Origin: Klebsiella phage 150049
Sequence record: OP045498.1
Strand: one strand, 5' to 3'
DNA length: 64,000 nucleotides
The translations under genes and the position numbers were made by a program. Shown in pieces: positions 1 to 64,000 of this stretch. The notes beneath the pieces were generated by a model, which saw only the letters and a list, made by a program, of their open reading frames with translations, made no database searches and had not been told where the DNA came from. The first letter of the stretch is position 1. The number at the start of each line of letters is the position of its first letter.

Positions 1-241
1 GCTTGATAACTTCATCAAGAACTCCGAATAAGCGGTCACGATTACGGAAGCCACTTTCCATAAAGATATCGTTGAGATAGTTTTTAACTTCCCCACGATT
101 CATTATATCACGGAATGCAATCTCGGACATTCCAAGACTACGAGCGGCGGCAGGAACATCACTACCGCACTGTAAATAGGCTTCAATAACATCCATGCCT
201 TCGGGAGACATGAGATCGGGAACTAATACATCATTTGCCAT
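1..241 (-). CDS. HTH-containing protein, 5' part only (gene continues beyond window start)
   Basis: ATG at 241 preceded by AGGAGG; translation [10 protein letters not shown]...[18 protein letters not shown] has a helix-turn-helix-like segment; truncated by window edge. Confidence 0.35.
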
Positions 242-251
242 ATATCCTCCT

Positions 252-2033
252 TTAGGTTAGGCGTTGAACTGTTACACGTAGTCTTGGCAAGAAAACAGCT
301 GCCGCTTCTGCAGCGTGAATGATAACACCCAACTCAACGTTGCCATTACCAAGGTTTTTAATAGTATAAATATATCCGTTCCTACGGAAAGCAAACTCAT
401 CAGGCCTACTAGCCCAAGTTTGTGTATAACTATAGGAAGTTGTACTGTGATAAGGTACTAGATATCCAGGTGGCAGAGTAAGAATCTGGTGGAATACACC
501 ATCACCAGCTGTATAACTTTGTTGACGTCTACCTTGTACCTGCCAAGCGCTACCGCCGTAAGTACGCACAGGCATTCCAGCAGTATTAAGATTACCCATA
601 ATAACTTCAGTAGTTAATATAACAGTAGAGTGAGCATTTGGTAATCCCAACCAAACTGTGGCCAAAGGTGTGTAGAAGTCACCAGCACCAGGGTAGGATG
701 GAGTTATATCGTCCCCTACATAAGTACTTGCAACGTTGCCTGGGAATAACCTGAGGGGTACAGTACTAGGACTCCACACAGGTCCATGTTCATTACCAAT
801 GGAGTTGGTATTAGTATCTACATACCATTGTTTACCTACACCAAATTTATATAAGCTAATTTGAGAAGCTGCACCCCCATAGTTAACAGGAGACCACAAC
901 CCGCCATTACTAGAGCCGATAAATTCACATCGTGCAGTATTATCACCAAAAACTCCGGTATACGCAGCGTTATTACCAACATACTCCATATCAGGGCGAT
1001 AGCCTAAGTTTCCGAAAGCATTCTGGTTAATAAATTTATAGCCTGTATTTGGTAGGCTAACACCTTTAATAGTAAAGTTAGATGGAGATATTAGGATATC
1101 TGAACCGGTAAATGGATTACCAGAAACTCCCATACTACCATTAGAATAGCGCAGATTTAGCACATACCAAATAACCTTAGTTGGCGTAACGTTATACCAG
1201 TCCTGTACATATACCTTTCTAGCAGACTGAGCAGCCATATTAGAAGTAGAACCTCTACAAACATATATTTTTTCTGGGTATGCAGGAGATTGGTAAAGAA
1301 CGTTTACGTTATCTGGTAGTACGCCTTTTTTACCTGCGAAGCCACGAATATTAGAACTACAAACATAAAACCAATCATGGCCTCTACCAGCAGAACCAAT
1401 AGGCGCCTGCCAGTTAGGTTCCCAATAATCTGCGTTACCACCATCTAAAGGAACAGTAGAGACACCGGTTGGAAAACCCATAAGACTCCAGGCTCTGGCA
1501 ATGGCTTCACCAGCAGAAACACCACCAGGTCTAAAGATCTGGAAACCAGAGGACTGTAGTAAACTGCCTCCAGAACCTTGCCGAGCAATAGATTCCTCAT
1601 GACCAAGACCACCATTATAGATATAGGTACCATGAGCTAAACTATCACCGATCGCAAAAGCAGATGTTACAGATAATTCAGCACCAGCACGTGGTGGGTC
1701 TTCAAAGAATGATAAGAACTGGCCAACCTGAGATTGAGTACCATTGAGGAATCCTCTATGGGTACCATTAATCTCAATAGCAGTTAATATAACTCTACCC
1801 GGATCATTGGATTTAATATTTATAATATCCCAAGGCATCTGAGTAACAAAGTATCCATTACCTGCATTACCTAGAGCCGCTTCATAAGTCCCATCAACCA
1901 GGACGAAAGGCATATCTGAGTGAAAGATACTATTAGTATTTGGAGAGTAGTGTTCACCAGTATCACCACCATTAGCAGCGTTTAGCGATAATACAGTTTT
2001 ACCATCACTAAATTTTCCTGCGAAAAAACTCAT
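252..2033 (-). CDS. Gly/Asn/Ser/Trp-rich 593 aa protein, possible tail fiber/receptor-binding structural protein
   Basis: Long ORF; composition typical of phage fibre tips; T4 late-promoter-like TATAAATA about 55 nt upstream on coding strand. Confidence 0.4.
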
Positions 2034-2116
2034 ACAATCTCCTTCTTTAAAAATGTATTTGCTTAGATCCCTCTATTTTGCTATAATATATTTATAAATT
2101 AAACAGAGGAACGATT

Positions 2117-2383
2117 ATGAAAAAGTTACTAGCTATCGTAGTTGCAGCAGTAGTGTTGACGGGTTGTGTACCAGCTCCCGAGCCATTTTGTAAGGCATAT
2201 GTGAAGTCTTATGGTCATGTTGGTGAAGAACACTATGCTTTAGATATTCGAGAAGCACGTACTGTAGGCTACCGATTCCCTAAAACTCAGTTACGCACTA
2301 AGTTTGGGTGGTGGGATTTGTCACAGTTTGATCTCAAATATGGCGATTGCAAATTTAAACTAGAACAATCTGGTCACTTGTAA
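2117..2383 (+). CDS. small lipoprotein
   Basis: Signal peptide with lipobox LTGC; preceded by early promoter cassette and RBS GAGG. Confidence 0.6.
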   Translation: MKKLLAIVVAAVVLTGCVPAPEPFCKAYVKSYGHVGEEHYALDIREARTVGYRFPKTQLRTKFGWWDLSQFDLKYGDCKFKLEQSGHL

Positions 2384-2457
2384 TTAGTATAAAGTAAAAA
2401 GATCTCGAAGTAAACAAAAATTTTTATTTCTGGGATGAGGTACAGGTAGCAAACACA

Positions 2458-2772
2458 ATGCAAGATGTAGAAAAGTCCTTTCAGGAACCTGTTAACTTTG
2501 AAATAGATCCCAGGACTAAAGCAATACATGATGCGATTAACGAAATCATTCAAGACGTCATAGAAGATACAATAGAAGACGTGATGGGAACATCCTTCTT
2601 ACTAGAAGAGTCCGGCTTCGATGAAGTAATGGATCTTATCGGGACAGTCATAATGGTTCGTGCAATTGCTAGGATATTCCAAATACCAGGACTACAGGAG
2701 AAGCAAAGAGATGTCAGACGACAACAGAAGAAAGAACAGACGCGGGGAAGTGTACGAAAGTTGGATAAATAG
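2458..2772 (+). CDS. hypothetical acidic protein
   Basis: ORF in plus-strand operon 2117-3406. Confidence 0.45.
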   Translation: MQDVEKSFQEPVNFEIDPRTKAIHDAINEIIQDVIEDTIEDVMGTSFLLEESGFDEVMDLIGTVIMVRAIARIFQIPGLQEKQRDVRRQQKKEQTRGSVRKLDK

Positions 2773-2845
2773 TTTCGGATTCGGAACTGTATTATTCTTT
2801 ATCTTTGTACTCTTTTGGTTAGCAGCTATGGCGGGGTGGTTATAA
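2711..2845 (+). CDS. small membrane protein (overlapping ORF)
   Basis: AGGAG RBS 10 nt upstream of ATG 2711; C-terminal TM segment; overlaps previous CDS in another frame. Confidence 0.25.
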   Translation: MSDDNRRKNRRGEVYESWINSFGFGTVLFFIFVLFWLAAMAGWL

Positions 2846-2949
2846 TGGAAGTAGTAATTATTGCTTTACTAGTTGTGGTAATTATCGGGCAGTGCATTCT
2901 AGATAACCACTTAGCTCGTATCGAACGTAAGCTGCGGGGAGATAAATAA
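2845..2949 (+). CDS. 34 aa single-TM peptide
   Basis: ATG 2845, stop TAA 2947-2949; hydrophobic core. Confidence 0.3.
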   Translation: MEVVIIALLVVVIIGQCILDNHLARIERKLRGDK

Positions 2950-3194
2950 TGTTTAGCTTTGTAGCTATCTTCATTATCGGGGTGCTTGCGGGAATCTTCG
3001 GAACACTCGGGGCTATTAACAAGCATCGGGAATATGTTGCGGGAGTATCGCGGGAGCTTTCGGAAAGGGAGCGGAGGTTTGCGGAGAAACGTGCGGAGTT
3101 TGAGCGGGAGTGGTCGGATGGATCTCGGGCATCGCGGAGGAGATTTCGTATGTCAGAATCGGGGGATAAGCCAGTAGATAGGAGAAGCTCATGA
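2949..3194 (+). CDS. membrane-anchored charged protein
   Basis: N-terminal TM then Arg/Glu-rich tail; TAATG overlap with previous ORF. Confidence 0.45.
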   Translation: MFSFVAIFIIGVLAGIFGTLGAINKHREYVAGVSRELSERERRFAEKRAEFEREWSDGSRASRRRFRMSESGDKPVDRRSS

Positions 3195-3406
3195 AAGAAT
3201 TCGGGCGGTTTTTCGGGGAGTTTGAGATAACTCAAGAAGAACTAGAAAAGATGGGCATCACTCAGGAGTTGCTACAGGTTCTTCCTAAGTCTTCGGAAAT
3301 TCCAGAAGGATTTATGAGATTTGATGAAGCTATTGAGTATATCAATAATCTTGTTAAGACTGACCCTCTATGGCAGTCCATTCTCAAGCAGTCAGTCCAT
3401 AAATAG
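3191..3406 (+). CDS. hypothetical protein
   Basis: ATGA overlap with previous; followed by terminator hairpin. Confidence 0.45.
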   Translation: MKEFGRFFGEFEITQEELEKMGITQELLQVLPKSSEIPEGFMRFDEAIEYINNLVKTDPLWQSILKQSVHK

Positions 3407-3511
3407 CGCTAATTTGACTTTTGCCAAATCTCATAAGATTACACATGAAGGTGTGCCCAGAGGTTCCCTAGATGAGAATGAGTCTCATTACCGCCCCGGT
3501 ACTTAGCAAGC

Positions 3512-3551
3512 TAATAGTCACACCATGTTATCGTTACACAGTGTGACTATT
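3512..3551 (+). terminator. rho-independent terminator
   Basis: stem AGTCACAC...GTGTGACT followed by T-run after plus-strand operon. Confidence 0.6.
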
Positions 3552-3564
3552 TTATTTTTAATTG

Positions 3565-4299
3565 TTAGGCAACTTTTAATTTATCAATGAATTGTTGCGG
3601 AGTGGTACTATATTCCGCGCGTTCTTCCTCGGTCATACCTTCCCAACACATTTTTAAACGTTCGGCTAGGAATTGATAATCGTTATCATCATCTAACGAT
3701 TCATCAATAAAGGTTTCACCGATCAATGTTACCCCGATTGATAGGATATCATTAACGGCTTGAGCGTCCAGCGTTTTAAATCCAGCACTTGCCGCCGCTG
3801 ATAATACACCTTTATGATCATCAATCATCGTAAAATCAGCGTTAGGATATAGCTGTTTAAACAGTTCAAAGTAATAAGACTTATATACAGCGTCTTTGCT
3901 GTGATATATTTCGCTAACCTTACCCGCTTCAAAGTATTTATGTAATGTATCGCGGGAAAATACGCGAATATTACTATTTCCGCGCCCTCTTAGACTTTGT
4001 TTACGCAAGAAATAATAATCAGATTTACCCATTAAGCGAGCGGTACAAATAAGGTTTAAGGTATTGGGATCATTCATACATTGGCGCATATATTCAACCA
4101 ATGGCAATAAAGAATCCTGCATAATTAAATCATGCTTGCAGGCTTCGCGGGAATATTTATTTAAATCTAAATTCCCATTATCATCAAAACAAGGCCCGAC
4201 ACGGTGCATTGAGTTAATGATTGTACCGTCTAAATCCCAAATCATAACGCGGGAAATATGCGGGAAAGTGCGGGTAATATTCATGTTGACTTGATTCAT
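3565..4299 (-). CDS. HAD-superfamily phosphatase (possible nucleotidase)
   Basis: Motif I IWDLDGTII (DxDGT), motif II ICTAR, motif IV MIDDHKG. Confidence 0.6.
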   Translation of the reverse strand: MNQVNMNITRTFPHISRVMIWDLDGTIINSMHRVGPCFDDNGNLDLNKYSREACKHDLIMQDSLLPLVEYMRQCMNDPNTLNLICTARLMGKSDYYFLRKQSLRGRGNSNIRVFSRDTLHKYFEAGKVSEIYHSKDAVYKSYYFELFKQLYPNADFTMIDDHKGVLSAAASAGFKTLDAQAVNDILSIGVTLIGETFIDESLDDDNDYQFLAERLKMCWEGMTEEERAEYSTTPQQFIDKLKVA

Positions 4300-4335
4300 T
4301 TGTTACATTCTCCATTTAAGGGATTTAGGTTAATT

Positions 4336-4372
4336 CAATCTTGCCAGCTAATTATATTGGATTAGCTGGCAA
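4336..4372 (-). terminator. 12-bp perfect inverted repeat hairpin
   Basis: TTGCCAGCTAAT tatattgg ATTAGCTGGCAA downstream of CDS 4387-4779. Confidence 0.4.
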
Positions 4373-4386
4373 TGTTCAATTAACTA

Positions 4387-4779
4387 TTAGTTAGTGAGGC
4401 CATACGCTAGCGCGTCACCGATAAAGCTAAGATCTTCACCATGTACGCTAGAGCGAATCCCCGCGCAAGTGTAAACCATCGCGCTAGCTTCGGGATTGCA
4501 GACCGGACACGGCTTAACAACTGCAAACGCTAGACCGGATTTAAGCGCATCAATAATAATTGTTTGCACTGTCAAAGTATCAGCGTAAACGCCTTTTGCT
4601 TTTGTATGGCTTGCCACTTTGCCGGTATCATAAGCAAAGGTAGTAACCTGCAAAGCGTCGTTATAATTCAGCAAATCAAAATTAACTTGCCCCGCCTCGA
4701 CGTGATAACGTTCACCATTAGAATAAACTAAAACGATGGAAGAAGTAGCACGATCAAAAGGAATGTTTTGGTTTTTCAT
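4387..4779 (-). CDS. hypothetical protein
   Basis: ORF with RBS; GC-richer block. Confidence 0.5.
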   Translation of the reverse strand: MKNQNIPFDRATSSIVLVYSNGERYHVEAGQVNFDLLNYNDALQVTTFAYDTGKVASHTKAKGVYADTLTVQTIIIDALKSGLAFAVVKPCPVCNPEASAMVYTCAGIRSSVHGEDLSFIGDALAYGLTN

Positions 4780-4815
4780 GTTTATGACTCCAGATTATTT
4801 AATTACGGGATTAAT

Positions 4816-5073
4816 TTATTTAATTGCAATTGTTAATTGATACGGCGTTAATTCGCCGTTATTAGTAATACTTTGATCATCTAACCATTCCATAAAGTCA
4901 GAATAATCATTAAACGTTAATACGTCATTATCACGGGTATCAACTGCAATAATACAACCTGTATTCGTCGGACTAGCCAACATATAATCGAATTGGTATA
5001 CCTTGCCGCATTCCATATCATCCGGCGTTATATACTGCTTTTTATCCAGTGTTTTAGGTAATACAATATTCAT
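4816..5073 (-). CDS. hypothetical protein
   Basis: ORF. Confidence 0.5.
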   Translation of the reverse strand: MNIVLPKTLDKKQYITPDDMECGKVYQFDYMLASPTNTGCIIAVDTRDNDVLTFNDYSDFMEWLDDQSITNNGELTPYQLTIAIK

Positions 5074-5125
5074 TTAATAAACCTTTTATTAATGGCGGTA
5101 TATTTCAACCGCCGATTAAATTTAA

Positions 5126-6790
5126 TTATGCAAAGAATTTACCGTTCTTAAAGTCAATCAATGTTCTTTGACCGTTTGCATAGGTAATTAAATGCGTTTG
5201 CGTCCAGCTTGACGCGCCCACGTTGTAGCCCATATCAAGGGAACCAGCAACGCCAGCGGTATAAACGCCGCCGTAAATGCTAGCCGTGTGAGTGTGACCA
5301 GTGTTAAGGCGTCCAAGTTTCTTAAACTGCTTAGGATTGCCCCGACTGCCGTTAATGCCATTGTGACCATGTACGCCGCATTCAATGCCAGCGATTTTAA
5401 ACGACTGGTCAGTAGTCAGGAAAATAGCGTTAAATTCGCATCCTGCGACGTTCCGCAAGGCGTAATCTAGCACGTTAAAGGTATCATCCTTTTCAGCAAT
5501 AGCGGCGTAAATCGCAGCGTTTAGACGGTGATACAATTCCGCGTTTGCGGGATCGTCTTTGATGTTAGCATTACGATCATCCAGCCAACGAGATAACGCT
5601 AGATCATGGTTAGATTCAACAATGATTGTTTGAGAGAAATCACGCTCCATAGATTCCAACACGCGACCGGTATCGATAAGATCATCTAGAACTTTGTCAC
5701 GTCCGGCGGCGTATTGTTTAGCAAGGAATACACCACTAGCGCGGTTATGATGATTGCGGGATGTAAAATCGTGCACGTCATGGACAAACTGATATTTAGG
5801 CTTGAGAATATCAAGCAAGCTGTTTTCACTAGCCCATGACGCAACGGCGCATTCATCATCTAATTTTTCGGCGTGAATATCACCATATTGCAAGCCTAAA
5901 ACGTGTCCAGACGTTTCATAACATCCGGCAGGAGTAGCGCAAATATTCAAATCATAAAACATTCCGCTTTCGTCCATTGTTTCAAGCTGGCGCACAAAAA
6001 ATTCGCCGTCGTCGTCAAACTCCACCAGCAAAGCGCCGAAATTATGCAGCGCCTCGGCTTTTTGACCTGCTTTCTGCTGAATGTAGTTTTTAAGCGTAGC
6101 CGTTCCGGTTGAATACATACGGCGCACTACTTCACCTTTTAACGCTGGCACACTTTCAGCGGTAATTTTAGCGTGACCAATTGCCAGACCTTCAATATTT
6201 AAAGCCGTGGCGGTTTCTGCGAATCCTGAAAGCGGATAGTCTGCCGTTGGTAACACGTTAATTTCAGCCATGAAAGCAAAACGGCGATTATTTAAAAATA
6301 CGTTTTTCTCGCAAATATATTTATTAAATGCGGGATCGTATTTAATGCCTTCGTTACCTTCTCCATTCTGGAAGCCGTTTTTATTGTAAATGAATTTACT
6401 AACCAGCAATTCACCGCCGATATATTCAGCGAATTTTTCCAGACTTGCTAAAAAGTTTTTATGCGGGAAAGTATTATTTTGAATCGACGTTAGAATAAAA
6501 CGGCGACCGGATTTAACTTCCCACTGTTCCACGGTACTAGAAACAATTCCCGCCGCTTCGGGGCGATCATCATTTTTAATCGCCTTTTCAGCTTTTGCCG
6601 CTTTCGGTTTTGCTGGCTTATTTGCTTCCAACCAGTCGCAAATTGCGGTTGAATGTTTCGTTGTATCGTAAACAGCTTTTGATATATCGTCGCAAACTTC
6701 CAGCTTAGTAGCGCGTAAACGTTTACCGTAGAAATTAAAATCAGCGGCAAGTTTAACGATCTGGGCTTGTTTTTCTGCGGAAATATTCAT
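5126..6790 (-). CDS. calcineurin-like metallophosphoesterase with large N-terminal extension
   Basis: C-terminal half carries GDIHAE, SNHD, VHGHNG and GHTHT phosphoesterase motifs; Lys/Ala-rich linker; GC about 50%. Confidence 0.55.
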   Translation of the reverse strand: MNISAEKQAQIVKLAADFNFYGKRLRATKLEVCDDISKAVYDTTKHSTAICDWLEANKPAKPKAAKAEKAIKNDDRPEAAGIVSSTVEQWEVKSGRRFILTSIQNNTFPHKNFLASLEKFAEYIGGELLVSKFIYNKNGFQNGEGNEGIKYDPAFNKYICEKNVFLNNRRFAFMAEINVLPTADYPLSGFAETATALNIEGLAIGHAKITAESVPALKGEVVRRMYSTGTATLKNYIQQKAGQKAEALHNFGALLVEFDDDGEFFVRQLETMDESGMFYDLNICATPAGCYETSGHVLGLQYGDIHAEKLDDECAVASWASENSLLDILKPKYQFVHDVHDFTSRNHHNRASGVFLAKQYAAGRDKVLDDLIDTGRVLESMERDFSQTIIVESNHDLALSRWLDDRNANIKDDPANAELYHRLNAAIYAAIAEKDDTFNVLDYALRNVAGCEFNAIFLTTDQSFKIAGIECGVHGHNGINGSRGNPKQFKKLGRLNTGHTHTASIYGGVYTAGVAGSLDMGYNVGASSWTQTHLITYANGQRTLIDFKNGKFFA

Positions 6791-6899
6791 AACTAATTCA
6801 ACTCCTATAAAGGGATAAAGATTAAAGCTGGCAATATTGCCAAATATAACGCCTTGCCTGAAGTGAGGACAATTTAAAAGGCGTTATAATTTGCAACAT

Positions 6900-7124
6900 T
6901 TAATTAAGCGGCATTAAACTAGAACAAAAGCCAAATACAATGCCAATTGTAAGAAAGATAATTGACAGATATTTTTGAATGTTCGCGTTTTTGCGGAAAT
7001 TATTTGCGGCGTAAACGTTATTAATTCCGATTATTGCTAGAATTGACCGCGTATAATTCAGAATAAAAGCGGCGGCAATAATAAATAAACCTAAAATAAA
7101 CGCTTCGCTAGGATAAAAGATCAA
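6900..7124 (-). CDS. small multi-TM membrane protein (TTG start)
   Basis: AAGGAG 7 nt upstream of TTG; hydrophobic throughout. Confidence 0.4.
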   Translation of the reverse strand: MIFYPSEAFILGLFIIAAAFILNYTRSILAIIGINNVYAANNFRKNANIQKYLSIIFLTIGIVFGFCSSLMPLN

Positions 7125-7174
7125 GATTATTCTCCTTTAAGGGATAGCGGGGAATATTCCCCGCTAATTAAAAT

Positions 7175-7591
7175 TTATTCACCTGCGGCCTGTTTTACTT
7201 CCTCCGCTACGCCTAACAATTGCGCTACAGCGTCCAGAGTTTCAAGTTTAGCACTTTCAAGGCTTGCCAGATCGTCGGCATCTTTTACGATACCTGAATC
7301 AATGGCGTGTTTAGCGATGACGCGCACATAGTGAGCTTTACGGACACTAGACCCGCCGCCAACTTTACGCGGTTTATCGCTTTTCTGGTAGGCTTTTGCG
7401 CTTGTCAGTTTAGAACGTACAGAAACAGGACTTGCAGCGCCAACGGCGGCGGCAATTTCTTTTAAGCCGTCACTATTCGCAAACTCAATCCCGCTTTTAG
7501 CGACCATTTCAGAATACATAGAAACAGCCTTTTCGGTGTTTTCTTCGTTCCAAGAGAATTTTGCGGTTTTTTCGGTTTTAACGTTAGACAT
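7175..7591 (-). CDS. hypothetical protein
   Basis: ORF, flanked by GC-rich hairpin 7148-7167. Confidence 0.5.
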   Translation of the reverse strand: MSNVKTEKTAKFSWNEENTEKAVSMYSEMVAKSGIEFANSDGLKEIAAAVGAASPVSVRSKLTSAKAYQKSDKPRKVGGGSSVRKAHYVRVIAKHAIDSGIVKDADDLASLESAKLETLDAVAQLLGVAEEVKQAAGE

Positions 7592-7691
7592 AATTTAATA
7601 CTCCATTCAATTATTAATTAAGGGATTATGATTAACTAATGTTAATCCATATATTCCCCATATTTCAGGGGAATATAAAAGTAACACTAAT

Positions 7692-7943
7692 TTATGCTAT
7701 AGCTTGCCATTTATCATCTTTCTGAATGATCTTTACAACGTCGCCAGATTTAACGCGAACATTATAAATAGGCTTGCCGTTGTTACTGCGTTCCGTTTCC
7801 GCATAGACCGCTTCAATCTTATCAAAGGGATCAAGCGCCGCACCTTTGATACGTTCGGCTTTTCCGGTTAATTCATCAGTTTTAGTTACAAAAGGAATGA
7901 AAACAGATTGACCTACTTTCGGCGCGGTAATAACGTTTTGCAT
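7692..7943 (-). CDS. hypothetical protein
   Basis: ORF with RBS. Confidence 0.5.
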   Translation of the reverse strand: MQNVITAPKVGQSVFIPFVTKTDELTGKAERIKGAALDPFDKIEAVYAETERSNNGKPIYNVRVKSGDVVKIIQKDDKWQAIA

Positions 7944-8107
7944 TTTTAATACTCCGGTTTATTGGGGATTATTCCACAATAGCGCCTCGATACTTTGAAA
8001 CGCTATTAGATTATAATCCGCTAGGAGTTAGCCTAAACATTACCGTTATCCAAATTTTTAAAGAGCAGTTACTACGGGGAACATCTTAAAACCTATCGGC
8101 TAGCGTG

Positions 8108-8326
8108 TCAAGCGTTTTTTAAACTTTTTTCGATTTGATGTGAGTTATATAAATCAATCATTATATTACGCCACACCATTTCCAGACCTTGCTGCTTACC
8201 TTTCTTGTATTGCTTGAATCTGTATTTTACAGATCGTTGCGCTACTGTCAACAAATTTTTTGTTCTGCTATCTAATGCGCTAGCAGGTTTTGCACTAATC
8301 ACTAAAGCGTTTTTTGATTTGATCAT
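8108..8326 (-). CDS. small basic protein flanked by 24-bp inverted repeats
   Basis: Lys/Arg-rich 72 aa; inverted repeats GGGAACATCTTAAARCCTATCGGC at 8076-8100 and 8359-8382. Confidence 0.45.
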   Translation of the reverse strand: MIKSKNALVISAKPASALDSRTKNLLTVAQRSVKYRFKQYKKGKQQGLEMVWRNIMIDLYNSHQIEKSLKNA

Positions 8327-9070
8327 ATCTGCGATTCCTTATAATGTATAAGTTTACCGCCGATAGGCTTTAAGATGTTCCCTAATTTTTAAAGAGCGTG
8401 GCGGTAAACTTCCCCGCCGTTGTAATCTGGCCTTTCGTTTCCGTCTTGCCGTCCTACGAGATAAATAATAGCAAATTAAGCGAAAGAGACAAGCGTATTT
8501 TTGTAAAGAAGTGTAAAGACAAACGCCACCGCACCACGTCCAGCGGCGCACTAAATTTAATGAAACGGGCGCGCGAATAACACCAAAACAACCATTTTAG
8601 CAAGTAATTTTTTCATTTATATCTGCTCTAGGGTACTTGACAAAATCTAAAATCCTCGTGGTGACGATAACGGCTAGTAGGCAATGCACTTGCCTAGCTT
8701 TTCCTTTGATGCGCTTAGAATCGCTTACAGAGCGTTTTAGACCCTGTTAATAACTTATACAAAAAGCAAAAATGAAATTTAATGAGTTATCCACTTGATT
8801 TTTCAAAAAAGTATTTTCTGCTGTTATTTTTCATTGACAAATAAGTTTAGACGTGCATTGATTGGTTAGCAGACTAATAATCCCTAGGATGATAATCACG
8901 CTGGTGGATTGTAACAGCCGAAATAGTTAGCAGACTATTAATACTCTAAAAACCTATTAGCCAACTAACTATTTCATATTATATAATATACTTATAAATT
9001 AAAGAGAAATAATAACTATAAGAAACTATCGGCTAAGTAAGAACCACTATCATTTAGGTTATTCACAAAG

Positions 9071-9129
9071 TTATCCACAGCACAAAATAACTTGACGCAA
9101 TAGGCGACGTTTTGGTGACTTATCCACAG
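9071..9129 (+). promoter_or_regulatory. two consensus DnaA boxes (TTATCCACA)
   Basis: Boxes at 9071-9079 and 9121-9129, plus a TTATCCACT copy near 8786. Confidence 0.5.
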
Positions 9130-9151
9130 ACTTATATACAGGTTATCCTAC

Positions 9152-9167
9152 TGTATAAATATACAGG
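9152..9167. promoter_or_regulatory. LexA-box-like palindrome CTGTATAAATATACAG (left copy)
   Basis: CTGT-N8(AT-rich)-ACAG form of the gammaproteobacterial SOS box; identical copy at 12735-12750. Confidence 0.45.
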
Positions 9168-9415
9168 GTAAAAGGGTAGCAGTAACAACCGCAATCAAAT
9201 TTAAGCGGCCTAGAACGCATTCTAAGCGGTTTTCTCACTGCTACCCTTATTATAATAAAGCCTTGTGTACGCTTACAGAGAGCTAGAAATAGAAAACGCG
9301 CGGTTATCATAAAAACAGGCAGTAAGCAAGAAATAAAAAACCTTTTCTTTTTTCTTGCCCCTAGCGAACAATTATCTATATCATTCACTCACCGATTAAC
9401 GAGGGAGACAAAGAA

Positions 9416-10411
9416 ATGTCTACTGTAAGAATTGCAGTACCAGCAAACGCCACTATTATTAAGGGTAGTTTGCGCAACCTGCTAGACGGATCAAGTCCAG
9501 CAAGCCTACAACATACGGCGGCAATGGTTGAAAAGATTCACGATGATATTTTAGATAATAATGATACTCATTATTGTTTAAGTGATTTCACACAACTACT
9601 AGACCCTACCCGCGTTCTAGTGCTTTACAACCGTGACTATCACATCATGCGAAATCAGCGGGGAAGCGATATTGATTTTATCATTGTAGGTCACGACGAA
9701 AAAAGCTATATTGCCCGTGGTTACAATGTACAAGAAAAGGAAATGGTTTTCGCTACTCGCGTAAATGGTATTAATTCCAGCGATGTAGAAGATTTACTAT
9801 CTAGTATTTGGGGCGAATTGACAAGCGCCATTAAACGTGCTGATAGTGACGCAATCGAAACAACTGGCGTATTGTGTTTTGAACGCGCTAGCGGTAACAT
9901 GTTGATCCCTAACGATTATTTAGGGTATGGGAATGAATCAAACATTGCAAACGCTGGATTTACACTAAAACCAGTTGACAACGTAGCAAAACAGGCTGTA
10001 AACTCTCAAACTTCAAGCGCAAATGCGCAAACTACTGAAAATAAAGGAAATATTATGTCTAAAGTATCTTCTATCGTTGCTGCTAACAAATCCGCCGTTG
10101 TAAACGCTGCTAAACTGGAAGCGGGTAAAATTGCATTGACTCAAATTACAAAAGTAGCGGCTAAAAAAGCGCCGTTTATGATTAAAGGTTATATTGATAC
10201 TCCGATTGGTCGCGTAGTGATCGCTAACCTGTTAAGCGTAGCGGTTGACCAGTACGCCCCGACTAACGCAAAAGCTAAAGCGGTAGCAGGCGCGGCAATG
10301 GAAGCGGCAATGTTGGAAATGGTGCAGAGTTTCAATATTGCTGAAATGATCGATGAAATGGTAAAAGGTATTGACATTTCTACCTTTACCCAAAGCGCCG
10401 AAACAGAATAA
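9416..10411 (+). CDS. hypothetical 331 aa protein with Ala/Lys-rich C-terminal region
   Basis: First gene of the plus-strand island; RBS GAGGGAG; no family recognised. Confidence 0.55.
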   Translation: MSTVRIAVPANATIIKGSLRNLLDGSSPASLQHTAAMVEKIHDDILDNNDTHYCLSDFTQLLDPTRVLVLYNRDYHIMRNQRGSDIDFIIVGHDEKSYIARGYNVQEKEMVFATRVNGINSSDVEDLLSSIWGELTSAIKRADSDAIETTGVLCFERASGNMLIPNDYLGYGNESNIANAGFTLKPVDNVAKQAVNSQTSSANAQTTENKGNIMSKVSSIVAANKSAVVNAAKLEAGKIALTQITKVAAKKAPFMIKGYIDTPIGRVVIANLLSVAVDQYAPTNAKAKAVAGAAMEAAMLEMVQSFNIAEMIDEMVKGIDISTFTQSAETE

Positions 10412-10419
10412 TAATTACT

Positions 10420-10448
10420 AGCGGGGATTATTTCCCCGCTTTACTATT
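10420..10448 (+). terminator. rho-independent terminator
   Basis: AGCGGGG attattt CCCCGCT followed by T-rich tract. Confidence 0.55.
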
Positions 10449-10475
10449 TCCCTGTTAATTGTTAGGAGACTAATT

Positions 10476-10970
10476 ATGTCAGAAGAAAAATATGGCTTTT
10501 CGCTAGAAAGTGTGAATGAAGCTAAACACGATATGATCGTTTTAGTTGATTGTCATACTGGCTATTGCGGGGAGGGCTGGACGGAGGAACATTTTGTTCC
10601 CGCTGGCTGTGATCTGGACGCTTTCGCAAACGAACACGCATATGATAATGCTTCTCGTTTCGGTAGCGATGGGGAAGAAGATGAAGAAACAGGGGAATGG
10701 ATTGAAAATGATAATGTATATGCGAGTCTTTATCATTATCAATTGAGTAAGTCCGGTACTTATGTAAATGGCGGCGATCCTATTAATACCGTTATGAAAC
10801 TAATTATTAAACACGGTGGCGCGGAAATAATTGGTAACAAGGCGTTATTATACGCAAATCGATTAAAACAGCTTGTTTATATTCCTGATAATTCCCGTTG
10901 GGATGAATATGCCGTTTTACAGAAAGAATTAAAACGCTGTTTCAACATTGAAGCGTTAGAAATAGTCTAA
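10476..10970 (+). CDS. hypothetical acidic protein
   Basis: ORF with RBS AGGAG. Confidence 0.55.
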   Translation: MSEEKYGFSLESVNEAKHDMIVLVDCHTGYCGEGWTEEHFVPAGCDLDAFANEHAYDNASRFGSDGEEDEETGEWIENDNVYASLYHYQLSKSGTYVNGGDPINTVMKLIIKHGGAEIIGNKALLYANRLKQLVYIPDNSRWDEYAVLQKELKRCFNIEALEIV

Positions 10971-11076
10971 TGTAAAGTTTTGTAAAGGTCGCCTATGTTG
11001 GCGGCCTTTTTTGTTATAATGCCTTTACACCGAAACGGTGGATTGAAAATTTCCCTGATTTCTAGGAGGCGTTAAA

Positions 11077-11307
11077 ATGGTTGCTTTCTCTTCTTCTGAC
11101 TCTCTTTTCACTGGTAAAGGTTGGGTGTCTAATCGCTGGATTATTGATCAGATGGTTTCTGAATTTGGGATTGGTAAAACTTATGTTACCATTCAGGCGC
11201 TTTATGATAATGATAAGATTGACCAGCAAACCGCCGGATTTTTGCTGGACACGTTGAAATCAGAACATTGCACCAAAAAGCAAGCGGCGAAAATTGTTTT
11301 AATGTAA
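11077..11307 (+). CDS. hypothetical protein
   Basis: RBS AGGAGG upstream. Confidence 0.45.
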   Translation: MVAFSSSDSLFTGKGWVSNRWIIDQMVSEFGIGKTYVTIQALYDNDKIDQQTAGFLLDTLKSEHCTKKQAAKIVLM

Positions 11308-11312
11308 ATAAT

Positions 11313-11340
11313 AACGGGGCGTTACTTTCGCCCCTCATTC
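11313..11340 (+). terminator. hairpin terminator (weak T tract)
   Basis: GGGGCG ttactttc GCCCC. Confidence 0.35.
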
Positions 11341-11356
11341 CCTTACTAGGAGTCAT

Positions 11357-11573
11357 GCAAATGTTAAAGAATGTTTCCCTTGCCCGTTCTAAAGGTTTTA
11401 AGCTGGTGGATGTTAACACGTTTGAGCGTCCAGATTGTAAAATCGAATATGTAGCACGCAACAAAAACGCGTTTCGTGTTACTGAAAAGAAATTTGACAA
11501 GCGCGGAAATTTGGTAGCCGAAACGGTTAAACACTTTGCCACCTTTTACGCTGCTTTTCGTGGGGTATTATGA
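11357..11573 (+). CDS. hypothetical protein
   Basis: TAGGAG RBS before ATG 11357 (inner start of ORF 11268-11573). Confidence 0.45.
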
Positions 11574-11682
11574 GATCCTTATATATTGCTCTAGCGTTTG
11601 CTACCGTTGGCGTTGTTTGCTCATTCGCTGCATTTGTTTTAAAAATGTACCTGATATTTTCCCAGCTTTAGGAGCTTGACAA

Positions 11683-12027
11683 ATGGTTATATACGAGGGT
11701 AATCGTTTTGTTACTAATTGCCGTCCGGCATTATTAGCAAGCTATTTAAATCAGCTTTCACCAGTTTATAAAGGCGTGGTTAATATCTATGAAGGCAAAG
11801 CACATTATAAGATTAATGCCGTTGTTGCTCGCGAGCTTGCCTTCCAGTTTCTTACTTTTGGCGCATGTGATGTACAGGTTATGGGTGAGCCATTAGTAGC
11901 AGAAAATGAAAATGAATTTATTGACATTTTCCGCAAAGTATGTACAGAGCGCCTGATTATGAAAGGCGCATATATTCAATCAACCGCTGAAAGTATCGAA
12001 ACAGCGTTTCGAAAGGTGGCGCAATGA
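11683..12027 (+). CDS. hypothetical protein
   Basis: ORF. Confidence 0.5.
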   Translation: MVIYEGNRFVTNCRPALLASYLNQLSPVYKGVVNIYEGKAHYKINAVVARELAFQFLTFGACDVQVMGEPLVAENENEFIDIFRKVCTERLIMKGAYIQSTAESIETAFRKVAQ

Positions 12028-12224
12028 CTAAAGATGAAGCGTTAGAAAAAATGAAACAAGGTTTCAAAGTTAGTAATCAATATTTTACTAGCGATGAATT
12101 TTTGTACATGAAAGAAAACGGCGTGATCATGTCGGAAGATGGTTACAATTTTAATGATTGGTTTTTCAATATTCGCAAGGGGGAGGAATGGAAGCTAGAC
12201 GGTTGGAGCGTTTACCGTGAATAG
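12024..12224 (+). CDS. hypothetical protein
   Basis: ATGA overlap with previous ORF. Confidence 0.45.
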   Translation: MTKDEALEKMKQGFKVSNQYFTSDEFLYMKENGVIMSEDGYNFNDWFFNIRKGEEWKLDGWSVYRE

Positions 12225-12347
12225 CTGGTGGCGAAAAACACAAAGCCATAAATCTAATAATACCGCTGGGAAACATTCCCAGCGTTTACGATTTGGTAAT
12301 GGCTTTACAATGATATTGATAATCATTCTCATTCTAGGAGCAATGGC

Positions 12348-12587
12348 ATGGCTGTAAGAATTTTACGATATGTAGAACGTAAAGAAACCGATATTATGCA
12401 ACATCATTTAACTGATGGGCAATACGCGCAATTTTTAGAAATGCGGAAAAGCGGAGCTAGTACGGCGGCGCTAGGGGCGTGGATCAATTCAGTCTCAACG
12501 TGTACGCATTTTGACTCATATGGATATACGCCAGCCGAAACCGTCCAGATCTTTGACGACTACGAGAAGGAATACATAGCAGACTAA
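12348..12587 (+). CDS. hypothetical protein
   Basis: ORF followed by terminator. Confidence 0.5.
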   Translation: MAVRILRYVERKETDIMQHHLTDGQYAQFLEMRKSGASTAALGAWINSVSTCTHFDSYGYTPAETVQIFDDYEKEYIAD

Positions 12588-12593
12588 TAATAA

Positions 12594-12624
12594 CGGGGCG
12601 CAACTACCGGCCCCGCCTTTTCTG
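12594..12624 (+). terminator. rho-independent terminator
   Basis: CGGGGC gcaactacc GCCCCG then CCTTTTCTG. Confidence 0.55.
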
Positions 12625-12734
12625 CCTGCAAACAAATTTCCCCTTATTAAAATACCTCCTCCAAAAATAAACGCGTTAGGATGCGTTACAGAGCGTTTTA
12701 GAGCTATATTAGAGTTATTCACTACGCAGGAATA

Positions 12735-12750
12735 CTGTATAAATATACAG
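12735..12750. promoter_or_regulatory. LexA-box-like palindrome CTGTATAAATATACAG (right copy)
   Basis: Identical 16-mer to 9152-9167; lies inside a ~50-bp imperfect inverted repeat of 9121-9167 that also contains GTTGATAA/TGTGGATAA DnaA-box-like elements (12834-12842). Confidence 0.45.
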
Positions 12751-12867
12751 TAGAATAACCTGTTGATAAGTCTGTTGATAACGCCTCAAAATCGCTAGGA
12801 TTTTGTCAAGTCAAATCGTGCTGTTAATAAACCTGTGGATAACTTAAATAACAGTGTTTCTCACTTC

Positions 12868-13020
12868 GCTTTCTAAATGCAAATCATTCTCATTATGCGA
12901 CTCATTCGCATTCCGCCAATCAAATGATAACCATTCTCATTCCTCTTTCTAAACGCGAATCATTCTCATTCGCATTCAACTTCTCAAATGCGAATCAATC
13001 TCATTATCATTCGCATTTCG
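12868..13020. repeat. three ~26-bp direct repeats (TTCTAAAtGCgAATCAtTCTCATT family)
   Basis: Visible tandem-like copies of aatcattctcatt / cattcgcatt units. Confidence 0.55.
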
Positions 13021-13056
13021 GCAGGCAGGGCATTTTCATTTTTGCCCTGCGCTTTT

Positions 13057-13796
13057 GTGCAAATCCGACATTTGCCCCCACGGATTACGTGCCAGCGTGC
13101 ATGTGCGAATCCGACAATTTTTGGTAGTGTGCAAATCCGATGGGAAATATTTTTATAGTGTGCAAATACGACAATGAATTTTCCTAAAAACTCGGGCAGA
13201 CTCGTGCTGCGCACAAATCCAGCCGTATATGTGCAAATACGACATGAAATTTCTAGGAATGAGATGTGCAGATCCTACAAGATTTTTGTGACTTCGATGA
13301 TAGGGTGTGTGATTGTGTGGGTTTGGGGAGAAGTGCGAATCCGATGAGATTTTGGGAGGAACTACGGGAGGAGCAGCGGTGATGGTGCTTTAGCACCGGT
13401 TTGCTGCGTTTTTGGGGGTAATGCGGGATGTTTTGGCTAGAATTGAGATTAGGGGAGATTATGCGAAATTTTATTAGCAAAATAGGGCAAAATAGCTTGA
13501 CAAGTGAAAATTCCTGTGGCTCTAAAAACTCAGGCAATCATGGGCCTTCGGCCCGAAATAATGCTGCTATTTTCAGTGTTCCTAAAAACTTTGGAGACTC
13601 CTATCAATGTGCAAATCCGACCATAAATTTCTAGAAACACAGTGTGCAAATCCGATAGTAATTTCCAGAAATGTGTTTTGGAAAAATGTCTACTAGAAAT
13701 AACCGCCCTGTATTAAACCGCCCTGTATTAAACCGCCTATTGCTGGAGTTTTTAGGAACAGGAGAAACTGCCCTATAACATGTGCAAATACGACAG
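13057..13796. repeat. iteron array: about 11 copies of 14-mer GTGCAAATCCGACA-like, irregular 25-71 bp spacing
   Basis: Copies start at 13057, 13103, 13128, 13160, 13209 (degenerate), 13231, 13266, 13333, 13609, 13645 and 13783; interleaved TTCCTAGAAAC-like motifs and a 16-bp tandem (aaccgccctgtatta) at 13712-13755. Confidence 0.6.
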
Positions 13797-14148
13797 GATT
13801 TTCCTAGAAACTTAGGAGTCTACTAGAAAGTGTTGTGCCATCCTAGGAAGAGCGGCGGCAACAAGTGTATCATCTTGAATGTAAATTATGTGGACAAAAG
13901 TTTTACCTTTTATTTAAATATAAGATCCCCCAATCTCGTAAGTCTGCTGCTCTAGGCGTTCAAGATCTGTATGCTAATCCCGTGATAACTGCTGCAGAAT
14001 ACATCCTAACGCCAGAGGCGCTGGTGTACTCTTCGAGTTGGGATAGCAATAATCTTGTTGCCTAGAGCTAAAAACAGAAGTTGTTTTTAATCTATGAGAT
14101 TATTATAACATGTGCCTTAATGAGTTGTCAAGAAGATTTTGTTAACGT

Positions 14149-14880
14149 TTATTCCTTCCGCTTGTATTTGAGAACGATACCCTTCGAGACCATGAAGAGG
14201 AAAGTTGCAAGATAGGAATGTGGGGATTTTAGCGCATCATAATCTACAGTCCCGAAAGAACCTTCGCCAAAAACTTCGGAGTTCTCAAAGGTTGGTAGTA
14301 AACGTGCTAATCCGACAGCTCCTAGAATCTTAAAGAATTGATCCCAGTCATTTAACATTGCTTTATGTGCAGACTGTAAGATTAACGGCATCTCTATTTT
14401 CTTTTCGAGACATAGATGAACCTGCGCAATCGTAGAAGCAATCCCTAGCAATACTTCATCTTTTGTATAAGGGAAGCCTTCTTCTTTTCTTTGGAGTCTA
14501 GGAAGATGATCATATTCACAACGTTTAGGTGGAATAAACTTTTCATCAGGATAGAGTTCTAATGCAACCTTAACATTCCCTTCTCTAAATGTAGGAAGTT
14601 CCTGATCCGCAAATACATGGTATGAATTTGCTTTGAACCCTACAATATTATCACCAACAGAATTGATGATCTTTCTCATTGCAATATAAGCGGGAGATAA
14701 TGTTACGAAATTTTCTTCTTTATTATATTTAACAATTCCAGCTTCTGTGTAAGCTGCGGGATGAAACTCAGAACAGAATGCTACTGCGTGAGCTTCATCT
14801 GGAGTTAGCTCAGAAACACATTTACCATCTGCATTTCTAGCTAACTTAATAATAGTCTTTAAGTTCTCACTAATACTCAT
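14149..14880 (-). CDS. hypothetical protein
   Basis: ORF. Confidence 0.55.
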   Translation of the reverse strand: MSISENLKTIIKLARNADGKCVSELTPDEAHAVAFCSEFHPAAYTEAGIVKYNKEENFVTLSPAYIAMRKIINSVGDNIVGFKANSYHVFADQELPTFREGNVKVALELYPDEKFIPPKRCEYDHLPRLQRKEEGFPYTKDEVLLGIASTIAQVHLCLEKKIEMPLILQSAHKAMLNDWDQFFKILGAVGLARLLPTFENSEVFGEGSFGTVDYDALKSPHSYLATFLFMVSKGIVLKYKRKE

Positions 14881-15227
14881 ATATCCCAGGCCTGATCTCC
14901 AGTGGACTTTTTAACTGGTCTTTCTTTTAATGTTATGACTCTATCTATAGCGGGATCTAATTTAATCCATATTAGATTTAGTTGAGCAACAATATGGGAC
15001 ATGTTTCTAGCTGTGAAAGGTATATCTTTTGGCAGCCTAAATACTAGCTCTTTGAGATCATTCATTAAATGAGCATCAGCAAAGAATAAGTACGATAGCC
15101 TTTCCACACGTTCATATTCATCCTCTTTAATTTCAAAGATCCCAATAGTTTCTTCGTTATTAAAAGACTTTTCATTGAGAAAAGCCACCTTGCAGTGGCC
15201 TATAGTAAATTCAGTAACTAGTTCCAT
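14877..15227 (-). CDS. hypothetical protein
   Basis: ATGA overlap. Confidence 0.5.
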   Translation of the reverse strand: MELVTEFTIGHCKVAFLNEKSFNNEETIGIFEIKEDEYERVERLSYLFFADAHLMNDLKELVFRLPKDIPFTARNMSHIVAQLNLIWIKLDPAIDRVITLKERPVKKSTGDQAWDI

Positions 15228-15883
15228 TAATTAAAACCCTTACTATTAGTCAGATCAACAAGAGCTTCCATAACAGCATCAGCTAAGCTCTCATTCCTAC
15301 TAGATGGTGTACTCAAATGAATAGTGTATGAGTTCCTAGAAACTCCAGAGTCCTCGAACTGTTTCTGTGCTATCTCTTGGAACTTCTCGGTAGATCCCGT
15401 ACCACCATCTGCAATCTTTAGAGCATCAATTTTAGTACCGATTACCATTCCATTAGCTAGAATGGGTTCTCCACTAGCTTCCCCAAACTTATATGATTGC
15501 GTATTACTTACCACGCCACCACAAGGAACATTGTGCATATCCGACATTAATCTTTTATCAGAATTAGTCAGTGCAGTAATATGCCAAGGGTCATTACGAG
15601 GAATAGTTGTAGTACTCGGGCGATTCACTTCAGTCTTCACGAGTTTGTATCCTGCATCGATCAGTGCATTAATCAGATTATCAGCCGGGATGCGAGCTGT
15701 GCCAAAGATCTTACGAGCATTCATGAGCTTAGCCTGAAACTCTTTGCAAGCCTGAAGATCAATGTGCAAAAACGACAGTTGCATAGATTTAAACTGTACT
15801 GTAGCAGTCAGATCTTTAAAGCTGTAATCCCATGTGTCGAGTTCATGATCTGCAACTACTTTAATGGTTTGTTGTGTAAACAT
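15227..15883 (-). CDS. hypothetical protein
   Basis: ORF. Confidence 0.55.
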   Translation of the reverse strand: MFTQQTIKVVADHELDTWDYSFKDLTATVQFKSMQLSFLHIDLQACKEFQAKLMNARKIFGTARIPADNLINALIDAGYKLVKTEVNRPSTTTIPRNDPWHITALTNSDKRLMSDMHNVPCGGVVSNTQSYKFGEASGEPILANGMVIGTKIDALKIADGGTGSTEKFQEIAQKQFEDSGVSRNSYTIHLSTPSSRNESLADAVMEALVDLTNSKGFN

Positions 15884-16068
15884 TATCTATTCTCCAGTTT
15901 ATCTAACAGCTTACGAGCTGCGATATTATGTTGTTTAATTTCTCGGTTAAGAATCTGATTCTCACTATCTAATTCTAGATTCTTAACATTGAGGCGACTA
16001 CATACAATTATCAAGCCTAGAATAGTTAAGAGTGAGCCGCCTAGTAGTACAAGAAGTAATGTTTCCAT
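15883..16068 (-). CDS. small membrane protein
   Basis: TM helix; 1-nt overlaps between adjacent ORFs. Confidence 0.4.
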   Translation of the reverse strand: METLLLVLLGGSLLTILGLIIVCSRLNVKNLELDSENQILNREIKQHNIAARKLLDKLENR

Positions 16069-16301
16069 TATTTGATTCCCATGTAACGTTTAAGATATAC
16101 TATGAAGTCTTCTGCTGTATGTTCTAGGCTACCTTGGGCCACGAATAGCTTGAGAGATTCACGTTGTAATTTAAGAGTAGCCACCTCTCCACGTAACTTT
16201 GTTAGATCCTCTGCTAATTCTCTGGCTCTACGCATAATAACGAAAGATACGAGTATTACTATGAATAACATAACTACTAAGACGCTTGCTACAATTTCCA
16301 T
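16068..16301 (-). CDS. small membrane protein
   Basis: N-terminal TM. Confidence 0.4.
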   Translation of the reverse strand: MEIVASVLVVMLFIVILVSFVIMRRARELAEDLTKLRGEVATLKLQRESLKLFVAQGSLEHTAEDFIVYLKRYMGIK

Positions 16302-16588
16302 TAGTTACTCCAAATTAACATCCAACTCTTATCAAAATTAGATGCTCTATTAATTAATTCGCCCATAGAAACATTATTGTCGTCTATGGCTTCTTGTACA
16401 AACTCTTTACCAAAATCATCTAATAAGTATTCTGTATCATTTATAATAATCTTATAGAGGGTTGGGACTAAAGGATGTTGATGATTAAGTGGATTCTCAT
16501 TAACAGTTATCTCATGCCTTCCCCACGTCGTCTTGAACAGTTTGTGGGATAGTAGAGCTAAGGGGTTTGACCAGACTACGTACTCCAT
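16301..16588 (-). CDS. hypothetical protein
   Basis: AGGAG RBS; overlaps the next upstream gene by 77 nt. Confidence 0.4.
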   Translation of the reverse strand: MEYVVWSNPLALLSHKLFKTTWGRHEITVNENPLNHQHPLVPTLYKIIINDTEYLLDDFGKEFVQEAIDDNNVSMGELINRASNFDKSWMLIWSN

Positions 16589-17030
16589 CTTTCTTTAACT
16601 CCTGTTTTAACTTTTGATCTTTATTATACCAAATTATATGCTCACCGTCAACTACAAATTTGTGGAAAGGTGCTGGTACGGTGTACACTCCATATTCTGT
16701 TAAGCGTGTCACAACTTTATGAGCACATAATCGGCAACCGTGTCCTTCTAAGTGAGACCGTGCAGTTTGCAAGAAGTAGCCATCATGATCTGGGCAATAG
16801 ATCTCAACCTGCTGCTGCATAGTTCTATACTTAACTCTTTCATATCCAAAGAACTTACCATGTGCTTCTACAGCTCTCCTGATAAAGATAAGATTAAGTG
16901 CATCTTGCTGGAAGTCTGGATGAAGTTGTTTGAGCTTAGTTCTATTAATAGATCCATCTGATTTAGTGAATCTATTTATGGGGAATTGTAATGCTTCCTC
17001 ATAAAGTAATTCGTTTATTTTATCTCTCAT
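16512..17030 (-). CDS. Cys/His-rich protein, possible zinc-finger/HNH-like nuclease
   Basis: CPDHDGY...GHGCRLCAH motif; start placed at ATG 17030, downstream of terminator hairpin 17040-17066. Confidence 0.4.
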   Translation of the reverse strand: MRDKINELLYEEALQFPINRFTKSDGSINRTKLKQLHPDFQQDALNLIFIRRAVEAHGKFFGYERVKYRTMQQQVEIYCPDHDGYFLQTARSHLEGHGCRLCAHKVVTRLTEYGVYTVPAPFHKFVVDGEHIIWYNKDQKLKQELKKDGVRSLVKPLSSTIPQTVQDDVGKA

Positions 17031-17039
17031 AGTATACAC

Positions 17040-17066
17040 GAAAGGCCAGAACAATTAAGTCCTGGC
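17040..17066 (-). terminator. hairpin terminator
   Basis: AGGCCAG ... CTGGCCT followed by TTCGTGT on the minus strand. Confidence 0.45.
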
Positions 17067-17074
17067 CTCTAGGA

Positions 17075-17458
17075 TTAGTGAAGTTGCTTGCCGTTTAAGG
17101 CCATATCAGCAGTTTCCAGAAGAGATTCAGTAATCTCACGAGAAACTAGATATTCATCAATTGAGTGGCGGCGTTTATAGGCATAAGCATTAACAATCAG
17201 ATCTAGAGCACCGAGAACATCATGAACAGTTACTTCTTCATCATTATCTAGCTCTTCTTGGGTAATCTCGATTAACTGGCCAACTGCCATTAAAAGCCCA
17301 AGAATATCTGCTGTTTCACCTGCCACCAGCGGATTAGCACATCCTACTGTAAGATCGAAAGCATGATTGACAATTGACTGCCCATCAACGCTTCCTTCCT
17401 CAATCTGCTTCTCCAACTGCTTCATCTGCTCTAGCACTGGATTTTTCTTTTGTGTCAT
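17075..17458 (-). CDS. hypothetical acidic protein
   Basis: Start at ATG 17458 with AGGAAAT RBS. Confidence 0.45.
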   Translation of the reverse strand: MTQKKNPVLEQMKQLEKQIEEGSVDGQSIVNHAFDLTVGCANPLVAGETADILGLLMAVGQLIEITQEELDNDEEVTVHDVLGALDLIVNAYAYKRRHSIDEYLVSREITESLLETADMALNGKQLH

Positions 17459-17867
17459 GGTAAAGATTTCCTGTATCAGTTGGAAGGAATGCCGACTGTG
17501 CTTTCGGCGGATGTTGTTTAGCAATCCAGTTGAGGATCAGTACACGGCTAGGAACGATATCGGTGTTATACCAGAAGTCATGAATCCAATGTCGTGCATC
17601 TTCGAACTTACCGAACTTATACGCTTTCTTAAACAGTTCAAAACCAAAACAATCAGGTGCAAAATCTACATCACGATAAGGAATTACCTTAGAACCGGTG
17701 AGATCTTGAATCGCTGCATTAATCTCTGTATGCGAGAACTTCGTCTCATGGAAAGTATTAAAGAAGCGGTAATTAAAACGTCCGTTCGTTTCGACAAACA
17801 ACTGGATGAATAGATCATTAAATTGGCCATCAAACCAGTAATTCTGTAATCTTTGCAGTGCTGTCAT
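17400..17867 (-). CDS. hypothetical protein
   Basis: ORF; 3' end overlaps next gene by 58 nt. Confidence 0.45.
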   Translation of the reverse strand: MTALQRLQNYWFDGQFNDLFIQLFVETNGRFNYRFFNTFHETKFSHTEINAAIQDLTGSKVIPYRDVDFAPDCFGFELFKKAYKFGKFEDARHWIHDFWYNTDIVPSRVLILNWIAKQHPPKAQSAFLPTDTGNLYHDTKEKSSARADEAVGEAD

Positions 17868-18064
17868 TTACGAACTCCATTTATTGCTGCGATAACGCCT
17901 TCATACATGAAAGGAAGAACTTGTGAAATGTGGAAATCTTGAACTGTCCAACCAGCTTCTTGATACATAATGTTAATGATTGCACAACTTAACATAAAAG
18001 CTGGTAAAATTATAAAATACTCCCAAATGGATTGGGAGAGCTTAGAACTAAGAAGTCTTAGCAT
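17864..18064 (-). CDS. small membrane protein
   Basis: Hydrophobic ORF. Confidence 0.35.
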   Translation of the reverse strand: MLRLLSSKLSQSIWEYFIILPAFMLSCAIINIMYQEAGWTVQDFHISQVLPFMYEGVIAAINGVRK

Positions 18065-18163
18065 TGTTTTTAAGTCTCCGTATTACTTTGGCCTGCTCAA
18101 CGATTATGAAAACGGCAACCACTAAACCGAAGATTAGGATTGCCGTAACAGTTGTTAAATCAA

Positions 18164-18496
18164 TCAAGGTAGACGCCAAACGTAATGGGCTGTCCAAAGT
18201 GTTTCTGGTTCATCGTCATGATGCATCACTAAGGACTCTGGAGAATAACTATTAGCTAGTTCTTTACGAACCATCTCACGTTCTTCACCAGTTTCAATAT
18301 TTTTAACAATCACTTTCATATTAAGAGGAGTTAACTCAGAAAGCGGTCGCCATAAGTCTTCCAGATCTGTTTTAGTTTTATTCTGGATAGATTGAAGGAC
18401 TTCTAGTGTCTGGGGGTCTACGTTAATAAACCCACGTTCAGTAACAAAACCTAGAAACTCGTCCAGCAGGGTTAATTCACTAAAATTAAGCTTCAT
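18164..18496 (-). CDS. hypothetical protein
   Basis: ORF. Confidence 0.5.
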   Translation of the reverse strand: MKLNFSELTLLDEFLGFVTERGFINVDPQTLEVLQSIQNKTKTDLEDLWRPLSELTPLNMKVIVKNIETGEEREMVRKELANSYSPESLVMHHDDEPETLWTAHYVWRLP

Positions 18497-18731
18497 CTTT
18501 CAGAATGTCCTCGATCAGGTCAGAAGATTGCTGTAGTTCGTCTACAATGCGTTTTACGTCAGTTTTTGTCACTTTACCTGCCAACATCGTGAACAACATA
18601 GCAACAATGATGATAGGAACTGGCAGAACAAATAGTGCTACTTTACCAACGTTCTTTGGAGTCCAGGTGTGATACTTAGTAACCAGAACACCAATAATAA
18701 CCAGATAAAAAGCTAAGATAATTAACATCAT
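18486..18731 (-). CDS. membrane protein
   Basis: Two TM segments. Confidence 0.45.
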   Translation of the reverse strand: MMLIILAFYLVIIGVLVTKYHTWTPKNVGKVALFVLPVPIIIVAMLFTMLAGKVTKTDVKRIVDELQQSSDLIEDILKDEA

Positions 18732-19009
18732 TTCTTAATCTCCGTGATTACCTGAGCGCGCAGGACTTTAATAGGAAGTTTAGTGTTACCAACAAGAGCT
18801 TCAACATTCTTTAGCTTTTCTTTAAGAAGATCTGAACGTCTTTGCGTGTCTTCGATATCTTTTTCAGCAGCTATATATTTTTCCCAAAGCGCATTATTGG
18901 TGGCCTTCATTGCTTCCATATTTTTATTAGCATTAAGAATGCCAATGATTCCACCAATTGCTGCTAAAGTCGTGAGAACCAGCAATCCAATTAAAATTTC
19001 TGTAATCAT
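18728..19009 (-). CDS. membrane-anchored coiled-coil protein
   Basis: N-terminal TM. Confidence 0.45.
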   Translation of the reverse strand: MITEILIGLLVLTTLAAIGGIIGILNANKNMEAMKATNNALWEKYIAAEKDIEDTQRRSDLLKEKLKNVEALVGNTKLPIKVLRAQVITEIKK

Positions 19010-19404
19010 TTAAATACTCCGTTGCCACATTCAATATATGGGCTTATAGTTCTATAAAACGTGATTTTTTCTAAAGATTGGTCTATTGATTTACAAAATC
19101 TTTTGGCCTCTTCAATTTGATGCTTTATTTCTTCCAAGTCTTTCATAACGTGTGCATCTTTTACTTCAGCACCGGAATATTTTGAGAGAGCTATATCAAA
19201 CTCTGCTTGATTAAGCACAAGGTTTGCTTCTGCGAGCATTTTATTACGTTTTGCTTGTTCTTTGATTTCCGGGCTAATGTACACTTGTTCAAGAGCTTCT
19301 TTCTTCTCATGCTGATTAAGCATGAAGTCACTAACACCGAGTGTGATAGCTAGAGAGACTAGGGCATTCAGCCCTAGTACAAGTAAGAATTTTCCATTAG
19401 TCAT
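19006..19404 (-). CDS. membrane-anchored protein
   Basis: N-terminal TM. Confidence 0.5.
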   Translation of the reverse strand: MTNGKFLLVLGLNALVSLAITLGVSDFMLNQHEKKEALEQVYISPEIKEQAKRNKMLAEANLVLNQAEFDIALSKYSGAEVKDAHVMKDLEEIKHQIEEAKRFCKSIDQSLEKITFYRTISPYIECGNGVFK

Positions 19405-19673
19405 TATTTCTTACCTTTCAGTTGCTTAACTTCACGCTCAAAAGATGCTGCACGACGTTCGGCAGTTGCTTGATGCTCTTTCGCAAAACGTGCTTCCTGT
19501 TTTGCGAGGTTGAATGCCATAGCATTCTTGTTCAGAGAATCGTACATCTTTTTCATTGCCGGAATAGACATCTTCATGAGCTGACCTTCAAAACCCTGCA
19601 TATCGAGGAGAATTGCCAGAACGTTAGCCATTTCAGTTTTAGTCATGTTTTCCATTAGAATTTCCTCTCTCAT
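19404..19673 (-). CDS. hypothetical protein
   Basis: Preceded by early promoter cassette. Confidence 0.5.
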   Translation of the reverse strand: MREEILMENMTKTEMANVLAILLDMQGFEGQLMKMSIPAMKKMYDSLNKNAMAFNLAKQEARFAKEHQATAERRAASFEREVKQLKGKK

Positions 19674-19730
19674 TAATTTATGAACTTATTATACAGAATT
19701 TTAAAGCTAAAAGCAACTGAATTTTTTATT
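19661..19730 (-). promoter_or_regulatory. early promoter cassette
   Basis: Minus-strand -35 TTGCTT-like and -10 TATAAT with 17-bp spacer, then ATAAATTAATGAGAGAGG leader and RBS. Confidence 0.6.
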
Positions 19731-19733
19731 TAC

Positions 19734-20165
19734 TTACCAATCGTTAACGAAACCTGAGAACTCAGAAGCAAATACTAACTCAAATTTCTCAGCAATTTCA
19801 GGATGATCCTTACAGATCAGTTCAATGCACTTCTCAGGTTCCATACCATCTTCTTCAGGATCACCGTAATACTTGTCCCAAAGATCATCAGGAATAACTT
19901 GCTCAGCTAGATCTTGGAAGTTCACTAACTGATAGCGTGGAGTATCCTCATTAATAAAGATCTCATGCAATTCCTCAGATACTTCTCCTTTATAATCGGA
20001 AATTAGCAGAGCATTGCAAGCAAAACATTCCCACATCATCAAACGCTCAGAAATCGGGTTCGATTTGTCTTGAACATAGGACTGAAAGACTGCCTTAAAA
20101 GTAGCTTTAACTTGCTCAAACTTATCTGCTGTTGCGATTAAAAGTGCTTTATCAATCTTTTGCAT
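19734..20165 (-). CDS. hypothetical acidic protein
   Basis: ORF with cassette upstream. Confidence 0.5.
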   Translation of the reverse strand: MQKIDKALLIATADKFEQVKATFKAVFQSYVQDKSNPISERLMMWECFACNALLISDYKGEVSEELHEIFINEDTPRYQLVNFQDLAEQVIPDDLWDKYYGDPEEDGMEPEKCIELICKDHPEIAEKFELVFASEFSGFVNDW

Positions 20166-20235
20166 TTTGATTCCTTCTCATCAATTTATAAAGTAATTAT
20201 ACAGAAAACTAAGCATTTTAGCAACTGAATTTTTA
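20166..20235 (-). promoter_or_regulatory. early promoter cassette
   Basis: Same conserved cassette. Confidence 0.55.
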
Positions 20236-20326
20236 TAATAAAAGGCCTAAGCCTAGGCCTATAAAGAAAGAGATAAGAACTACTATCCCTATTGCTATAA
20301 ATATCTCACGAGCCATGCCATCAAAA

Positions 20327-20917
20327 TCAAACATTGATATCTCCCCTCAATACCGCTACCACATCTTCATCGATTTGGAGTACTTCACCAGTAGTGCAGT
20401 TAACCACTTTATCATAGCTTGTGAACTTGCCAGACACAATATCCTCTAAAGGAATAGGAGTCTTGCTCATCTCAAAAGAGACGTTGATATAACGTGGGTC
20501 ACGCACAGAATTGGTGTGCACATGTCCGTGAATGTTCAGCTTACCACGAAGTTCCTCTGGGTGTAAAGGACAGTGAGACAGCCAGAACTTCTTGCCACCA
20601 CCTGTTTGCTTACCTAGAGCCTGAATATCGTCATAAACGTCTACAAGATCTTTAATACGTAGACCCTGACGCTCTGCATCGTGGTTTCCCATAATTAGCT
20701 GGTTAGGCACGTTGTGGATAACCGACTTCAACTTGGCCAACCCTTCTCGCCCCACGGCACTATCTCCTAGCAGCACAAGTTTTGTACGCTTGCCAATGTG
20801 CTTGGACAAAGTATCTAGGATATACTCATCGTGCTCTTTCATGTTCTTAAACCAGGGGCGAAAACGAAGAATCCCTGGGTGGTCTAAGTGGAGTTCACTC
20901 CAGAATTTAACTTTCAT
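20327..20917 (-). CDS. metallophosphoesterase (calcineurin-like)
   Basis: GDSAVG, GNHD and GHVH motifs. Confidence 0.6.
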   Translation of the reverse strand: MKVKFWSELHLDHPGILRFRPWFKNMKEHDEYILDTLSKHIGKRTKLVLLGDSAVGREGLAKLKSVIHNVPNQLIMGNHDAERQGLRIKDLVDVYDDIQALGKQTGGGKKFWLSHCPLHPEELRGKLNIHGHVHTNSVRDPRYINVSFEMSKTPIPLEDIVSGKFTSYDKVVNCTTGEVLQIDEDVVAVLRGDINV

Positions 20918-21123
20918 TATTTATCCCTTACACATGTGGATGTAATAGTATAACTATCGTAGAATATACCTTTTGTGAGTCCAATTTGAATACTGGAATA
21001 ATCTAGCTCACCTCCAGCTACATCACATAAGTGTTTTGTATCTTCTGCAGTAAATCTCATATTATCATCGTAGGAATCACATCCAGCTAGTATTAGTACT
21101 GATAATAGTAGTAATCTCTTCAT
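20917..21123 (-). CDS. small lipoprotein
   Basis: Lipobox LAGC. Confidence 0.45.
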   Translation of the reverse strand: MKRLLLLSVLILAGCDSYDDNMRFTAEDTKHLCDVAGGELDYSSIQIGLTKGIFYDSYTITSTCVRDK

Positions 21124-21491
21124 TACAGAACTTCCTCCGCATATTTATTCCAACCCTGACAATAACTACTAATACCACGAAGTTTGAATATTTCATCATA
21201 AACCTCATGGTGCTCTTTCGCTTCTTGATATCCTTTGTCAAGTTCTTCCTGTCGTGCTTGCTCAAAACCAACACGATTCTCTAGCATTTTCCAGACTTCT
21301 TCGTACTCTGGCCAATCATGCTCTACCACGACGGTTTTGAGATCTTCTTTACCACGTTGTGCTCGACTATACCATAGTTTGGACAAGATATGTTCCAAAG
21401 TGGTAAAGTTACTTTGAGTGATATGCCCTAATTCTAGGGCTTTCTCAATATCAGACAGCTTTATAACTACATAACGTTCTTCACGTTCCAT
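21123..21491 (-). CDS. hypothetical protein
   Basis: ORF. Confidence 0.5.
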   Translation of the reverse strand: MEREERYVVIKLSDIEKALELGHITQSNFTTLEHILSKLWYSRAQRGKEDLKTVVVEHDWPEYEEVWKMLENRVGFEQARQEELDKGYQEAKEHHEVYDEIFKLRGISSYCQGWNKYAEEVL

Positions 21492-22354
21492 TATAGAATC
21501 CTCTGTACACCACAGCTATCATCTTTGTCAGTGGTAAATGTCATAATCTTACCAGCTTCATCATTAACTTGCGCAACCGTCAACTGCCCGTTGAAAACAC
21601 CGCCAGTATCGAGATAAACACGGTTCTTGTACAGAATTGGGTAAGGAACACCAGTGTGTCCGTGGAATACGAAATCCACACTCTCAACTTCTGGTACTTC
21701 CACAGTCAATTCATCTTTAAATCCTGCATAACGCTGGAAGTATGGATGCTCCGCACCTTGTTTAGACAGATGAAAACCAATTTCTTGAATTACATCACGA
21801 TCCCATAGATACGGCTCAATGTAATAGCTAGGATGATCATTAGGATCATTTTCACTTGCAGCGATATGATCAATAATATCATCCCAATTAGGTGTATGTA
21901 CATCGAATCCAGCATCTTTATACTGAAACGGTATTCCGCCATGAACAACACCGTATTTCTTGCCACGATGGAGTACGGTCATGAATACAGGCATTTTAGC
22001 TGCCATATCTTCTGCGATACCTTTAATTGTATCGGTATCCAGATCATTCATTGCCCACATTCCACCATTATACATCCAGTTGGTATAATCCCCGGCAATC
22101 ATAAACTGATCATGGTTGCCACGAACGCTACGGAAGCGTGGGTTATATAAGAATTTGGCTAGAACCTGTAAGTTCTGCGGGCCACGGTCAATTAAGTCGC
22201 CAACACAGACAACATAGTCACGCTTTTCTTTATATCCTGCTAGTTTAAGAGCATCTTCCAGCATATCATTACAGCCGTGAATATCTCCTACGAAGAACAG
22301 GTTAACATCGTCTGGTACTACTAACATTTCGTGCAGGTTAAATTCTTTTTTCAT
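21491..22354 (-). CDS. Ser/Thr protein phosphatase (PPP family, lambda-PPase-like)
   Basis: GDIHG, GDLIDRGP and GNHD motifs; ATG 22354 forms an ATGA overlap with the upstream gene. Confidence 0.65.
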   Translation of the reverse strand: MKKEFNLHEMLVVPDDVNLFFVGDIHGCNDMLEDALKLAGYKEKRDYVVCVGDLIDRGPQNLQVLAKFLYNPRFRSVRGNHDQFMIAGDYTNWMYNGGMWAMNDLDTDTIKGIAEDMAAKMPVFMTVLHRGKKYGVVHGGIPFQYKDAGFDVHTPNWDDIIDHIAASENDPNDHPSYYIEPYLWDRDVIQEIGFHLSKQGAEHPYFQRYAGFKDELTVEVPEVESVDFVFHGHTGVPYPILYKNRVYLDTGGVFNGQLTVAQVNDEAGKIMTFTTDKDDSCGVQRIL

Positions 22355-22734
22355 TATCGAGTCATCCAATTAGTGTGTTTTTCAGCTTCTGTATCATTTG
22401 GCTCAAAGACAACGTGACAGTCTACTACTTCCCAGAAAGATTGACGGATGATAGCATTTTGTTCTGCAATATCCAATCCTTCCCATTCTTCAAGTGTTTC
22501 TAGATCTGTATCAACTTCGGTATCACAGCCCACCAGCCCCAAAGTAACAACAATAGTAACACGGCCTTCACGTTCTTCGGGATAAACTTCAGCATATTCC
22601 CAAGCAGCCTGTTCAACATAGTATTCTTGCTCCGATTTAGACAAAGAGTTATACTTTTCTTCTGTGATTCCCATCTCTACAGCACGAGTACCACAGACCA
22701 CGTTGTTATGTATTATAAGATATGCGTAATTCAA
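22354..22734 (-). CDS. hypothetical acidic protein
   Basis: ORF; cassette upstream. Confidence 0.5.
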   Translation of the reverse strand: MNYAYLIIHNNVVCGTRAVEMGITEEKYNSLSKSEQEYYVEQAAWEYAEVYPEEREGRVTIVVTLGLVGCDTEVDTDLETLEEWEGLDIAEQNAIIRQSFWEVVDCHVVFEPNDTEAEKHTNWMTR

Positions 22735-22800
22735 TGTGATACTCCCCTCATCAATTTATACATATATTATATCAAAATTTTTAGCAGAAAGCAAGTAATA
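22735..22800 (-). promoter_or_regulatory. early promoter cassette
   Basis: Conserved cassette. Confidence 0.55.
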
Positions 22801-22836
22801 AAAAACCCAGATCAGCTAAGATCTGGGTTAGATTTA

Positions 22837-23127
22837 TTAATCTTCTGGATTATCTTCCAGGAAGTTTTTGATTGCGTCATGCATAGTTTCTTTACGAAGT
22901 TGACGACCAATCAGAATGTGGTTGGCTTCCACACGACCATTAGGGAGACGATCTGCTAGAACTACTACAGGAACCTGACGAACGCCAAATTTCTGCATAA
23001 GTTCTGTGTTATCAGTCTCTTTATGAACTTCTAGACTGTAGTCCTGTACTACTTTATCGAATACAGGCTCGAAAAGTTTACAAGGATTGCAGGTAGATCC
23101 CTTCAGTAGATATACTAATTTACTCAT
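22837..23127 (-). CDS. thioredoxin/glutaredoxin-like protein
   Basis: CNPC active-site motif; size as T4 NrdC-like redoxins. Confidence 0.55.
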   Translation of the reverse strand: MSKLVYLLKGSTCNPCKLFEPVFDKVVQDYSLEVHKETDNTELMQKFGVRQVPVVVLADRLPNGRVEANHILIGRQLRKETMHDAIKNFLEDNPED

Positions 23128-23530
23128 GTTTATTAATGGCCTCCAAAAATGCCTTCATCACTTTAACAGTTGCAGTGCTAAGATCTAAGGTAGCACCTAA
23201 GCACTCAGATACAGCAGCCTGATAAGGGGCTTTTAGCCTGCCTTCCGGTACTTGTACTTTCTTATAGGTTTTCTTCTTGACTTTATCCAGCATCGTTTCA
23301 AGAACATTGAGAGGCAACTTCTGACCTTCAATATTCACGCCAAGCTCTTCCATTAGCATGGTATTTAAGTCAATACGAGTAAGTTTCTTGCCCTTGCTAG
23401 ACATACGAATTCCCGCCTTTTTCTCAAGTTTTGCACGCTCTGGTGAATCGAGGTCACGTAATGCGATGTTCAATTCATACGGAGCCATATTGTAATGGTT
23501 AGCCATCTGAGTATAGTAACGATCTGACAT
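23120..23530 (-). CDS. hypothetical protein
   Basis: ORF. Confidence 0.5.
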   Translation of the reverse strand: MSDRYYTQMANHYNMAPYELNIALRDLDSPERAKLEKKAGIRMSSKGKKLTRIDLNTMLMEELGVNIEGQKLPLNVLETMLDKVKKKTYKKVQVPEGRLKAPYQAAVSECLGATLDLSTATVKVMKAFLEAINKHE

Positions 23531-23600
23531 TTGTGAAACTCCTCTGATTCAATTTATACAAATATTATATAAAAATTTCAGCGGAAAGTCAACTACTTTT
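23531..23600 (-). promoter_or_regulatory. early promoter cassette
   Basis: Conserved cassette. Confidence 0.55.
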
Positions 23601-23605
23601 TTATA

Positions 23606-24022
23606 TTAATGTGCTTGATGTGGGAATCTCTTCCTAACTAAGTACATAGTTATTGGATATATTGAATACATAAGTATAGGGGAGAAAAGGGTGAAATAAG
23701 CCGTGACTCCCCCAGCTAACATCAGTGGTATCAATGCTAGAGTAAGGGCCATAAGAATCATACCGAATGAGACAGCCAGGGCTACTGTGATGCAGTTCTC
23801 TAACTCCATCCAAAGCCAACAATATTTCGTATTCCTCTGGCAGTTGCATTTGCAAACGCCGAATGTGCCCATAATTATATACTCTAGCCCATGAACGACT
23901 TTCTTTAATGTATCATTTTGGGTAACTAGTGCGACAACAGTGAGAATTATCATTAATATGAAAACTACTAGGCTTATTTTCCATATTCCTAGTAATATCA
24001 TGGTGAATAGTTCTGCAAACAT
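23606..24022 (-). CDS. multi-TM membrane protein
   Basis: 4 predicted TM helices. Confidence 0.45.
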   Translation of the reverse strand: MFAELFTMILLGIWKISLVVFILMIILTVVALVTQNDTLKKVVHGLEYIIMGTFGVCKCNCQRNTKYCWLWMELENCITVALAVSFGMILMALTLALIPLMLAGGVTAYFTLFSPILMYSIYPITMYLVRKRFPHQAH

Positions 24023-24097
24023 GGCTTTCTCCTATCATTAAGTTTTTAAAGCCCCCTTTGCTTTAAAAGGCGGGAATTACCCCGCCTTGATTTATTA

Positions 24098-24511
24098 TCA
24101 GACTAATTCTACGTGACCACCGTCGTAAGTACCACGATCGATCTCATCATGATAATCACCAGAACTATTCCAGTCGGCACCAAAACGAAGTTTGACACCA
24201 AGTTCCTTACCAGCTTGTTCAAAAGCCTTCTTAACAGCCCAAAATGCTTCCAGATCTTTCCAATCAATCTTACCATTAATATATGGTGCAAAATCGATAG
24301 CGTCTCCCGTTACATGTTTACTCTTGCTAGGGTCTTTCAAAAATGAAGTACCATTAGCAATGTTTTGGGCACTTTGTGCTACTGTACGAATACCTTGTAC
24401 GATTGTGAAATCATACGGAGATAGTTCTAAAGCCCTACGAGCTACCTTTTGTAGCTCGGGCTTAACAGTTGCTAATTGTTTTTCGCTATTTTTACCAAAT
24501 TTAAAACTCAT
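24098..24511 (-). CDS. endolysin, peptidase M15 family (L-alanyl-D-glutamate peptidase type)
   Basis: 137 aa; SKHVTGDAID ... DYHDE ... GGHVEL metal-binding pattern; immediately downstream of the holin. Confidence 0.6.
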   Translation of the reverse strand: MSFKFGKNSEKQLATVKPELQKVARRALELSPYDFTIVQGIRTVAQSAQNIANGTSFLKDPSKSKHVTGDAIDFAPYINGKIDWKDLEAFWAVKKAFEQAGKELGVKLRFGADWNSSGDYHDEIDRGTYDGGHVELV

Positions 24512-25164
24512 ATAGATCTACCTAATGATCTTTGCTGCGGTGAGCAAAGCTTTGTTAAGTACTCATTAAATTGTTCCGAGTCAGCTGTATCTACGGGTTT
24601 ATCCTTCCAGGCAATACCTATGTATCCAGCATAGATATTATTTAGATTGAAATACGGACAAGTGTAGACGTAATTAAAAGTAACGTTCTTAAACGCGGGT
24701 ATATTTGACCCCATATATTTATTTACTTTTACACTTAAATCCGAAGCGTAGTTAAAGCCTTCCAGGTGACGTCTATAAAGTTCAGACGTCTTGTTTACTG
24801 CTTTATCGGCCAAGTCAGCCCTATCCAATTGCGCATTGCTTTCCCATGCAATAATGTTCGAATAATCGTTTATAGCATCGGGTTTATACTTGACTACAAA
24901 AACAGCATCCGCACCCGTCTGAGAGAAAAGGACCATGCTCTTTTCTCGTGCTACATTAGGAAAGTTATCTATCCTTTGGGTTTGAACATCCTGTAAAACC
25001 GCAGACGTGGAGAAAGTCTTTAAAAATGACATCACCTCGCTAGTGTTACTTACAAACAAGAAAATAATGACAGCAACTAAGATAGTTAGCAGACGTTTTA
25101 GTAGCGAAGCTGGATCTTTCGCTTCTTGGAGCAGTACCGTTAATAGTTGTAGAAACTTTTCCAC
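24508..25164 (-). CDS. t: holin (T4 t-type)
   Basis: 218 aa; single N-terminal TM; C-terminal YTCPYFNLNNIYAG ... LGRSI matches the T4 holin T periplasmic domain. Confidence 0.8.
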   Translation of the reverse strand: MEKFLQLLTVLLQEAKDPASLLKRLLTILVAVIIFLFVSNTSEVMSFLKTFSTSAVLQDVQTQRIDNFPNVAREKSMVLFSQTGADAVFVVKYKPDAINDYSNIIAWESNAQLDRADLADKAVNKTSELYRRHLEGFNYASDLSVKVNKYMGSNIPAFKNVTFNYVYTCPYFNLNNIYAGYIGIAWKDKPVDTADSEQFNEYLTKLCSPQQRSLGRSI

Positions 25165-25215
25165 TTGTAACCTCCTCTAACCATTACCATTATACTAATT
25201 CTAGAGGAAAATTAC
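25165..25215 (-). promoter_or_regulatory. sigma70-like promoter for t
   Basis: Minus strand TTGTAA-17-TATAAT. Confidence 0.45.
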
Positions 25216-25280
25216 AACGTGTTTTTAAAGATCACTTCTGGAGCATAATTTTTTGTCGTTGTCAAGAAGAATTTTAGGCA

Positions 25281-25318
25281 AAAGAAAAGCCAGAGTCGTT
25301 AAACTCTGGCTTAAAACT
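25281..25318 (-). terminator. rho-independent terminator
   Basis: GCCAGAGT ttaacg ACTCTGGC followed by TTTTCTTTT on the minus strand. Confidence 0.55.
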
Positions 25319-25320
25319 AC

Positions 25321-25920
25321 TTACACTTCTCCATGTTCTTCTGGATGCGGAGCTTGAGCTTTACTATATTGCTCTTTGCGATAATTCGCCAAAATTTCAA
25401 TACGCTTATTGATTTCTTTGCTGTTGAGGTAGATATTCTTATTCTCTTTTACCATATCCTCGATCTCGTCAATAGAGAAGAACGGAAAGTAAACATCGAG
25501 CATCATATCTTCTACAAACTGGTTGTAAGATTCATAGGCTTTCTTGATTTCTTGACCTTTCTCACAGAATCCGCCAGAGAACGTATGTCCCATAAGCGTA
25601 GCATGTGGATGTACAACCCAACCATGGCAAGACAGGAAGATTGTGCAGTAAGCAGAAGCACTAGGACCGAGCAGGTGTCCAATAACCGTTCCACGACAGT
25701 TAGCGATTAGGTTAGATAGTTGTGCAGCAGTATCAACGTAACCACCAGGCCCATTAATCATCAGATTAATTTCATCATCTTCACCAGCCTGCATCAGTAT
25801 CATGGATAGGTCACGATACTCATCTGGTGAACCTAATTCTTCGTCAAAGAAAAAGGTATATTCGTTAGATTGGCGAACAGTGTGAAACAGGTTAGTCTTT
25901 TCTTCTTTCTTGTTAGTCAT
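25321..25920 (-). CDS. ClpP-like serine peptidase
   Basis: INGPGG motif, catalytic-Ser context GPSASAY and His context VVHPH align with ClpP. Confidence 0.55.
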   Translation of the reverse strand: MTNKKEEKTNLFHTVRQSNEYTFFFDEELGSPDEYRDLSMILMQAGEDDEINLMINGPGGYVDTAAQLSNLIANCRGTVIGHLLGPSASAYCTIFLSCHGWVVHPHATLMGHTFSGGFCEKGQEIKKAYESYNQFVEDMMLDVYFPFFSIDEIEDMVKENKNIYLNSKEINKRIEILANYRKEQYSKAQAPHPEEHGEV

Positions 25921-25932
25921 AGTGATCCTTAA

Positions 25933-26685
25933 TTATCCAACTAGTGGTTCTAGCTCTAAGTCACAGAAGTGGTACACGTCGGTACGAAGTGCATCAAGTC
26001 CGTTGAAGGTATTCTCAAATTTATGAGAAATGTATTTTTCAGGAATACCGCTTTCAGACGGATGATCTGTCTCGATGCGATACTTATTAGTAATACCAGA
26101 TTCAACCTTAATAAGCATGGAATCCATATCTAGAGTATTGGTTTCCATGATTAGCTCTCCCTCATTGGGGAAACGCACATCGGTAACGATTGCGACGTCT
26201 GGGTCGTCTTTATCGATGGATTGCTCCAGAATTATGAGCCAAATGCGTTCATGCACCAGCTGCCTTCCTAACTCAGTACCTACAAGCTGTAGCATTTTTC
26301 TTGGGGAGATAAATACGCTATACAGCGCATCATCAGCTTGCCCAATTAACTGCTGAGGATCAAGGTATTTTCCTTCAAAAATCGGCCAAACGTACGAGAA
26401 GTCCTCAAACTTATCGATACCATACTTAAACCATACGTCTCTAGCTCGCTCCAATTGAGATTGTGTGACCGTAAACCATTGGTCAATCTCTTTTCCCCTG
26501 CGCTCTCCCAGAAACTCTGGAGTTACCCCGAGGATTACGGATGCAAGTTCGTAAACGGGTTTAGCAAAACTGTAACGACGGGATAAACACGTTGGGAACG
26601 TGTCATTACACCAGTCAATCATTAATTCTGCAACGGTATCTTTTCCCGCACCAGCCTCACCATGTAAACCGACTAATACTGACAT
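25933..26685 (-). CDS. 1: deoxynucleoside monophosphate kinase
   Basis: P-loop GEAGAGKDT; overall resemblance to T4 gp1 (LQLVGTELG, VTDVRFPNE). Confidence 0.55.
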   Translation of the reverse strand: MSVLVGLHGEAGAGKDTVAELMIDWCNDTFPTCLSRRYSFAKPVYELASVILGVTPEFLGERRGKEIDQWFTVTQSQLERARDVWFKYGIDKFEDFSYVWPIFEGKYLDPQQLIGQADDALYSVFISPRKMLQLVGTELGRQLVHERIWLIILEQSIDKDDPDVAIVTDVRFPNEGELIMETNTLDMDSMLIKVESGITNKYRIETDHPSESGIPEKYISHKFENTFNGLDALRTDVYHFCDLELEPLVG

Positions 26686-27038
26686 TAATCTTTCCTATTT
26701 GTAATGGGTGGATAGTAAACTAAGCAACGTTTTTCTTGTAAATCTTGACGATAGAAGCAAACCATACCGGTCAGTCGTGAAATGTAAGAGTAAACTGCTT
26801 CCTCGCATTTTGCTTTTGCATTCCAATCTTTGTAAGGTACAACAACTACTACGCCATCTTCACCATTTGTAGCTAATTTCTTTTCGAATTTGAAATCAAA
26901 GCTACACGGCTGAAGTCCTTTAGGCCAGTCAACATGAGCTTGCTTTAACTCATGAGATGGCTCTGGTTTTATTTCTTCTGCACAGCCTGTGATTGTGATT
27001 GCGGCTGCGAGCAGTACTCCAAGTTTCCAGTTAAACAT
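26685..27038 (-). CDS. o-spanin-like lipoprotein
   Basis: Lipobox ITGC; overlaps the i-spanin-like ORF. Confidence 0.45.
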   Translation of the reverse strand: MFNWKLGVLLAAAITITGCAEEIKPEPSHELKQAHVDWPKGLQPCSFDFKFEKKLATNGEDGVVVVVPYKDWNAKAKCEEAVYSYISRLTGMVCFYRQDLQEKRCLVYYPPITNRKD

Positions 27039-27418
27039 GCTAATCTTTCCTCGAACTCTTTATTCTGCTTTTTAGCAATTAATGTTACCAATCCAGGCTT
27101 TGCAGCGATAACATCCTGACGACTAAGAGCTTTATCTAACTGCTTAATCTTTTTGTCTAGATCTGCTTGCGAAATATTATTCATTGTGAAGTACTGATTC
27201 ATTAGAGTCTCACGAAGTTCACTCTCAGTTTTCACTTTATTAAGAGAAGTCTCTAGAGTGGAGATCTTTTTAGTCGCAACTGCAAGATCTCCCGCTAAAG
27301 TTTCAACCTTATTTACTAAATGATAAGCACCGAATCCGATACCTATCGCAAGACCAGCTCCCAGGATATACCACTTACCTTGCCATATTCCTGAAAGAAG
27401 TTTTTGTATCAAATCCAT
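26969..27418 (-). CDS. i-spanin-like protein (N-terminal TM plus coiled coil)
   Basis: Architecture of Rz/pseT.3-type spanins. Confidence 0.45.
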   Translation of the reverse strand: MDLIQKLLSGIWQGKWYILGAGLAIGIGFGAYHLVNKVETLAGDLAVATKKISTLETSLNKVKTESELRETLMNQYFTMNNISQADLDKKIKQLDKALSRQDVIAAKPGLVTLIAKKQNKEFEERLACLTGNLEYCSQPQSQSQAVQKK

Positions 27419-28073
27419 GTGCTGCTAACCTGTCTTTATCTGATACGGTAATCATATCAGGCTCACCAGTTCCTAGTACACCGAAGATATACTGTTCGAG
27501 AACTTGGTGTAAACGGTATAAGTTACTTTCAATTTCCTGCCACGGAATACCTGACTGGTGGAAACGAATGTTTGTCTGAATTACGAAGTTACGAACATCA
27601 TCGTTATCGTTCTTCTTAATACCTTTCACATACGCAATTGGTACGCGCAGTTCAGATAAGATACGTTCTGCTTTAGGTTTTGCTTCAACCAACATATCTC
27701 GCATGGTTTCACGAACATCACCACGATTCTTATCTAGTAAGTAAGAACGGGCATGTAATCCCATTTCTTCCATTTTATCAAATACAGCATCGATGTTGAA
27801 CGTTTTGAAACTGAATGCCGGATGCCAGCAGGACAGCTCATGTAACCAGTAAACTTCACCTGCAATAAATAGCGGATTTACTGAGTATTCGAAATCACCA
27901 CGGAAGGATAAGGAACCCTCACGAAACACCTGACGATTATGAACAATATTCTTTTCTACATCGTCAGTTACTTTTACCAGCAGCTCTTCAGTTTTACGCT
28001 CCCAGACACGATCTGGATCAAATAAACTATTCTGCAAATCGTATACATCATTGAACTTTGAAATGATTCTCAT
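27375..28073 (-). CDS. hypothetical protein
   Basis: ORF. Confidence 0.5.
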   Translation of the reverse strand: MRIISKFNDVYDLQNSLFDPDRVWERKTEELLVKVTDDVEKNIVHNRQVFREGSLSFRGDFEYSVNPLFIAGEVYWLHELSCWHPAFSFKTFNIDAVFDKMEEMGLHARSYLLDKNRGDVRETMRDMLVEAKPKAERILSELRVPIAYVKGIKKNDNDDVRNFVIQTNIRFHQSGIPWQEIESNLYRLHQVLEQYIFGVLGTGEPDMITVSDKDRLAAHGFDTKTSFRNMAR

Positions 28074-28150
28074 AAATTATCCTTTTGCCTCAATCTATAA
28101 ACATATTATACAATACTTGTGGCATCTGAGCAACTGAAATTTTATTACAA
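28074..28150 (-). promoter_or_regulatory. early promoter cassette
   Basis: Conserved cassette. Confidence 0.5.
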
Positions 28151-28218
28151 AAATAGCCCAGTCGCAAAATTGCAGGCTGGGCTTTGTCATTATTATTCTT
28201 GCTAGGAGGTGATTATCA

Positions 28219-28608
28219 TCACTCTTGTTTACTTAATTCTCTAGCACGACGTAGCGATCCAGCGGTTCTCCATAATTTAATGTCGTCAACAACTTCTTTG
28301 TAGGGAGCAATAGTAAGACCTAGCGGCCCCGCTACCAACAGTCCAAAGAAACCAATTACACGCATGTAAAGCAAGCATTCTTTGGGAGTCATTGACTGGA
28401 CAGCCTGTCTTTCCTCAGCACTGTCGAACTCGTGTTCTTGATCGTCTAAACGTAGGTACTTAATAAACCATTCAGCAGAATATTCATCCAGATGACGAAT
28501 AACTGCAATAGCATAGCCTAAACCAATAATAAACCATGCTGCTACAATGAATAAAATAAAGCTCATGATATCTCCAATTAAAGTTGAGGTCAGCGACCAA
28601 CTCACCAC
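28219..28608 (-). CDS. membrane protein
   Basis: TM helices. Confidence 0.45.
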   Translation of the reverse strand: MVSWSLTSTLIGDIMSFILFIVAAWFIIGLGYAIAVIRHLDEYSAEWFIKYLRLDDQEHEFDSAEERQAVQSMTPKECLLYMRVIGFFGLLVAGPLGLTIAPYKEVVDDIKLWRTAGSLRRARELSKQE

Positions 28609-28682
28609 TTACCGCACTAAGGGGCACGACTCCCTTATCCGTAACAGTTGCAGGTGACGCAACTCGGTCCTACGCGAGTTCT

Positions 28683-28967
28683 TTACTTGCTCTGCATTTC
28701 AGCACGGAACTTTTTCATCTTACGAGTTTTACGGAAGAAGAAATAAGTAGCTACTGGCCCGAACAAGGTGTCCATGATAAGCATACCTGACATAATGAAT
28801 TTGAACATCTTTTCATCGTCAAATTCTGCTAATTCTGGTGGACGATATTTGTTTATAACATAAAGAATAACATCTTTATTTTTAGAGATATACAGATCAT
28901 CAATCAGACTGTAAATCGCGACAACCGCACCAATAACAAACCACAAAGCAAATGGAGAGATAATCAT
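28683..28967 (-). CDS. membrane protein
   Basis: TM helices. Confidence 0.45.
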   Translation of the reverse strand: MIISPFALWFVIGAVVAIYSLIDDLYISKNKDVILYVINKYRPPELAEFDDEKMFKFIMSGMLIMDTLFGPVATYFFFRKTRKMKKFRAEMQSK

Positions 28968-29257
28968 TTAAGATCCTTTTCGTCAATTAAAATAGTAACA
29001 AATAATGGTACACAACCTGGGCATAAATCTTTGCCAAACTTTTCCATTACATCCCAAAGTGGTAAAGTAATCATACCATTCTTAACTCTAGGATCTGTAT
29101 ACTCAGCTATTCGTTTATTTGCAAAATCGGTAGCTAAATCTGAATTATGCTCATAGCTATAATCAGTCCAGAATTTAGTGTGATCCTTTCTAAGATACTC
29201 TAGTACAGCATCAGTTGCTGGAATCTGTACTAGACTGTTGAGATTTAGCTCTTTCAC
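28964..29257 (-). CDS. hypothetical protein
   Basis: ATGA overlap. Confidence 0.45.
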   Translation of the reverse strand: MKELNLNSLVQIPATDAVLEYLRKDHTKFWTDYSYEHNSDLATDFANKRIAEYTDPRVKNGMITLPLWDVMEKFGKDLCPGCVPLFVTILIDEKDLK

Positions 29258-29630
29258 GTTCTTCTCTCCGACGTTTGCGTTCTTTCATCATGTAAGCTGC
29301 TACAACCTCATGGTAGTAGTCGTTAATGTTGCCTTCTGGCAAGAAATGTTTAATTGTTTCTAGCTGGCAGATAACACGGTAAAGATGTTTATTTGGTAGA
29401 CATAATTTCATGCCCATAACAAATCCAGAGAAGCCTGGAACACTGAACATGGGTTGGGCTTCTACGTTACCCTCGGGATTGATACTAAGTTCAATCGAGA
29501 TACCCATTTTCATACTATAAAGCTGGCAACCTTCACCATTACCAAATCTTGACCAAACAGTGAAGTCCTCATCAATTTGATCTTGGATTTCTTCGACTGC
29601 ATGTTTAATTCTAGGGTCTAAATTACTCAT
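29211..29630 (-). CDS. hypothetical protein
   Basis: Start chosen at ATG 29630 with AAGGTGA RBS. Confidence 0.4.
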   Translation of the reverse strand: MSNLDPRIKHAVEEIQDQIDEDFTVWSRFGNGEGCQLYSMKMGISIELSINPEGNVEAQPMFSVPGFSGFVMGMKLCLPNKHLYRVICQLETIKHFLPEGNINDYYHEVVAAYMMKERKRRREERERAKSQQSSTDSSN

Positions 29631-29922
29631 CTTCACCTTCAAAGCCGCAGTCATAACGGCAAGTAAAAGAATCAGAACTATTAGTACGTTGAGTAGTGAT
29701 TTCACCACGTTTGCTAACAGTAACAGCCGGAGTAGAGAAGTTTTTATTAGTATAGATTTCTACTTTACCATTACGTTCTTTAACATCACGTACTTTACCA
29801 TATTCGGTGGTAATGCCGTTCTGTTGAACTTTAACATTACCATTTTTCATAGAAACTTTGGTAGATGCCAGAGAACCGAAACTAACTGCTGAAATTACCA
29901 GAGCAATAATAAACTTATTCAT
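29623..29922 (-). CDS. secreted small protein
   Basis: Start ATG 29922 with GAGGAAG RBS; signal peptide MNKFIIALVISAVSFGSLAS. Confidence 0.4.
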   Translation of the reverse strand: MNKFIIALVISAVSFGSLASTKVSMKNGNVKVQQNGITTEYGKVRDVKERNGKVEIYTNKNFSTPAVTVSKRGEITTQRTNSSDSFTCRYDCGFEGEDE

Positions 29923-30196
29923 CAGGATCTTCCTCATTACAGTCACGGCATACATCATAATCGTTGTAAGAATGTTCGTGCGCTTCACACCACCAGCCAC
30001 ATTCGTCACACAGAAAGATTTCGGTCTTTTCAATGGCTTGGCCTAGTAATTCGTCGGCTTCGTCATGTGTAATCTTCAGGCTACAAACATCAGCTACTTG
30101 TTGAACAATCAGACTCCCTACTTTGTGGTAGGACATGCAGGTTCCCTGTGCATCATGCTCAAGGACGTGGATAGCACAGTCTAAGCGATTTTTCAT
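29915..30196 (-). CDS. Cys-rich small protein
   Basis: CDECGWWC and CRDC pairs; cassette upstream. Confidence 0.45.
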   Translation of the reverse strand: MKNRLDCAIHVLEHDAQGTCMSYHKVGSLIVQQVADVCSLKITHDEADELLGQAIEKTEIFLCDECGWWCEAHEHSYNDYDVCRDCNEEDPDE

Positions 30197-30262
30197 TTCA
30201 AAGCCCTCTCATCAATTTATATAAATATTATATCAAAAGGAGAGGGTTTTAGCAAATGAATT
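30197..30262 (-). promoter_or_regulatory. early promoter cassette
   Basis: Minus strand TTGCTA-17-TATAAT then ATTTATATAAATTGATGAGAGGG ATG. Confidence 0.6.
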
Positions 30263-30272
30263 ATTTACGAAA

Positions 30273-30626
30273 TTAGTCGTAGCACCACCATAACCCGCGC
30301 TTACGCAGGTCATGATCGCGATTATAGTCGTAATTTTCTGGATCTTTCATCACATGGTGAAGTTCGTAACGGTTTCCCTGACGAACCATTTTGTTAGAAT
30401 GCCACTTAACATTCCTACTAACAGAATCCCAATTGTACCCATCCTTTTTCTCATATTTAATGATATCGTCTTGTAATTCCTTTTCAATTTCTTCTCTAGT
30501 GTACGGGACTGCCGGTTCTTTCAAGGCGAAGAAACGACGATTGTACCCAAGAGTAAAGTTGAATTTAGAACGATGTGCATCACGCCAGTGACGATCACCA
30601 GATTGTTTACGATATGTACGGCTCAT
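30273..30626 (-). CDS. hypothetical basic protein
   Basis: ORF. Confidence 0.5.
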   Translation of the reverse strand: MSRTYRKQSGDRHWRDAHRSKFNFTLGYNRRFFALKEPAVPYTREEIEKELQDDIIKYEKKDGYNWDSVSRNVKWHSNKMVRQGNRYELHHVMKDPENYDYNRDHDLRKRGLWWCYD

Positions 30627-30684
30627 ATTACCTCCATTAAGTCTTTTAAATTAACTTAATGTGGGCGAACTTCAAAATATAACA

Positions 30685-30870
30685 TCAGTAATCTCCGTTG
30701 TCGTTGTATACTACCCCACTGCTCGGGAGTTCTTCTACTGTCACATCCTCGAATTCTATAGAACTTCTATGGTTTCTAGCCAGTTCGATTGCTTCTTCTG
30801 CAGTTTCTGCAACGACAATAGCTGTACCACCTAACCACAGGCCGCTATAGTTCACTTTAAAAATTTTCAT
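30685..30870 (-). CDS. hypothetical small protein
   Basis: ORF. Confidence 0.4.
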   Translation of the reverse strand: MKIFKVNYSGLWLGGTAIVVAETAEEAIELARNHRSSIEFEDVTVEELPSSGVVYNDNGDY

Positions 30871-30934
30871 TTCGAAAATCCTACATACAAGAAAACCCCA
30901 GACTACTTATTCAATAGCTGGGGTTTATTATTAA

Positions 30935-31234
30935 TTAGATAATTTCGACAATATCCTGAGTTACAAAACCGTCGAATTCATCAGAGATACCACCTGTAAA
31001 GGTGATGCCCATAATCATTGCATCCATCTTTTTAATCTCCGAGATTTTCATACCTGCTTTACTATTCTTATAGTATTTGCGAGGATTCCCACACATCCAA
31101 CAAGAACAGATGCAAGGAGTGGTAGTGATAATGCCTAACCGCTTAGGACTTTCTTCATGTGGGAAGACTGTCCAATACTTTTTGCGATTGTTTTTCACAC
31201 GTTGCCGGTGATGGCGTCTTAATGCTCGATCCAC
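30935..31234 (-). CDS. Cys-rich small protein
   Basis: CICSCWMC cluster. Confidence 0.45.
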   Translation of the reverse strand: MDRALRRHHRQRVKNNRKKYWTVFPHEESPKRLGIITTTPCICSCWMCGNPRKYYKNSKAGMKISEIKKMDAMIMGITFTGGISDEFDGFVTQDIVEII

Positions 31235-31315
31235 ACATTTCTCCTAAAACTTGGGAGATAAATGGAGTTTGCTCGACTACCTTGCGTAGCTGGGAGAAAT
31301 CGTATCCAAACCCCA

Positions 31316-31684
31316 TTATATCGCCTGAGTAAATGTACGACTAATAACGTCGTTCTGTTGTTCACGCGTCAATGCGTTAAATCGAACAGCATAGCCAGAG
31401 ACACGGATGGTCAACTGAGGATATTTTTCAGGATGTTTCTGTGCATCCAAAAGCTGATCACGGCTTAACACATTGACATTTAGGTGCTGACCACCCTCGA
31501 CTTGAGGAACCACTTCCACATCTACAATGCGAAAGGCCTCAGGGTCAAAGTGAGGTGTGATACCTTCTAGATCTTCGACTAGAACTTTCTGTTTAAGTTC
31601 ACCATCTTTAGAATATAGTTGAATGATCTGATTGTTATGAACAATGTTAATTACGCCAGACTTAAGACTTTGATATGCTTTCAT
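31316..31684 (-). CDS. grcA: autonomous glycyl radical cofactor (GrcA/YfiD-like)
   Basis: C-terminus [12 protein letters not shown]...[36 protein letters not shown] nearly identical to the E. coli GrcA glycyl-radical motif. Confidence 0.8.
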
Positions 31685-31867
31685 TAGATCTCCCTGATGT
31701 TAGAATTTGGCTCAGCTTTTTGTTAACCCAGAAGCAAGATAAAAACTGGGAGGCAGGCTGTTTATTAAGTGAATACCCGATAATCGCTCGTAGTCCGGCT
31801 TGTGGATTGATAGTCCCATTCAGTTTAATAAACACAGAGATCTGGCACAAAGGCCTGATCTTATCTT

Positions 31868-31943
31868 TGGTAGTTAGTAGTGGATTTGAACCACTGTAGT
31901 CGCTCCGTATGAAGGAGGTGCATAACCGCTCTGCCAACTAACT
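31868..31943 (-). tRNA. tRNA-Met/Ile2 (CAT)
   Basis: CCA-encoded; T-arm AGTGG TTCAAAT CCACT; anticodon loop TTCATAC. Confidence 0.6.
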
Positions 31944-31949
31944 ATAATT

Positions 31950-32025
31950 TGGTACTCCGACTTGGGATCGAACCAAGATTTGACGATTATCGGTCGCCTG
32001 TTCTAACCTGTTGAACTATCAGAGC
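31950..32025 (-). tRNA. tRNA-Ile (GAT)
   Basis: T-arm CTTGG TTCGATC CCAAG; anticodon loop CCGATAA. Confidence 0.7.
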
Positions 32026-32026
32026 A

Positions 32027-32320
32027 TTACATCATTTCATCTAAGTAAGAAGTATACTGGTATTTAGCTTCACCAGTCTTATCTACTTCTACCTCAGTTC
32101 GTGGTACTTTACGAACTAGACCGTGAATCATCTTATAGTTAATAGACTTAGATGGTTCGTGATCTTTTGGAAAGACTTGTTTAACCGTTACTACTTTGAA
32201 GCCTTCACGAGGTGTTAATACAACAACTTGATCACCTTCTTTAATTTTCCAGGACTCAGGAAATTCGTAAGTGTAGCGTTGACCACCAGTTTGGAACACG
32301 ACAGAAAGATAACGTTTCAT
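32027..32320 (-). CDS. hypothetical protein
   Basis: ORF with cassette upstream. Confidence 0.5.
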   Translation of the reverse strand: MKRYLSVVFQTGGQRYTYEFPESWKIKEGDQVVVLTPREGFKVVTVKQVFPKDHEPSKSINYKMIHGLVRKVPRTEVEVDKTGEAKYQYTSYLDEMM

Positions 32321-32385
32321 TTGGTTTCCCTCTCATTAATTTATATAAATATTATAACAAGAAATAAGAGAGAAGGCAAATGAAT
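32321..32385 (-). promoter_or_regulatory. early promoter cassette
   Basis: Conserved cassette. Confidence 0.55.
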
Positions 32386-32395
32386 TTTTTAAATT

Positions 32396-32470
32396 TGGTG
32401 CTCCCACCAGGAATCGAACCCGGTTCAGATGCTTACAAGGCAACTGCATCGCCAGCAATGCTTTAGGAGC
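32396..32470 (-). tRNA. tRNA-Thr (TGT)
   Basis: T-arm CGGGT TCGATTC; anticodon loop CTTGTAA. Confidence 0.65.
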
Positions 32471-32636
32471 ATTAACCCGTTATTTCAACGGGATTTCTTT
32501 TTCAAATACAGGAGACTTATCAGACATTACTGTCATAGCCAACTGCTGTAAGAATTCGAAGGAGAGTTTTAAACGTTCTTCACCCAACTCAACCTCAACA
32601 CACTTCATTTGCTTATCAACCTTTAGCTTTAGATTA

Positions 32637-32858
32637 TCAGCCATCTTCGGGTTCTCTTTGCTCAGCTATTGCTAGCCAGTCTGGTAAAAGAAACTTAGTA
32701 CGAAATTCTTCATATGTTTCTTCTGGATGAAAGCTATAGCCTTGTTTTTCATCATTTAATAAAACCGAACCATCTTCTTGCTCATAAGCTCGATATGTTT
32801 CACCAATAATTAAAACTCGTCTATTGGGGTTTTTATTACGAAACTCAAAAACGTCCAT
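32637..32858 (-). CDS. hypothetical protein
   Basis: ORF. Confidence 0.45.
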   Translation of the reverse strand: MDVFEFRNKNPNRRVLIIGETYRAYEQEDGSVLLNDEKQGYSFHPEETYEEFRTKFLLPDWLAIAEQREPEDG

Positions 32859-32874
32859 AACGTTTCCTTATATT

Positions 32875-32949
32875 TGGTGCGGGATACGAGAGTCGAACTC
32901 GTGTCTACTGGTTGGAAGCCAGTTATTCTAGCCACTGAACTAATCACGC
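32875..32949 (-). tRNA. tRNA-Gly (TCC)
   Basis: Anticodon arm ACTGG CTTCCAA CCAGT. Confidence 0.7.
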
Positions 32950-32955
32950 ATAAAT

Positions 32956-33031
32956 TGGCTGGAGAAGGAGGAATCGAACCTACCATTAACGGAGTCAAAG
33001 GCCGTTGTGCTAACCGTTACACTACTCTCCA
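32956..33031 (-). tRNA. tRNA-Gln (TTG)
   Basis: Anticodon loop CTTTGAC; T-loop TTCGATT. Confidence 0.6.
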
Positions 33032-33037
33032 ATTGTT

Positions 33038-33113
33038 TGGCTGGGATGCCACGGATCGAACGTGGAACCTTCGGAGTCAGAGGCCGACGATCTGCCAATT
33101 GATCTACATCCCA
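33038..33113 (-). tRNA. tRNA-Gln (CTG)
   Basis: Anticodon loop CTCTGAC; T-arm CCACG TTCGATC CGTGG. Confidence 0.6.
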
Positions 33114-33121
33114 ATAATTTT

Positions 33122-33322
33122 TTATTCTACAGGAACCGTGGCGATTGGATCAGGTTCTTCTAGACGTTTACCATTATGATCAACACGAATAATACCACAA
33201 CCCTCACAGATTACAACAGCACCATAGCCTTCTTTAACTTCGGCTTCTGTAATCAGACCAGAAAGATCACCAGTATCTTTGCCCCACATATCGATAGAGC
33301 ATTCTTTGCAGAAATCAGCCAT
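33122..33322 (-). CDS. zinc-ribbon small protein
   Basis: CKEC ... CEGC pairs. Confidence 0.45.
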   Translation of the reverse strand: MADFCKECSIDMWGKDTGDLSGLITEAEVKEGYGAVVICEGCGIIRVDHNGKRLEEPDPIATVPVE

Positions 33323-33346
33323 ATTTTATTTCCTGTTTAAGTTAAT

Positions 33347-33421
33347 TGGTGCATCCTCAGGGAATCGAACCCCGATCGTAAAGTTCGTAGCTTTACATTC
33401 TTTCCGTTGAAATAAGGACGC
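33347..33421 (-). tRNA. tRNA-Arg (ACG)
   Basis: Anticodon arm TAAAG CTACGAA CTTTA. Confidence 0.7.
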
Positions 33422-33427
33422 AATATT

Positions 33428-33504
33428 TGGGGTGGCTAGTGGAATTCGAATCCACATAGGCCTGATTCACAATCAGGATCATTAACCAATTATGATATAG
33501 CCAC
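33428..33504 (-). tRNA. tRNA-His (GTG)
   Basis: Perfect acceptor GTGGCTA/TAGCCAC; anticodon loop TTGTGAA; T-arm GTGGA TTCGAAT TCCAC. Confidence 0.75.
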
Positions 33505-33867
33505 AATTGAAAACCATTGAGGAGTAGCGAACTCTCTACACTAGAAGCTTGCATGCTCATACCTAGTGATTAGACCTAGCAAATAGGCGCTACAAGTAAC
33601 GACCCTAAGTGGTAGACTCAAACAGACAATGATTTTCAATTGTGGCGGCTCTCCGAAACTCATCACACTAACAACTAGTTGATTACTTCTGGATTCTCGC
33701 CCAGAAAATTCTCTAGAAAGGTGCACCGTTACTCTTTGAGCCATTGATGATGGGATGGTCTCTCATCCCCACTAACTACTTAATCCTTACGATTCGTCGG
33801 TTAGCACGAGCAGCAACCCTTCATATATAATTTATAGTGCCCAGAAGGTCATTAGAAGCACTTTATC

Positions 33868-33999
33868 AAGAAGTAGAAGGACTCGAACCTTCAAGAGATA
33901 GACCATTTATCTCAGCCTCGTTTTCGGGTATCTTATGAGGAGTGGATGTTCCCCTTACGCCCTTTAGGAAGCCCCGTCTACCGATTCCGGCATACTTCA
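33868..33999 (-). ncRNA. aberrant ~132-nt tRNA-like element (possible interrupted or decayed tRNA)
   Basis: Perfect D-arm CCCG GAATCGGTAGA CGGG and perfect T-arm GAAGG TTCGAGT CCTTC with pairing acceptor arms TGAAGTA/TACTTCT, but about 80 nt between D- and T-arms and no CCA. Confidence 0.3.
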
Positions 34000-34030
34000 A
34001 GATTCTGCTAGTCCGAGTCATGCTCTAGCA

Positions 34031-34372
34031 TCAAATGCTCGGTGTTAGTGGTTTCCAAAGTTTAGCAAACTTTAAAACATTTGGTATATCGTTAGAACTT
34101 ACTGGCATAACTACTAAACAGCTGGGTTCTGCGTTACAAATAGTACGCTCAAATCCTTTACTACACTCTAGCGTAGACAGAATCTTCTTAAATTCTTTCT
34201 TGTTAACCTTAATAACTACCTTAAAGAAGCAGTTGTCAAACCAATCCTTATATCTAGGATCATCCTGAAATTTAACATGAGCATTTAAAACAGAGTGTGC
34301 CACTAGAGTCGGCACCATATAATCAGGGGCTTCATCTAATACTGCAATATACATCTTACTATAAGTACTCAT
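34031..34372 (-). CDS. hypothetical protein
   Basis: ORF. Confidence 0.5.
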   Translation of the reverse strand: MSTYSKMYIAVLDEAPDYMVPTLVAHSVLNAHVKFQDDPRYKDWFDNCFFKVVIKVNKKEFKKILSTLECSKGFERTICNAEPSCLVVMPVSSNDIPNVLKFAKLWKPLTPSI

Positions 34373-34387
34373 ACTGTTCCTTATAAT

Positions 34388-34477
34388 TTGGAGGAAGGTA
34401 ATGGAGTCGAACCATCACCATATCGCTACAGCGGGCAGGTTTTCAAGACCTGTTACATACCACTATGTCCTACCTTC
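34388..34477 (-). tRNA. tRNA-Ser (TGA), class II
   Basis: Long variable arm CGCT GT AGCG; anticodon arm CAGGT CTTGAAA ACCTG. Confidence 0.7.
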
Positions 34478-34484
34478 CAGTTGT

Positions 34485-34577
34485 TTGGCGGAAGAAGAGA
34501 GATTCGAACTCTCAAGCCTGCTTTCACAAGTCAGCCACTTTCCAAGCGGTTTTCGTCACCAAGTCGATTTGCTCTTC
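34485..34577 (-). tRNA. tRNA-Ser (GGA), class II
   Basis: T-arm GAGAG TTCGAAT CTCTC; 3-bp D-stem; anticodon loop TTGGAAA; long variable arm. Confidence 0.5.
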
Positions 34578-34736
34578 CGTAGATCTCAGGATTAAATCAT
34601 AAACTTCATTAGCGGATACTGGAAGTATGAGATTATACATCTTTTGGTCATACCTCTGACCATACTCTATAAACACATACTCTTTAGTTAATGTATTAAC
34701 AGCTAACCAGATATCAGTTATAGGAGTTTTCATCAT
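34524..34736 (-). CDS. hypothetical small protein
   Basis: ORF; 3' end overlaps the tRNA-Ser(GGA) call by about 50 nt, so one of the two calls may be offset. Confidence 0.3.
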   Translation of the reverse strand: MMKTPITDIWLAVNTLTKEYVFIEYGQRYDQKMYNLILPVSANEVYDLILRSTEEQIDLVTKTAWKVADL

Positions 34737-34752
34737 GAGTTAATCCAATGTT

Positions 34753-34833
34753 TGGTAGGGATGGAGGGACTCGAACCCACACCCGAAGACTAGAACCTAA
34801 ATCTAGCGCGTCTGCCAATTTCGCCACATCCCC
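34753..34833 (-). tRNA. tRNA-Leu (TAG), class II
   Basis: Anticodon arm CTAGA TTTAGGT TCTAG; variable arm; T-loop TTCGAGT. Confidence 0.6.
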
Positions 34834-34840
34834 ATTTTAT

Positions 34841-35059
34841 TTAGTTAGAAATAAATAATAATCCCGCAACAATGGAACCTACGCCACTGAATACCATTAT
34901 CAGCATAGCTTCTAAGCTGATAAAGCGGACAGTATATGGAGCGCCCCAAGAATAATCAGTAAAGAAAGTTTTCTTTTCTTTAGCTAAATCTTTAACAGTT
35001 CTAAAATAGATAGCTAGTGCTAAAGCTGCAAGAACTACAGAGGTTGCTAAGAATACCAT
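34841..35059 (-). CDS. small membrane protein
   Basis: Two TM segments. Confidence 0.4.
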   Translation of the reverse strand: MVFLATSVVLAALALAIYFRTVKDLAKEKKTFFTDYSWGAPYTVRFISLEAMLIMVFSGVGSIVAGLLFISN

Positions 35060-35078
35060 ATTATTTCCTTAATTTGTT

Positions 35079-35154
35079 TGGTGGAGTCACTCAGAATTGA
35101 ACTGAGTTCCACTGCTTGCAAGGCAGTAAGTTTAACCAAATAACCTATGACCCC
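35079..35154 (-). tRNA. tRNA-Ala (TGC)
   Basis: G3:U70 pair; anticodon arm ACTGC CTTGCAA GCAGT. Confidence 0.7.
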
Positions 35155-35159
35155 GAATT

Positions 35160-35233
35160 TGGTGGAGAAAGAGGGAGTTGAACCCTCGTCTTCTGCGTGC
35201 AAAGCAGATGTTCTACCATTAAACTATATCCCC
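35160..35233 (-). tRNA. tRNA-Ala (TGC), second copy
   Basis: G3:U70; anticodon arm TCTGC TTTGCAC GCAGA identical to E. coli tRNA-Ala. Confidence 0.75.
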
Positions 35234-35560
35234 AAAATCTTTTAGTTTACTAAGGCTATTAGCTCGGTGTGCGTAATACCCTCGGCAATTAGCCATGCGA
35301 GGATACCCGCTCTCCACAAACCCGATACACTATTCAGTTGCCGCTGAATCTAGTGGACTAATCTAGAACTTCTTGCAAAGTATCCCCCGCCATTAGGGGT
35401 CTAATTGCAACCGTGCTTTTTGGCAGCCAGTCCTAGGTCGAGCTAATACCTTAGTGAACTAAATTGATGGATATCAGACTAATTTTGCTACGGCGTTTAT
35501 CCTGAGGATCTCTTTTTCGGTAGCTCTGCTAGTGTAGACGTCATACACCTGATATCTAGG

Positions 35561-35640
35561 CAGCTATTTTCACATCAATTTATATAAATATTATAACAAG
35601 AAATTAAGCATCAAGCAAGTACATTTTTAGCAATTTCTTG
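35561..35640 (-). promoter_or_regulatory. early promoter cassette
   Basis: Conserved cassette upstream of CDS 35611-35970. Confidence 0.5.
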
Positions 35641-35970
35641 TAGTTCCTTAACGTCACTAACGAAAAGGTAGTCAGAGCTTCCAGAGTGCATACTCTGCAT
35701 AACCACACCACCATCCGGTGCATCTTCTTTCAAAGTAATACCTAACCAGAACTCGGCAAAACTAGGTGTTACCTCACCTTGACTTGCCTTGAACACATCG
35801 CCTTCTGTAATCTCTTGACCAGTGGAGAGTCCCATGTATGGTACGTTCAGATCAATATCTTTGTAGAATTCAGCTAGATCTTGCTCGAAATCCCAACCTT
35901 TAGAGATAGCGAACTCCATTGTTACATGACCGAAATAGCCTTGAACCTTGCTTGATAATTGCATTTGCAA
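35611..35970 (-). CDS. hypothetical protein
   Basis: ORF. Confidence 0.5.
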   Translation of the reverse strand: MQMQLSSKVQGYFGHVTMEFAISKGWDFEQDLAEFYKDIDLNVPYMGLSTGQEITEGDVFKASQGEVTPSFAEFWLGITLKEDAPDGGVVMQSMHSGSSDYLFVSDVKELQEIAKNVLA

Positions 35971-35989
35971 TTCCTTATTTTGAGTTAAT

Positions 35990-36063
35990 TGGTACTCGGT
36001 GATAGAATCGAACTATCGCAACCGCCGTGTAAAGACGGGGTTCTCCCATTAAACTAACCGAGC
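35990..36063 (-). tRNA. tRNA-Val (TAC)
   Basis: Anticodon arm CCGTC TTTACAC GGCGG; T-arm GATAG TTCGATT CTATC. Confidence 0.75.
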
Positions 36064-36196
36064 AAAAGACGTCCTATAATATAGGCTTCAACTACAAATT
36101 CACAGAAACCTGCTAAAAACATACCTATTGTAAAATCGGCAGAGAATACATAGGAATCTTTTATTTTCTGCTTCATTAAGTAAAACCAGATAGTCA

Positions 36197-36514
36197 TTAA
36201 AATCTCTCCATTCTAAAGCCAATGAAGTAAGGTGCATTACATGGAACATGCTTAAGATCTTTAAGAGTAATTTTACGTCCTAAGCGTCGTTCCATACAAG
36301 TGAAACATAGAACAATATCTTTGGGCTGCTCTTTTCTTATCTGATCCCAGACCCAATCTTCAACCATACACATTTCATGGTATTGTTCACAGTCTCGACA
36401 ATAATGTCGCTGATGTTCTGGTACTTTTTGATTTTTAATACACAGTTCAGTAAAGCGTTTTCCGGCTCTGCCAGACATTTCTGATATTGTTTCTAGAACT
36501 TTGTTAATATTCAT
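36197..36514 (-). CDS. Cys/His-rich protein
   Basis: HYCRDCEQYHEMC ... CFTCMERR. Confidence 0.5.
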   Translation of the reverse strand: MNINKVLETISEMSGRAGKRFTELCIKNQKVPEHQRHYCRDCEQYHEMCMVEDWVWDQIRKEQPKDIVLCFTCMERRLGRKITLKDLKHVPCNAPYFIGFRMERF

Positions 36515-36531
36515 AACAAATTCCTTTAAAT

Positions 36532-36610
36532 TGGTAGACCGCCTGGGACTCGAACCCAGAACCTTCCGGTTAAAAGCCGGGTGCTGCTAAACCAATTGAG
36601 CTAGCGATCT
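36532..36610 (-). tRNA. tRNA-Lys (TTT)
   Basis: Anticodon hairpin CCGG CTTTTAA CCGG; T-arm CTGGG TTCGAGT CCCAG; D-region 3 nt longer than canonical. Confidence 0.55.
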
Positions 36611-36612
36611 AT

Positions 36613-36777
36613 TTAGTACATATATACTTCTTTAATAGAGTAGACTTTTAAGTAAGGATGATTAATACCAAATTCCGCCATCACTTCGTTTTCATCTTTA
36701 CCGTAATGGGCTAGTGGATACTTCTTACGATCTTTGCTAGAACGTAGATCACTTACTTTTAAACGAAATAATTTCAT
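36613..36777 (-). CDS. 54 aa small protein between tRNAs
   Basis: AGAAGGA RBS before ATG 36777; stop at 36613. Confidence 0.35.
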   Translation of the reverse strand: MKLFRLKVSDLRSSKDRKKYPLAHYGKDENEVMAEFGINHPYLKVYSIKEVYMY

Positions 36778-36798
36778 TTCGAAATCCTTCTATTAAAT

Positions 36799-36876
36799 TG
36801 GAAGCGGGTGTAGGAATCGAACCTACCTCTTTCTAGCTTATGAGACTAGCGATCTCTACCAGAGATCTAACCCGCA
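36799..36876 (-). tRNA. tRNA-Met (CAT)
   Basis: D-arm GATC TCTGGTAGA GATC; anticodon arm CTAGT CTCATAA GCTAG. Confidence 0.65.
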
Positions 36877-36882
36877 ATTGTT

Positions 36883-36960
36883 TGGTCTCCGTGGGAGGAT
36901 TTGAACCCCCGACCCTACCGCCCCAAACGGAACGCTCTGGCCAAACTGAGCTACACGGAG
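36883..36960 (-). tRNA. tRNA-Pro (TGG)
   Basis: Perfect acceptor CTCCGTG/CACGGAG; anticodon loop TTTGGGG as in E. coli tRNA-Pro. Confidence 0.75.
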
Positions 36961-36963
36961 AAT

Positions 36964-37030
36964 ATTCTTTGTTAACTCACTTTATAAAATATATTATACA
37001 GATATTTAAGCATAATAGCAAATGAGTTTT
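36964..37030 (-). promoter_or_regulatory. early promoter cassette driving tRNA transcription (no RBS or ATG)
   Basis: Cassette -35/-10 immediately upstream of the tRNA-Pro 5' end. Confidence 0.5.
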
Positions 37031-37272
37031 TAATAAATTTACTTATTGCGTAGGCCACCTCACGCTTCAAACGCTCTGCTGACAAAGAAGTTTGCGAGAC
37101 TTCTCTTAAATGCCAGAATAGACCCGCCGATCTATCGGAACCTACTCAATAAGTAAACTTTCGTTTACCTACACCTACCTGGTCGGGAGGATTTTCAGCG
37201 ACTAGAACCGGCCGGAAACTCATCGCCTTGTTTATCTAGGAGTCCGTTCTCTAGGAAGCAGAAACCTAAATT

Positions 37273-37346
37273 TGGTGCGGTCGGAGGGAATCGAACCCTC
37301 AACTTTTGGTTGGCAACCAAAAATTATACCTTTTAACTACGAACGC
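37273..37346 (-). tRNA. tRNA-Gly (GCC)
   Basis: Anticodon arm TTTGG TTGCCAA CCAAA. Confidence 0.7.
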
Positions 37347-37355
37347 ATAATAAGT

Positions 37356-37477
37356 CAATCTAGGCAGGACTTGAACCTGCTATCACTTGTGCGGATTTAC
37401 GAGAACCATTCTTTCACTCGAATCGAACGAGCTTCTACCCTCGGCAAGCTGGTGTCCCCTCTCCACCACGCTAGAAT
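37356..37477 (-). ncRNA. aberrant ~122-nt tRNA-like element with two T-arm-like hairpins
   Basis: GCAGG TTCAAGT CCTGC and GCTCG TTCGATT CGAGT hairpins; acceptor-like arms ATTCTAG/CTAGATT pair 6/7; no canonical cloverleaf. Confidence 0.25.
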
Positions 37478-37549
37478 GTTTGTTAATGAATAGAGTCCGG
37501 TGTAGCAGTCCGTAAGGGTGCACCTACTGTAGCCTTTACTCTATTTGTT

Positions 37550-37626
37550 TGGTACTCCCAGAAGGACTTGAACCTTCAACCCTCCGCTTAAGAGGCGGTA
37601 GCTCTGACCAGTTGAGCTATGGAAGC
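37550..37626 (-). tRNA. tRNA-Lys (CTT)
   Basis: T-arm GAAGG TTCAAGT CCTTC; anticodon hairpin CCGC CTCTTAA GCGG. Confidence 0.6.
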
Positions 37627-37627
37627 A

Positions 37628-37819
37628 TTAAATCTCTTTTAAGAAATCTTTAGGAATAGTAAAACTAGGATAATCACCTGTTTCGTCTAATGTTACACTT
37701 GTATGCTCTATTCCAGTATATCGAGTATCATCTGAGGCTAAACCATAATCATGAAATTTCAATGAGTATACAGTTTGTCCTGCATGTTCACCTTTAATAA
37801 CTAAATATTTGCGTGTCAT
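37628..37819 (-). CDS. hypothetical small protein
   Basis: Start moved to ATG 37819 (AGGA RBS) to avoid tRNA-Asp. Confidence 0.4.
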   Translation of the reverse strand: MTRKYLVIKGEHAGQTVYSLKFHDYGLASDDTRYTGIEHTSVTLDETGDYPSFTIPKDFLKEI

Positions 37820-37833
37820 ACTATATCCTAAAT

Positions 37834-37910
37834 TGGCGCGACCGATGGGATTCGAACCCACATTCTCTCCCGTGACAGGGGAGTACCATTACCAAGCCAG
37901 CCCCGATCGC
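37834..37910 (-). tRNA. tRNA-Asp (GTC)
   Basis: Anticodon arm CTCCC CTGTCAC GGGAG; T-loop TTCGAAT. Confidence 0.75.
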
Positions 37911-37919
37911 ATAATTTGT

Positions 37920-38105
37920 TTACTCAGCTTTGAGTTTTTTGATAGCTTCCTCAACCTCTTTTAGAGCTTCACGACGCTCTACTTGACCTTGAAGTTCTTC
38001 AAGAAGTTCAGCTTTCAGAGCCTTAATAATATTACCACGAACCTTAATATTATTAATTAGATTATCACGATCAGCTTCTAGTCGAGCAATTGCACGAGTT
38101 GTCAT
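37920..38105 (-). CDS. small coiled-coil protein
   Basis: ORF. Confidence 0.4.
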   Translation of the reverse strand: MTTRAIARLEADRDNLINNIKVRGNIIKALKAELLEELQGQVERREALKEVEEAIKKLKAE

Positions 38106-38207
38106 ATCTATTTCCTCAGTTATTAATGAAAATGGTATCTGTGACTGAATTCGATATCAGTAATGATAGCTGGTTGGCTACCGGTTTACTTAACTCTACA
38201 CAGAATA

Positions 38208-38290
38208 TGGCGGGCCGTGTAGGATTCGAACCTACGTTGTCTTTCGACATGGATTAACAGTCCACCGCCAAACCGCTTGGCTAACGACCC
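38208..38290 (-). tRNA. tRNA-Asn (GTT) with extended variable loop
   Basis: Anticodon arm GTGGA CTGTTAA TCCAT as in E. coli tRNA-Asn, but a 13-nt variable region (83 nt total). Confidence 0.6.
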
Positions 38291-38297
38291 TAAAATT

Positions 38298-38373
38298 TGG
38301 ACGACCGCATGAGATTCGAACTCACATAAGGAGGTTTTGCAGGCCTCCGCCTAAGCCATTCAGCCAACGGTCG
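38298..38373 (-). tRNA. tRNA-Cys (GCA)
   Basis: Anticodon CTGCAAA; discriminator U73; T-arm GTGAG TTCGAAT CTCAT. Confidence 0.7.
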
Positions 38374-38551
38374 ATTTATCTTGCTTTTCGAGATTAGTAA
38401 ACTCTAGATCTTTAGAATGTCCTATAGATCTAGCATAATAGCCATCTCCAGCATCATAGCCTGACTTACCACACTCACACATCTTAAACTCTCTATAACG
38501 AGTGAAAATATGTTCAGAACCACAACACTTAAATTTAACTAACATTTTCAT
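38360..38551 (-). CDS. zinc-ribbon small protein
   Basis: CCGSEH ... CECGKS; 3' end overlaps the tRNA-Cys 5' end by 14 nt. Confidence 0.35.
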   Translation of the reverse strand: MKMLVKFKCCGSEHIFTRYREFKMCECGKSGYDAGDGYYARSIGHSKDLEFTNLEKQDKSTVG

Positions 38552-38790
38552 TTAACACGCTCCGGTAAATCTTCGAGTTTATATTGAGTAGCCACATTAG
38601 CAGCATCTAGTAACAAACCCATATGTTTAAGAATCCTAGTGATAGCCTCGCCTTCTGCTTCTTCTACAAAAGTGCGTAGTTGAATGAAGTCAATACCACC
38701 ATCCATACCAGAGAAAATGTTAAGTAAGCGAAGCATTACCAGCTTACGTTCTTTCAGTTCTTGTTCTGTCATGTTGCTTCTCCAGTTCAA
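38548..38790 (-). CDS. hypothetical protein
   Basis: ORF; cassette upstream. Confidence 0.45.
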   Translation of the reverse strand: MNWRSNMTEQELKERKLVMLRLLNIFSGMDGGIDFIQLRTFVEEAEGEAITRILKHMGLLLDAANVATQYKLEDLPERVK

Positions 38791-38860
38791 TTTATGTAAT
38801 AATTATACAGAACTTTAAGCGGTTAAGCAACTACATTTTTCAGAAATATGATGCCTTTCT
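38791..38860 (-). promoter_or_regulatory. early promoter cassette
   Basis: Conserved cassette. Confidence 0.5.
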
Positions 38861-39110
38861 TTTTCTTCTTATACTTCCACGTTAATGGATTCTGTCTATT
38901 ATGAACGCTTGAGATCTTTGTCTCGTCAAAGTTCTTCAATACCATGTAATCACAGGCCAACTGTTCTAGTGGGATGTGATCTCCGTCAAAAGCATAAACA
39001 TAAGGTTGTTGACTAGCACGATAATGATAGACTTTGTTAATTCTACGTTTCAGTGACTTATCCGCACAGTAAATAAAGAAGTTTTCAGGATGCATCAGCA
39101 TCTCCTTCAA
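38823..39110 (-). CDS. hypothetical protein
   Basis: ORF; its 3' end overlaps the cassette span upstream of CDS 38548-38790. Confidence 0.45.
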   Translation of the reverse strand: MKEMLMHPENFFIYCADKSLKRRINKVYHYRASQQPYVYAFDGDHIPLEQLACDYMVLKNFDETKISSVHNRQNPLTWKYKKKKKGIIFLKNVVA

Positions 39111-39112
39111 AT

Positions 39113-39187
39113 TGGTGCACCCTGTTCGTATCGAACGAACCTCTCAAGCTCTTCAGGCAAGCGCTAATCCATCTCAGCTAAAGGTGC
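39113..39187 (-). tRNA. tRNA-Phe (GAA), weak anticodon stem
   Basis: Acceptor and T-arm (GTTCG TTCGATA CGAAC) good; loop CTGAAGA; anticodon stem has two U-U mismatches. Confidence 0.45.
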
Positions 39188-39193
39188 AAATAT

Positions 39194-39270
39194 TGGCAAA
39201 CCTACTAGGACTCGAACCTAGACCGTACGGTTTTGGAGACCGACATGCTGTCCAGTAACACTCTAGGAAT
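39194..39270 (-). tRNA. tRNA-Trp (CCA)
   Basis: Anticodon arm TCGGT CTCCAAA ACCGT as in E. coli tRNA-Trp; acceptor has two mismatches. Confidence 0.6.
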
Positions 39271-39278
39271 GCAGAAAT

Positions 39279-39355
39279 TGGCGTCCTGTGCGGGGATCGA
39301 ACCCGCAAATCCTACCTTGAAAGGGTAGTGACTTTACCAGTTTGTCTAACAGGAC
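39279..39355 (-). tRNA. tRNA-Glu (TTC)
   Basis: Perfect acceptor GTCCTGT/ACAGGAC; anticodon arm CTACC CTTTCAA GGTAG. Confidence 0.8.
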
Positions 39356-39362
39356 TTAAATT

Positions 39363-39453
39363 TGGTGTTGGATGATGGAGTCGAACCACCCGAGACCCTT
39401 CCGAGTCGGCAGATTTACAGTCTGCTTCGCTACCTCTACGATACTAATCCAAC
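39363..39453 (-). tRNA. tRNA-Tyr (GTA), class II
   Basis: Perfect acceptor GTTGGAT/ATCCAAC; anticodon arm GCAGA CTGTAAA TCTGC identical to E. coli tRNA-Tyr; long variable arm. Confidence 0.8.
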
Positions 39454-39582
39454 ATATTTAGAAATATTCAAATACTAGTTTAAACACTTTTAAATATGTT
39501 TTCCAAATTAGATAACTATTATATCAAGTTTTGAAGGACTGAGCAAGTCAAATTTTAAAGAACTTGCTCAGTGCTATATCAG

Positions 39583-39858
39583 TTACTCGAAGCTAGGAGT
39601 GACACTCAGTTTGAATGGAAGCTCGAACACTTCTTCATAATCATCATTGAGCGTAATTACACGACCTTCTAGCTTAGTCATGGTGATTTCGATATCAGCC
39701 TTTGCATCAGGAGCCATACCAGCTTCCACACATTTAGCTTTGACTTCCGGCAGAAGTTCTACATCGTAGAAATAAAGCCATTCAATCTCACCTTCCCAGC
39801 CACCCCAGGATTTACAAACAGCACTTTCAACACCAGTTGCAGTAACACGTTTTGACAT
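39583..39858 (-). CDS. hypothetical protein
   Basis: ORF; cassette upstream. Confidence 0.45.
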   Translation of the reverse strand: MSKRVTATGVESAVCKSWGGWEGEIEWLYFYDVELLPEVKAKCVEAGMAPDAKADIEITMTKLEGRVITLNDDYEEVFELPFKLSVTPSFE

Positions 39859-39935
39859 TCGTTAACTCCTTCATCAATTTATATAACTATTATAGCAGAA
39901 ATCTTAAGTAAAAAGCAAGTACATTTTTAAAATTT
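39859..39935 (-). promoter_or_regulatory. early promoter cassette
   Basis: Conserved cassette. Confidence 0.5.
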
Positions 39936-39948
39936 CTGCTTGGAGGAG

Positions 39949-40155
39949 TTAAACTCCTGATTCTTCTGCCAGATCAAGCCCAACCAATGTGATTGCCATA
40001 ATAGCCGCGCCATGTTCTTTCTCTCCTAGCTCTTTGGCTTGAGTGAGAATATTGAGGAATTGCTTCTGAAAATCTGCAACTTCTTCTGTCATGCCTGCTT
40101 CAGCAATAATTCCTTTCAGCATAAAGCGTTGTGCCGTAATTTCAGGATTAGCCAT
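39949..40155 (-). CDS. hypothetical small protein
   Basis: ORF. Confidence 0.4.
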   Translation of the reverse strand: MANPEITAQRFMLKGIIAEAGMTEEVADFQKQFLNILTQAKELGEKEHGAAIMAITLVGLDLAEESGV

Positions 40156-40168
40156 TTATTATCTCCAG

Positions 40169-40291
40169 TTATTTAGAATGTAAGCCAAACTTAGGATCAT
40201 AGCGATCGTAAGTCGTACCATTAGTTGAAGCCTTGATGCTATGAAAACGACAGTACATAAATTTACGTAGTGCTTTCTTAATAGCTTTCAT
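40169..40291 (-). CDS. 40 aa basic peptide
   Basis: AAGGAAATAAA ATG at 40291; stop at 40169. Confidence 0.3.
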   Translation of the reverse strand: MKAIKKALRKFMYCRFHSIKASTNGTTYDRYDPKFGLHSK

Positions 40292-40306
40292 TTTATTTCC
40301 TTAATT

Positions 40307-40383
40307 TGGTAGGGGTGGTGGGATTCGAACCCACAAAACCTGAATTTTAAGTCCAGTACCTATGCCAATTCGATTACACCCCC
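40307..40383 (-). tRNA. class-I tRNA with UAA anticodon (Leu by anticodon)
   Basis: Acceptor GGGGGTG/CACCCCT; T-arm GTGGG TTCGAAT CCCAC; anticodon arm CTGGA CTTAAAA TTCAG; short variable loop is unusual for Leu. Confidence 0.5.
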
Positions 40384-40391
40384 ATGTAATC

Positions 40392-40730
40392 TTAGCGAAT
40401 CTCTAAACCCTGGAAATATCGAGGGAATGGAGAGCCAACTTCAAAATTGATGCCCCAGTTAAGTTCAACGAGTTCAGATTTATTAAGATCTAGGCCATTA
40501 CCTTCAAAGATATAGCCGTAAACCGCAGGGAACATAGCTGCTAGATCTTCCATATCGGAATGAGCATTGTGTTCTTCACGGAACTGCTCAAACTCTTCAA
40601 AGAACTTTTCTAGGAAAAACTCAGGTACGATGAACGTTACCACATCAGTAGAATCATCGGTACGATACACCGTAGCTTGGAACAAGCCAACACCTAAAAG
40701 GTTTATTGCCGGAGTAGTAAAAATATCCAT
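40392..40730 (-). CDS. hypothetical protein
   Basis: Start ATG 40730 with GAGAGAGG RBS. Confidence 0.45.
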   Translation of the reverse strand: MDIFTTPAINLLGVGLFQATVYRTDDSTDVVTFIVPEFFLEKFFEEFEQFREEHNAHSDMEDLAAMFPAVYGYIFEGNGLDLNKSELVELNWGINFEVGSPFPRYFQGLEIR

Positions 40731-40731
40731 C

Positions 40732-40917
40732 TTAGCCTCTCTCAATGTCTAGACAAATTGCATATTCAGGGTTGATACCAGTACCTTTACATGTAGGACA
40801 TTCCCATTCTCTACAGAAAATATCCCCAGGCTCTGCATCATCCTGCCTACCACCACCATGACAGTCCTTACACCGACATTCTTCTAATGCTTTCTTCATT
40901 TCATAGAATCTAGACAT
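40732..40917 (-). CDS. zinc-ribbon small protein
   Basis: CRCKDCHGG ... CPTCKG. Confidence 0.4.
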   Translation of the reverse strand: MSRFYEMKKALEECRCKDCHGGGRQDDAEPGDIFCREWECPTCKGTGINPEYAICLDIERG

Positions 40918-40935
40918 ATAGTCTCCTAGTTAATT

Positions 40936-41012
40936 GGTGGCTCCCGGAGGATTCGAACCTACCTACCTTTCGCTTATGAGGCGACGGCTCATACCAAATG
41001 AGCTTGAGAACC
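40936..41012 (-). tRNA. tRNA-Met (CAT), third CAT tRNA
   Basis: D-arm GCTC ATTTGGTAT GAGC; anticodon loop CTCATAA. Confidence 0.6.
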
Positions 41013-41017
41013 AAATT

Positions 41018-41111
41018 TGGAGGAAGATGCCAGACTCGAACTGGCACACCGTGTCTCCACAGCTACTGGCTGTTTAGCAAACAGCTCCCTTACCTTTAGG
41101 GTTAATCTTCC
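41018..41111 (-). tRNA. tRNA-Ser (GCT), class II
   Basis: Perfect acceptor GGAAGAT/ATCTTCC; anticodon arm GCTGT TTGCTAA ACAGC; long variable arm. Confidence 0.75.
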
Positions 41112-41112
41112 A

Positions 41113-41175
41113 AATTTATGAATATATTATACAGAAAATTTCGGCATTAAGCAAGTGAAATTTTACTGAACATTG
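41113..41175 (-). promoter_or_regulatory. early promoter cassette driving the tRNA cluster (no RBS or ATG)
   Basis: Cassette directly upstream of the tRNA-Ser(GCT) 5' end. Confidence 0.5.
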
Positions 41176-41459
41176 CACTGATATACCTGTTTGATACGTG
41201 TCACTGACTTCTTAGTTGGGTTGATAGAAGAACCCTGCCACCAACGTGACTCTGAGCTAAGAACAGCACTAGGAACAGCCTGCTCTTTTGGCAGAACAAT
41301 ATCAAAACACTGTTCACCCATATTATCTTTAATGTGTGACCAAATATCCAAAGTAAATCGTTCTAACTTATTACAAACCTGAACTTGACAAAGTTCCTGT
41401 TGCGGAGCAGCAAATACAGAAGTAGATACTAGAGTCAATGCAAGTACAATGCGTTTCAT
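41163..41459 (-). CDS. secreted small protein
   Basis: Signal peptide MKRIVLALTLVSTSVFAAP; its 3' end overlaps the cassette 41113-41175. Confidence 0.45.
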   Translation of the reverse strand: MKRIVLALTLVSTSVFAAPQQELCQVQVCNKLERFTLDIWSHIKDNMGEQCFDIVLPKEQAVPSAVLSSESRWWQGSSINPTKKSVTRIKQVYQCNVQ

Positions 41460-41530
41460 GTTTGATTCCTCTCTCGAATTTATAAATATATTATACAGAA
41501 ATTTTCTATATTAAGCAAGTGAAAATTTCT
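41460..41530 (-). promoter_or_regulatory. early promoter cassette inside an 18-bp perfect inverted repeat
   Basis: TATTATACAGAAATTTTC / GAAAATTTCTGTATAATA flank the -35 TTGCTT. Confidence 0.55.
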
Positions 41531-41534
41531 GTAT

Positions 41535-41565
41535 AATAGCCCTCTAAGCGAGGGCTATAACTACT
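41535..41565 (-). terminator. hairpin after pnuC
   Basis: TAGCCCTC GCTTA GAGGGCTA. Confidence 0.4.
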
Positions 41566-42258
41566 TTATTTGTTAACGCGTACAAAGTATCCTTTATAAG
41601 CTCCAAGAATAGAGTTGCCTAAGAATACTAGCCACATTGCTAGGATTGCGTAAGATGCACCTGTAGATTGAGCAGTTACAAGCCAAATGTACACAGTACC
41701 AATGTTAATAGCAATCCAAATCAGCCATTGTTCAGCATATTGTTTGACCATAAGCCACATAGCAATCACACTACCAACCGCAGTAAATGCGTCAAGCATT
41801 GGGAATGGATCAGCGGTAGTAGCAAGGAAGCTGCCATATCCTAAAGTAGCTACTGCTAGAACCCCTAGAGTCAGCAAAGCTTGAGCTTTGCTCAGAATCT
41901 TAGTTGGAACATCTGGCAGATTACTTGGCTTATTTTTATGCCATAAGTACATTCCATAAAACTGCATAGGAACATAGTATAGCAGGTTTAGTGCAGCGTT
42001 ACCATAAAGATCTGCATTTAAAGCCGTAATACCATAGGTAAGAACTCCAACTAAGCCCCAAATATAGTTGGAAACACGTCCTTTTGCAACCAGAATAACA
42101 CAAACCACGTTGGTTATTGCAGTAGCCCAATCTAGAGCTGTACCATTATAGTTTGCTAAACTAATAAAGGCGACTGCTATAAACAGCCACAGATATTCCA
42201 AAGGTTTCCAGTTTTTAAAGTCATTTACAAGATAGTTAGTCATATTAAAACTCTCCAA
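41566..42258 (-). CDS. pnuC: PnuC-family nicotinamide riboside transporter
   Basis: 230 aa, about 7 TM helices, W/Y-rich PnuC-like pattern; adjacent to the nadR-like gene. Confidence 0.65.
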   Translation of the reverse strand: MESFNMTNYLVNDFKNWKPLEYLWLFIAVAFISLANYNGTALDWATAITNVVCVILVAKGRVSNYIWGLVGVLTYGITALNADLYGNAALNLLYYVPMQFYGMYLWHKNKPSNLPDVPTKILSKAQALLTLGVLAVATLGYGSFLATTADPFPMLDAFTAVGSVIAMWLMVKQYAEQWLIWIAINIGTVYIWLVTAQSTGASYAILAMWLVFLGNSILGAYKGYFVRVNK

Positions 42259-43300
42259 CGTTAAAGTGATGAATCAGCCAGTCTACTGCGTTTACTGCTT
42301 CGTCCATACGAACCTTATAGTCCGGGGAGTCAATATATACAGTACGCCCTTCTGGGAACTGATTAGGAAATTCTTTCTTCATCTGCTCGAACAGTTCAGA
42401 AGTAATTGAACGATCGGAGTTAATACGTAAACCATCATCTACCCACTTAACAGTAGGTGCTAAAACTATAACTAAATCATAATGCTCTTCTTTAGCAATA
42501 GCTGTTACAACCGGATTTTTACGATGCTCGTAAAGTCTGTGATAAAACTCTGTAATGAAAGCATTTGTGTCTACAAACATGATCTTATTTGCAGTACGTT
42601 CTGCCTCAAACTCTAGCTCTTTGTGCCTGAATGCAATTTTATTATAGTCCTCGCTAGTCAGGAGTTCTTCATTACCAACTAGATCAACTTCGCAGTAAGT
42701 ACGACCATATTCTTCTACCCACGAAGTATTATATAATTTCGCAAGGTACTTTGTTAAAGTTGTTTTGCCGGAGCTTTCAGTACCAATGATAACAACCTTA
42801 CGCACGTAGTCTTTACGAACTACGCTAGGTAGGAATTCCCAATACTTCATAAGATCATTACGAATCATAGTAGCTGAGATTGGAACACGAGTCCGATCAG
42901 AGTCTACAATATAATGTCCAAACTTCGGCAGATATTTCTTATATTCTGCATCATAGTCTATTTCGCTAGAGAAAATGGTAATTTCAGGCAAATGGCCATA
43001 ATTATCATTCAGGATTCTAGCATATTCTGGCCAACCGTTTGGGTACTCTGGAATATCATCTTCAATAATGTACTCTACCGAAACATGCTCGATATCAGCA
43101 TAAGTTTGCTCAAGCCAACGCAGTCGATTCTTTAACTGCAAGACTTCCTGATCACGTGTGTTTTGTTTATCCAGCCAGCGATTATCATGACTAACTACAA
43201 CAATAACTCGCTCACACATAGTTGCTGCTGTATTAATTAAGTTAATATGACCACGCGTTAATGGTGCGAACTTACCAATTACTAGACCAGTCTTAATCAT
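42245..43300 (-). CDS. nadR: NadR-like bifunctional NMN adenylyltransferase / ribosylnicotinamide kinase (no HTH domain)
   Basis: N-terminal GKFAPLTRGH (HxGH nucleotidyltransferase); C-terminal P-loop IIGTESSGKTTL; start ATG 43300 with cassette RBS. Confidence 0.7.
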   Translation of the reverse strand: MIKTGLVIGKFAPLTRGHINLINTAATMCERVIVVVSHDNRWLDKQNTRDQEVLQLKNRLRWLEQTYADIEHVSVEYIIEDDIPEYPNGWPEYARILNDNYGHLPEITIFSSEIDYDAEYKKYLPKFGHYIVDSDRTRVPISATMIRNDLMKYWEFLPSVVRKDYVRKVVIIGTESSGKTTLTKYLAKLYNTSWVEEYGRTYCEVDLVGNEELLTSEDYNKIAFRHKELEFEAERTANKIMFVDTNAFITEFYHRLYEHRKNPVVTAIAKEEHYDLVIVLAPTVKWVDDGLRINSDRSITSELFEQMKKEFPNQFPEGRTVYIDSPDYKVRMDEAVNAVDWLIHHFNVGEF

Positions 43301-43375
43301 ATTTGATTCCTCTCTCAAATTTATAAATATATTATACAGAGAATTTAGCATTCAAGCAATTGAATTTTTAAACTT
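43301..43375 (-). promoter_or_regulatory. early promoter cassette
   Basis: Conserved cassette. Confidence 0.55.
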
Positions 43376-43484
43376 TTTAGTGGAAAATCGCAGGGCACTT
43401 AAGGGTAGCAGGTGAGTGGTGAGGTCCAGAAATTGTTACCCCAACAGAAATTCGGGGGCAATTTTTAAAGACCCCTTGACATTT

Positions 43485-43556
43485 TCGCTGGGGTAGTGTA
43501 AAGTATATGTTATGGATGAGTGATCAAAGAGACACACAATTTCTATATACTAGGAG
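43485..43556 (+). promoter_or_regulatory. sigma70-like promoter TTGACA-17-TAAAGT
   Basis: Upstream of plus-strand operon 43557-45192; RBS AGGAGG. Confidence 0.5.
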
Positions 43557-44549
43557 GTGTCAAAAATGACAGAAGAAGCAACTAAGAAACCTGAGACCGT
43601 CAGTGAAGTCGCAGCAGAACTGAGACGTCATGAGGAATCAGACAAACATAAGTGGGAGAAGGTCAAGGCCTACGAAAAGAAACATCGTGATCACGATGAT
43701 GACGATGAAGATGACGACCATGAGGGCTGTCATAAACATAGGAAACATAAAATGCAAGAACCAGTAAACGTATTCACTAGCGGCTTCCCAGGTCTGATGG
43801 GTGGTTACCCAGCAGTAGCAAATGGTGCTTTCGGCGGTGAAGGTATGGGTCTATTCGGAGCCATCCTGATTGGTGCTCTATTAACAGGCGGATTCGGTGG
43901 TTTCGGTGGTTTCGGACGTGGTGCTGGTGTTGCCGCTGAGGGAACTGCTGTGGATGCTATCCTATCTAACCAGGATACTGCAAGTATTCTAGCTGCAATC
44001 AACACTGCTCGTACCGAAGCGAATCAAGGTACTGGTGCTGTTCTGAGCGCTGTTAATGGTGTAGGTGCTGCTCAAGCTTCTAGCACTCAACAGATTCTGA
44101 CTACTGTGTATGGTACTGGTGCTAACCTGTCCAACCAGATCTGTCAGGAAACTCGTAACGTTATTCAGGGTCAGTTCGATCTTTCTCGCCAGATGGATCA
44201 AGCTTTCGCTGCTAACCAGATCGCTCGTGCACAAGACAAGTTTGACTCTGCCCAGATTGCTTTCCAGCAGTCTCTTCAGACTAACAACCAGTTTGCCGCT
44301 GTTCAGGCTCAGATGTGTGCTAACCAGAACGCTATCGAACGTCAGCTTGCTGAGTGCTGCTGCGAACTTCAGACTGCGATTGCTGGTGTAACTACTGCGC
44401 GTATCCAAGACGAACTGAATGAATGCCGTCTGCGTGAAGCAATCGCTGCAGGTAGCGGTGCAAACGGTCAGGTAATCAATCAAATCGCTGTAAGCCTGGG
44501 TGCAATTACTCAGACTCTAGCAGCTCTACAGGCTAAAGTACCAGCCTAA
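43557..44549 (+). CDS. low-complexity protein: His/Asp-rich N-terminus, Gly-rich TM-like segment, Gln/Ala-rich coiled region
   Basis: 330 aa; HRDHDDDDEDDDHEGCHKHRKHK then GGFGGFGGFG then Q/A/N-rich repeats. Confidence 0.55.
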   Translation: MSKMTEEATKKPETVSEVAAELRRHEESDKHKWEKVKAYEKKHRDHDDDDEDDDHEGCHKHRKHKMQEPVNVFTSGFPGLMGGYPAVANGAFGGEGMGLFGAILIGALLTGGFGGFGGFGRGAGVAAEGTAVDAILSNQDTASILAAINTARTEANQGTGAVLSAVNGVGAAQASSTQQILTTVYGTGANLSNQICQETRNVIQGQFDLSRQMDQAFAANQIARAQDKFDSAQIAFQQSLQTNNQFAAVQAQMCANQNAIERQLAECCCELQTAIAGVTTARIQDELNECRLREAIAAGSGANGQVINQIAVSLGAITQTLAALQAKVPA

Positions 44550-44571
44550 TCTTTAAGGGGAGGAGCCCATT

Positions 44572-44988
44572 ATGAGTAAATATGGTTTTGTGAACAACGG
44601 ATTTAATCAACCAATGGGCTCTCAGCAGCCCATTCCGGGTCTGGATAACCCTTACCTACAACAGTTGCAACAGCGTTTAGCAGAAGCGCAACAGATGCAG
44701 CAGCAACTCCAGCAAAACCCTGGAAGTGTGAGTCCTATGCAAATGATGCAGCAAATGAGCGGGCAGTCGCAAATGCCTCAACAAATGCAGCAACAGGTGC
44801 CTCAGCAGCAAGTTCAGCAACAAACCCAACAACCGCAGGTTTCTGCGGAAGGACAGGCAGTACTAGCCCTTTTCGAAGACTTCGCAAAGACAGAGGATGG
44901 GAAACAGCTTGTATCACTTATGGGTAAGTTTAATAGCTTCTGCCAAAGCCAAGTTGCAAAAGCTCAAAATGGCGGTAATAACTCCTAA
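44572..44988 (+). CDS. Gln-rich (prion-like) protein
   Basis: QQLQQRLAEAQQMQQQLQQN...QQMQQQVPQQQVQQQTQQPQ. Confidence 0.5.
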   Translation: MSKYGFVNNGFNQPMGSQQPIPGLDNPYLQQLQQRLAEAQQMQQQLQQNPGSVSPMQMMQQMSGQSQMPQQMQQQVPQQQVQQQTQQPQVSAEGQAVLALFEDFAKTEDGKQLVSLMGKFNSFCQSQVAKAQNGGNNS

Positions 44989-44997
44989 GGAGGAATT

Positions 44998-45192
44998 ATG
45001 TGTTGCAGAAAATCTGTTTCGTGCTGCCCAATACCTGTAGCACGTTGTTGCTCTCCAGCAATGTTTACACAAATACCGGTGTTCAATCCGTTTACCTTTA
45101 AGCCTACTCTTATCCTGCCCCCTAGAGTAGATTTTCAGTCAAGATTGGTCTCCCGTATGGGTGGTTGTTGTAACAAGAGAGTATGGTTCTAA
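44998..45192 (+). CDS. Cys-rich small protein (CC, CC, CC pairs)
   Basis: MCCRKSVSCCPIPVARCC ... GGCCNK. Confidence 0.4.
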   Translation: MCCRKSVSCCPIPVARCCSPAMFTQIPVFNPFTFKPTLILPPRVDFQSRLVSRMGGCCNKRVWF

Positions 45193-45200
45193 ACCAAAAA

Positions 45201-45233
45201 ACAAAAGCCCCTGCCGAAAGGTAAGGGGCTTTT
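45201..45233 (+). terminator. rho-independent terminator
   Basis: AAAAGCCCCT gccgaaaggta AGGGGCTTTTTCTTTT. Confidence 0.65.
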
Positions 45234-45251
45234 TCTTTTGCCTTAAATACA

Positions 45252-45290
45252 GAAAAGCCCGCGCTCTCGAAGGAAACGCGGGCTTGGTTC
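45252..45290 (-). terminator. rho-independent terminator (convergent)
   Basis: AGCCCGCG ... CGCGGGCT followed by TTTTCTGTATTT on the minus strand. Confidence 0.55.
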
Positions 45291-45308
45291 GAAGATTACG
45301 TGTAACTA

Positions 45309-46253
45309 TTACTTGTTACGCATATCCATGATCATTTGACCATCGTAGCCAGTACCGACAACAGTCTGTGGTACACCACCTTGGTATTTTTCAGCACGAA
45401 GCATTTCAACTTCCAGCTGCTTCCAACGAATCATTTCAGGAGTAATGGTACGTTGCAGAGCGGCGTTAGCTTCAGCTTCTTTCTTAGCTGCGTACAGTTT
45501 AGCATCTGCGTCACGTTCGTTAGCTACTGCCATGTTTTCACGAGCGGAACGATCTGCCTCAGCTTGCTTAACTTTCTGCTGTGCTTCTTGTTCAACACGA
45601 GCCAGTTCAGCTTTTGCAGCGTTAACTTGTTCTTCACGAACTTTGGTGTTCTGTACCTGTTCCATGATTACCGGTGGCAGAGTAATATCCTGAAGGAATA
45701 CTTGCTTAACGGTGTAACCATAAGGACGCGCATACTCTTCTACTTCTTGCTGAATAGCGGTTTGCAGTTGAGCCTGAATCTTAGCGTCGAACAGATCTTG
45801 TGCTTTTGGTACAGACTTACCAAACTCACGAATCGTAGACAGCATCTTCTCTTCAACGTACTTGTTCAGAGCTTGATCCTGAGTACCTGCGTTAACACGG
45901 TTCATAGGAGCTTTAGCACCATCAAACTGCAACATAACGGTAATGTCAACAGTAGACTTAAACTTATCCTGGCTAGGAACCTGAAGTTTATCCAGTTTCA
46001 TGGAAATATCTTTCGTACTAAAAGTATCAAAAGAAGCAAATGGGTTAACAATATGGAAGCCTGGCAGTACAGGGTTCGGGCTAACTTTACCCAGGAAGGT
46101 TTGAGTCTTAACAGTACCATCCTGAACAACTGTGTAGGAATTGAGAGCCAGAATAAGAGCGCCAAGACCAACTACAGCACCAACACCCCAACGTTTAATA
46201 GTACGAATTACTTTTTGATCGGAAGTCAGTTCTTTAGTGTTTTTAGTAAACAT
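45309..46253 (-). CDS. SPFH/band-7 (prohibitin/HflC-like) membrane protein
   Basis: N-terminal TM then a PHB-like domain and coiled coil. Confidence 0.6.
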   Translation of the reverse strand: MFTKNTKELTSDQKVIRTIKRWGVGAVVGLGALILALNSYTVVQDGTVKTQTFLGKVSPNPVLPGFHIVNPFASFDTFSTKDISMKLDKLQVPSQDKFKSTVDITVMLQFDGAKAPMNRVNAGTQDQALNKYVEEKMLSTIREFGKSVPKAQDLFDAKIQAQLQTAIQQEVEEYARPYGYTVKQVFLQDITLPPVIMEQVQNTKVREEQVNAAKAELARVEQEAQQKVKQAEADRSARENMAVANERDADAKLYAAKKEAEANAALQRTITPEMIRWKQLEVEMLRAEKYQGGVPQTVVGTGYDGQMIMDMRNK

Positions 46254-46264
46254 ATATTTCCTTA

Positions 46265-46465
46265 TTATTTAGAAGAGTTAGCTACTACAGTTACTTTAGT
46301 TGCAGAAATAAACAGGCTAGCATCCACAGCAAATTCAGGAGCTTTGATATCTCCGTTATGAAATATGACTATACCGGAGACTACTTCAAATGCTAGCGCT
46401 GTAACATCGGTGGTATTTACTTGTGAATGTTCACCTACTACTTTTACTATATATCGTGTTTTCAC
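46265..46465 (-). CDS. hypothetical small protein
   Basis: ORF. Confidence 0.35.
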   Translation of the reverse strand: MKTRYIVKVVGEHSQVNTTDVTALAFEVVSGIVIFHNGDIKAPEFAVDASLFISATKVTVVANSSK

Positions 46466-46491
46466 TTTATTTTCCTAGCAGTTAATAAAAT

Positions 46492-46566
46492 TGGCCGAGG
46501 TGACAGGATTCGAACCTGCATAAAGGAATTTAGAAGACTCCTGCCTATCCCTTAGACTACACCCCG
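46492..46566 (-). tRNA. tRNA-Arg (TCT)
   Basis: T-arm GCAGG TTCGAAT CCTGT; anticodon loop CTTCTAA. Confidence 0.75.
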
Positions 46567-46569
46567 TTT

Positions 46570-47640
46570 AGGTATTTTTAAGAACTCTTATAAAAGCTCT
46601 TAAAGATACCCGACGGTAGGTAGGGTCAGCCCCCTCAGATTAAGCTCTGCAGCCCTTCCGTCAGACAATATCTTCCAGTTTAAGTCAGGGTGACTTTGTG
46701 GTTATGTTCTCCGTATGTGAAGAACTCGGTTAGGCTTAGGTCATGACTCCCAGCCTACTGCTGCCGCTCAACAGGAATTATCGCGAATTACCTGTACTAT
46801 TGGGCACCATTAGTGCCATCTCTCATGTCAGCGTTTCCCACTCTCATATTCACGCGGTCTGTTAGAATCGCACCTCCGATTTTCGATGCGAAGCTGGATG
46901 CCTAGTCTCAGGTTAAACGGGGCACACACTAGGCAGTGATCCCGAGTTCCGAGTTTGGTTGAGGCCGTCAGGTTTCCTCGTGGTTTAGCTGTTTCGATTC
47001 TAACCTAATACTGATCAGGTGGCGTACCTCCTGAACCGTCATAGTATGTACTCCAGCAGCGAATGCTTATCCGGTATAAGCCCGAGTTATCCGATTCTTT
47101 CCAGAAGGAGCAGTAAAGCTCAATGTCAGCCTGTGAGCATCTGGCAGTGTTATCACATAAGTCAGTTCGACACCCCACATTTTAGTGCCTGGTAGATCCC
47201 GAATGAAGCCCTCAGTCGTTAGACCTCCATCATTCATCAAAGATTTACGCTACCCACTATTCGATGGACAATCGCCGCATTGTGGTATACATACGTTTTC
47301 ACTTGCATCCTAGACGGGTCAGCGTTGAAAGTTATATGGGTTTCTCAAGCCCAACCTTCAGTCTTCTACCCCTGGGACACGCACCGTATTTCACACTGTG
47401 CCTAGCTCCTGTTGAGACCCATCGTTTTGTATAAATTAGAGAAGAGTTTAGAGGAGAGGTTTCAGACGCCTCATTTTACAAGAAGTCTCGAACCTATATT
47501 CGTTACTCTAGTCACTTGGCCGGATATACCGGACTGGACTCGGAACTCTAACAGGTGATCATTCTTAACCCACCGACTCTATTCAGTGTCAGAAGCTATC
47601 ACTAGGTGAATCGCTAAAGCTCACTCAGCGTAATCGGCTC
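46570..47640 (-). ncRNA. 1.07 kb ORF-free, GC-enriched segment transcribed from an early cassette promoter into tRNA-Arg; candidate large structured ncRNA (alternatively a decayed gene)
   Basis: No ORF of 60 aa or more in any frame; GC visibly higher than flanks; cassette promoter at 47641-47700 lacks RBS and ATG and points into this segment. Confidence 0.3.
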
Positions 47641-47700
47641 GCTGTTCTCTAATTTATGAATCTATTATACAGAATTTTGGAACGTTTAGCAAATCAATTT
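47641..47700 (-). promoter_or_regulatory. early promoter cassette (no downstream ORF)
   Basis: Minus strand TTGCTA-17-TATAAT then AGATTCATAAATTAGAGAACAGC. Confidence 0.5.
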
Positions 47701-48144
47701 TTAATTAAATTCGCCAGCAACCTGAGCAGCAATGCCACCATCGTAACGACCAGGAAACTCTTCCTTAATCGCTTTCATCAGCATACCCTTTGTAATCCCA
47801 GGATTCAACTTAACTAATTCTGCAAAGTATTTGCGAATCTCAGAATCAGATAACTGAGGCGGCAGATACTGTTGTAGCCATTTGTTCAGTATATATTCAT
47901 ACTGAGCAGACTGCAAGCTATAATTATCAAGGTCTTGACCGTGAAGTTTAGCTTTTGTCTGATTAATGCTTTTCAGTTGAGCTTTTAGATAAGATACAAA
48001 CTGTTCAGAAGTAATGAAGTCTTTATCAACACGCTGAAGATCTCCGATTATAGTCTGGTAGCTTTTAGCTACTTCTTTATCAGAACCATCAACCTTAGAT
48101 TCCTGCAAAGCCCTACGCAAAACATCTAGAATATTCTCTTCCAT
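47701..48144 (-). CDS. GatB/YqeY-domain protein
   Basis: C-terminal ELVKLNPGITKGMLMKAIKEEFPGRYDGGIAAQVAGEF resembles the YqeY family. Confidence 0.5.
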   Translation of the reverse strand: MEENILDVLRRALQESKVDGSDKEVAKSYQTIIGDLQRVDKDFITSEQFVSYLKAQLKSINQTKAKLHGQDLDNYSLQSAQYEYILNKWLQQYLPPQLSDSEIRKYFAELVKLNPGITKGMLMKAIKEEFPGRYDGGIAAQVAGEFN

Positions 48145-48314
48145 TATTTAATTCCCAGTGCTTGGTTAAAAGATTGTTCTGTCATAACTGCCGAGACTTT
48201 AGCGAAATCAAACTTCTTAGGGTTTGTAGTAATTTCAGCAACGTTAGTAGTTTTAACTGTTTTCGTAGTACGGATACCACGAGTATTAACACCAATAATT
48301 ACAACTGATTTCAT
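48144..48314 (-). CDS. 56 aa small protein
   Basis: Cassette RBS GAGAGG before ATG 48314; TAATG overlap with the next gene. Confidence 0.3.
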   Translation of the reverse strand: MKSVVIIGVNTRGIRTTKTVKTTNVAEITTNPKKFDFAKVSAVMTEQSFNQALGIK

Positions 48315-48382
48315 ATTTCGCTTCCTCTCATTAATTTATGAAAGTATTATACAGAAATTTAAGGCTTTAAGCAATCGAATTT
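48314..48382 (-). promoter_or_regulatory. early promoter cassette
   Basis: Conserved cassette. Confidence 0.5.
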
Positions 48383-48832
48383 TTAAGTTTTCTTAACCAC
48401 AGGCTTGTAGAACGTATGGCCTTGAATCTTCGTTGTTTTCTTAAACTTCTTTGTCCAGTACGGTTTATCTTTACCACTATGGAAGTATAACGCTCCATGT
48501 GTTGGATCTTGTGGTAAATCAACGTAGTATATCACTCTAGCTAAATTCTTAGCAACTTGCCAAGCCTCATCGGTTTTATCAACTTTTGGTCTCTTGGCCA
48601 CCCAAGAGAACTGGTTAGACTGATATACTACTTTACAGTAAGAATCAGGAAAAGTACCAGAGTTAACACGGTTTTTAGTAACCTGTGCAACTGCGATCAT
48701 TCCTTTAGTGCCCTCACCTCGTGCTTCGAAGTAGATATTTTTTGCAATGCAATCAATCTGCTTTGAGTCGTAGGTCGCATGACTATTGAAGCTATAGGTT
48801 AGGGCAGCTATTAAAAGCAAAGCTGCCTTCAT
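48383..48832 (-). CDS. secreted SleB-like cell-wall hydrolase (Hydrolase_2 family)
   Basis: Signal peptide; NIYFEARGE signature; start ATG 48832 with GGAG RBS. Confidence 0.6.
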   Translation of the reverse strand: MKAALLLIAALTYSFNSHATYDSKQIDCIAKNIYFEARGEGTKGMIAVAQVTKNRVNSGTFPDSYCKVVYQSNQFSWVAKRPKVDKTDEAWQVAKNLARVIYYVDLPQDPTHGALYFHSGKDKPYWTKKFKKTTKIQGHTFYKPVVKKT

Positions 48833-48837
48833 TTTAT

Positions 48838-49155
48838 TTACTCCGGCCAATCGTACTCAATACGATTAGGGCTTTCTTGATACCCTTCGTCTAAGAGATC
48901 ATTACGCATGGTCTCTTTAGCTACTGGGTTCGAGGTTACTAGTACCACTTTCTTGGGTCTCTGACCAAATTCTAGGAGTAAACGAAGAATTTGATAACCT
49001 TCCATACCATCTACAGCCAGATCGTTATCCATATAAACGAAATGACCTGTGGTATCGGTTTTATTCAGAAACTCAACAGCGGCTTCTGGGGTTCGAATGA
49101 TAATATCCATCCCATGCAGGTCACGAACATCATCAATCAGAATATGAAAAATCAT
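48838..49155 (-). CDS. hypothetical protein
   Basis: ORF with cassette upstream. Confidence 0.45.
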   Translation of the reverse strand: MIFHILIDDVRDLHGMDIIIRTPEAAVEFLNKTDTTGHFVYMDNDLAVDGMEGYQILRLLLEFGQRPKKVVLVTSNPVAKETMRNDLLDEGYQESPNRIEYDWPE

Positions 49156-49230
49156 AATAGCCTCGTCTCATCAATTTAAAAATATATTATATAGAAAACT
49201 AAACTAATTAGCAAATACATTTTTAAATTG
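49156..49230 (-). promoter_or_regulatory. early promoter cassette
   Basis: Conserved cassette. Confidence 0.5.
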
Positions 49231-49594
49231 AGAGACTAGTAAACCGATAAACAGCCTAGAGGCGCCACAGGCCATATCTTATGAGCCATGTACCTTTGAT
49301 CTAGGGTTTGAATCATCAACGAATACTTTGCATCTTTTAGCTTTAGAAGGTTAGAAGTTTGAGTGCTTTTAACTTTTCAGCTTTCATACTTGAGCGTTGA
49401 TCTTTGAAGTTGTGTTGGTACTACCAACGACCGTTTTTACAGTTCAGCTTAAGAGGCTGGTGTAATAAACATAATCTCCAATAGATTATACTTTATAGTA
49501 TGGTCAGCGGTCTTATTTAACCTCGTATTTCAACCGCTGCTGCGAGGTAAGATGCTTGGGCTTTCGTCTACCGATTTACTAGTCTTTTAAATTA

Positions 49595-50233
49595 TTACTC
49601 TACTTCGATAAAAGTAGAGGCGTTGGACTCAGACAGAACAAAGTCAACGTTGGTTGCAAAGTCCTGGTATTCTTCGTCGTGTTGCTTGATCAGCTTTTCC
49701 AGCTCCAGCGGATCGATCAGGAACGGAGTGTTCTTGAGTTCCAGCAGGTTAAGCTGCATCTTAACTTCATCCTCGGAAGTCTTCTTGTCGCGGGTAGCCA
49801 TGGTATCCTGCAAACGCTCATACTTGGCATCAAACTGAGCCTTCTGAGTGTTAAACTTAACAGTAGCAGCATGGAACTGCTTACGCATGTTAGCCAGCAA
49901 CTGAGCTTTGAGTTCCATAGAACGCTTAGCTTCGATTGCTTCCGCAACAGTCATAGAGCGGGAACCGATCTCTACAACAGTTTCAGCATTGCTCTTGATC
50001 AGCGCTGCTTTCAGCTGATCACGCTGGGACATCATATCCAGCAGAGACTGGAAATCAGTCTTAATACGAGTAGACAGAGCATCTACTTCGATTGCAGCGC
50101 CAACGACAACTTGGTTCTTGTCCTTACCTTCACCAACAGCGATCAAAAGCTGTTGTTCAGTAGCTTTACGGATTTTAGCTTCCAGAGACTTGATAGTTGC
50201 CAGAGCACGAGTTTTAGAGATACGAGTAGTCAT
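49595..50233 (-). CDS. hypothetical coiled-coil protein
   Basis: Start at ATG 50233 (AAGGAAG RBS); the upstream extension in the ORF track lacks an RBS. Confidence 0.5.
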   Translation of the reverse strand: MTTRISKTRALATIKSLEAKIRKATEQQLLIAVGEGKDKNQVVVGAAIEVDALSTRIKTDFQSLLDMMSQRDQLKAALIKSNAETVVEIGSRSMTVAEAIEAKRSMELKAQLLANMRKQFHAATVKFNTQKAQFDAKYERLQDTMATRDKKTSEDEVKMQLNLLELKNTPFLIDPLELEKLIKQHDEEYQDFATNVDFVLSESNASTFIEVE

Positions 50234-50288
50234 TATTTGCTTCCTTATATGAAGTTTGAGATTTGAATTTGTTTTAAAAAACGGTCTA

Positions 50289-50471
50289 TTACAGACCGAT
50301 TGCCAGCAGAGTGCGCAGAACAGTATCAGAACTGTTATCAATATTCGGATTGGCGCGATTCAGTACGTTAAAGATTTTCTGGATGCCGGACTGACGTTCA
50401 GCCATACGACGCAGACCCAGGTTACGTTTTGCTACTTTACCATTTTTACGGACGTTTTTAGATACTGGCAT
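50289..50471 (-). CDS. small basic protein
   Basis: AAAGGAAA RBS; cassette upstream. Confidence 0.4.
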   Translation of the reverse strand: MPVSKNVRKNGKVAKRNLGLRRMAERQSGIQKIFNVLNRANPNIDNSSDTVLRTLLAIGL

Positions 50472-50541
50472 AATTGTTTTCCTTTTGTTGTTCTCTCAAA
50501 TTTATGAATATATTATACAGAATTTTGGAGCTGAAAGCAAA
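50472..50541 (-). promoter_or_regulatory. early promoter cassette
   Basis: Minus strand TTGCTT-17-TATAAT then ATATTCATAAATTTGAGAGAACA. Confidence 0.55.
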
Positions 50542-51243
50542 TCAAATTTTGATTTTTTCGATCATGACGGCTACACAATAACTTTCAACTAAAGCATCGA
50601 ATGCTGGATCATGCTTCACAGGATAGATTCCATAACGAATGGTGTCCATCTTTTCCATTTTAGCTTTTGCCCAACTAGCACCTTCGGCTTCTAGATCTTT
50701 ATAGCTATAACCAGCTTGCATCCACTGATTACGGAAAGATCGAACGTTACCTAAGTTCCAGAATTTCCACGGAACTATTTCTTCATGGGTTCCGGCATGG
50801 AACGTATTTGCAGAGTAGATTGTCATATCAAACTCTGGGCCATTGCCGTAATACAGAGCATTATCTCCTAGAGACAATTCCATAATGTTCTGAGCCATAG
50901 AGAAGGCAGCATAATTAGAGCCTACGTCATTAGTGCAGTGATGCTTACCATCACGGAAGGCAATCAGTTTAGGATTACGACCATTTAGAGCCTCCATAAT
51001 ATGGAGCGCAGATGGACTGTTTTTAGCTTGATCCATCCAGAATGCAATAGTAGAGGCAGTTACCTTAGCACCCGCATTAAGCTGATCTTGAACGTCTAGA
51101 GTAACGAATACCAGATCAGGATCTTTATCAATTCCGTGCATCGCTACAAAAGCGAAAGAAGGCATTGCAATATGAGTAGTACCGCAATTTCCTGGAGTAC
51201 CTAGAGATTCAATGTCCAGCATACCAAAGGGCTTGAATTTCAT
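50542..51243 (-). CDS. dexA: DEDD-type exonuclease, T4 DexA-like
   Basis: N-terminal LDIESLGT (Exo I motif D-x-E); size and layout like T4 exonuclease A. Confidence 0.55.
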   Translation of the reverse strand: MKFKPFGMLDIESLGTPGNCGTTHIAMPSFAFVAMHGIDKDPDLVFVTLDVQDQLNAGAKVTASTIAFWMDQAKNSPSALHIMEALNGRNPKLIAFRDGKHHCTNDVGSNYAAFSMAQNIMELSLGDNALYYGNGPEFDMTIYSANTFHAGTHEEIVPWKFWNLGNVRSFRNQWMQAGYSYKDLEAEGASWAKAKMEKMDTIRYGIYPVKHDPAFDALVESYCVAVMIEKIKI

Positions 51244-51273
51244 AATTATGTCCTTTATTGTTGTAGAAAACTA

Positions 51274-51486
51274 TTAAAGAGCTGTCTCTTTAATAGACTC
51301 CCACTGTTTGGGGTCTTTCAGAGGAAGTTCCTCTTCTTCAAACAGGTCTGTTCCATTTTCACTAACATCCCAGTTTTCTTCCATGATTTCTTCTAGAAGC
51401 TCATGTTTAGAAAGACGAGTGTAGTCTCTAGCAGACTTGTGAGTGCTAGCACGGTTAAAATCATTCTTTGCAACGAAGTTACGCAT
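51274..51486 (-). CDS. hypothetical small protein
   Basis: ORF. Confidence 0.4.
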   Translation of the reverse strand: MRNFVAKNDFNRASTHKSARDYTRLSKHELLEEIMEENWDVSENGTDLFEEEELPLKDPKQWESIKETAL

Positions 51487-51527
51487 AGTTTCTCCAAATA
51501 AGAGGGGCTTTCGCCCCCTGATTTAAA

Positions 51528-51743
51528 TTACTTGCCCAGCAGTTTAAGGATATTTTCCTTAATAGTTTGAGCAGATTTTTCACTCTTATTGGTTTCAGCC
51601 AGTTTCAGAGCGAGTTCTTCCTGCTGTTTCTGAATATCAGCAGCAGTTTTCTGGTCAGCTTCAATACGAGCTTGAAGTTCATCAGTAATAGTGGTAAAGG
51701 AAGCAACGATTTCAGTAACGGAACGTGGTTTCTTAGAGAACAT
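51528..51743 (-). CDS. hypothetical small protein
   Basis: ORF. Confidence 0.4.
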   Translation of the reverse strand: MFSKKPRSVTEIVASFTTITDELQARIEADQKTAADIQKQQEELALKLAETNKSEKSAQTIKENILKLLGK

Positions 51744-51804
51744 AAAAATATCCTTAATTAGTCAGAGAAAGAGTTAGTATATGGGGCTTTCGCCCCATCA
51801 ATCA

Positions 51805-52323
51805 TTACTTCGCTTTACGCTTGCGAGTAGGTTTAGCGGATTTACGATCAGAAGCACCAGTAAACTTAATACCGATACCGTAGCACAGAGCGCGAACGTT
51901 GTCACGGCTATACTCTACACCGAAAATATTCGGTTTAACGGAGCCAAACTGTCCACGGGATTCGCGCATTACATCAGCCATTGGCTTACGCTTCTGATTG
52001 ACTGCTTTTTCGTAGTCTTTCAGAGCCATACCGTTGCGGGCGAACATCTCAGCACCGCCGTTAAAGCTCAGAGTTACCGGTACAGACTTATGACCTTCAC
52101 CCTTGATGAACACAACCTGCTTAGTAGCAGTTGCGCGAGTAGAGTTCTTGGCCTTCGGCTTCTGGCGAACCGGAGCCGCAGACTTCAGGGCAGTCTGAGC
52201 CTGAGCATCAGTAGGATGCTTACGCAGATGACGTTCCAGACGAGCCTTACGATTGGCTTCGGTCTGAGCGAAAGTTTTAACTGCCGGAGCTGCCTGAGTT
52301 TTTGCGTTTTTCTGCTTAGCCAT
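51805..52323 (-). CDS. basic Lys/Ala/Arg-rich protein, possible nucleic-acid binding
   Basis: pI clearly basic; cassette upstream. Confidence 0.5.
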   Translation of the reverse strand: MAKQKNAKTQAAPAVKTFAQTEANRKARLERHLRKHPTDAQAQTALKSAAPVRQKPKAKNSTRATATKQVVFIKGEGHKSVPVTLSFNGGAEMFARNGMALKDYEKAVNQKRKPMADVMRESRGQFGSVKPNIFGVEYSRDNVRALCYGIGIKFTGASDRKSAKPTRKRKAK

Positions 52324-52406
52324 TATTTGTTTTCCTTTTTGTTGATCAATTTATGAGATATATTATACGAAATTTTGAAGCGTTTAGCAAATGAATTTTT
52401 TAAAAA
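52324..52406 (-). promoter_or_regulatory. early promoter cassette
   Basis: Conserved cassette. Confidence 0.5.
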
Positions 52407-52685
52407 TTATCTGCCGATCATCTTAGCTTGTTCCTCACTGGAAACGTACTGATAACCACCCTTGTTATATGCAGGAGCAGTACACAGTTTCTTGCGCTCA
52501 ATTTCTTCTTGAGCTTTGCGTTCCCTTTCGGCTAATTCTTCATCTAGATAAACTAGACGTTGCTCCGGAGGTGGTGGAAGCCTAGTTTCTGGCTCACCAA
52601 TATTTGCCTTTCTGATCTGACGCGGGGATTGTGCGCGTTTTCTCAAAGGTTTAAATCCTAATGAATTTGAGTTGTAAATTCGCAT
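52407..52685 (-). CDS. hypothetical protein
   Basis: RBS GAGGGC can pair with upstream AAAGCCCTC (9-bp inverted repeat spanning the promoter). Confidence 0.45.
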   Translation of the reverse strand: MRIYNSNSLGFKPLRKRAQSPRQIRKANIGEPETRLPPPPEQRLVYLDEELAERERKAQEEIERKKLCTAPAYNKGGYQYVSSEEQAKMIGR

Positions 52686-52761
52686 AAAGCCCTCCTCACT
52701 TTCAATACGAATATTATACTAAATTCGAGGGCTTTAAGCAAGTGAATTTTTAATTTATTTA
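52686..52761 (-). promoter_or_regulatory. early promoter cassette flanked by 9-bp inverted repeat
   Basis: AAAGCCCTC ... GAGGGCTTT. Confidence 0.5.
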
Positions 52762-53238
52762 TTACATCTCAGCAAGTTCTTGCTCAGTAATTACAGTATT
52801 GCATAGAGCATCAACTTCTTCATTACCACGAATACCTGAGTGACCTTTGACCTTAACAAAGGTTGGGTTAGTATCATGGAAATTAATATACTGTTGAGTT
52901 AGTTTAAATGCTTCTTGCCAGAGTTCTAGATTAAGAGGAGTTTCACCATCTCCCTTCTTCCAGCCTTTCTTCTGCCAAGACCACATCCAGCTTTCCATAC
53001 CATTTTTGCAGTAAGCAGAATCAGTGTAGATAATTACTGGACGATTATCTTTCTTAGTAGACCAACGAAGAACTTCTACAATTGCAGTAAGTTCCATTTC
53101 GTTATTAGTAGTTTTAGGGCTGAAGCCAGATTTAGAGCCAATACGATCATCATTATCATTATAGACAACGAATCCCCACGCACCTAAACCAGGATTGCCT
53201 TTACATGCACCATCTGTATATATGTGGAAAACCGACAT
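52762..53238 (-). CDS. rnhA: ribonuclease HI
   Basis: IYTDGACKGNPGLGAWG ... TDSAYC ... GHSGIRGNEEVDAL: canonical RNase H1 DEDD motifs. Confidence 0.8.
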   Translation of the reverse strand: MSVFHIYTDGACKGNPGLGAWGFVVYNDNDDRIGSKSGFSPKTTNNEMELTAIVEVLRWSTKKDNRPVIIYTDSAYCKNGMESWMWSWQKKGWKKGDGETPLNLELWQEAFKLTQQYINFHDTNPTFVKVKGHSGIRGNEEVDALCNTVITEQELAEM

Positions 53239-53507
53239 TATTTACTCCAATCAATTTCAAGCCAAAAACCTTCACGCTGTTCATACTTAGCTTCTACAAC
53301 ATAACCTAGTTTGCTAAGTTTTTGCATGACGCTATTTCTAGCGTTTTCTGAGTATTCAGTTAATCCCTGGATGTGACAGTTAAATTCTTTATCTTTAATA
53401 GCTTTGTCAATCTCTACGGCAATAAGTGATTCTAGGTCAATTACTTCCTTTTTAATGCTAGCAATAGTATTTTGTTTTGCTTCTAAAGCAGATAAAAGAA
53501 TAGACAT
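53238..53507 (-). CDS. hypothetical protein
   Basis: ATGA overlap. Confidence 0.45.
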   Translation of the reverse strand: MSILLSALEAKQNTIASIKKEVIDLESLIAVEIDKAIKDKEFNCHIQGLTEYSENARNSVMQKLSKLGYVVEAKYEQREGFWLEIDWSK

Positions 53508-53509
53508 AT

Positions 53510-54088
53510 TTATTCTCCAGTTACTAAAACATCATGTTGAGAAGATACACCACACATATAATCTGCACAATGCGTAAAAGCCAGATCAATGATTTCAAAT
53601 ATATCATCTACATCTAAATCTGTGGCTCGACAATCCGCAATAGCTAAACCTGTACGAATACTGGAAAGTACATCTTCTCCTCCACAGCCTACACCGGCAT
53701 ATTCAACTTCTAGAATAGAAGCATTAGATTGGAAAATAAAGATTCTTCCTTTGTAGAGCATAATAAATTGTCCCAGATTAGGTTCAGCATATTTTTCATT
53801 TTTCTTTTCGCCAAAATCTTTCTGGTTAAACATATCACGTAATTTAGGTACTATTTCCGTATATAAATATTTATCATCGGAAATATCTGCTAAACGTGGT
53901 GGTACAGTAAAGCTATGCTCTAGTAATTGTCCCATGTAGAAGGAACTAGTGTATCCGAAGTACAAATCATCAGAGATTTTGAATACTTTCGGATTTTTAA
54001 CCAGCAGTTTCGTATAGCCATTAGAACCCATACGATCACCAGCTAAGTATACTTTATCTTTATATTTAAATGCTACTATGGCTGTCAT
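53510..54088 (-). CDS. Ntn-hydrolase, HslV/proteasome beta-subunit-like peptidase
   Basis: Met-Thr N-terminus (MTAIVAFKYKDKVYLAGDRMGS), conserved Lys region, later AGVGCGGE resembling the HslV GSGG loop. Confidence 0.5.
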   Translation of the reverse strand: MTAIVAFKYKDKVYLAGDRMGSNGYTKLLVKNPKVFKISDDLYFGYTSSFYMGQLLEHSFTVPPRLADISDDKYLYTEIVPKLRDMFNQKDFGEKKNEKYAEPNLGQFIMLYKGRIFIFQSNASILEVEYAGVGCGGEDVLSSIRTGLAIADCRATDLDVDDIFEIIDLAFTHCADYMCGVSSQHDVLVTGE

Positions 54089-54186
54089 TATTAAATCCTT
54101 CTGTCAAATTAGAAGTATATTATATTTGAATTTCACTCAGTAAGCAAATGAAATTTAAATATAATAGCCCCGAAGGGCTATTTGAA
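54089..54186 (-). promoter_or_regulatory. early promoter cassette with hairpin
   Basis: Cassette plus TAGCCCC GAA GGGGCTA hairpin. Confidence 0.5.
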
Positions 54187-54540
54187 TTAGATTATAATCA
54201 AGATTATTAGGGCGTATGTCAGATAATGCAGTAACTGATCAAATCCTAAAGCTATCCAAAACTTAGCATCGCTTATAGCGTATTTACAGCGTTGTGCTTT
54301 CCAATAATCTATAATAAAGTGTAGAATTAATTCCATAATAGCTAAAGCTATAGACATTCCTGGTGATGTGAATAGGATTAGAATTGCAAATGTTAATCCA
54401 GCATGTACTAGTGAATGGGTTAATAATGGAAGTTTCCACCCTATTTTATGCGTCTTTCTTAGCATATATGGTGTTTGGAGTGGATAATCGGCCATAAAAT
54501 GTTTTAGAAAGAATATGACAAATAATAGTATAATTAACAT
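54187..54540 (-). CDS. multi-TM membrane protein
   Basis: Hydrophobic, His-containing. Confidence 0.45.
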   Translation of the reverse strand: MLIILLFVIFFLKHFMADYPLQTPYMLRKTHKIGWKLPLLTHSLVHAGLTFAILILFTSPGMSIALAIMELILHFIIDYWKAQRCKYAISDAKFWIALGFDQLLHYLTYALIILIII

Positions 54541-54543
54541 ATG

Positions 54544-55398
54544 TTACACCGTAAATGGATATGCAATAGCAGGATGGTGTTCATAGCCACGAACAGTAAA
54601 ATCATCCTTACTTACCCACGTTAATACATCATCCAAAGTTCTAATATTTGGATTGATTTCTAAAGTAGGAGATGCAAAAGGTTCACGATCGAATTGCTTG
54701 TGTTCCATCAGAACATTATACTGATCTTCATAGATATGAAGATTGATAATCTTTTGACGAGCAATACCTGGCTTAAGACCTGTAATCTGTGCCATAATAG
54801 CTAGAAGTGCATAGCATTGCACCATATTAAATACTTGGCCCAGCAAGAAATCATTAGACCTCTGGAAAGAGTTTAGGTATAGTGTATCACCTAAAATAGA
54901 GAATTGATGGGTATGCATACACGGACGTAGGCATCCTTTACGAAATTCCCCAGGGTTCCAAAAAGTTAAAATTTCTCCACGATCGTCAATCCCTCTTTTC
55001 AAATTATGATAGACTTTGGCTAACTGATCAAATACCATACCATCAGAATTAGTCCAATGACGTCCTTGAACACCATAGACTCGTCCCATATCATCCTCGC
55101 CTTTACGGAATGGATTACCTAGCCAGGCAATATTTTCATTTGCATTAGCATTCCATGTATTAACACCAATAGCGCGGAATTGTGCTGCTGAGTCGTACCC
55201 ACGGAGATATCCTATCATTTCCATTATTGCTTGTTTAGCAAATGCTTTACGAGTAGTTACTAGCGGCAGTTCTCCTGCTCCTACGTTAAAGGTAAAGTCT
55301 GCATCAATAATGGTTAGGCAACGAACCCCTGTTCTAGGATTCGTTACCCATACACCCTCTTCAAGAATACGTTTTCCAGTTTCAATATATTGCTTCAT
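54544..55398 (-). CDS. td: thymidylate synthase
   Basis: 284 aa ThyA: [13 protein letters not shown] ... CMHTHQF ... HIYEDQ catalytic motifs; uninterrupted. Confidence 0.9.
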
Positions 55399-55925
55399 TT
55401 AAATATCACCAATTCTTGTAAGAATGAAAGTGTTTTATCTGCATTCTGTCCTGCCACATAGTCCATTCTAGTTGCCATTGAATTAGTTAAAGTAATGTGA
55501 TGATGAAGATGTACATCAGCAGATAATGGTGTGGCTGAAGTAATAGTAGAGATATACGCCATATCTAGATGATTTTTGACATACATTTCAAGAAGCAGAG
55601 TTGCTCCCCCTAATACTACAGTTACCTCTTCCTTGAGAAAATCAGGCAGACGGTATCCAATGTTGCTTATGCGTGTAGCTGATCCTACAGAGTTAGGTAG
55701 TGGTCTATTTGCATAAATAAATAGGTCAGAATCTCCTAGTATTCTTTTTTGCAGAGTCTCAGGGAAGGCTAACCAAGTTCCTGCTCCTACAATAATATTA
55801 TCAGGTGCTAGAGAATCCAAAGTAGCATAGAAAGTATTTAGTTCTTCTTTGAAAGAACCCCAAGGGAGTTTACCATTGAGGCCGAACTCCCCATTCGGCC
55901 CAGTTGCATAGATTGCTGCTATCAT
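55395..55925 (-). CDS. frd: dihydrofolate reductase
   Basis: [23 protein letters not shown] ... IVGAGTW resembles T4 Frd and bacterial DHFR; ATGA overlap with td. Confidence 0.7.
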
Positions 55926-57070
55926 TAGAACATACCCTCAAATTCGTTGCCAAGATCTTTCAGAGTATCAGCAGAGGTTTCAGTTACCTGACCTACACGA
56001 TATGCTGCACCAATCTGAATCTCTTGCGGAGCAGGTTGTAAAGATGTAGTATCCAACCAGTTCATAATCCACGGAATAGGGTTCTTAGTAATTACAGGTA
56101 AGTGGCTTGGCCATTCTACACCAATGTGCATAAATGCGTTACGTCCTACAAAGTAAAGGTATTCTTCAAGCAATTCTGCGTTCAAACCAATCAGACTGCG
56201 GCCTTTAAAGATAAAGTGGCCCCATTCAATCTCAGTTTTCAGAGTTTTTAGGAGTTGTGCTGGTGCTTTAGCTAATGCTTCGTCTACCAGATCTTTATCA
56301 AACTGCTGGAACATAATCTGGATGATAGCTTTAGACATTTGAGTATGTAGAGCTTCATCTTTAGCGATTAATTGCAGGTTCTTAGCAATACCTTGCAGAA
56401 TATCGTTCTCTGCTAGAGCAAAGGTACATGCAAAGGATGCGTAGAACTGCATTGCTTCCAGACCGTAGATTGCAAAGTAAGCATCTAACAGCTTAGCCTG
56501 AGTTTCACGTTTAACTTCAGGGAACTCAGTTTCTGGATAAGTATTATCACCACGATGATCACGTACTGCAAGGAAATACTGACCTAACAGATACAATTCA
56601 TCAAACAGTTCAACAGAATCTGCGATACGTGCAAATGCTTCTTGGTTTTTAGTTACAGAATCAATAAATTCTGCTGGATCAGTCAGAACGTTACGAATAA
56701 TATTACTATACGCACGGCTGTGCAGATCTTCGAAGTAGCTCCACTGCTTGAGCATACCCTCCAATTCAGGACGGCTTACAAGCGGCATAATAGCTGCTTC
56801 AGGAGCACGGCTAATGAAAGAATCTGTTTGAGTCTGCCATGCTAAGTTCAGGAGAGTAATTTCCTGAATATCACGCGGAAGGTTTGGCCATTGTTTCTTA
56901 TCGGCTTCCAGACTGATTTCAGTTTCAGTCCAAAATTGAGAACGTTGCAGAAGTGCTAGACGCTCAAGTTCAGGATGTGCTACACGAACGTAATCTGCGA
57001 TACCAAGAGAATCGCCCAGGAAAAGGTCAGCGTTAGTATGATCCCAATTCAGGTTTAGTAAAGTAGTCAT
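55925..57070 (-). CDS. nrdB: ribonucleotide reductase class Ia beta subunit
   Basis: 381 aa NrdB-type di-iron/tyrosyl radical protein. Confidence 0.9.
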   Translation of the reverse strand: MTTLLNLNWDHTNADLFLGDSLGIADYVRVAHPELERLALLQRSQFWTETEISLEADKKQWPNLPRDIQEITLLNLAWQTQTDSFISRAPEAAIMPLVSRPELEGMLKQWSYFEDLHSRAYSNIIRNVLTDPAEFIDSVTKNQEAFARIADSVELFDELYLLGQYFLAVRDHRGDNTYPETEFPEVKRETQAKLLDAYFAIYGLEAMQFYASFACTFALAENDILQGIAKNLQLIAKDEALHTQMSKAIIQIMFQQFDKDLVDEALAKAPAQLLKTLKTEIEWGHFIFKGRSLIGLNAELLEEYLYFVGRNAFMHIGVEWPSHLPVITKNPIPWIMNWLDTTSLQPAPQEIQIGAAYRVGQVTETSADTLKDLGNEFEGMF

Positions 57071-57176
57071 TGATTTTCCTCTTTCTCACTATTTCAGGAA
57101 TATTATAGCAAATCTGGTAGCGATTAGCAAGTAAAATTTCAAAGAAAAAGGAGACCCGAAGATCTCCTTGTTTTTA
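57071..57176 (-). promoter_or_regulatory. early promoter cassette (nrdB)
   Basis: Cassette-like TATAAT and AAGCAA elements plus hairpin GGAGATCTTCGGGTCTCC. Confidence 0.4.
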
Positions 57177-59507
57177 TTACAGGTTACAACCACCTGATGC
57201 ACAACCTGCTGCTTCTTCACCAGCTCCACCACCATTTTCAGTGTTGAAGTTAGCGTAGTACCAAGTTTTCCAGCCGTACTTAACAGCAGTCATGAAATCA
57301 CGAACTACTACTGGACCAGGAATGATTTCATTCTCAAACTTGGTGTAGTCATAGTACATATTCGTACTGATAGACTGACTGAAGAATTTCTGCATGGTTG
57401 CTACCCATTTGATCCACTCGATACGATCTACATCATAAGCCAGTTTATAACTCATTAATGTATCCCAATCGGTTGCACCTGGAGCAATTGCAATTACTTT
57501 ATTCACTGCACTACCCTTGATAGATACAATCTTACGAGGCGGCTCGATAGAGTTAGTAACACCTAGCAGTACAGAGGAACTTTCACCCGGCATCTGAGCA
57601 GTCAGAACAGAGTTGCGCATACCATATTTCAGAATATCTGCACGTAGAGATTCCCAATCCATTTCTAGACCTACAGTTACCAGTTCATCAACAGTTTTCT
57701 TGTACGTGTCGATTACCAGAGTTCCTTTGGATGGTTTAGTACGATTAAACCAGTCACATGCACCTTGTTCTTTAGCCAGACGTACAGAGGCTTTGTGCAG
57801 GAAGTAGGACAGCTTTTCAGCTTCACGGTGAATCCAGTTACGGGCTTCAACACCTTCGTAAGCCAAACCTTCTGCTGCCATTGCACCTGCCGCGTTCATC
57901 AGACCAATACCAACGTTACGACGTTTCTTAGCCGTGTATTCCATGGTTGGGAATGGGTAGTCCTGAATCTCGATGATTGTATCAACGAATTTCAGAAGGA
58001 TGTAGCAAGTTTTCTCCCATTCAGCTAGAGATTCCATGCGACCTAGTACAACACCACCTAAGTTACACAAAGATACTTCACCAATATCTTCTGGACGCAT
58101 ATCGTCTAACTGATCTTGGGTCTTATACAGTTCCGTAATGTGATGGAATGGACGGGTTGGCTGAGTAATTTCAACACAAAGGTTGGTCATACGAATCGGG
58201 TCAAGGAAGTTACCATGACGGTTAGATTCACCAATGTGATGAGCATACATACGCCCTGTTTCCATACGGATACGTAACCAAGTATCTAGGATTTCTTTTG
58301 CAGAGATTCTAGGAGCTGCTGGAATTGTTTTTCCTTCGTGGTCGATCTTTGTAAGAGATGCCACACGTTTCTCCGCTGCCACGTAGATTTCTTCAAACTT
58401 AGCCTCATCTTCACCATAAAACGCTTCATGAACTTCTGGTGCGTAGAAGTAGGACATTAGCGTAATATCTTCGTTTTTCAGGTAACGTTTTAACAGAAGG
58501 TTGTTAAAGCTCAGAGAATAATCCATCTTATCGATTTTATTCTCGTCTGTAGCACGTTGCTGCTTAACCTGCATCAACTGAATGATTTCAGGATCGAAGT
58601 ATGGATAAGACACAGTAGCAGAACCGCCACGGGTTTGCTGAGTGTTAGCTTTTACTGAACGGTCAATGTGTCGATAATATGGCAGTTTTCCGGAATGCGG
58701 GAATGCCCCATTTCGCACCGGATCAGCAATTGATCGGCTTTCAAGATGATACCCGATTCCCGCTCTGGCTGCGACCATTTTGAAGACGATATGCTCGGCT
58801 GTGTCGATTGAATCGAGGGTATCAGTACTATCAACAAGACAACAAGAAGCAAAACCGCGGTCACTAGAGCGCAGGCCAACCAGTGGCGGCGTAGGAACGT
58901 TGATTTTGTGGAGCGACATTGCATTGTAGAGGTCGATTGCATCTAGAATTGTCCAGTTAGGTTGAGATAACATCGCCATTGCCATACCCATGTAGGCAAA
59001 CTGCGGGGTTTCATAAATTTCACCAGTTGCAATATTACGACGGGAATACTTGTCGAAGAACTGTTTCAGTCCACCACTGGTGAATAAACGATCACGATCA
59101 TGATCAATAACTTGATTAAGAGCTTCAAATTGTTCATCGGTAATCCATGCACTCATGTCTTCCCAAGCTCCAACACTAACCATATGATCGTGGAAGAAAC
59201 GCAGAGAAGGAGGCTCGAAGGAATCATATAGACGTTTACGCATCTGCGCAAGACGTAATTCCTTAGCCGGCACGTCATATGCTGGGTTATCTTTGATAAG
59301 ACCTTCAGCGGCTTTAATTAACGCATCCATTAGGGTGTCGGAGTCTACAACACCTTTAGGTAGAGTTTTTTGAGCAGCCATAGTGATGGATGACCAGCTT
59401 ACATCAACTGTTTTGCAGCCATACACTGCCCAACCATTGAGTTTTTCAGGAGCAAAGTCTTCTACAGTACCGTCACGTTTAATTACTTTTTCTATGCGAT
59501 GGCTCAT
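57177..59507 (-). CDS. nrdA: ribonucleotide reductase class Ia alpha subunit
   Basis: 776 aa; ATP-cone start MSHRIEKVIKRDGT; start at ATG 59507 with AAAGGAAA RBS. Confidence 0.9.
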   Translation of the reverse strand: MSHRIEKVIKRDGTVEDFAPEKLNGWAVYGCKTVDVSWSSITMAAQKTLPKGVVDSDTLMDALIKAAEGLIKDNPAYDVPAKELRLAQMRKRLYDSFEPPSLRFFHDHMVSVGAWEDMSAWITDEQFEALNQVIDHDRDRLFTSGGLKQFFDKYSRRNIATGEIYETPQFAYMGMAMAMLSQPNWTILDAIDLYNAMSLHKINVPTPPLVGLRSSDRGFASCCLVDSTDTLDSIDTAEHIVFKMVAARAGIGYHLESRSIADPVRNGAFPHSGKLPYYRHIDRSVKANTQQTRGGSATVSYPYFDPEIIQLMQVKQQRATDENKIDKMDYSLSFNNLLLKRYLKNEDITLMSYFYAPEVHEAFYGEDEAKFEEIYVAAEKRVASLTKIDHEGKTIPAAPRISAKEILDTWLRIRMETGRMYAHHIGESNRHGNFLDPIRMTNLCVEITQPTRPFHHITELYKTQDQLDDMRPEDIGEVSLCNLGGVVLGRMESLAEWEKTCYILLKFVDTIIEIQDYPFPTMEYTAKKRRNVGIGLMNAAGAMAAEGLAYEGVEARNWIHREAEKLSYFLHKASVRLAKEQGACDWFNRTKPSKGTLVIDTYKKTVDELVTVGLEMDWESLRADILKYGMRNSVLTAQMPGESSSVLLGVTNSIEPPRKIVSIKGSAVNKVIAIAPGATDWDTLMSYKLAYDVDRIEWIKWVATMQKFFSQSISTNMYYDYTKFENEIIPGPVVVRDFMTAVKYGWKTWYYANFNTENGGGAGEEAAGCASGGCNL

Positions 59508-59628
59508 TTGGCTTTCCTTTTTGTAGTTATCAGGATTTAGGAAATAGTTTACTTTATTATCAGTCATTTGGCAAATAAAATTTTCTGATAGAAAAGGCCC
59601 GAGTATTTTCATACCCAGGCCTTCTATA

Positions 59629-59871
59629 TTACCAGTCTAGTTTTTCGGCTTGATTAATTACTTTTGCTTTCGCATTCGCCCTCAGAAGAATATCTACTGA
59701 TGTTGAAAGTTCATTATAATTAAAAGGCCGATTTGGATTAGAGGCTACAATTTTCCACGCTAGGGTAGTCTTAGGACTTTCTTCCCCTTCCTTACGTGTA
59801 ATCATATTAGCAGCACTCAATGAAGTACGGTGGATCTTAGTTTTGCGGTGCAGATGTACGACGTTTCCCAT
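59629..59871 (-). CDS. hypothetical small protein
   Basis: ORF. Confidence 0.4.
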   Translation of the reverse strand: MGNVVHLHRKTKIHRTSLSAANMITRKEGEESPKTTLAWKIVASNPNRPFNYNELSTSVDILLRANAKAKVINQAEKLDW

Positions 59872-59872
59872 A

Positions 59873-60625
59873 TTACACCTTCCCCATATCCTTAAAGATA
59901 TCGTAGAATGCTTTAGACTCTGGTGAGCGAACGTTGTCGATCAGTTCGATCATAGAGAAAGGAGAGTTTTCGTACTTCTCATAGACTTCCATAAGAAGTG
60001 CTAGACCTGAATCACCCTTGATGTCTTTCTGAGCTATATCTCCACAGATAATTAAACGACAATCTTGTCCTACACGAGTCAAAAGACAGATCATTGCTTC
60101 AACGGAGATATTCTGAGCTTCATCGACAATTACATAGGAGTTGTTGAAAGTTCGGCCACGGGCATGTTCGATAGCCAGGAATTTAATTTTCTGACGTTCG
60201 ACATATCCTTTGTAGGCGTGATCACCGATTGCCCATTTCATGCCATCGGCTATTGGTTCCAACCAAGGCTCTAGCTTTTCTGCCAGATCACCTGGGAGCA
60301 TACCAAGAGATTTACCTAGAGGTTCGTTCGGACGCACGAGGATCACTTGCTCAATATCTGAGTGAATGTCTACGAGTTCCTGAGCTGCAAGAACGGACGG
60401 AATAAAGGTTTTACCAGTACCTGGTTCACCAATACCCACAGTCACTGTGTTGTTCTTGATCATATTGATATATGATTTTTGCTCACGGTTTTTACCAACT
60501 AGGGATTTAGCAACTGGATTGGCGTAATCACCAGAGAAATCTGCTTGAATTACGTTACTCTCATACTTGTTGCCACGCTTTCTTGAACCATTGCGGTTCT
60601 CTCTTTTTTGACGTGCTTTTCCCAT
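59873..60625 (-). CDS. phoH: PhoH-like ATPase
   Basis: Walker A GEPGTGKT, Walker B VIVDEAQN; start ATG 60625 with TAGGAG RBS. Confidence 0.8.
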   Translation of the reverse strand: MGKARQKRENRNGSRKRGNKYESNVIQADFSGDYANPVAKSLVGKNREQKSYINMIKNNTVTVGIGEPGTGKTFIPSVLAAQELVDIHSDIEQVILVRPNEPLGKSLGMLPGDLAEKLEPWLEPIADGMKWAIGDHAYKGYVERQKIKFLAIEHARGRTFNNSYVIVDEAQNISVEAMICLLTRVGQDCRLIICGDIAQKDIKGDSGLALLMEVYEKYENSPFSMIELIDNVRSPESKAFYDIFKDMGKV

Positions 60626-60634
60626 AAATAACAC

Positions 60635-60760
60635 TCCTATAGTGTACTTCGCTAACAGAGGATCAACAAAAAGATCTTGTTTATCAACTTACAAATATAT
60701 TATACCAATATATACGGGAGAAAGCAACTACAATTTTAAATAAGCCTATGATATTGCATT
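60635..60760 (-). promoter_or_regulatory. early promoter cassette (phoH)
   Basis: Minus strand TTGCTT-17-TATAAT. Confidence 0.5.
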
Positions 60761-60867
60761 TAAATAAAAAATTTGCTTGCTTTTATTGGGAGATGTATGG
60801 TACTAGATAATCATTTTATATCGCGTACACGGGTGCGTGATTATACTATTTTTAGTAGAGGTTGGCA

Positions 60868-60977
60868 AATAAAATTTTTTGACTCAGATCATGTTACAGA
60901 ACTTTATAGTAAAATATTGTTGACATCCGCCTTCGAATGAGTTATAATAGTAGTCTTAGTTAGAGAAGGAGGGTATA
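60868..60977 (+). promoter_or_regulatory. nrdD promoter region: FNR-like box TTGAC-N4-ATCAT, TATAGT -10, then consensus TTGACA-17-TATAAT promoter
   Basis: FNR half-sites at 60868-60881 centred about 42 bp upstream of a TSS predicted from TATAGT (60905-60910); second promoter TTGACA 60921-60926 / TATAAT 60943-60948. Confidence 0.45.
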
Positions 60978-62852
60978 ATGAATCGCAATGAAGAACTAAA
61001 GTATAAAGGAATGCAGTCCTTGATTCGAAACTGCAAAGAAATTATCGAAGGTTCAGCAGATGAAGAGCTGCTGTTTAATAATGCCAATAAGCCCTCAGAA
61101 CGTTTCCCTACACAAAGGGATATGCTTGCAGGGGAATTGAGTAAATATCTGATTCTGGAAGAAATGCCAATCCAGATTCGAAATGCTCACATGATTGGTG
61201 ATATTCACTTCCATGATGCTGATTACGCTGCGTTAGGTATGACTAACTGTTGCCTGGTTGCTTTGGAAGATATGTTGAAGAATGGTATGAAGGTTGGTAA
61301 TGCTGAAATCAGTACACCAAACTCTATTACTACTGCGGCTGCTATCACAGCTCAGATTATCACTCAGGTTAGTTCACATCAATATGGGGGTACTTCTGTA
61401 GACCGATTAGATGAAGTATTGGCTCCTTATGTTCGTAAGTCTTATGATAAGAATCATGCGTTTGCAAAGCGTTGGACTAAGGATGAAGCTAAAGCATCTG
61501 TAATGGCTACGGAAATGACTGAGAAAGAAGTTTACGATGCCTGTCAGGGCCTGGAGTATGAAATCAATACGATGTTCAACTCTAATGGTCAAAGTCCGTT
61601 TATTACCTTTGGTTTTGGTCTAGGAACTTCTTGGGAAGCACGTCTTGTACAGAAAGCAATACTAGAAGTACGTATGGATGGTTTGGGTATCAATAAACGT
61701 ACAGCTATCTTCCCTAAACTGGTATTTGTTTTGCGTGAGGGCGTAAACATGAAACCTGGTGATGTTAACTATGATATCAAGAAGTTAGCTATGAAATGTA
61801 CTGCTGAACGTATGTATCCTGACTACATCAGTTATGATAAGGTTGTAGAAGTTACGGGGGACTACAAAGTCTCTATGGGCTGTCGTTCGTTCCTGGCTGC
61901 TGCGGAAGATGGTGAAACTTCTGGTCGTAACAACTTAGGCGTTGTTTCCGTAAACCTTCCTCGAATCGCTATCGAAGCGGAAGGAAATATTGATCTATTC
62001 TTCGATCTGCTTGAGCTGCGTGTGGATACCGCGTTAAAAGCATTGGAGTGGAGGGTTGATCGCTTAAAATACATTCAAGCTAAAGCTGCGCCCATCCTCT
62101 ATATGTCAGGAGCCTTTGGATTACGTCTGGGGCCAGATGAATATGTATTTGATCATTTCTACAAGCGTGCTTCTGTATCTCTAGGATATATTGGTTGCCA
62201 CGAAATGTTGCAGCTCATGTTTGGTAAAGATGTAGATACAATGTCTGAGTCTTGTATCAAGTTCGTTCAACGTGTGCTACAATACATGCGTGATCGTGCT
62301 GATCAGAAGAAGGAAGAGACTCAATTAGGGTATAGTCTGTATGCTACACCATCTGAATCTCTATGTGATCGCTTCTGTCGCCTAGACCGTGAGTATTTCC
62401 CAGAGCATGAAGATATTCTGGCTAAAGGATATTACACTAATTCCCATCACCTTGATGTAGAACGTAAGGTTGCTCCAAATGTGAAGTTTGATTATGAGTC
62501 TAACTTTACTCCTATTGCTTCTGGTGGGTGCATTTCCTATGTGGAATTACCGGATATGAAACGATTCCCTGATGCACTGGAATGGGTTATTAACTATGCT
62601 GCAAGTAAAGTTCATTACTTCGGTATTAATACTCCAGTAGACTCTTGTGGGGAATGTGGGTTCTTGGGTGAAACTATAGCTTCTGAGGATGGTTTCAAAT
62701 GCCCAATTTGTGGCAATCATGATCCTGAGACTCTTGAGGTAACTCGTCGAGTTTGTGGATATCTTGGAAACCCAGGTGCTCGTCCATTTAACCCAGGTAA
62801 ACAACATGAGGTTATGGGTCGAGTGAAACATCAGGACATTCGCGCTAAATAA
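60978..62852 (+). CDS. nrdD: anaerobic ribonucleoside-triphosphate reductase
   Basis: 624 aa; C-terminal glycyl-radical motif RVCGYLG and Cys cluster CPICGNHD; uninterrupted. Confidence 0.9.
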   Translation: MNRNEELKYKGMQSLIRNCKEIIEGSADEELLFNNANKPSERFPTQRDMLAGELSKYLILEEMPIQIRNAHMIGDIHFHDADYAALGMTNCCLVALEDMLKNGMKVGNAEISTPNSITTAAAITAQIITQVSSHQYGGTSVDRLDEVLAPYVRKSYDKNHAFAKRWTKDEAKASVMATEMTEKEVYDACQGLEYEINTMFNSNGQSPFITFGFGLGTSWEARLVQKAILEVRMDGLGINKRTAIFPKLVFVLREGVNMKPGDVNYDIKKLAMKCTAERMYPDYISYDKVVEVTGDYKVSMGCRSFLAAAEDGETSGRNNLGVVSVNLPRIAIEAEGNIDLFFDLLELRVDTALKALEWRVDRLKYIQAKAAPILYMSGAFGLRLGPDEYVFDHFYKRASVSLGYIGCHEMLQLMFGKDVDTMSESCIKFVQRVLQYMRDRADQKKEETQLGYSLYATPSESLCDRFCRLDREYFPEHEDILAKGYYTNSHHLDVERKVAPNVKFDYESNFTPIASGGCISYVELPDMKRFPDALEWVINYAASKVHYFGINTPVDSCGECGFLGETIASEDGFKCPICGNHDPETLEVTRRVCGYLGNPGARPFNPGKQHEVMGRVKHQDIRAK

Positions 62853-62950
62853 TGAATCAGCCAGGTTGCTAGTCGACCTGGCTTTTATTTTATTTGCTTT
62901 CGAGCTAAAACTTATGTATAATTGATTTATAAATTTGAGAGGAGAAAGCT

Positions 62951-63232
62951 ATGAGCGAATTGCTTCCGAAAGTAGATGTTTCCCATCTTGGCGAGCCTAG
63001 TGAAGAACGTAAGGCCCTAGATTGGTTGGGCGGATTTGATTATCGTCGTGTTGTTGCAACATGGAATGATAAGAAAGTTAAGAAGTTTCGGGTACATTAT
63101 GTAGGTAAAGACAAGTGGCTCTGGATTGATTATGAAGAATCGAAGGGGTCTACTAAGGCTGTGAAAATTTATCGTATGTATGGGTATTATTATGCTCACT
63201 GTGATAAGAATGAATTTACAGTACAGAACTAA
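62951..63232 (+). CDS. hypothetical protein
   Basis: RBS GAGAGGAG; lacks a radical-SAM CxxxCxxC, so not NrdG. Confidence 0.45.
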   Translation: MSELLPKVDVSHLGEPSEERKALDWLGGFDYRRVVATWNDKKVKKFRVHYVGKDKWLWIDYEESKGSTKAVKIYRMYGYYYAHCDKNEFTVQN

Positions 63233-63241
63233 GGAACAAGA

Positions 63242-63445
63242 ATGAAAAACGTAAAACATCTTAAATATCGCTTAATTTACAACGGACGTATGGAAACAGA
63301 AGATCTAGCTCAGCTAGCGATCAATTCAGATGAAGTTACAGTTCGTGCTTTGTCCATCGAGAAGCTGCGTGCTTCTTACGAAAATCGTATTATGGAATTG
63401 GAGGAAAAACTTTATGGACTTCTTGAATCAGAATCTAAAAAGTAA
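63242..63445 (+). CDS. hypothetical small protein
   Basis: AAGGAA RBS. Confidence 0.4.
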   Translation: MKNVKHLKYRLIYNGRMETEDLAQLAINSDEVTVRALSIEKLRASYENRIMELEEKLYGLLESESKK

Positions 63446-63608
63446 TTTAGAAAATATGCTTATGGAGCAGTGGAATGCTGGGTATAATGCTGGAGTAGCT
63501 ACCTGTATTGCTGGTTTGGATATGCTTATTAAGCAAGAGAAGGTTCGCCCAGAAGAAGCAATTCTGCTCCAAAATATCATCGAAGGATTCAAGCAAGGAA
63601 TCGTATAA
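63411..63608 (+). CDS. hypothetical small protein
   Basis: GGAGG RBS before ATG 63411; overlaps the previous ORF by 35 nt. Confidence 0.35.
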   Translation, partial: FMDFLNQNLKSNLENMLMEQWNAGYNAGVATCIAGLDMLIKQEKVRPEEAILLQNIIEGFKQGIV

Positions 63609-64000
63609 TGCGTAGACTAATCGTTGTTAGTGGTGCAGGTTTGAGTGTAGATAGTGGTGTTCGTGCTTTCCGTACTGATACTGCTAGTGGGAAATCCTTG
63701 TGGGATGAGTACGATCTAGAGGAAGTATGTAGCTTGCCTAACTTTGAAGCTGGCTTCCGTCGCTTCTGTGGTGAAGATGATCCTAACTACTTCAGTGCTC
63801 GTTTCCCTGGCATTGATAAAGATGGTAACGATCTGTATCTCAAGACTCATGAGTTCTACAACATGCGTCGTCAGGAATTACAGACTGTTGAGCCTAACAT
63901 TGCCCATCTGCGAATTGCAGAATGGTTCCAGCGTTATGGTGCGGATAGCGTGAAGAACTTCACTACTAACGTTGATGACCTTCTGGAACGTGCTGGTATC
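63608..64000 (+). CDS. Sir2-family NAD-dependent protein (N-terminal part; continues beyond window end)
   Basis: VVSGAGLSVDSGVRAFR matches the sirtuin GAGxSxxSGIPxFR NAD-binding motif; TAATG overlap. Confidence 0.6.
   Translation, partial: MRRLIVVSGAGLSVDSGVRAFRTDTASGKSLWDEYDLEEVCSLPNFEAGFRRFCGEDDPNYFSARFPGIDKDGNDLYLKTHEFYNMRRQELQTVEPNIAHLRIAEWFQRYGADSVKNFTTNVDDLLERAGI

What the first reader, a model, noticed from the sequence alone, without database searches (positions are those of the whole stretch)
31868..41111. 30-gene tRNA set decoding all 20 amino acids, organised in promoter-delimited sub-clusters
By my manual cloverleaf reading, the window holds 29 clustered tRNAs plus tRNA-Arg(TCT) at 46492. 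They comprise Met/CAT x3, Ile, Thr, Gly x2, Gln x2, Arg x2, His, Ser x3, Leu(TAG), a class-I UAA-anticodon tRNA, Ala x2 (both with G3:U70), Val, Lys x2, Pro, Asp, Asn, Cys, Phe, Trp, Glu and Tyr. T4 itself has 8. Several are separated by only 5-8 nt (for example Trp-Glu-Tyr), and two cassette promoters (36964-37030, 41113-41175) lack RBS and ATG and sit directly upstream of tRNA runs. Two oddities deserve checking: the class-I tRNA with a UAA anticodon (40307-40383), and tRNA-Asn with a 13-nt variable loop.
Basis: seen in the sequence. Interest (0 to 1): 0.55.

Follow-up and report, generated by a model that had tools for sequence, protein, structure and literature searches.

The report
T5-like phage tRNA gene cluster
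This is the well-known tRNA-rich region of a T5-like phage: 30 tRNA genes driven by strong early promoters. It is ordinary for this phage family, but its leucine tRNA without the usual long arm belongs to a widespread, little-described phage tRNA family.

Summary
The 30th, Ser(GGA) at 34486-34578, appears only at a relaxed threshold, but relatives annotate it and stem covariation supports it. All 30 lie on the minus strand and encode CCA.

The window is not T4-like. It is 95-97% identical to Epseptimavirus (T5-like) phages, and Salmonella phage BSP22A carries the same 30 annotated tRNAs. The "cassette promoters" are T5 early promoters. Eight lie in the region; three directly precede tRNAs, and a fourth precedes a stable-RNA homologue followed by two Ala tRNAs.

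The Tyr tRNA is identical to the SP15 gene shown experimentally to defeat retron-Eco7. Lys(UUU) and Thr(UGU) lack the PARIS nuclease motif.

The set reads 54-60 of 61 codons. CGG, the one codon never covered, is almost absent from phage genes.

The UAA tRNA is not a pseudogene. It belongs to a covarying family of short-arm tRNA-Leu found in several phage lineages and over 200 viral contigs, with all E. coli LeuRS determinants kept. Charging by the host enzyme is untested.

The main finding is already known.

The parts
31868..31943 (-). tRNA CAU-a, probable elongator Met (U4-A69, A5-U68 and U29-A41, as in E. coli tRNA-Met)
   Evidence: ARAGORN; Rfam 49.9 bits; comparison
31950..32025 (-). tRNA-Ile(GAU)
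   Evidence: Rfam 57.0 bits
32396..32470 (-). tRNA-Thr(UGU); the anticodon arm reads U36-A-A-G39, so it lacks the AriB UAAU motif
   Evidence: (47.4 bits)
32875..32949 (-). tRNA-Gly(UCC), with A73 and a U4.C69 mismatch
   Evidence: (65.5 bits)
32956..33031 (-). tRNA-Gln(UUG)
   Evidence: 50.0 bits
33038..33113 (-). tRNA-Gln(CUG)
   Evidence: 56.4 bits
33347..33421 (-). tRNA-Arg(ACG); absent from T5
   Evidence: (53.4 bits)
33428..33504 (-). tRNA-His(GUG), with C73 but T rather than G at position -1
   Evidence: (59.9 bits)
34389..34478 (-). tRNA-Ser(UGA), long variable arm, U73
   Evidence: (29.1 bits, at threshold)
34486..34578 (-). tRNA-Ser(GGA), the 30th gene; weak D arm, G73-CCA
   Evidence: ARAGORN only at -ps90; Rfam tRNA-Sec 25.4 bits; orthologues annotated; compensatory changes against T5; cloverleaf minimum-energy fold
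34753..34833 (-). tRNA-Leu(UAG), 81 nt, with a shortened variable region (about 10 nt)
   Evidence: (53.5 bits)
35079..35154 (-). tRNA-Ala(UGC) a, G3:U70
   Evidence: (59.6 bits)
35160..35233 (-). tRNA-Ala(UGC) b, G3:U70
   Evidence: (72.3 bits)
35990..36063 (-). tRNA-Val(UAC)
   Evidence: 57.8 bits
36532..36610 (-). tRNA-Lys(UUU); the anticodon arm reads U36-A-A-C39-C40-G41, so both AriB-critical positions (39 and 41) differ from the host
   Evidence: (54.3 bits)
36799..36876 (-). tRNA CAU-b, initiator-like (U1.U72 mismatch, G2-C71, C3-G70, G4-C69, A11:U24; but U73 and only one G:C in the lower anticodon stem)
   Evidence: (46.2 bits); its orthologue is named tRNAfM in T5 and tRNA-fMet in TrudiRoth
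36883..36960 (-). tRNA-Pro(UGG)
   Evidence: 53.3 bits
37273..37346 (-). tRNA-Gly(GCC), with A73 and a U4.C69 mismatch; absent from T5
   Evidence: (64.4 bits)
37550..37626 (-). tRNA-Lys(CUU); no tRNA with this anticodon was among the E. coli K-12 tRNAs fetched; absent from T5
   Evidence: (62.8 bits)
37834..37910 (-). tRNA-Asp(GUC)
   Evidence: 46.8 bits
38208..38290 (-). tRNA-Asn(GUU), 83 nt, 13-nt variable region with a GUC-GAAA-GAC hairpin, host-like anticodon arm, G73
   Evidence: (59.0 bits)
38298..38373 (-). tRNA-Cys(GCA)
   Evidence: 40.7 bits
39113..39187 (-). tRNA-Phe(GAA)
   Evidence: 42.4 bits
39194..39270 (-). tRNA-Trp(CCA), with U2.U71 and U3.U70 mismatches; absent from T5
   Evidence: (36.3 bits)
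39279..39355 (-). tRNA-Glu(UUC)
   Evidence: 61.1 bits
39363..39453 (-). tRNA-Tyr(GUA), long arm; 100% identical to the phage SP15 tRNA-Tyr
   Evidence: (32.6 bits); PMC11555353
40307..40383 (-). tRNA-Leu(UAA) of type I shape: 5-nt variable loop, 3-bp D stem, 11-nt D loop, A14, A15, G18G19, A20a, U48, A73
   Evidence: (57.4 bits)
40935..41012 (-). tRNA CAU-c, probable tRNA-Ile2 (C29-G41 kept through covarying stems in three alleles); not proven
   Evidence: (40.0 bits)
41018..41111 (-). tRNA-Ser(GCU), long arm, U73
   Evidence: 47.1 bits
46492..46566 (-). tRNA-Arg(UCU), the outlying member; it reads AGA/AGG, and AGA is 14.8 times enriched in phage late genes
   Evidence: (49.3 bits)
41126..41154 (-). 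T5-type early promoter (TTGCTT / 17 nt / TATAAT) placed directly before Ser(GCU) and CAU-c; 14 nt from the -10 element to the tRNA; no RBS or ATG
   Evidence: PWM score 60.7
39518..39546 (-). T5-type early promoter before Tyr-Glu-Trp-Phe; near-identical to the SP15 tRNA-Tyr promoter
   Evidence: (53.6); PMC11555353
36993..37021 (-). T5-type early promoter before Pro and the fMet-like tRNA; homologue of T5 P13a
   Evidence: 51.8; 87.5% identity to P13a
35590..35618 (-). T5-type early promoter before the RNA2H homologue and two Ala tRNAs; homologue of T5 P13b
   Evidence: 54.2; 91% identity to P13b
41490..41518 (-). T5-type early promoter with an RBS and ATG (ORF 41459-41163)
39889..39918 (-). 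T5-type early promoter (18-nt spacer) with an RBS and ATG (ORF 39858-39583)
38802..38830 (-). T5-type early promoter heading the unit ORFs-Cys-Asn-ORF-Asp-ORF-Lys(CUU)-rna2-Gly(GCC)-RNAIV
32351..32379 (-). T5-type early promoter heading the unit ORF-Ile-Met

Best explanation
This is the tRNA-rich region of a T5-like siphovirus (Demerecviridae, Epseptimavirus).

How it is expressed. Eight sigma-70 T5 early promoters on the minus strand drive polycistronic early transcripts. These transcripts mix 28 tRNAs with small conserved ORFs and T5-type stable RNAs; a 30th tRNA (Arg UCU) lies 5.4 kb upstream. I infer that host RNase P, endonucleases and 3' exonucleases release the tRNAs. The supporting sequence features are: every gene encodes CCA, 24 of 30 have U at -1, and 29 of 30 have A directly after CCA. 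I also infer that host synthetases charge the tRNAs.

What it does. The 27 anticodons form a near-minimal decoder, with U34 tRNAs in every four-codon box. They read 54-60 of the 61 sense codons, which is 96-100% of phage codons. This gives two benefits:
(a) Supply matches the phage's A/T-ending codon preference (AGA, AUA, CUA, ACA and others).
(b) Phage translation continues when host tRNAs are destroyed by tRNA-targeting defences. This has been shown experimentally for orthologues: T5 tRNA-Lys, Thr and Asn against PARIS, and SP15 tRNA-Tyr, expressed from its strong promoter, against retron-Eco7.

The UAA tRNA. It is a genuine tRNA-Leu that has lost the long variable arm while keeping every determinant known for E. 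coli LeuRS. It belongs to a widespread phage family.

Shown here: the genes, their structures, the promoters, homology, codon statistics and covariation. Inferred: processing, charging, and the defence-evasion role in this particular phage.
For: Identity of the region:
- 95-97% nucleotide identity and the same gene order as annotated Epseptimavirus genomes, one of which has the same 30 annotated tRNAs.
- The T5 record annotates the same tRNAs, promoters P13a and P13b, and the stable RNAs.

The tRNAs:
- 29 at default settings in two independent tools, 30 at a relaxed threshold.
- CCA encoded in all 30, and conserved flanks.

The promoters:
- PWM scores of 52-61 against a background 99.9th percentile of -13.8.

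Codon usage, late genes versus E. coli:
- AGA 14.8x, CTA 3.6x, ATA 3.3x, ACA 3.3x.
- CGG at 0.1 per 1000, versus 5.9 per 1000 in E. coli. CGG is the only codon not covered under any wobble assumption.

Defence evasion:
- tRNA-Tyr is 100% identical to SP15's, and its promoter is nearly identical. That tRNA and promoter rescue phage from retron-Eco7 (PMC11555353).
- Lys(UUU) and Thr(UGU) have changed U39 and/or position 41, the positions that make T5 tRNA-Lys resistant to AriB (PMC12409363; PMC11464382).

tRNA-Leu(UAA):
- 57.4 bits against Rfam, and 100% identical in 292 phage records.
- Seven-sequence covariation across four phage lineages: 97% of cells paired, 12 of 20 pairs compensatory, 0 of 500 shuffles as good.
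- 66 distinct 77-mers from IMG/VR: 98.8% paired, with invariant U8, A14, A15, G18, G19 and A73.
- In the same loci Ser and Tyr keep their long arms.
- Work on E. coli LeuRS found that the arm is not needed (PMC9976931).
Against: - T5 and SP15 mutants lacking most of these tRNAs are viable on laboratory hosts, so the cluster is conditionally useful, not essential.
- Codon matching is only moderate. 17 of 27 exactly matching (Watson-Crick) codons are enriched in phage genes, against 15 of 34 other codons.
- The Tyr and Asn anticodon arms are host-like, so not every member carries changes that would block a nuclease.
- Several members have non-canonical identity features that cast doubt on efficient charging: His without an encoded G-1, both Gly with A73, Trp with two U.U mismatches, and a weak D arm in Ser(GGA).
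- One study reports that E. coli LeuRS failed to charge a natural type I tRNA-Leu from Streptomyces (PMC6614811).
- There are no expression or aminoacylation data for this phage.
Confidence: 0.85

Rival explanations
1. Codon-usage compensation only. The tRNAs exist solely to supply codons that are common in the AT-rich phage and rare in the host. Defence evasion is incidental.
For: Phage genes are strongly enriched in AGA, AGG, ATA, CTA, ACA, GGA and AAG, all read by phage tRNAs. CGG has no decoder and is avoided. Lys(CUU) adds an anticodon not found among the host tRNAs fetched, for AAG, which is 2.2 times enriched.
Against: The set covers all 20 amino acids, including codons that are rarer in the phage than in the host: GGC 0.25x, AGC 0.37x, CAG 0.55x, TGC 0.15x. 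Enrichment of exactly matching codons is modest (17 of 27 versus 15 of 34). Orthologous tRNAs rescue phage from PARIS and retron-Eco7.
Confidence: 0.25
2. Anti-defence only. The cluster is a set of nuclease-resistant or over-expressed replacement tRNAs, and codon matching is a by-product of general AT bias.
For: Experimental work on T5 and SP15. Lys and Thr have lost the AriB motif. Strong promoters sit directly in front of Tyr, Ser and Pro. Both Gly have A73, whereas the TacT toxin needs U73 plus G71.
Against: The Tyr and Asn anticodon arms are identical or nearly identical to the host's. No nuclease is known for most of the 20 isotypes. The anticodon choice (U34 in all four-codon boxes, Arg UCU, probable Ile2) tracks phage codon use.
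Confidence: 0.25
3. Largely neutral or selfish accretion. The array is a recombination and homing-endonuclease hot spot where tRNA genes are gained, lost and decay, and several members are non-functional relics.
For: Content varies among close relatives: T5 has 23-25, SP15 has 22 over the part of its cluster that was fetched, TrudiRoth 26, and the window 30. Homing endonucleases and small ORFs are inserted between tRNAs in relatives. Ser(GGA), Ser(UGA), Tyr and Trp score low. A 63-aa ORF is inserted between Asp and Lys(CUU) only in this window.
Against: Individual tRNAs are 100% conserved across hundreds of genomes. Stems covary. CCA and the flanking processing signals are uniformly kept. Function has been demonstrated for orthologues.
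Confidence: 0.1
4. The UAA-anticodon type I tRNA is not a leucine tRNA. It could be a decoy for a nuclease, be mischarged (for example with Phe), or be a pseudogene.
For: It lacks the class II arm found in cellular bacterial tRNA-Leu. E. coli LeuRS failed on a Streptomyces type I tRNA-Leu. A35, A36 and A73 overlap with PheRS determinants (established identity rules, marked as my own knowledge).
Against: It has a Leu-type D arm and A73. A14, A15, G18G19 and A20a are conserved in 63-66 of 66 family members. The same body carries the UAG and CAA Leu anticodons in other phages. TTA is used at normal Leu frequencies, 17-19 per 1000. It scores 57 bits against Rfam.
Confidence: 0.07

Closest known systems
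Bacteriophage T5 tRNA gene region (records AY692264 and AY587007)
   Same: Same position in the early region, same strand and same order of shared tRNAs. Same promoter type (P13a and P13b homologues), same interspersed stable RNAs (RNA1, RNAI, RNAIII, RNA2H, RNAIV, rna2), and an identical tRNA-His.
   Different: The window has six more tRNAs: Arg ACG, a second Ala, Gly GCC, Lys CUU, Trp and Leu UAA. Its Lys(UUU), Asn, Tyr, Gly(UCC) and Leu(UAG) are different alleles. It has no HNH endonuclease genes in the region.
Epseptimavirus and SP15 tRNA-rich region (Salmonella phages BSP22A and S116, E. coli phages NG_S8 and SP15; Azam et al. 2024, PMC11555353)
   Same: 95-97% identical DNA. BSP22A is annotated with the same 30 tRNAs. 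tRNA-Tyr and its promoter match SP15, where they were shown to counter retron-Eco7.
   Different: Small indels. There is a 63-aa ORF between Asp and Lys(CUU). The Lys(CUU) allele differs. Ser(GGA) has one extra D-loop base, which drops it below the ARAGORN default threshold.
   Same: Clustered phage tRNAs with short spacers, co-transcribed with stable RNAs and processed by host enzymes (established knowledge).
   Different: A different phage family with 8 rather than 30 genes. There is no sequence relationship; the window matches Demerecviridae, not T4-like phages.
Natural type I tRNA-Leu: Streptomyces coelicolor tRNA-Leu(CAA) and human mitochondrial tRNA-Leu(UUR) (PMC6614811)
   Same: A Leu anticodon on a tRNA with a short variable loop.
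   Different: The phage family infects hosts whose LeuRS was described there as charging only type II tRNA-Leu. It keeps the E. coli-type determinants (A73, A15-U48, G18G19, A20a) and occurs in viral and mobile tRNA arrays rather than in core genomes.
tRNA array units of bacteria, plasmids and mycobacteriophages (PMC4758250, PMC5966550, PMC12803027; seen as titles and abstracts only)
   Same: Dense arrays of 20 or more tRNAs covering most amino acids, proposed to act against host defences. The short-arm Leu pattern hits in bacterial genome bins lie in such arrays.
   Different: Here the array is interrupted by ORFs and split into promoter-headed units inside a lytic phage early region.

Membership tests
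tRNA (Rfam RF00005 / cloverleaf) | Covariance-model score at or above the gathering threshold (29 bits) | tested here: met
   29 of 30 genes score 29.1-72.3 bits. Ser(UGA) is exactly at threshold.
tRNA (Rfam RF00005 / cloverleaf) | The same criterion applied to the 30th gene, Ser(GGA) at 34486-34578 | tested here: inconclusive
   Below RF00005 threshold, with 25.4 bits against the tRNA-Sec model. ARAGORN calls it only at -ps90. The cloverleaf minimum-energy fold, compensatory changes against T5 and annotated orthologues argue that it is real.
tRNA (Rfam RF00005 / cloverleaf) | Seven-nucleotide anticodon loop, T arm, acceptor stem and a 3' CCA | tested here: met
   ARAGORN structures; CCA is encoded in all 30.
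tRNA (Rfam RF00005 / cloverleaf) | Expressed, processed and aminoacylated | not testable with these tools
   Published data exist only for orthologues: T5 Lys, Thr and Asn, and SP15 Tyr.
T5-like (Demerecviridae) tRNA-rich region | Nucleotide homology and synteny with annotated T5-like genomes | tested here: met
   606 phage records match; 105 cover at least 80% of the query; the best are 95-97% identical. Gene order is the same.
T5-like (Demerecviridae) tRNA-rich region | T5 early promoter cassettes (A/T-rich upstream element, TTGCTT, 17 nt, TATAAT, ATAAATT downstream) | tested here: met
   27 exact-spacing seeds in the window; 8 high-scoring copies in the region; 87-91% identity to T5 P13a and P13b.
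T5-like (Demerecviridae) tRNA-rich region | Interspersed T5 stable RNAs | tested here: met
   RNA1, RNA2H, RNAIV and rna2 found by BLAST at 80-90% identity. RNAI and RNAIII found through conserved termini.
Type I (short variable loop) tRNA-Leu | Leu anticodon with a 4-5 nt variable loop | tested here: met
   UAA anticodon and variable loop GUUUU.
Type I (short variable loop) tRNA-Leu | Leucine identity elements of the host system (A73, A15-U48, G18G19 placement, A20a, U8-A14) | tested here: met
   All are present in the window gene. In 66 family members they are invariant, except A20a (63 of 66) and U48, which the search pattern forced (rules from PMC9976931).
Type I (short variable loop) tRNA-Leu | Structure maintained by selection (covariation) | tested here: met
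   97% of cells paired, 12 of 20 pairs with changes on both sides, 0 of 500 shuffles as good, and 42-56% paired when the pairing is slid out of register.
Type I (short variable loop) tRNA-Leu | Leucylated by the host LeuRS | not testable with these tools
   The literature conflicts. Arm-deleted E. coli tRNA-Leu variants are active, but E. coli LeuRS did not charge the Streptomyces type I tRNA-Leu(CAA).
Bacterial initiator tRNA-fMet (for CAU-b, 36799-36876) | Unpaired 1:72 plus G2-C71, C3-G70 and G4-C69 (the formylase determinants), and R11:Y24 | tested here: met
   U1.U72, GCG/CGC at positions 2-4, and A11:U24 (rules).
Bacterial initiator tRNA-fMet (for CAU-b, 36799-36876) | Three consecutive G:C pairs at 29-31:39-41, and A73 | tested here: not met
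   The anticodon stem is CUAGU/GCUAG, with only G30-C40, and the discriminator is U73. It is therefore filed as initiator-like, not as a canonical member.
tRNA-Ile2 (lysidine; for CAU-c, 40935-41012) | CAU anticodon with IleRS and TilS stem determinants (C29-G41, C4-G69) | tested here: inconclusive
   C29-G41 is present and kept in three covarying alleles, but 4:69 is U-A (rules). The lysidine modification itself cannot be tested here.
Bacterial tRNA-His | Genome-encoded G-1 opposite C73 | tested here: not met
   Position -1 is T in the window, T5, NG_S8, BSP22A and STK8t; E. coli hisR has G. C73 and the GUG anticodon are present.

The most novel reading that the evidence does not exclude
The type I ("arm-less") tRNA-Leu is not a one-off. 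It represents a large family, which I could not find described, that is specific to viral and mobile tRNA arrays and carries the UAA, UAG and CAA anticodons. If the LeuRS of E. coli or Salmonella charges these tRNAs, that would contradict the published view that this enzyme serves only type II tRNA-Leu.

More broadly, the remodelled features in this set may be adaptations that let phage tRNAs escape tRNA-targeting toxins while still being charged. Those features are: Leu without the arm, Asn with an added variable-arm hairpin but a host-like AriB site, Gly with A73 instead of the U73 that TacT needs, and His without an encoded G-1.
Probability: 0.4. Interest if true: 0.55.

Novelty: already known. 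Interest (0 to 1): 0.3.

Why it matters
As a tRNA cluster it adds nothing new. T5-like phages are known to carry 20-30 tRNAs under strong early promoters, and close relatives of this window are annotated with the same 30 genes.

Its value is as a well-resolved example for a current question: are phage tRNAs for codon supply, or for surviving tRNA-cleaving immunity? Here both signals are visible.
- Codon supply: AGA, AUA and CUA are enriched, and CGG is avoided.
- Immunity: there is an experimentally validated Tyr allele and promoter, and Lys and Thr lack the PARIS cleavage motif.

The side result is the part a tRNA specialist might not expect, and it can be tested directly with a LeuRS charging assay. 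Short-arm tRNA-Leu is common in phage tRNA arrays, while Ser and Tyr always keep their arms. This matches which synthetases need the arm.

Tried and rejected
1. T4-like origin. Rejected: megablast places the window in Demerecviridae/Epseptimavirus.

2. Further hidden tRNAs. Lowering the ARAGORN threshold to 85, 80 and 75% gives 35, 59 and 135 calls spread over the whole window, which is noise. Only the 90% level adds a single credible gene.

3. A 31st tRNA at about 33995-33866. It has an acceptor-like stem, a Leu-like D arm and a T arm. Rejected as a tRNA: it has no CCA and a roughly 65-nt expansion, and it is the homologue of the T5 stable RNA "RNA1".

4. The UAA tRNA as a pseudogene or a recoding tRNA. 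Rejected on score, conservation, covariation and identity elements.

5. Deciding which CAU tRNA is Ile2 from database annotation. The relatives simply call all of them Met or fMet. Only an inference from stem determinants was possible.

6. The generic sigma-70 consensus scan. It found no more sites than shuffled sequence (29 versus 36.9 expected). A PWM built from the cassette family was needed.

7. Literature searches for phage tRNA-Leu lacking the long arm, and for T5 tRNA-His lacking G-1. Nothing was found in the held library. This is not proof of absence.

8. Single-sequence folding z-scores for the tRNAs and stable RNAs. These were uninformative (z from -0.3 to -2.3).

Full report
**1. 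Observation**

ARAGORN at default settings finds 29 tRNA genes in the window. All are on the minus strand: 28 lie between 31868 and 41111, and tRNA-Arg(UCU) lies at 46492-46566. Rfam's tRNA model independently gives 29 matches at the same places, at or above its gathering score (29.1-72.3 bits).

- It is missed at default thresholds.
- It is the only extra call when ARAGORN's threshold is lowered to 90%. Lower thresholds give noise: 35, 59 and 135 calls.
- It scores 25 bits against Rfam's tRNA-Sec model.
- Read by hand, it has a perfect 7-bp acceptor stem, G73 and CCA, and its minimum-energy fold is a cloverleaf with a long arm.
- Its orthologues are annotated in NG_S8, BSP22A and T5.
- Between T5 and the window, the acceptor, anticodon and T stems differ by compensatory changes.

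I accept it as real but atypical: it has C8 and a weak D arm.

Other details also hold. All 30 genes encode CCA, and twelve neighbouring pairs are 5-8 nt apart. Both Ala tRNAs have G3:U70.

**2. What the window is**

The region is 95-97% identical over about 90-95% of its length to Epseptimavirus genomes (Demerecviridae, T5-like): Salmonella phages S116, 3-29 and BSP22A, and E. coli phages NG_S8 and PECP14. In all, 606 phage records match.

BSP22A is annotated with the same 30 tRNAs in the same order. T5 itself has 23-25, depending on the tool. Relative to T5, the window adds Arg(ACG), a second Ala, Gly(GCC), Lys(CUU), Trp and Leu(UAA).

T4 and its 8 tRNAs is therefore the wrong yardstick. For this family, 30 is normal.

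**3. Promoters and transcription units**

The consensus is AAAAATT..TTGCTT-17 nt-TATAAT-ATATT.ATAAATTGA.GAGAGG..ATG.

A PWM built from these promoters scores eight minus-strand copies in the tRNA region. Seven score 52-61 and the eighth, with an 18-nt spacer, scores 18.9; the 99.9th percentile of all window positions is -13.8. Their -35 hexamers start at 41518, 41154, 39918, 39546, 38830, 37021, 35618 and 32379.

- Three lack an RBS and ATG and run straight into tRNAs:
  - 41154 leads to Ser(GCU) and CAU-c, with 14 nt from the -10 element to the tRNA.
  - 39546 leads to Tyr-Glu-Trp-Phe.
  - 37021 leads to Pro and the fMet-like tRNA.
- A fourth, 35618, leads into an ORF-free stretch followed by two Ala tRNAs.
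- The promoters at 37021 and 35618 are the homologues of T5 promoters P13a and P13b, at 87.5% and 91% identity.
- The promoter at 39546 and the Tyr gene match phage SP15 almost base for base; the tRNA itself is 100% identical. [quoted passage not shown]

The generic consensus scan found no excess of promoter-like or terminator-like sites. The units therefore probably read through into one another.

The small ORFs between tRNAs are conserved phage families of unknown function.

**4. Decoding capacity and codon use**

There are 27 distinct anticodons, with a U34 tRNA in every four-codon box. I computed coverage under two assumptions.

| Assumption | Sense codons read (of 61) | Share of phage codons | Share of codons in 41 E. 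coli genes |
|---|---|---|---|
| Conservative wobble rules | 54-55 | 96-98% | 91-92% |
| U34 reads all four codons and one CAU tRNA is lysidinylated | 60 | 99.9-100% | 99.4% |

CGG is the only codon never covered. It occurs at 0.1 per 1000 codons in late genes of the close relative S116, against 5.9 per 1000 in E. coli.

Several codons are enriched in phage late genes relative to E. coli:
- AGA 14.8x
- ACT 5.8x
- AGG 4.6x
- TCT 4.3x
- GCT 3.7x
- CTA 3.6x
- ATA 3.3x
- ACA 3.3x

The match is only moderate overall. 17 of 27 exactly matching (Watson-Crick) codons are enriched, against 15 of 34 other codons.

**5. Relation to host tRNAs and to tRNA-targeting defences**

The phage tRNAs are 57-80% identical to the E. 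coli K-12 tRNAs with the same anticodon, so they are not recent captures.

PARIS. [quoted passage not shown] The changes U39A and A41C protect T5 tRNA-Lys (PMC11464382, PMC12409363).
- The window's Lys(UUU) reads UAACCG at these positions.
- Its Thr(UGU) reads UAAGCA. Both therefore lack the motif.
- Its Asn keeps the host sequence UAAUCC but carries an 8-nt insertion in the variable region.

Retron-Eco7. The Tyr anticodon arm is identical to the host's. This fits the published conclusion that Tyr works by abundance rather than by resistance.

Dispensability. T5 and SP15 deletion mutants lacking most of the cluster are viable on plain hosts.

I conclude that the cluster supplies a nearly host-independent decoder that serves both codon matching and insurance against tRNA depletion. 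The second role is demonstrated only for orthologues.

**6. The three CAU tRNAs**

CAU-b (36799-36876) is initiator-like.
- It has the formylase determinants: a 1:72 mismatch (U.U), G2-C71, C3-G70 and G4-C69, plus A11:U24 (rules).
- Its orthologue is named tRNAfM in the T5 record and tRNA-fMet in TrudiRoth.
- It lacks the three G:C pairs of the anticodon stem and has U73. I therefore call it initiator-like, not canonical.

CAU-a (31868-31943) is probably the elongator Met. It shares U4-A69, A5-U68 and U29-A41 with E. coli elongator tRNA-Met.

CAU-c (40935-41012) is probably tRNA-Ile2.
- It keeps C29-G41, an IleRS determinant, through three covarying alleles.
- Its anticodon arm is closer to E. 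coli ileX than to metT: 5 differences against 10.
- The T5 record names the GAU species "tRNAI1", which implies a second Ile tRNA.

Probably, then, the three are Met, fMet-like and Ile2. That would cover ATA, which is 3.3 times enriched. This is inference, not proof.

**7. The UAA-anticodon type I tRNA**

It is not a pseudogene. It scores 57.4 bits against Rfam and is 100% identical in 292 phage records, where it is annotated tRNA-Leu.

Apart from a 5-nt variable loop, its body is of the Leu type:
- a 3-bp D stem and an 11-nt D loop, GAAUUGGCAUA, as in E. coli leuZ;
- A14, A15, G18G19, A20a, U48 and A73;
- an acceptor stem starting GGGG with G1.U72, as in the phage's own Leu(UAG).

These are the elements reported to define leucine identity for E. 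coli LeuRS. That work found the long arm dispensable (PMC9976931).

The architecture recurs in other phages.
- SP15 and TrudiRoth carry a 77-nt Leu(UAG).
- Similar 77-78-nt Leu tRNAs occur in Felixounavirus (phiWec174, mio), Seunavirus 4MG and Vibrio phage Pylo.
- On these seven sequences, 97% of stem cells pair, 12 of 20 pairs show changes on both sides, and 0 of 500 shuffles reach this. Slid registers pair at only 42-56%.

- They yield 101 distinct sequences.
- 66 distinct 77-mers show 98.8% pairing, up to six pair types per position, and invariant U8, A14, A15, G18, G19 and A73.
- U48 and the T arm were fixed by the search pattern, so their invariance is not evidence.

The arm loss is specific to Leu. 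In the same loci, 205 of 207 Ser tRNAs and all 80 Tyr tRNAs keep a long arm. In contrast, 55 of 59 Leu(CAA), which the pattern did not select, are short.

The family is rare in cellular genomes. In 185,579 species-representative bacterial and archaeal genomes the combined pattern hits only 48 places. Almost all sit in dense tRNA arrays on metagenome-bin contigs, and none is in Enterobacteriaceae.

One paper reports that E. coli LeuRS could not charge the natural type I tRNA-Leu(CAA) of Streptomyces, and describes the enzyme as charging only type II (PMC6614811). Whether host LeuRS charges the phage family is therefore a real open question.

I found no paper describing this phage family. The library is limited, so this is not proof of novelty.

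**8. tRNA-Asn**

The 13-nt variable region is confirmed. It folds as a 3-bp hairpin with a GAAA loop. It is identical in six relatives but absent from T5's Asn, which instead has a changed anticodon arm.

In the IMG/VR sample, 12 of 62 distinct tRNA-Asn(GUU) are 83-98 nt long, with variable-arm hairpins on unrelated acceptor stems. An extended arm on Asn is therefore recurrent in phages.

Whether it shields the host-like AriB site is speculation.

**9. Verdict**

The object is the known tRNA-rich region of T5-like phages, so its novelty is "already known".

The one item with some novelty is the breadth and conservation of short-arm tRNA-Leu in phage tRNA arrays. The other non-canonical identity features are listed under things noticed in passing.

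Noticed in passing
window 33864-34001(-), 33643-33742(-), 33505-33640(-), 35317-35448(-), 37047-37145(-), 37354-37478(-): The ORF-free, G+C-rich stretches between tRNAs are homologues of the T5 stable RNAs: RNA1 (tRNA-like acceptor, D and T arms, no CCA), RNAI (conserved 5' GGCUCAAAG and 3' GAGAGCCGCCA ends with a diverged interior), RNAIII, RNA2H, RNAIV and rna2 (which has a T-arm-like GCAGGUUCGAAUCCUGU). Their function is, as far as I know, unknown.
   Followed up: partly
window 33428-33505(-); also L001, L002, L007, L008, L023: tRNA-His has C73 but T, not G, at position -1, so the G-1 identity element of bacterial HisRS is not encoded. The gene is identical in T5 and four relatives, and the T5 st0 record annotates a 78-nt tRNA that includes this T. 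In the IMG/VR sample about 23 of 58 distinct phage tRNA-His also have T at -1.
   Followed up: partly
window 32875-32949(-) and 37273-37346(-): Both tRNA-Gly genes have A73 where E. coli has U73, and both have a U4.C69 mismatch. A review states that the Salmonella TacT toxin recognises U73 plus G71, so A73 might confer immunity. This is speculation. T5's own Gly(UCC) has U73.
   Followed up: partly
window 39194-39270(-): tRNA-Trp has two consecutive U.U mismatches (2:71 and 3:70) in the acceptor stem, and the sequence is identical in six phages. G2-C71 and G3-C70 are TrpRS determinants in E. coli (my own knowledge).
   Followed up: no
flanks of all 30 tRNAs, window 31868-46566: 29 of 30 genes have A immediately after CCA, mostly as AAUUU, AUUU or AACAA. 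24 of 30 have T at -1. This looks like a uniform processing signature (the RNase P preference for U-1, and an A/U-rich 3' trailer).
   Followed up: no
window 37628-37819(-): A 63-aa ORF with its own RBS fills the gap between tRNA-Asp and tRNA-Lys(CUU). In NG_S8, BSP22A and STK8t these two tRNAs are only 6 nt apart. The ORF matches only part (positions 16-69 of 172) of PHROG 7900, a family of unknown function.
   Followed up: partly
IMG/VR loci L029-L231: Apart from Asn, other normally short tRNAs in phage arrays sometimes carry long variable arms: Ile(UAU) in 16 of 26, Thr(UGU) in 7 of 61, Met/CAU in 6 of 135 and Pro(UGG) in 5 of 71 distinct sequences are 80 nt or longer.
   Followed up: no
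genome loci L232-L279 (for example L264, L266, L275, L232): Metagenome-bin contigs, many assigned to Planctomycetota, hold very dense tRNA arrays (up to 36 tRNAs in 8 kb and 31 in 3.4 kb) that include short-arm tRNA-Leu. They are probably viral or mobile tRNA arrays that were binned with bacteria.
   Followed up: no
whole window, for example 60727, 57130, 54147, 52741, 52390, 50540, 49214, 48374, 47692, 43359 (-) and 2059, 62894 (+): About 29 copies of the same T5 early promoter cassette are spread over the 64 kb. 25 are on the minus strand, and most are followed by GAGAGG and an ATG.
   Followed up: partly
window 45255-45285(-): The strongest terminator-like hairpin of the region (12-bp stem, 7 G:C pairs, followed by a T run) lies between the main cluster and tRNA-Arg(UCU). 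Several weak Rfam leader and sRNA matches pile up here, probably because of the hairpin alone.
   Followed up: no
window 37550-37626(-): tRNA-Lys(CUU) carries an anticodon not present among the E. coli K-12 Lys tRNAs I fetched, which are all UUU. Its allele differs from that of the closest relatives in the acceptor and T stems.
   Followed up: no

What the first reader, a model, noticed from the sequence alone, without database searches (positions are those of the whole stretch)
41566..43375. Phage NAD-salvage pair (PnuC transporter + HTH-less NadR-like NMNAT/NR-kinase), with a Sir2-like gene elsewhere in the window
The two adjacent early genes together can import nicotinamide riboside and convert it via NMN to NAD+. 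Their own cassette promoter places them in early expression. Known phage NAD-reconstitution routes use different enzymes (ADPR-PP synthetase plus Namat, or Nampt plus NMNAT). A PnuC plus NR-kinase/NMNAT route would be a third way to rebuild NAD+ after depletion by Sir2, TIR or SEFIR defence effectors. The same phage encodes a sirtuin-like protein at 63608 onward (NAD-consuming or ADP-ribosylating), so NAD turnover may be deliberately managed. KVP40-type vibriophages have a related NAD-salvage set, so the novelty is in the module composition and its possible counter-defence role.
Basis: partly seen in the sequence, partly recalled or inferred. Interest (0 to 1): 0.7.

Follow-up and report, generated by a model that had tools for sequence, protein, structure and literature searches.

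The report
Known phage NAD+ salvage pair, NARP3
Two adjacent early genes of a T5-like Salmonella/E. coli phage import nicotinamide riboside and convert it to NAD+, which helps phages survive bacterial defences that destroy NAD+. The same module, with 98% identical proteins, was published in August 2026 as "NARP3", so the find is real but no longer new.

Summary
On the minus strand, one promoter-to-hairpin unit holds a 351-aa NadR-like enzyme (43300..42245) with NMN-adenylyltransferase and ribosylnicotinamide-kinase domains and no HTH. It is followed one base later by a 225-aa PnuC nicotinamide-riboside transporter (42243..41566).

The window comes from a T5-like phage (Demerecviridae, Epseptimavirus; 99.5% identical to Salmonella phage JNwz02 here).

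Yan et al., Sci Adv, 12 Aug 2026 (PMC13464706) named the pair Bas30_86/Bas30_87 of Escherichia phage TrudiRoth "NARP3". They showed NR binding by the transporter, NR to NMN to NAD+ catalysis, and crystal structures 9X6H/9X6F. They also showed NR-dependent rescue of T7 and lambda from Sir2-HerA, and counteraction of DSR1.

The window's proteins are 345/351 and 220/225 identical to Bas30_86/87. All 20 residues that the paper names or mutates are unchanged, and the promoter, ribosome-binding site and hairpin are almost identical.

The Sir2-like gene at 63608 is real. Its relatives occur in many phages that lack this module, so a specific link is not supported.

One small lead is new. A conserved 98-aa secreted protein just downstream also sits beside NadR and PnuC in two unrelated phage lineages.

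Verdict: already known, low interest.

The parts
43305..43373 (-). Sigma-70 promoter of the T5 PN25 type with leader and ribosome-binding site. It has an A-rich upstream stretch, -35 TTGCTT (43359-43354), a 17-nt spacer, -10 TATAAT (43336-43331) and GAGAGAGGAA before the ATG at 43300.
   Evidence: Read directly and found by pattern search. It matches T5 PN25 at 53/69 positions. From about 145 nt upstream of the ATG (column ~155 of the alignment) the window and phage TrudiRoth differ at only three scattered positions, and they are identical from the -35 hexamer to the start codon. The generic promoter scan missed it because TTGCTT matches TTGACA at only 3 of 6 positions.
42245..43300 (-). NadR-like bifunctional enzyme, 351 aa: an NMN adenylyltransferase domain plus a ribosylnicotinamide kinase domain, with no HTH. 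It is the orthologue of Bas30_86.
   Evidence: Pfam and NCBIfam hits and PHROG 3462 at E 1.8e-152. It is 345/351 identical to Bas30_86 and matches PDB 9X6F/9X6H at E 6e-239. Motifs GKFAPLTRGH (9), ISATMIR (141), GTESSGKT (173), FVDT (242) and WVDDGLR (286) are present, and all 17 residues named in the paper are unchanged.
41566..42243 (-). PnuC-type nicotinamide riboside transporter, 225 aa, orthologue of Bas30_87. Its ATG lies one base after the NadR-like stop codon (TAAT-ATG).
   Evidence: PF04973 and TIGR01528 and PHROG 1880 at E 4.3e-74. It is 220/225 identical to Bas30_87. The NR-binding residues N45, Q94 and N180 are unchanged. It matches Neisseria mucosa PnuC (4QTN) at E 1.5e-31. The gene junction was read.
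41536..41558 (-). Hairpin with a perfect 9-bp stem directly after the PnuC stop codon. It is the probable end of the operon, although its U-tract is weak.
   Evidence: RNA fold gives -18 kcal/mol with z = -5.1 against shuffles. The equivalent site is annotated as a terminator in phage Sw2 and is identical in TrudiRoth.
41163..41532 (-). Second copy of the same promoter and RBS cassette (41532-41464), followed by a 98-aa secreted protein with four invariant cysteines (41459-41163, PHROG 6894, function unknown). It may be an accessory of the module, but this is not established.
   Evidence: for the cassette and the PHROG hit. Homologues lie beside NadR and PnuC in two other phage lineages but not in several others.
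63608..64000 (+). N-terminal 131 codons of a Sir2-like (CobB-like sirtuin) gene, cut off by the end of the window. It belongs to the same phage, but no evidence places it in the module.
   Evidence: PF02146 at E 2.4e-11. The 131 residues are identical to TrudiRoth bas30_0054. The closest solved relative is E. coli CobB (1S5P) at E 1.6e-16.

Best explanation
This is the NARP3 NAD+ reconstitution operon of a T5-like (Epseptimavirus) phage.

Host RNA polymerase transcribes the two genes early, from a strong T5 PN25-type promoter, as one unit that ends at a hairpin. The PnuC-type protein sits in the inner membrane and lets external nicotinamide riboside (NR) into the cell. The HTH-less NadR-like enzyme traps NR by phosphorylating it to NMN with ATP in its C-terminal kinase domain. 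It then adenylates NMN to NAD+ in its N-terminal NMNAT domain.

Because the supply comes from outside the cell, NAD+ can be refilled while a defence NADase such as Sir2-HerA or DSR1 is destroying it. Phage replication can then continue.

What is shown here: the domains, motifs, operon anatomy and near-identity to Bas30_86/87.
What is shown in the literature for the 98% identical proteins: NR binding, both catalytic steps, NAD+ restoration and NR-dependent rescue of T7 and lambda.
What is inferred: the window's proteins behave the same way, expression is early, and the operon serves this role during infection by its own phage.
For: - Domain and family hits are far above the curated cut-offs.
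- The proteins are 345/351 and 220/225 identical to Bas30_86/87.
- The NadR-like protein matches PDB 9X6F/9X6H at E 6e-239. The paper names these entries as the Bas30_86 structures.
- All 17 NadR-like residues and all 3 PnuC residues named or mutated in the paper are unchanged.
- Differences from Bas30 are mostly silent: 85 synonymous against 6 non-synonymous codons in the NadR-like gene, and 38 against 5 in PnuC. This indicates purifying selection.
- The start of PnuC abuts the NadR-like stop codon.
- The promoter, RBS and hairpin are conserved.
- Published experiments support the mechanism (PMC13464706):
  - NR binds the transporter with Kd ~0.66 uM.
  - HPLC shows NR to NMN to NAD+ conversion.
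  - NAD+/NADH pools are restored.
  - Phage sensitivity on Sir2-HerA strains rises 10^3- to 10^4-fold, and only when both genes are present.
  - The EC50 for NR is 3.6-5.6 uM.
- The pair is kept in about 205 phage records at 90% protein identity or more.
Against: - No experiment was done on this sequence.
- The published work expressed the genes from plasmids and tested T7, lambda and Klebsiella phages. The authors state that the function could not be examined in the native phage.
- The pathway needs external NR and does not recycle the ADPR and nicotinamide left by the NADase. Its value in nature therefore depends on NR supply.
- The hairpin after PnuC lacks a clean U-tract, so some read-through is possible.
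- Early timing is inferred from the promoter type and the position in the genome. It was not measured.
Confidence: 0.9

Rival explanations
1. The pair is a general auxiliary metabolic module rather than a counter-defence. It raises the NAD+ supply for the phage's own NAD+-using enzymes and for host metabolism during a large burst, whether or not any defence system is present. The phage enzymes would include the Sir2-like protein and, in T5-like phages, an NAD+-dependent DNA ligase (the ligase is from general knowledge and was not checked here).
For: - The same genome carries a Sir2-like gene.
- NadR and PnuC homologues occur in many large phages, including jumbo, Bacillus, Vibrio and Lak phages. 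They are filed in PHROGs as auxiliary metabolic genes.
- The native-phage phenotype has never been tested.
- The biochemistry is the same under either reading.
Against: - Expression of the pair gives a strong, defence-specific rescue, and both genes are required.
- T5-like Tequintaviruses have a Sir2-like gene. Where the slot was examined, in HildyBeyeler, the module is absent and another gene takes its place. The module is therefore not needed for core T5-type replication.
- The two readings are not exclusive.
Confidence: 0.25
2. The transporter carries another vitamin (some PnuC-family members carry thiamine or riboflavin), or the enzyme has lost one of its activities. In either case the pair would not make NAD+ from NR.
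For: The PnuC family includes transporters for other substrates (general knowledge). The NadR-like protein falls below the cut-off of one NCBIfam model, TIGR01526 (270.6 bits against 341.15).
Against: - The PnuC equivalog model TIGR01528 is passed.
- The NR-binding residues N45, Q94 and N180 are intact.
- The 98% identical protein binds NR, and the 98% identical enzyme carries out both steps.
- The full-length NadR model PRK08099 is passed.
- The TRGH, ISATMIR, Walker A and B, and WVDDGLR motifs are all present.
Confidence: 0.03
3. The NadR-like protein acts mainly as a regulator of host NAD genes, as bacterial NadR does, so that the phage reprograms host transcription.
For: Bacterial NadR is a transcriptional repressor as well as an enzyme (named in NCBIfam PRK08099).
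Against: The DNA-binding HTH is absent. The profile match starts at position 54 of 411, and the ORF cannot extend far enough upstream to hold one. No HTH family was hit in Pfam.
Confidence: 0.01

Closest known systems
NARP3 (Bas30_86/Bas30_87 of Escherichia phage TrudiRoth, MZ501109; Yan et al., Sci Adv 2026, PMC13464706; PDB 9X6H, 9X6F)
   Same: The gene order is the same, the one-base junction is the same, and the promoter, RBS and hairpin are almost identical. The proteins are 98% identical, and every residue the paper names is unchanged. The phage genus is also the same, Epseptimavirus.
   Different: There are only 6 and 5 conservative amino-acid changes, away from the named residues. The window also carries a ~2-kb divergent two-gene insert just upstream of the operon that TrudiRoth lacks.
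Bacterial NadR plus PnuC (Haemophilus influenzae NadR, PDB 1LW7; Neisseria mucosa PnuC, PDB 4QTN)
   Same: The two enzyme domains, the motifs and the transporter fold family are the same. The chemistry is the same: NR to NMN to NAD+.
   Different: The phage enzyme has no HTH repressor domain. The phage genes are fused into one operon, whereas E. coli pnuC and nadR lie at separate loci (paper text). The relationship is distant by sequence, with E 4e-55 and 1.5e-31 rather than near-identity.
NARP2 (Nampt plus NMNAT, as in vibriophage KVP40-type phages; Osterman et al. 2024)
   Same: Both end with adenylation of NMN to NAD+, and both counter NAD+-depleting defences.
   Different: NARP2 makes NMN from nicotinamide and PRPP inside the cell. 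This module makes NMN by phosphorylating imported NR and needs a transporter. None of the four ORFs of 400 aa or more in the window is a Nampt. Three gave no such Pfam hit, and the fourth corresponds by position to the ribonucleotide reductase alpha subunit of TrudiRoth.
NARP1 (ADPR-pyrophosphate synthetase Adps plus Namat; Osterman et al. 2024)
   Same: The purpose is the same: rebuilding NAD+ during infection.
   Different: NARP1 recycles the defence's own breakdown products, ADPR and nicotinamide. This module uses an external precursor and unrelated enzymes.

Membership tests
NARP3 (phage NadR-like + PnuC operon) | PnuC-type NR transporter with the NR-coordinating residues N45, Q94 and N180 | tested here: met
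   PF04973 and TIGR01528 are above cut-off. The protein is 220/225 identical to Bas30_87, and the three residues are unchanged.
NARP3 (phage NadR-like + PnuC operon) | NadR-like enzyme with NMNAT and ribosylnicotinamide-kinase domains and no HTH | tested here: met
   Domain hits. The protein is 345/351 identical to Bas30_86. It matches 9X6F at E 6e-239. The 17 named residues are unchanged.
NARP3 (phage NadR-like + PnuC operon) | The two genes are adjacent on one strand, enzyme first, as a single operon in a phage genome | tested here: met
   The gap between stop and start is one base. There is a promoter before the first gene and a hairpin after the second. The nearest records are T5-like phages.
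NARP3 (phage NadR-like + PnuC operon) | Catalyses NR to NMN to NAD+ and imports NR | not testable with these tools
   This is inferred from 98% identity to proteins for which it was shown.
NARP3 (phage NadR-like + PnuC operon) | Restores NAD+ and phage growth in cells carrying Sir2-HerA or DSR1 | not testable with these tools
   This was shown for Bas30_86/87 expressed from plasmids. It has not been shown for any native phage.
Canonical trifunctional bacterial NadR | [quoted passage not shown] | tested here: not met
   The PRK08099 match covers profile positions 54-407 of 411. The longest ORF adds only 17 residues upstream. No HTH family was hit in Pfam.
Canonical trifunctional bacterial NadR | Nucleotidyltransferase signatures ((H/T)xGH and ISxTxxR) and kinase Walker A/B motifs | tested here: met
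   TRGH within GKFAPLTRGH at residue 9, ISATMIR at 141, GTESSGKT at 173 and FVDT at 242.
NARP2 (Nampt + NMNAT) | A nicotinamide phosphoribosyltransferase (Nampt/NadV) gene | tested here: not met
   This was tested within the 64-kb window only. Of the four ORFs of 400 aa or more, three gave no such Pfam hit, and the fourth corresponds by position to the ribonucleotide reductase alpha subunit of TrudiRoth. The rest of the phage genome is not in the window.

The most novel reading that the evidence does not exclude
The published two-gene definition of NARP3 may miss a third partner. This is the 98-aa secreted protein with four invariant cysteines encoded immediately downstream (41459..41163) under a duplicate of the operon's promoter cassette.

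Homologues at 53-66% identity lie directly beside NadR-like and PnuC genes in two other, unrelated phage lineages. These are Eneladusvirus-type jumbo phages and Seunavirus-type phages. The gene order there differs from the order here.

The protein could act in the periplasm, for example by capturing, producing or protecting nicotinamide riboside for the transporter.
Probability: 0.12. Interest if true: 0.45.

Novelty: already known. Interest (0 to 1): 0.15.

Why it matters
NAD+ depletion is one of the commonest ways bacteria abort phage infection, and phage routes that rebuild NAD+ decide which phages get through. This window adds another natural allele of the third such route, NARP3, in a Salmonella-type T5-like phage. 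The whole unit (promoter, two genes, hairpin) is conserved and under purifying selection.

It brings no new principle. The pathway, its structure and its counter-defence activity were published in 2026 for proteins 98% identical to these.

Three questions remain open:
- Does the operon matter during infection by its own phage? This has never been tested.
- How does NR availability limit its effect?
- Does the neighbouring secreted protein take part?

Tried and rejected
1. Regulatory RNA. I scanned 40800-45400 against Rfam at a permissive threshold for an NAD+ riboswitch or pnuC-motif RNA. Only the two tRNAs and sub-threshold hits on a hairpin near 45200 came up.

2. Generic promoter and terminator scan. 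It did not exceed shuffled expectation and missed the real promoter, because TTGCTT scores only 3 of 6 against TTGACA. The promoter was found by reading the sequence and comparing it with T5 PN25.

3. Function of the 98-aa secreted protein.
- It has no Pfam or PADLOC hit.
- All 75 homologues are unnamed.
- The AlphaFold2 model is of moderate quality (pLDDT 74).
- Its linkage to NadR and PnuC is only partial. It is absent within 4-8 kb of the gene in L013, L017, L018, L020, L026-L032 and L035-L038. The neighbours there include ribonucleotide reductase, SPFH and NUDIX genes.

4. Two ~330-aa plus-strand proteins (9416-10411 and 43557-44549). I tested whether they are paralogues, and they are not. 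PADLOC gave nothing for the neighbours of the operon.

5. A specific Sir2-like/NARP3 coupling. I rejected this on distribution.

6. A literature search for the word 'NARP3' alone returned only unrelated papers. The relevant paper was found through gene names.
Full report
**What is at the coordinates**

Two ORFs on the minus strand fill 41566-43351.

The downstream ORF is a PnuC transporter.
- It matches Pfam PF04973 (NMN_transporter) at E 4.6e-43.
- It matches the NCBIfam PnuC equivalog TIGR01528 at 120.1 bits, against a cut-off of 42.45.

The upstream ORF is a NadR-like enzyme.
- It has a cytidylyltransferase-like domain (PF01467) followed by a P-loop kinase domain (PF13521 AAA_28).
- It passes the full-length NadR model PRK08099 at 260.5 bits, against a cut-off of 201.
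- Only profile positions 54-407 of 411 are matched, so the N-terminal helix-turn-helix of bacterial NadR is missing.
- The reading frame cannot supply an HTH, because the longest ORF adds only 17 codons upstream.

Both proteins fall in existing phage protein families: PHROG 1880 ("PnuC-like nicotinamide mononucleotide transport") and PHROG 3462 ("nicotinamide-nucleotide adenylyltransferase"), at E 4e-74 and 2e-152.

**Gene boundaries and operon anatomy**

The real starts are most likely ATG 43300 (351 aa) and ATG 42243 (225 aa). These are the starts annotated in phages Sw2 and TrudiRoth, and they give full-length gap-free alignments.

The PnuC start codon follows the NadR-like stop codon after one base (TAA-T-ATG), which suggests co-transcription and possibly coupled translation.

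A promoter lies upstream of the first gene.
- It reads TTGCTT, 17 nt, TATAAT, then ATATTTATAAATTTGAGAGAGGAATCAAAT and ATG.
- It matches the coliphage T5 PN25 promoter, as printed in a primer in PMC4447248, at 53 of 69 positions. The -35 hexamer, spacer length, -10 hexamer and most of the initial transcribed region are the same.
- A 35-nt core of this cassette recurs with one mismatch in front of the next gene. No such match occurred in 100 shuffles.
- Thirteen TTGCTT-N16-18-TATAAT sites lie on the minus strand of the window and two on the plus strand. This fits a T5-type early region read by host RNA polymerase.

Directly after the PnuC stop codon is a perfect 9-bp hairpin (-18 kcal/mol, z = -5.1). 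The equivalent site is annotated as a terminator in Sw2.

Early timing is an inference from the promoter type and the position next to the tRNA cluster. It was not measured.

**Source of the window**

The 2.5-kb region is 99.5% identical to Salmonella phage JNwz02. It is 94-99% identical to many Salmonella and Escherichia phages of Demerecviridae, Markadamsvirinae, genus Epseptimavirus.

The window also holds the features typical of a T5-like genome:
- 29 tRNA genes;
- anaerobic and aerobic ribonucleotide reductases and PhoH.

[quoted passage not shown] The paper defines NARP3 as the two-gene cassette Bas30_86/Bas30_87 of Escherichia phage TrudiRoth. This is an HTH-less NadR-like enzyme plus a PnuC-type transporter.

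The paper reports the following.
- Bas30_87 is a trimer. It binds NR with a Kd of about 0.66 uM, and the N45A, Q94A and N180A mutants lose binding and function.
- Bas30_86 converts NR to NMN and NMN to NAD+ with ATP.
- Crystal structures 9X6H and 9X6F were solved, and mutants in both active sites lose function.
- Co-expression of both genes, but not either alone, restores NAD+/NADH. It raises phage T7 and lambda sensitivity 10^3- to 10^4-fold in cells with Sir2-HerA, and it also counters DSR1.
- Rescue depends on external NR, with an EC50 of 3.6-5.6 uM.

Earlier papers had already pointed this way. Iyer et al. 2022 noted phage NadR enzymes. Osterman et al. 2024 explicitly predicted that the NadR-PnuC operon of BASEL phages is a further NAD+ reconstitution pathway.

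**How close the window is to the characterised system**

I fetched TrudiRoth (MZ501109) and compared it directly.
- The NadR-like proteins are 345/351 identical, and the PnuC proteins are 220/225 identical.
- The window's enzyme matches the PDB chains 9X6F/9X6H at E 6e-239.
- All 17 Bas30_86 residues and all 3 Bas30_87 residues that the paper names or mutates are unchanged. The eleven substitutions lie elsewhere and are conservative or on variable positions.
- At the DNA level, 85 of 91 differing codons in the NadR-like gene and 38 of 43 in PnuC are synonymous. This shows purifying selection on both genes.
- The promoter, RBS, junction and hairpin are almost identical in the two phages.

All sequence-testable features of NARP3 membership are met. 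The biochemical and phenotypic features rest on the 98% identical orthologues.

**Distribution**

Proteins at least 90% identical occur in 206 (NadR-like) and 204 (PnuC) records of the phage collection. Some records are GenBank/RefSeq duplicates. This is more than the 124 hits in the paper. More distant homologues occur in 790 and 442 records across Vibrio, Klebsiella, Bacillus, Enterococcus, Erwinia, Aeromonas, Prevotella Lak and other phages.

The cassette sits in a variable slot between an SPFH-family gene and tRNA-Ser/tRNA-Met. The Tequintavirus HildyBeyeler carries an unrelated 172-aa gene in that slot. The module is therefore accessory within T5-like phages. This fits a counter-defence or niche-specific role better than a core replication role.

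**The Sir2-like gene**

The ORF starting at 63608 matches PF02146 (E 2.4e-11) and is cut off by the end of the window. Its 131 residues are identical to TrudiRoth bas30_0054, "Sir2-like protein".

The full-length orthologue is closest to E. coli CobB (1S5P, E 1.6e-16). It keeps the GAG and HxHG motifs but has no cysteines in the segment where sirtuins carry their zinc-binding CxxC pairs.

Relatives occur in 978 phage records, including Tequintavirus, rV5-like, Phapecoctavirus and KVP40-like phages. That is far more than carry the close form of this module. Some lineages do have Sir2, NadR and PnuC together.

The distribution gives no specific evidence that the Sir2-like protein and NARP3 work as a managed pair.

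**Rival readings**

- A general NAD+-supply role for the phage's own needs shares the same biochemistry and cannot be excluded. The operon has never been deleted from its native phage, a limitation the authors state.
- A different transported substrate or a dead enzyme is contradicted by the intact residues and the published assays.
- A regulatory role is excluded by the missing HTH.

**A side lead**

The next gene (41459..41163) has its own copy of the promoter cassette. It encodes a 98-aa protein with a signal peptide, four invariant cysteines and a conserved ESRW-QG-INPTK motif (PHROG 6894). Its close form occurs in about 195 phage records, nearly the same number as the operon.

Homologues at 53-66% identity lie directly beside NadR-like and PnuC genes in two unrelated lineages:
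- Eneladusvirus-type jumbo phages (L011, L016, L019, L021-L023, L033);
- Seunavirus-type phages (L012, L024, L025, L034).

There the small gene lies upstream of the enzyme rather than downstream of the transporter.

In at least six other contexts, no NadR or PnuC gene lies within 4-8 kb. The neighbours there include ribonucleotide reductase, SPFH or NUDIX genes.

**Verdict**

However, it is a near-identical copy of a system that has now been named, solved and functionally tested. Novelty: already known. Interest is low. What remains is the untested native-phage role and the possible accessory protein.

Noticed in passing
window 41163-41532 (-): A 98-aa secreted protein with four invariant cysteines (PHROG 6894, no known function) follows PnuC under a duplicate of the NARP3 promoter cassette. 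Homologues lie beside NadR-like and PnuC genes in Eneladusvirus-type jumbo phages and Seunavirus-type phages, but not in several other phage contexts. The predicted fold has no match in the PDB.
   Followed up: partly
window 43420-45300 (+), genes 43557-44549 and 44572-44988: A divergently oriented two-gene insert lies between the NARP3 promoter and the SPFH gene, with higher G+C (0.47 against ~0.40). Protein 1 (PHROG 8119) has a His/Asp/Lys-rich N-terminus, a Gly-rich hydrophobic stretch and a Gln/Ala-rich tail. Protein 2 is Gln-rich. The insert is absent from TrudiRoth and present at full length in 217 of 378 matching phage records. Its function is unknown, with no Pfam or PADLOC hit.
   Followed up: partly
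window 63608-64000 (+) and L009 5560-6411 (-): The phage Sir2-like protein is CobB-like and keeps the GAG and HxHG motifs. It has no cysteines where sirtuins carry their zinc-binding CxxC pairs, so it is an atypical sirtuin of untested activity. Relatives are widespread, in 978 phage records.
   Followed up: partly
window 45309-46253 (-); also L030 8400-9722 and L036 3918-5234: An SPFH/Band_7 protein is encoded just upstream of the module. SPFH genes also lie near homologues of the small secreted protein in two unrelated metagenomic phage contigs.
   Followed up: no
window 31868-46566 (-): 29 tRNA genes are interleaved with many very short ORFs, as is typical of T5-like phages. The NARP3 cassette sits inside this array, between tRNA-Ser/tRNA-Met (40935-41111) and tRNA-Arg (46492-46566).
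   Followed up: no
window 9416-10970 (+): A second plus-strand gene pair lies within the mostly minus-strand region. It comprises a 331-aa DUF7566 protein (E 2.6e-135) and a 164-aa protein with no family. It is not related to the 43557-44549 protein.
   Followed up: partly
window 45195-45300: A strong hairpin between the convergent genes 44572-44988 (+) and 45309-46253 (-) drew several sub-threshold Rfam hits (leader and sRNA models). It is probably a bidirectional terminator.
   Followed up: no
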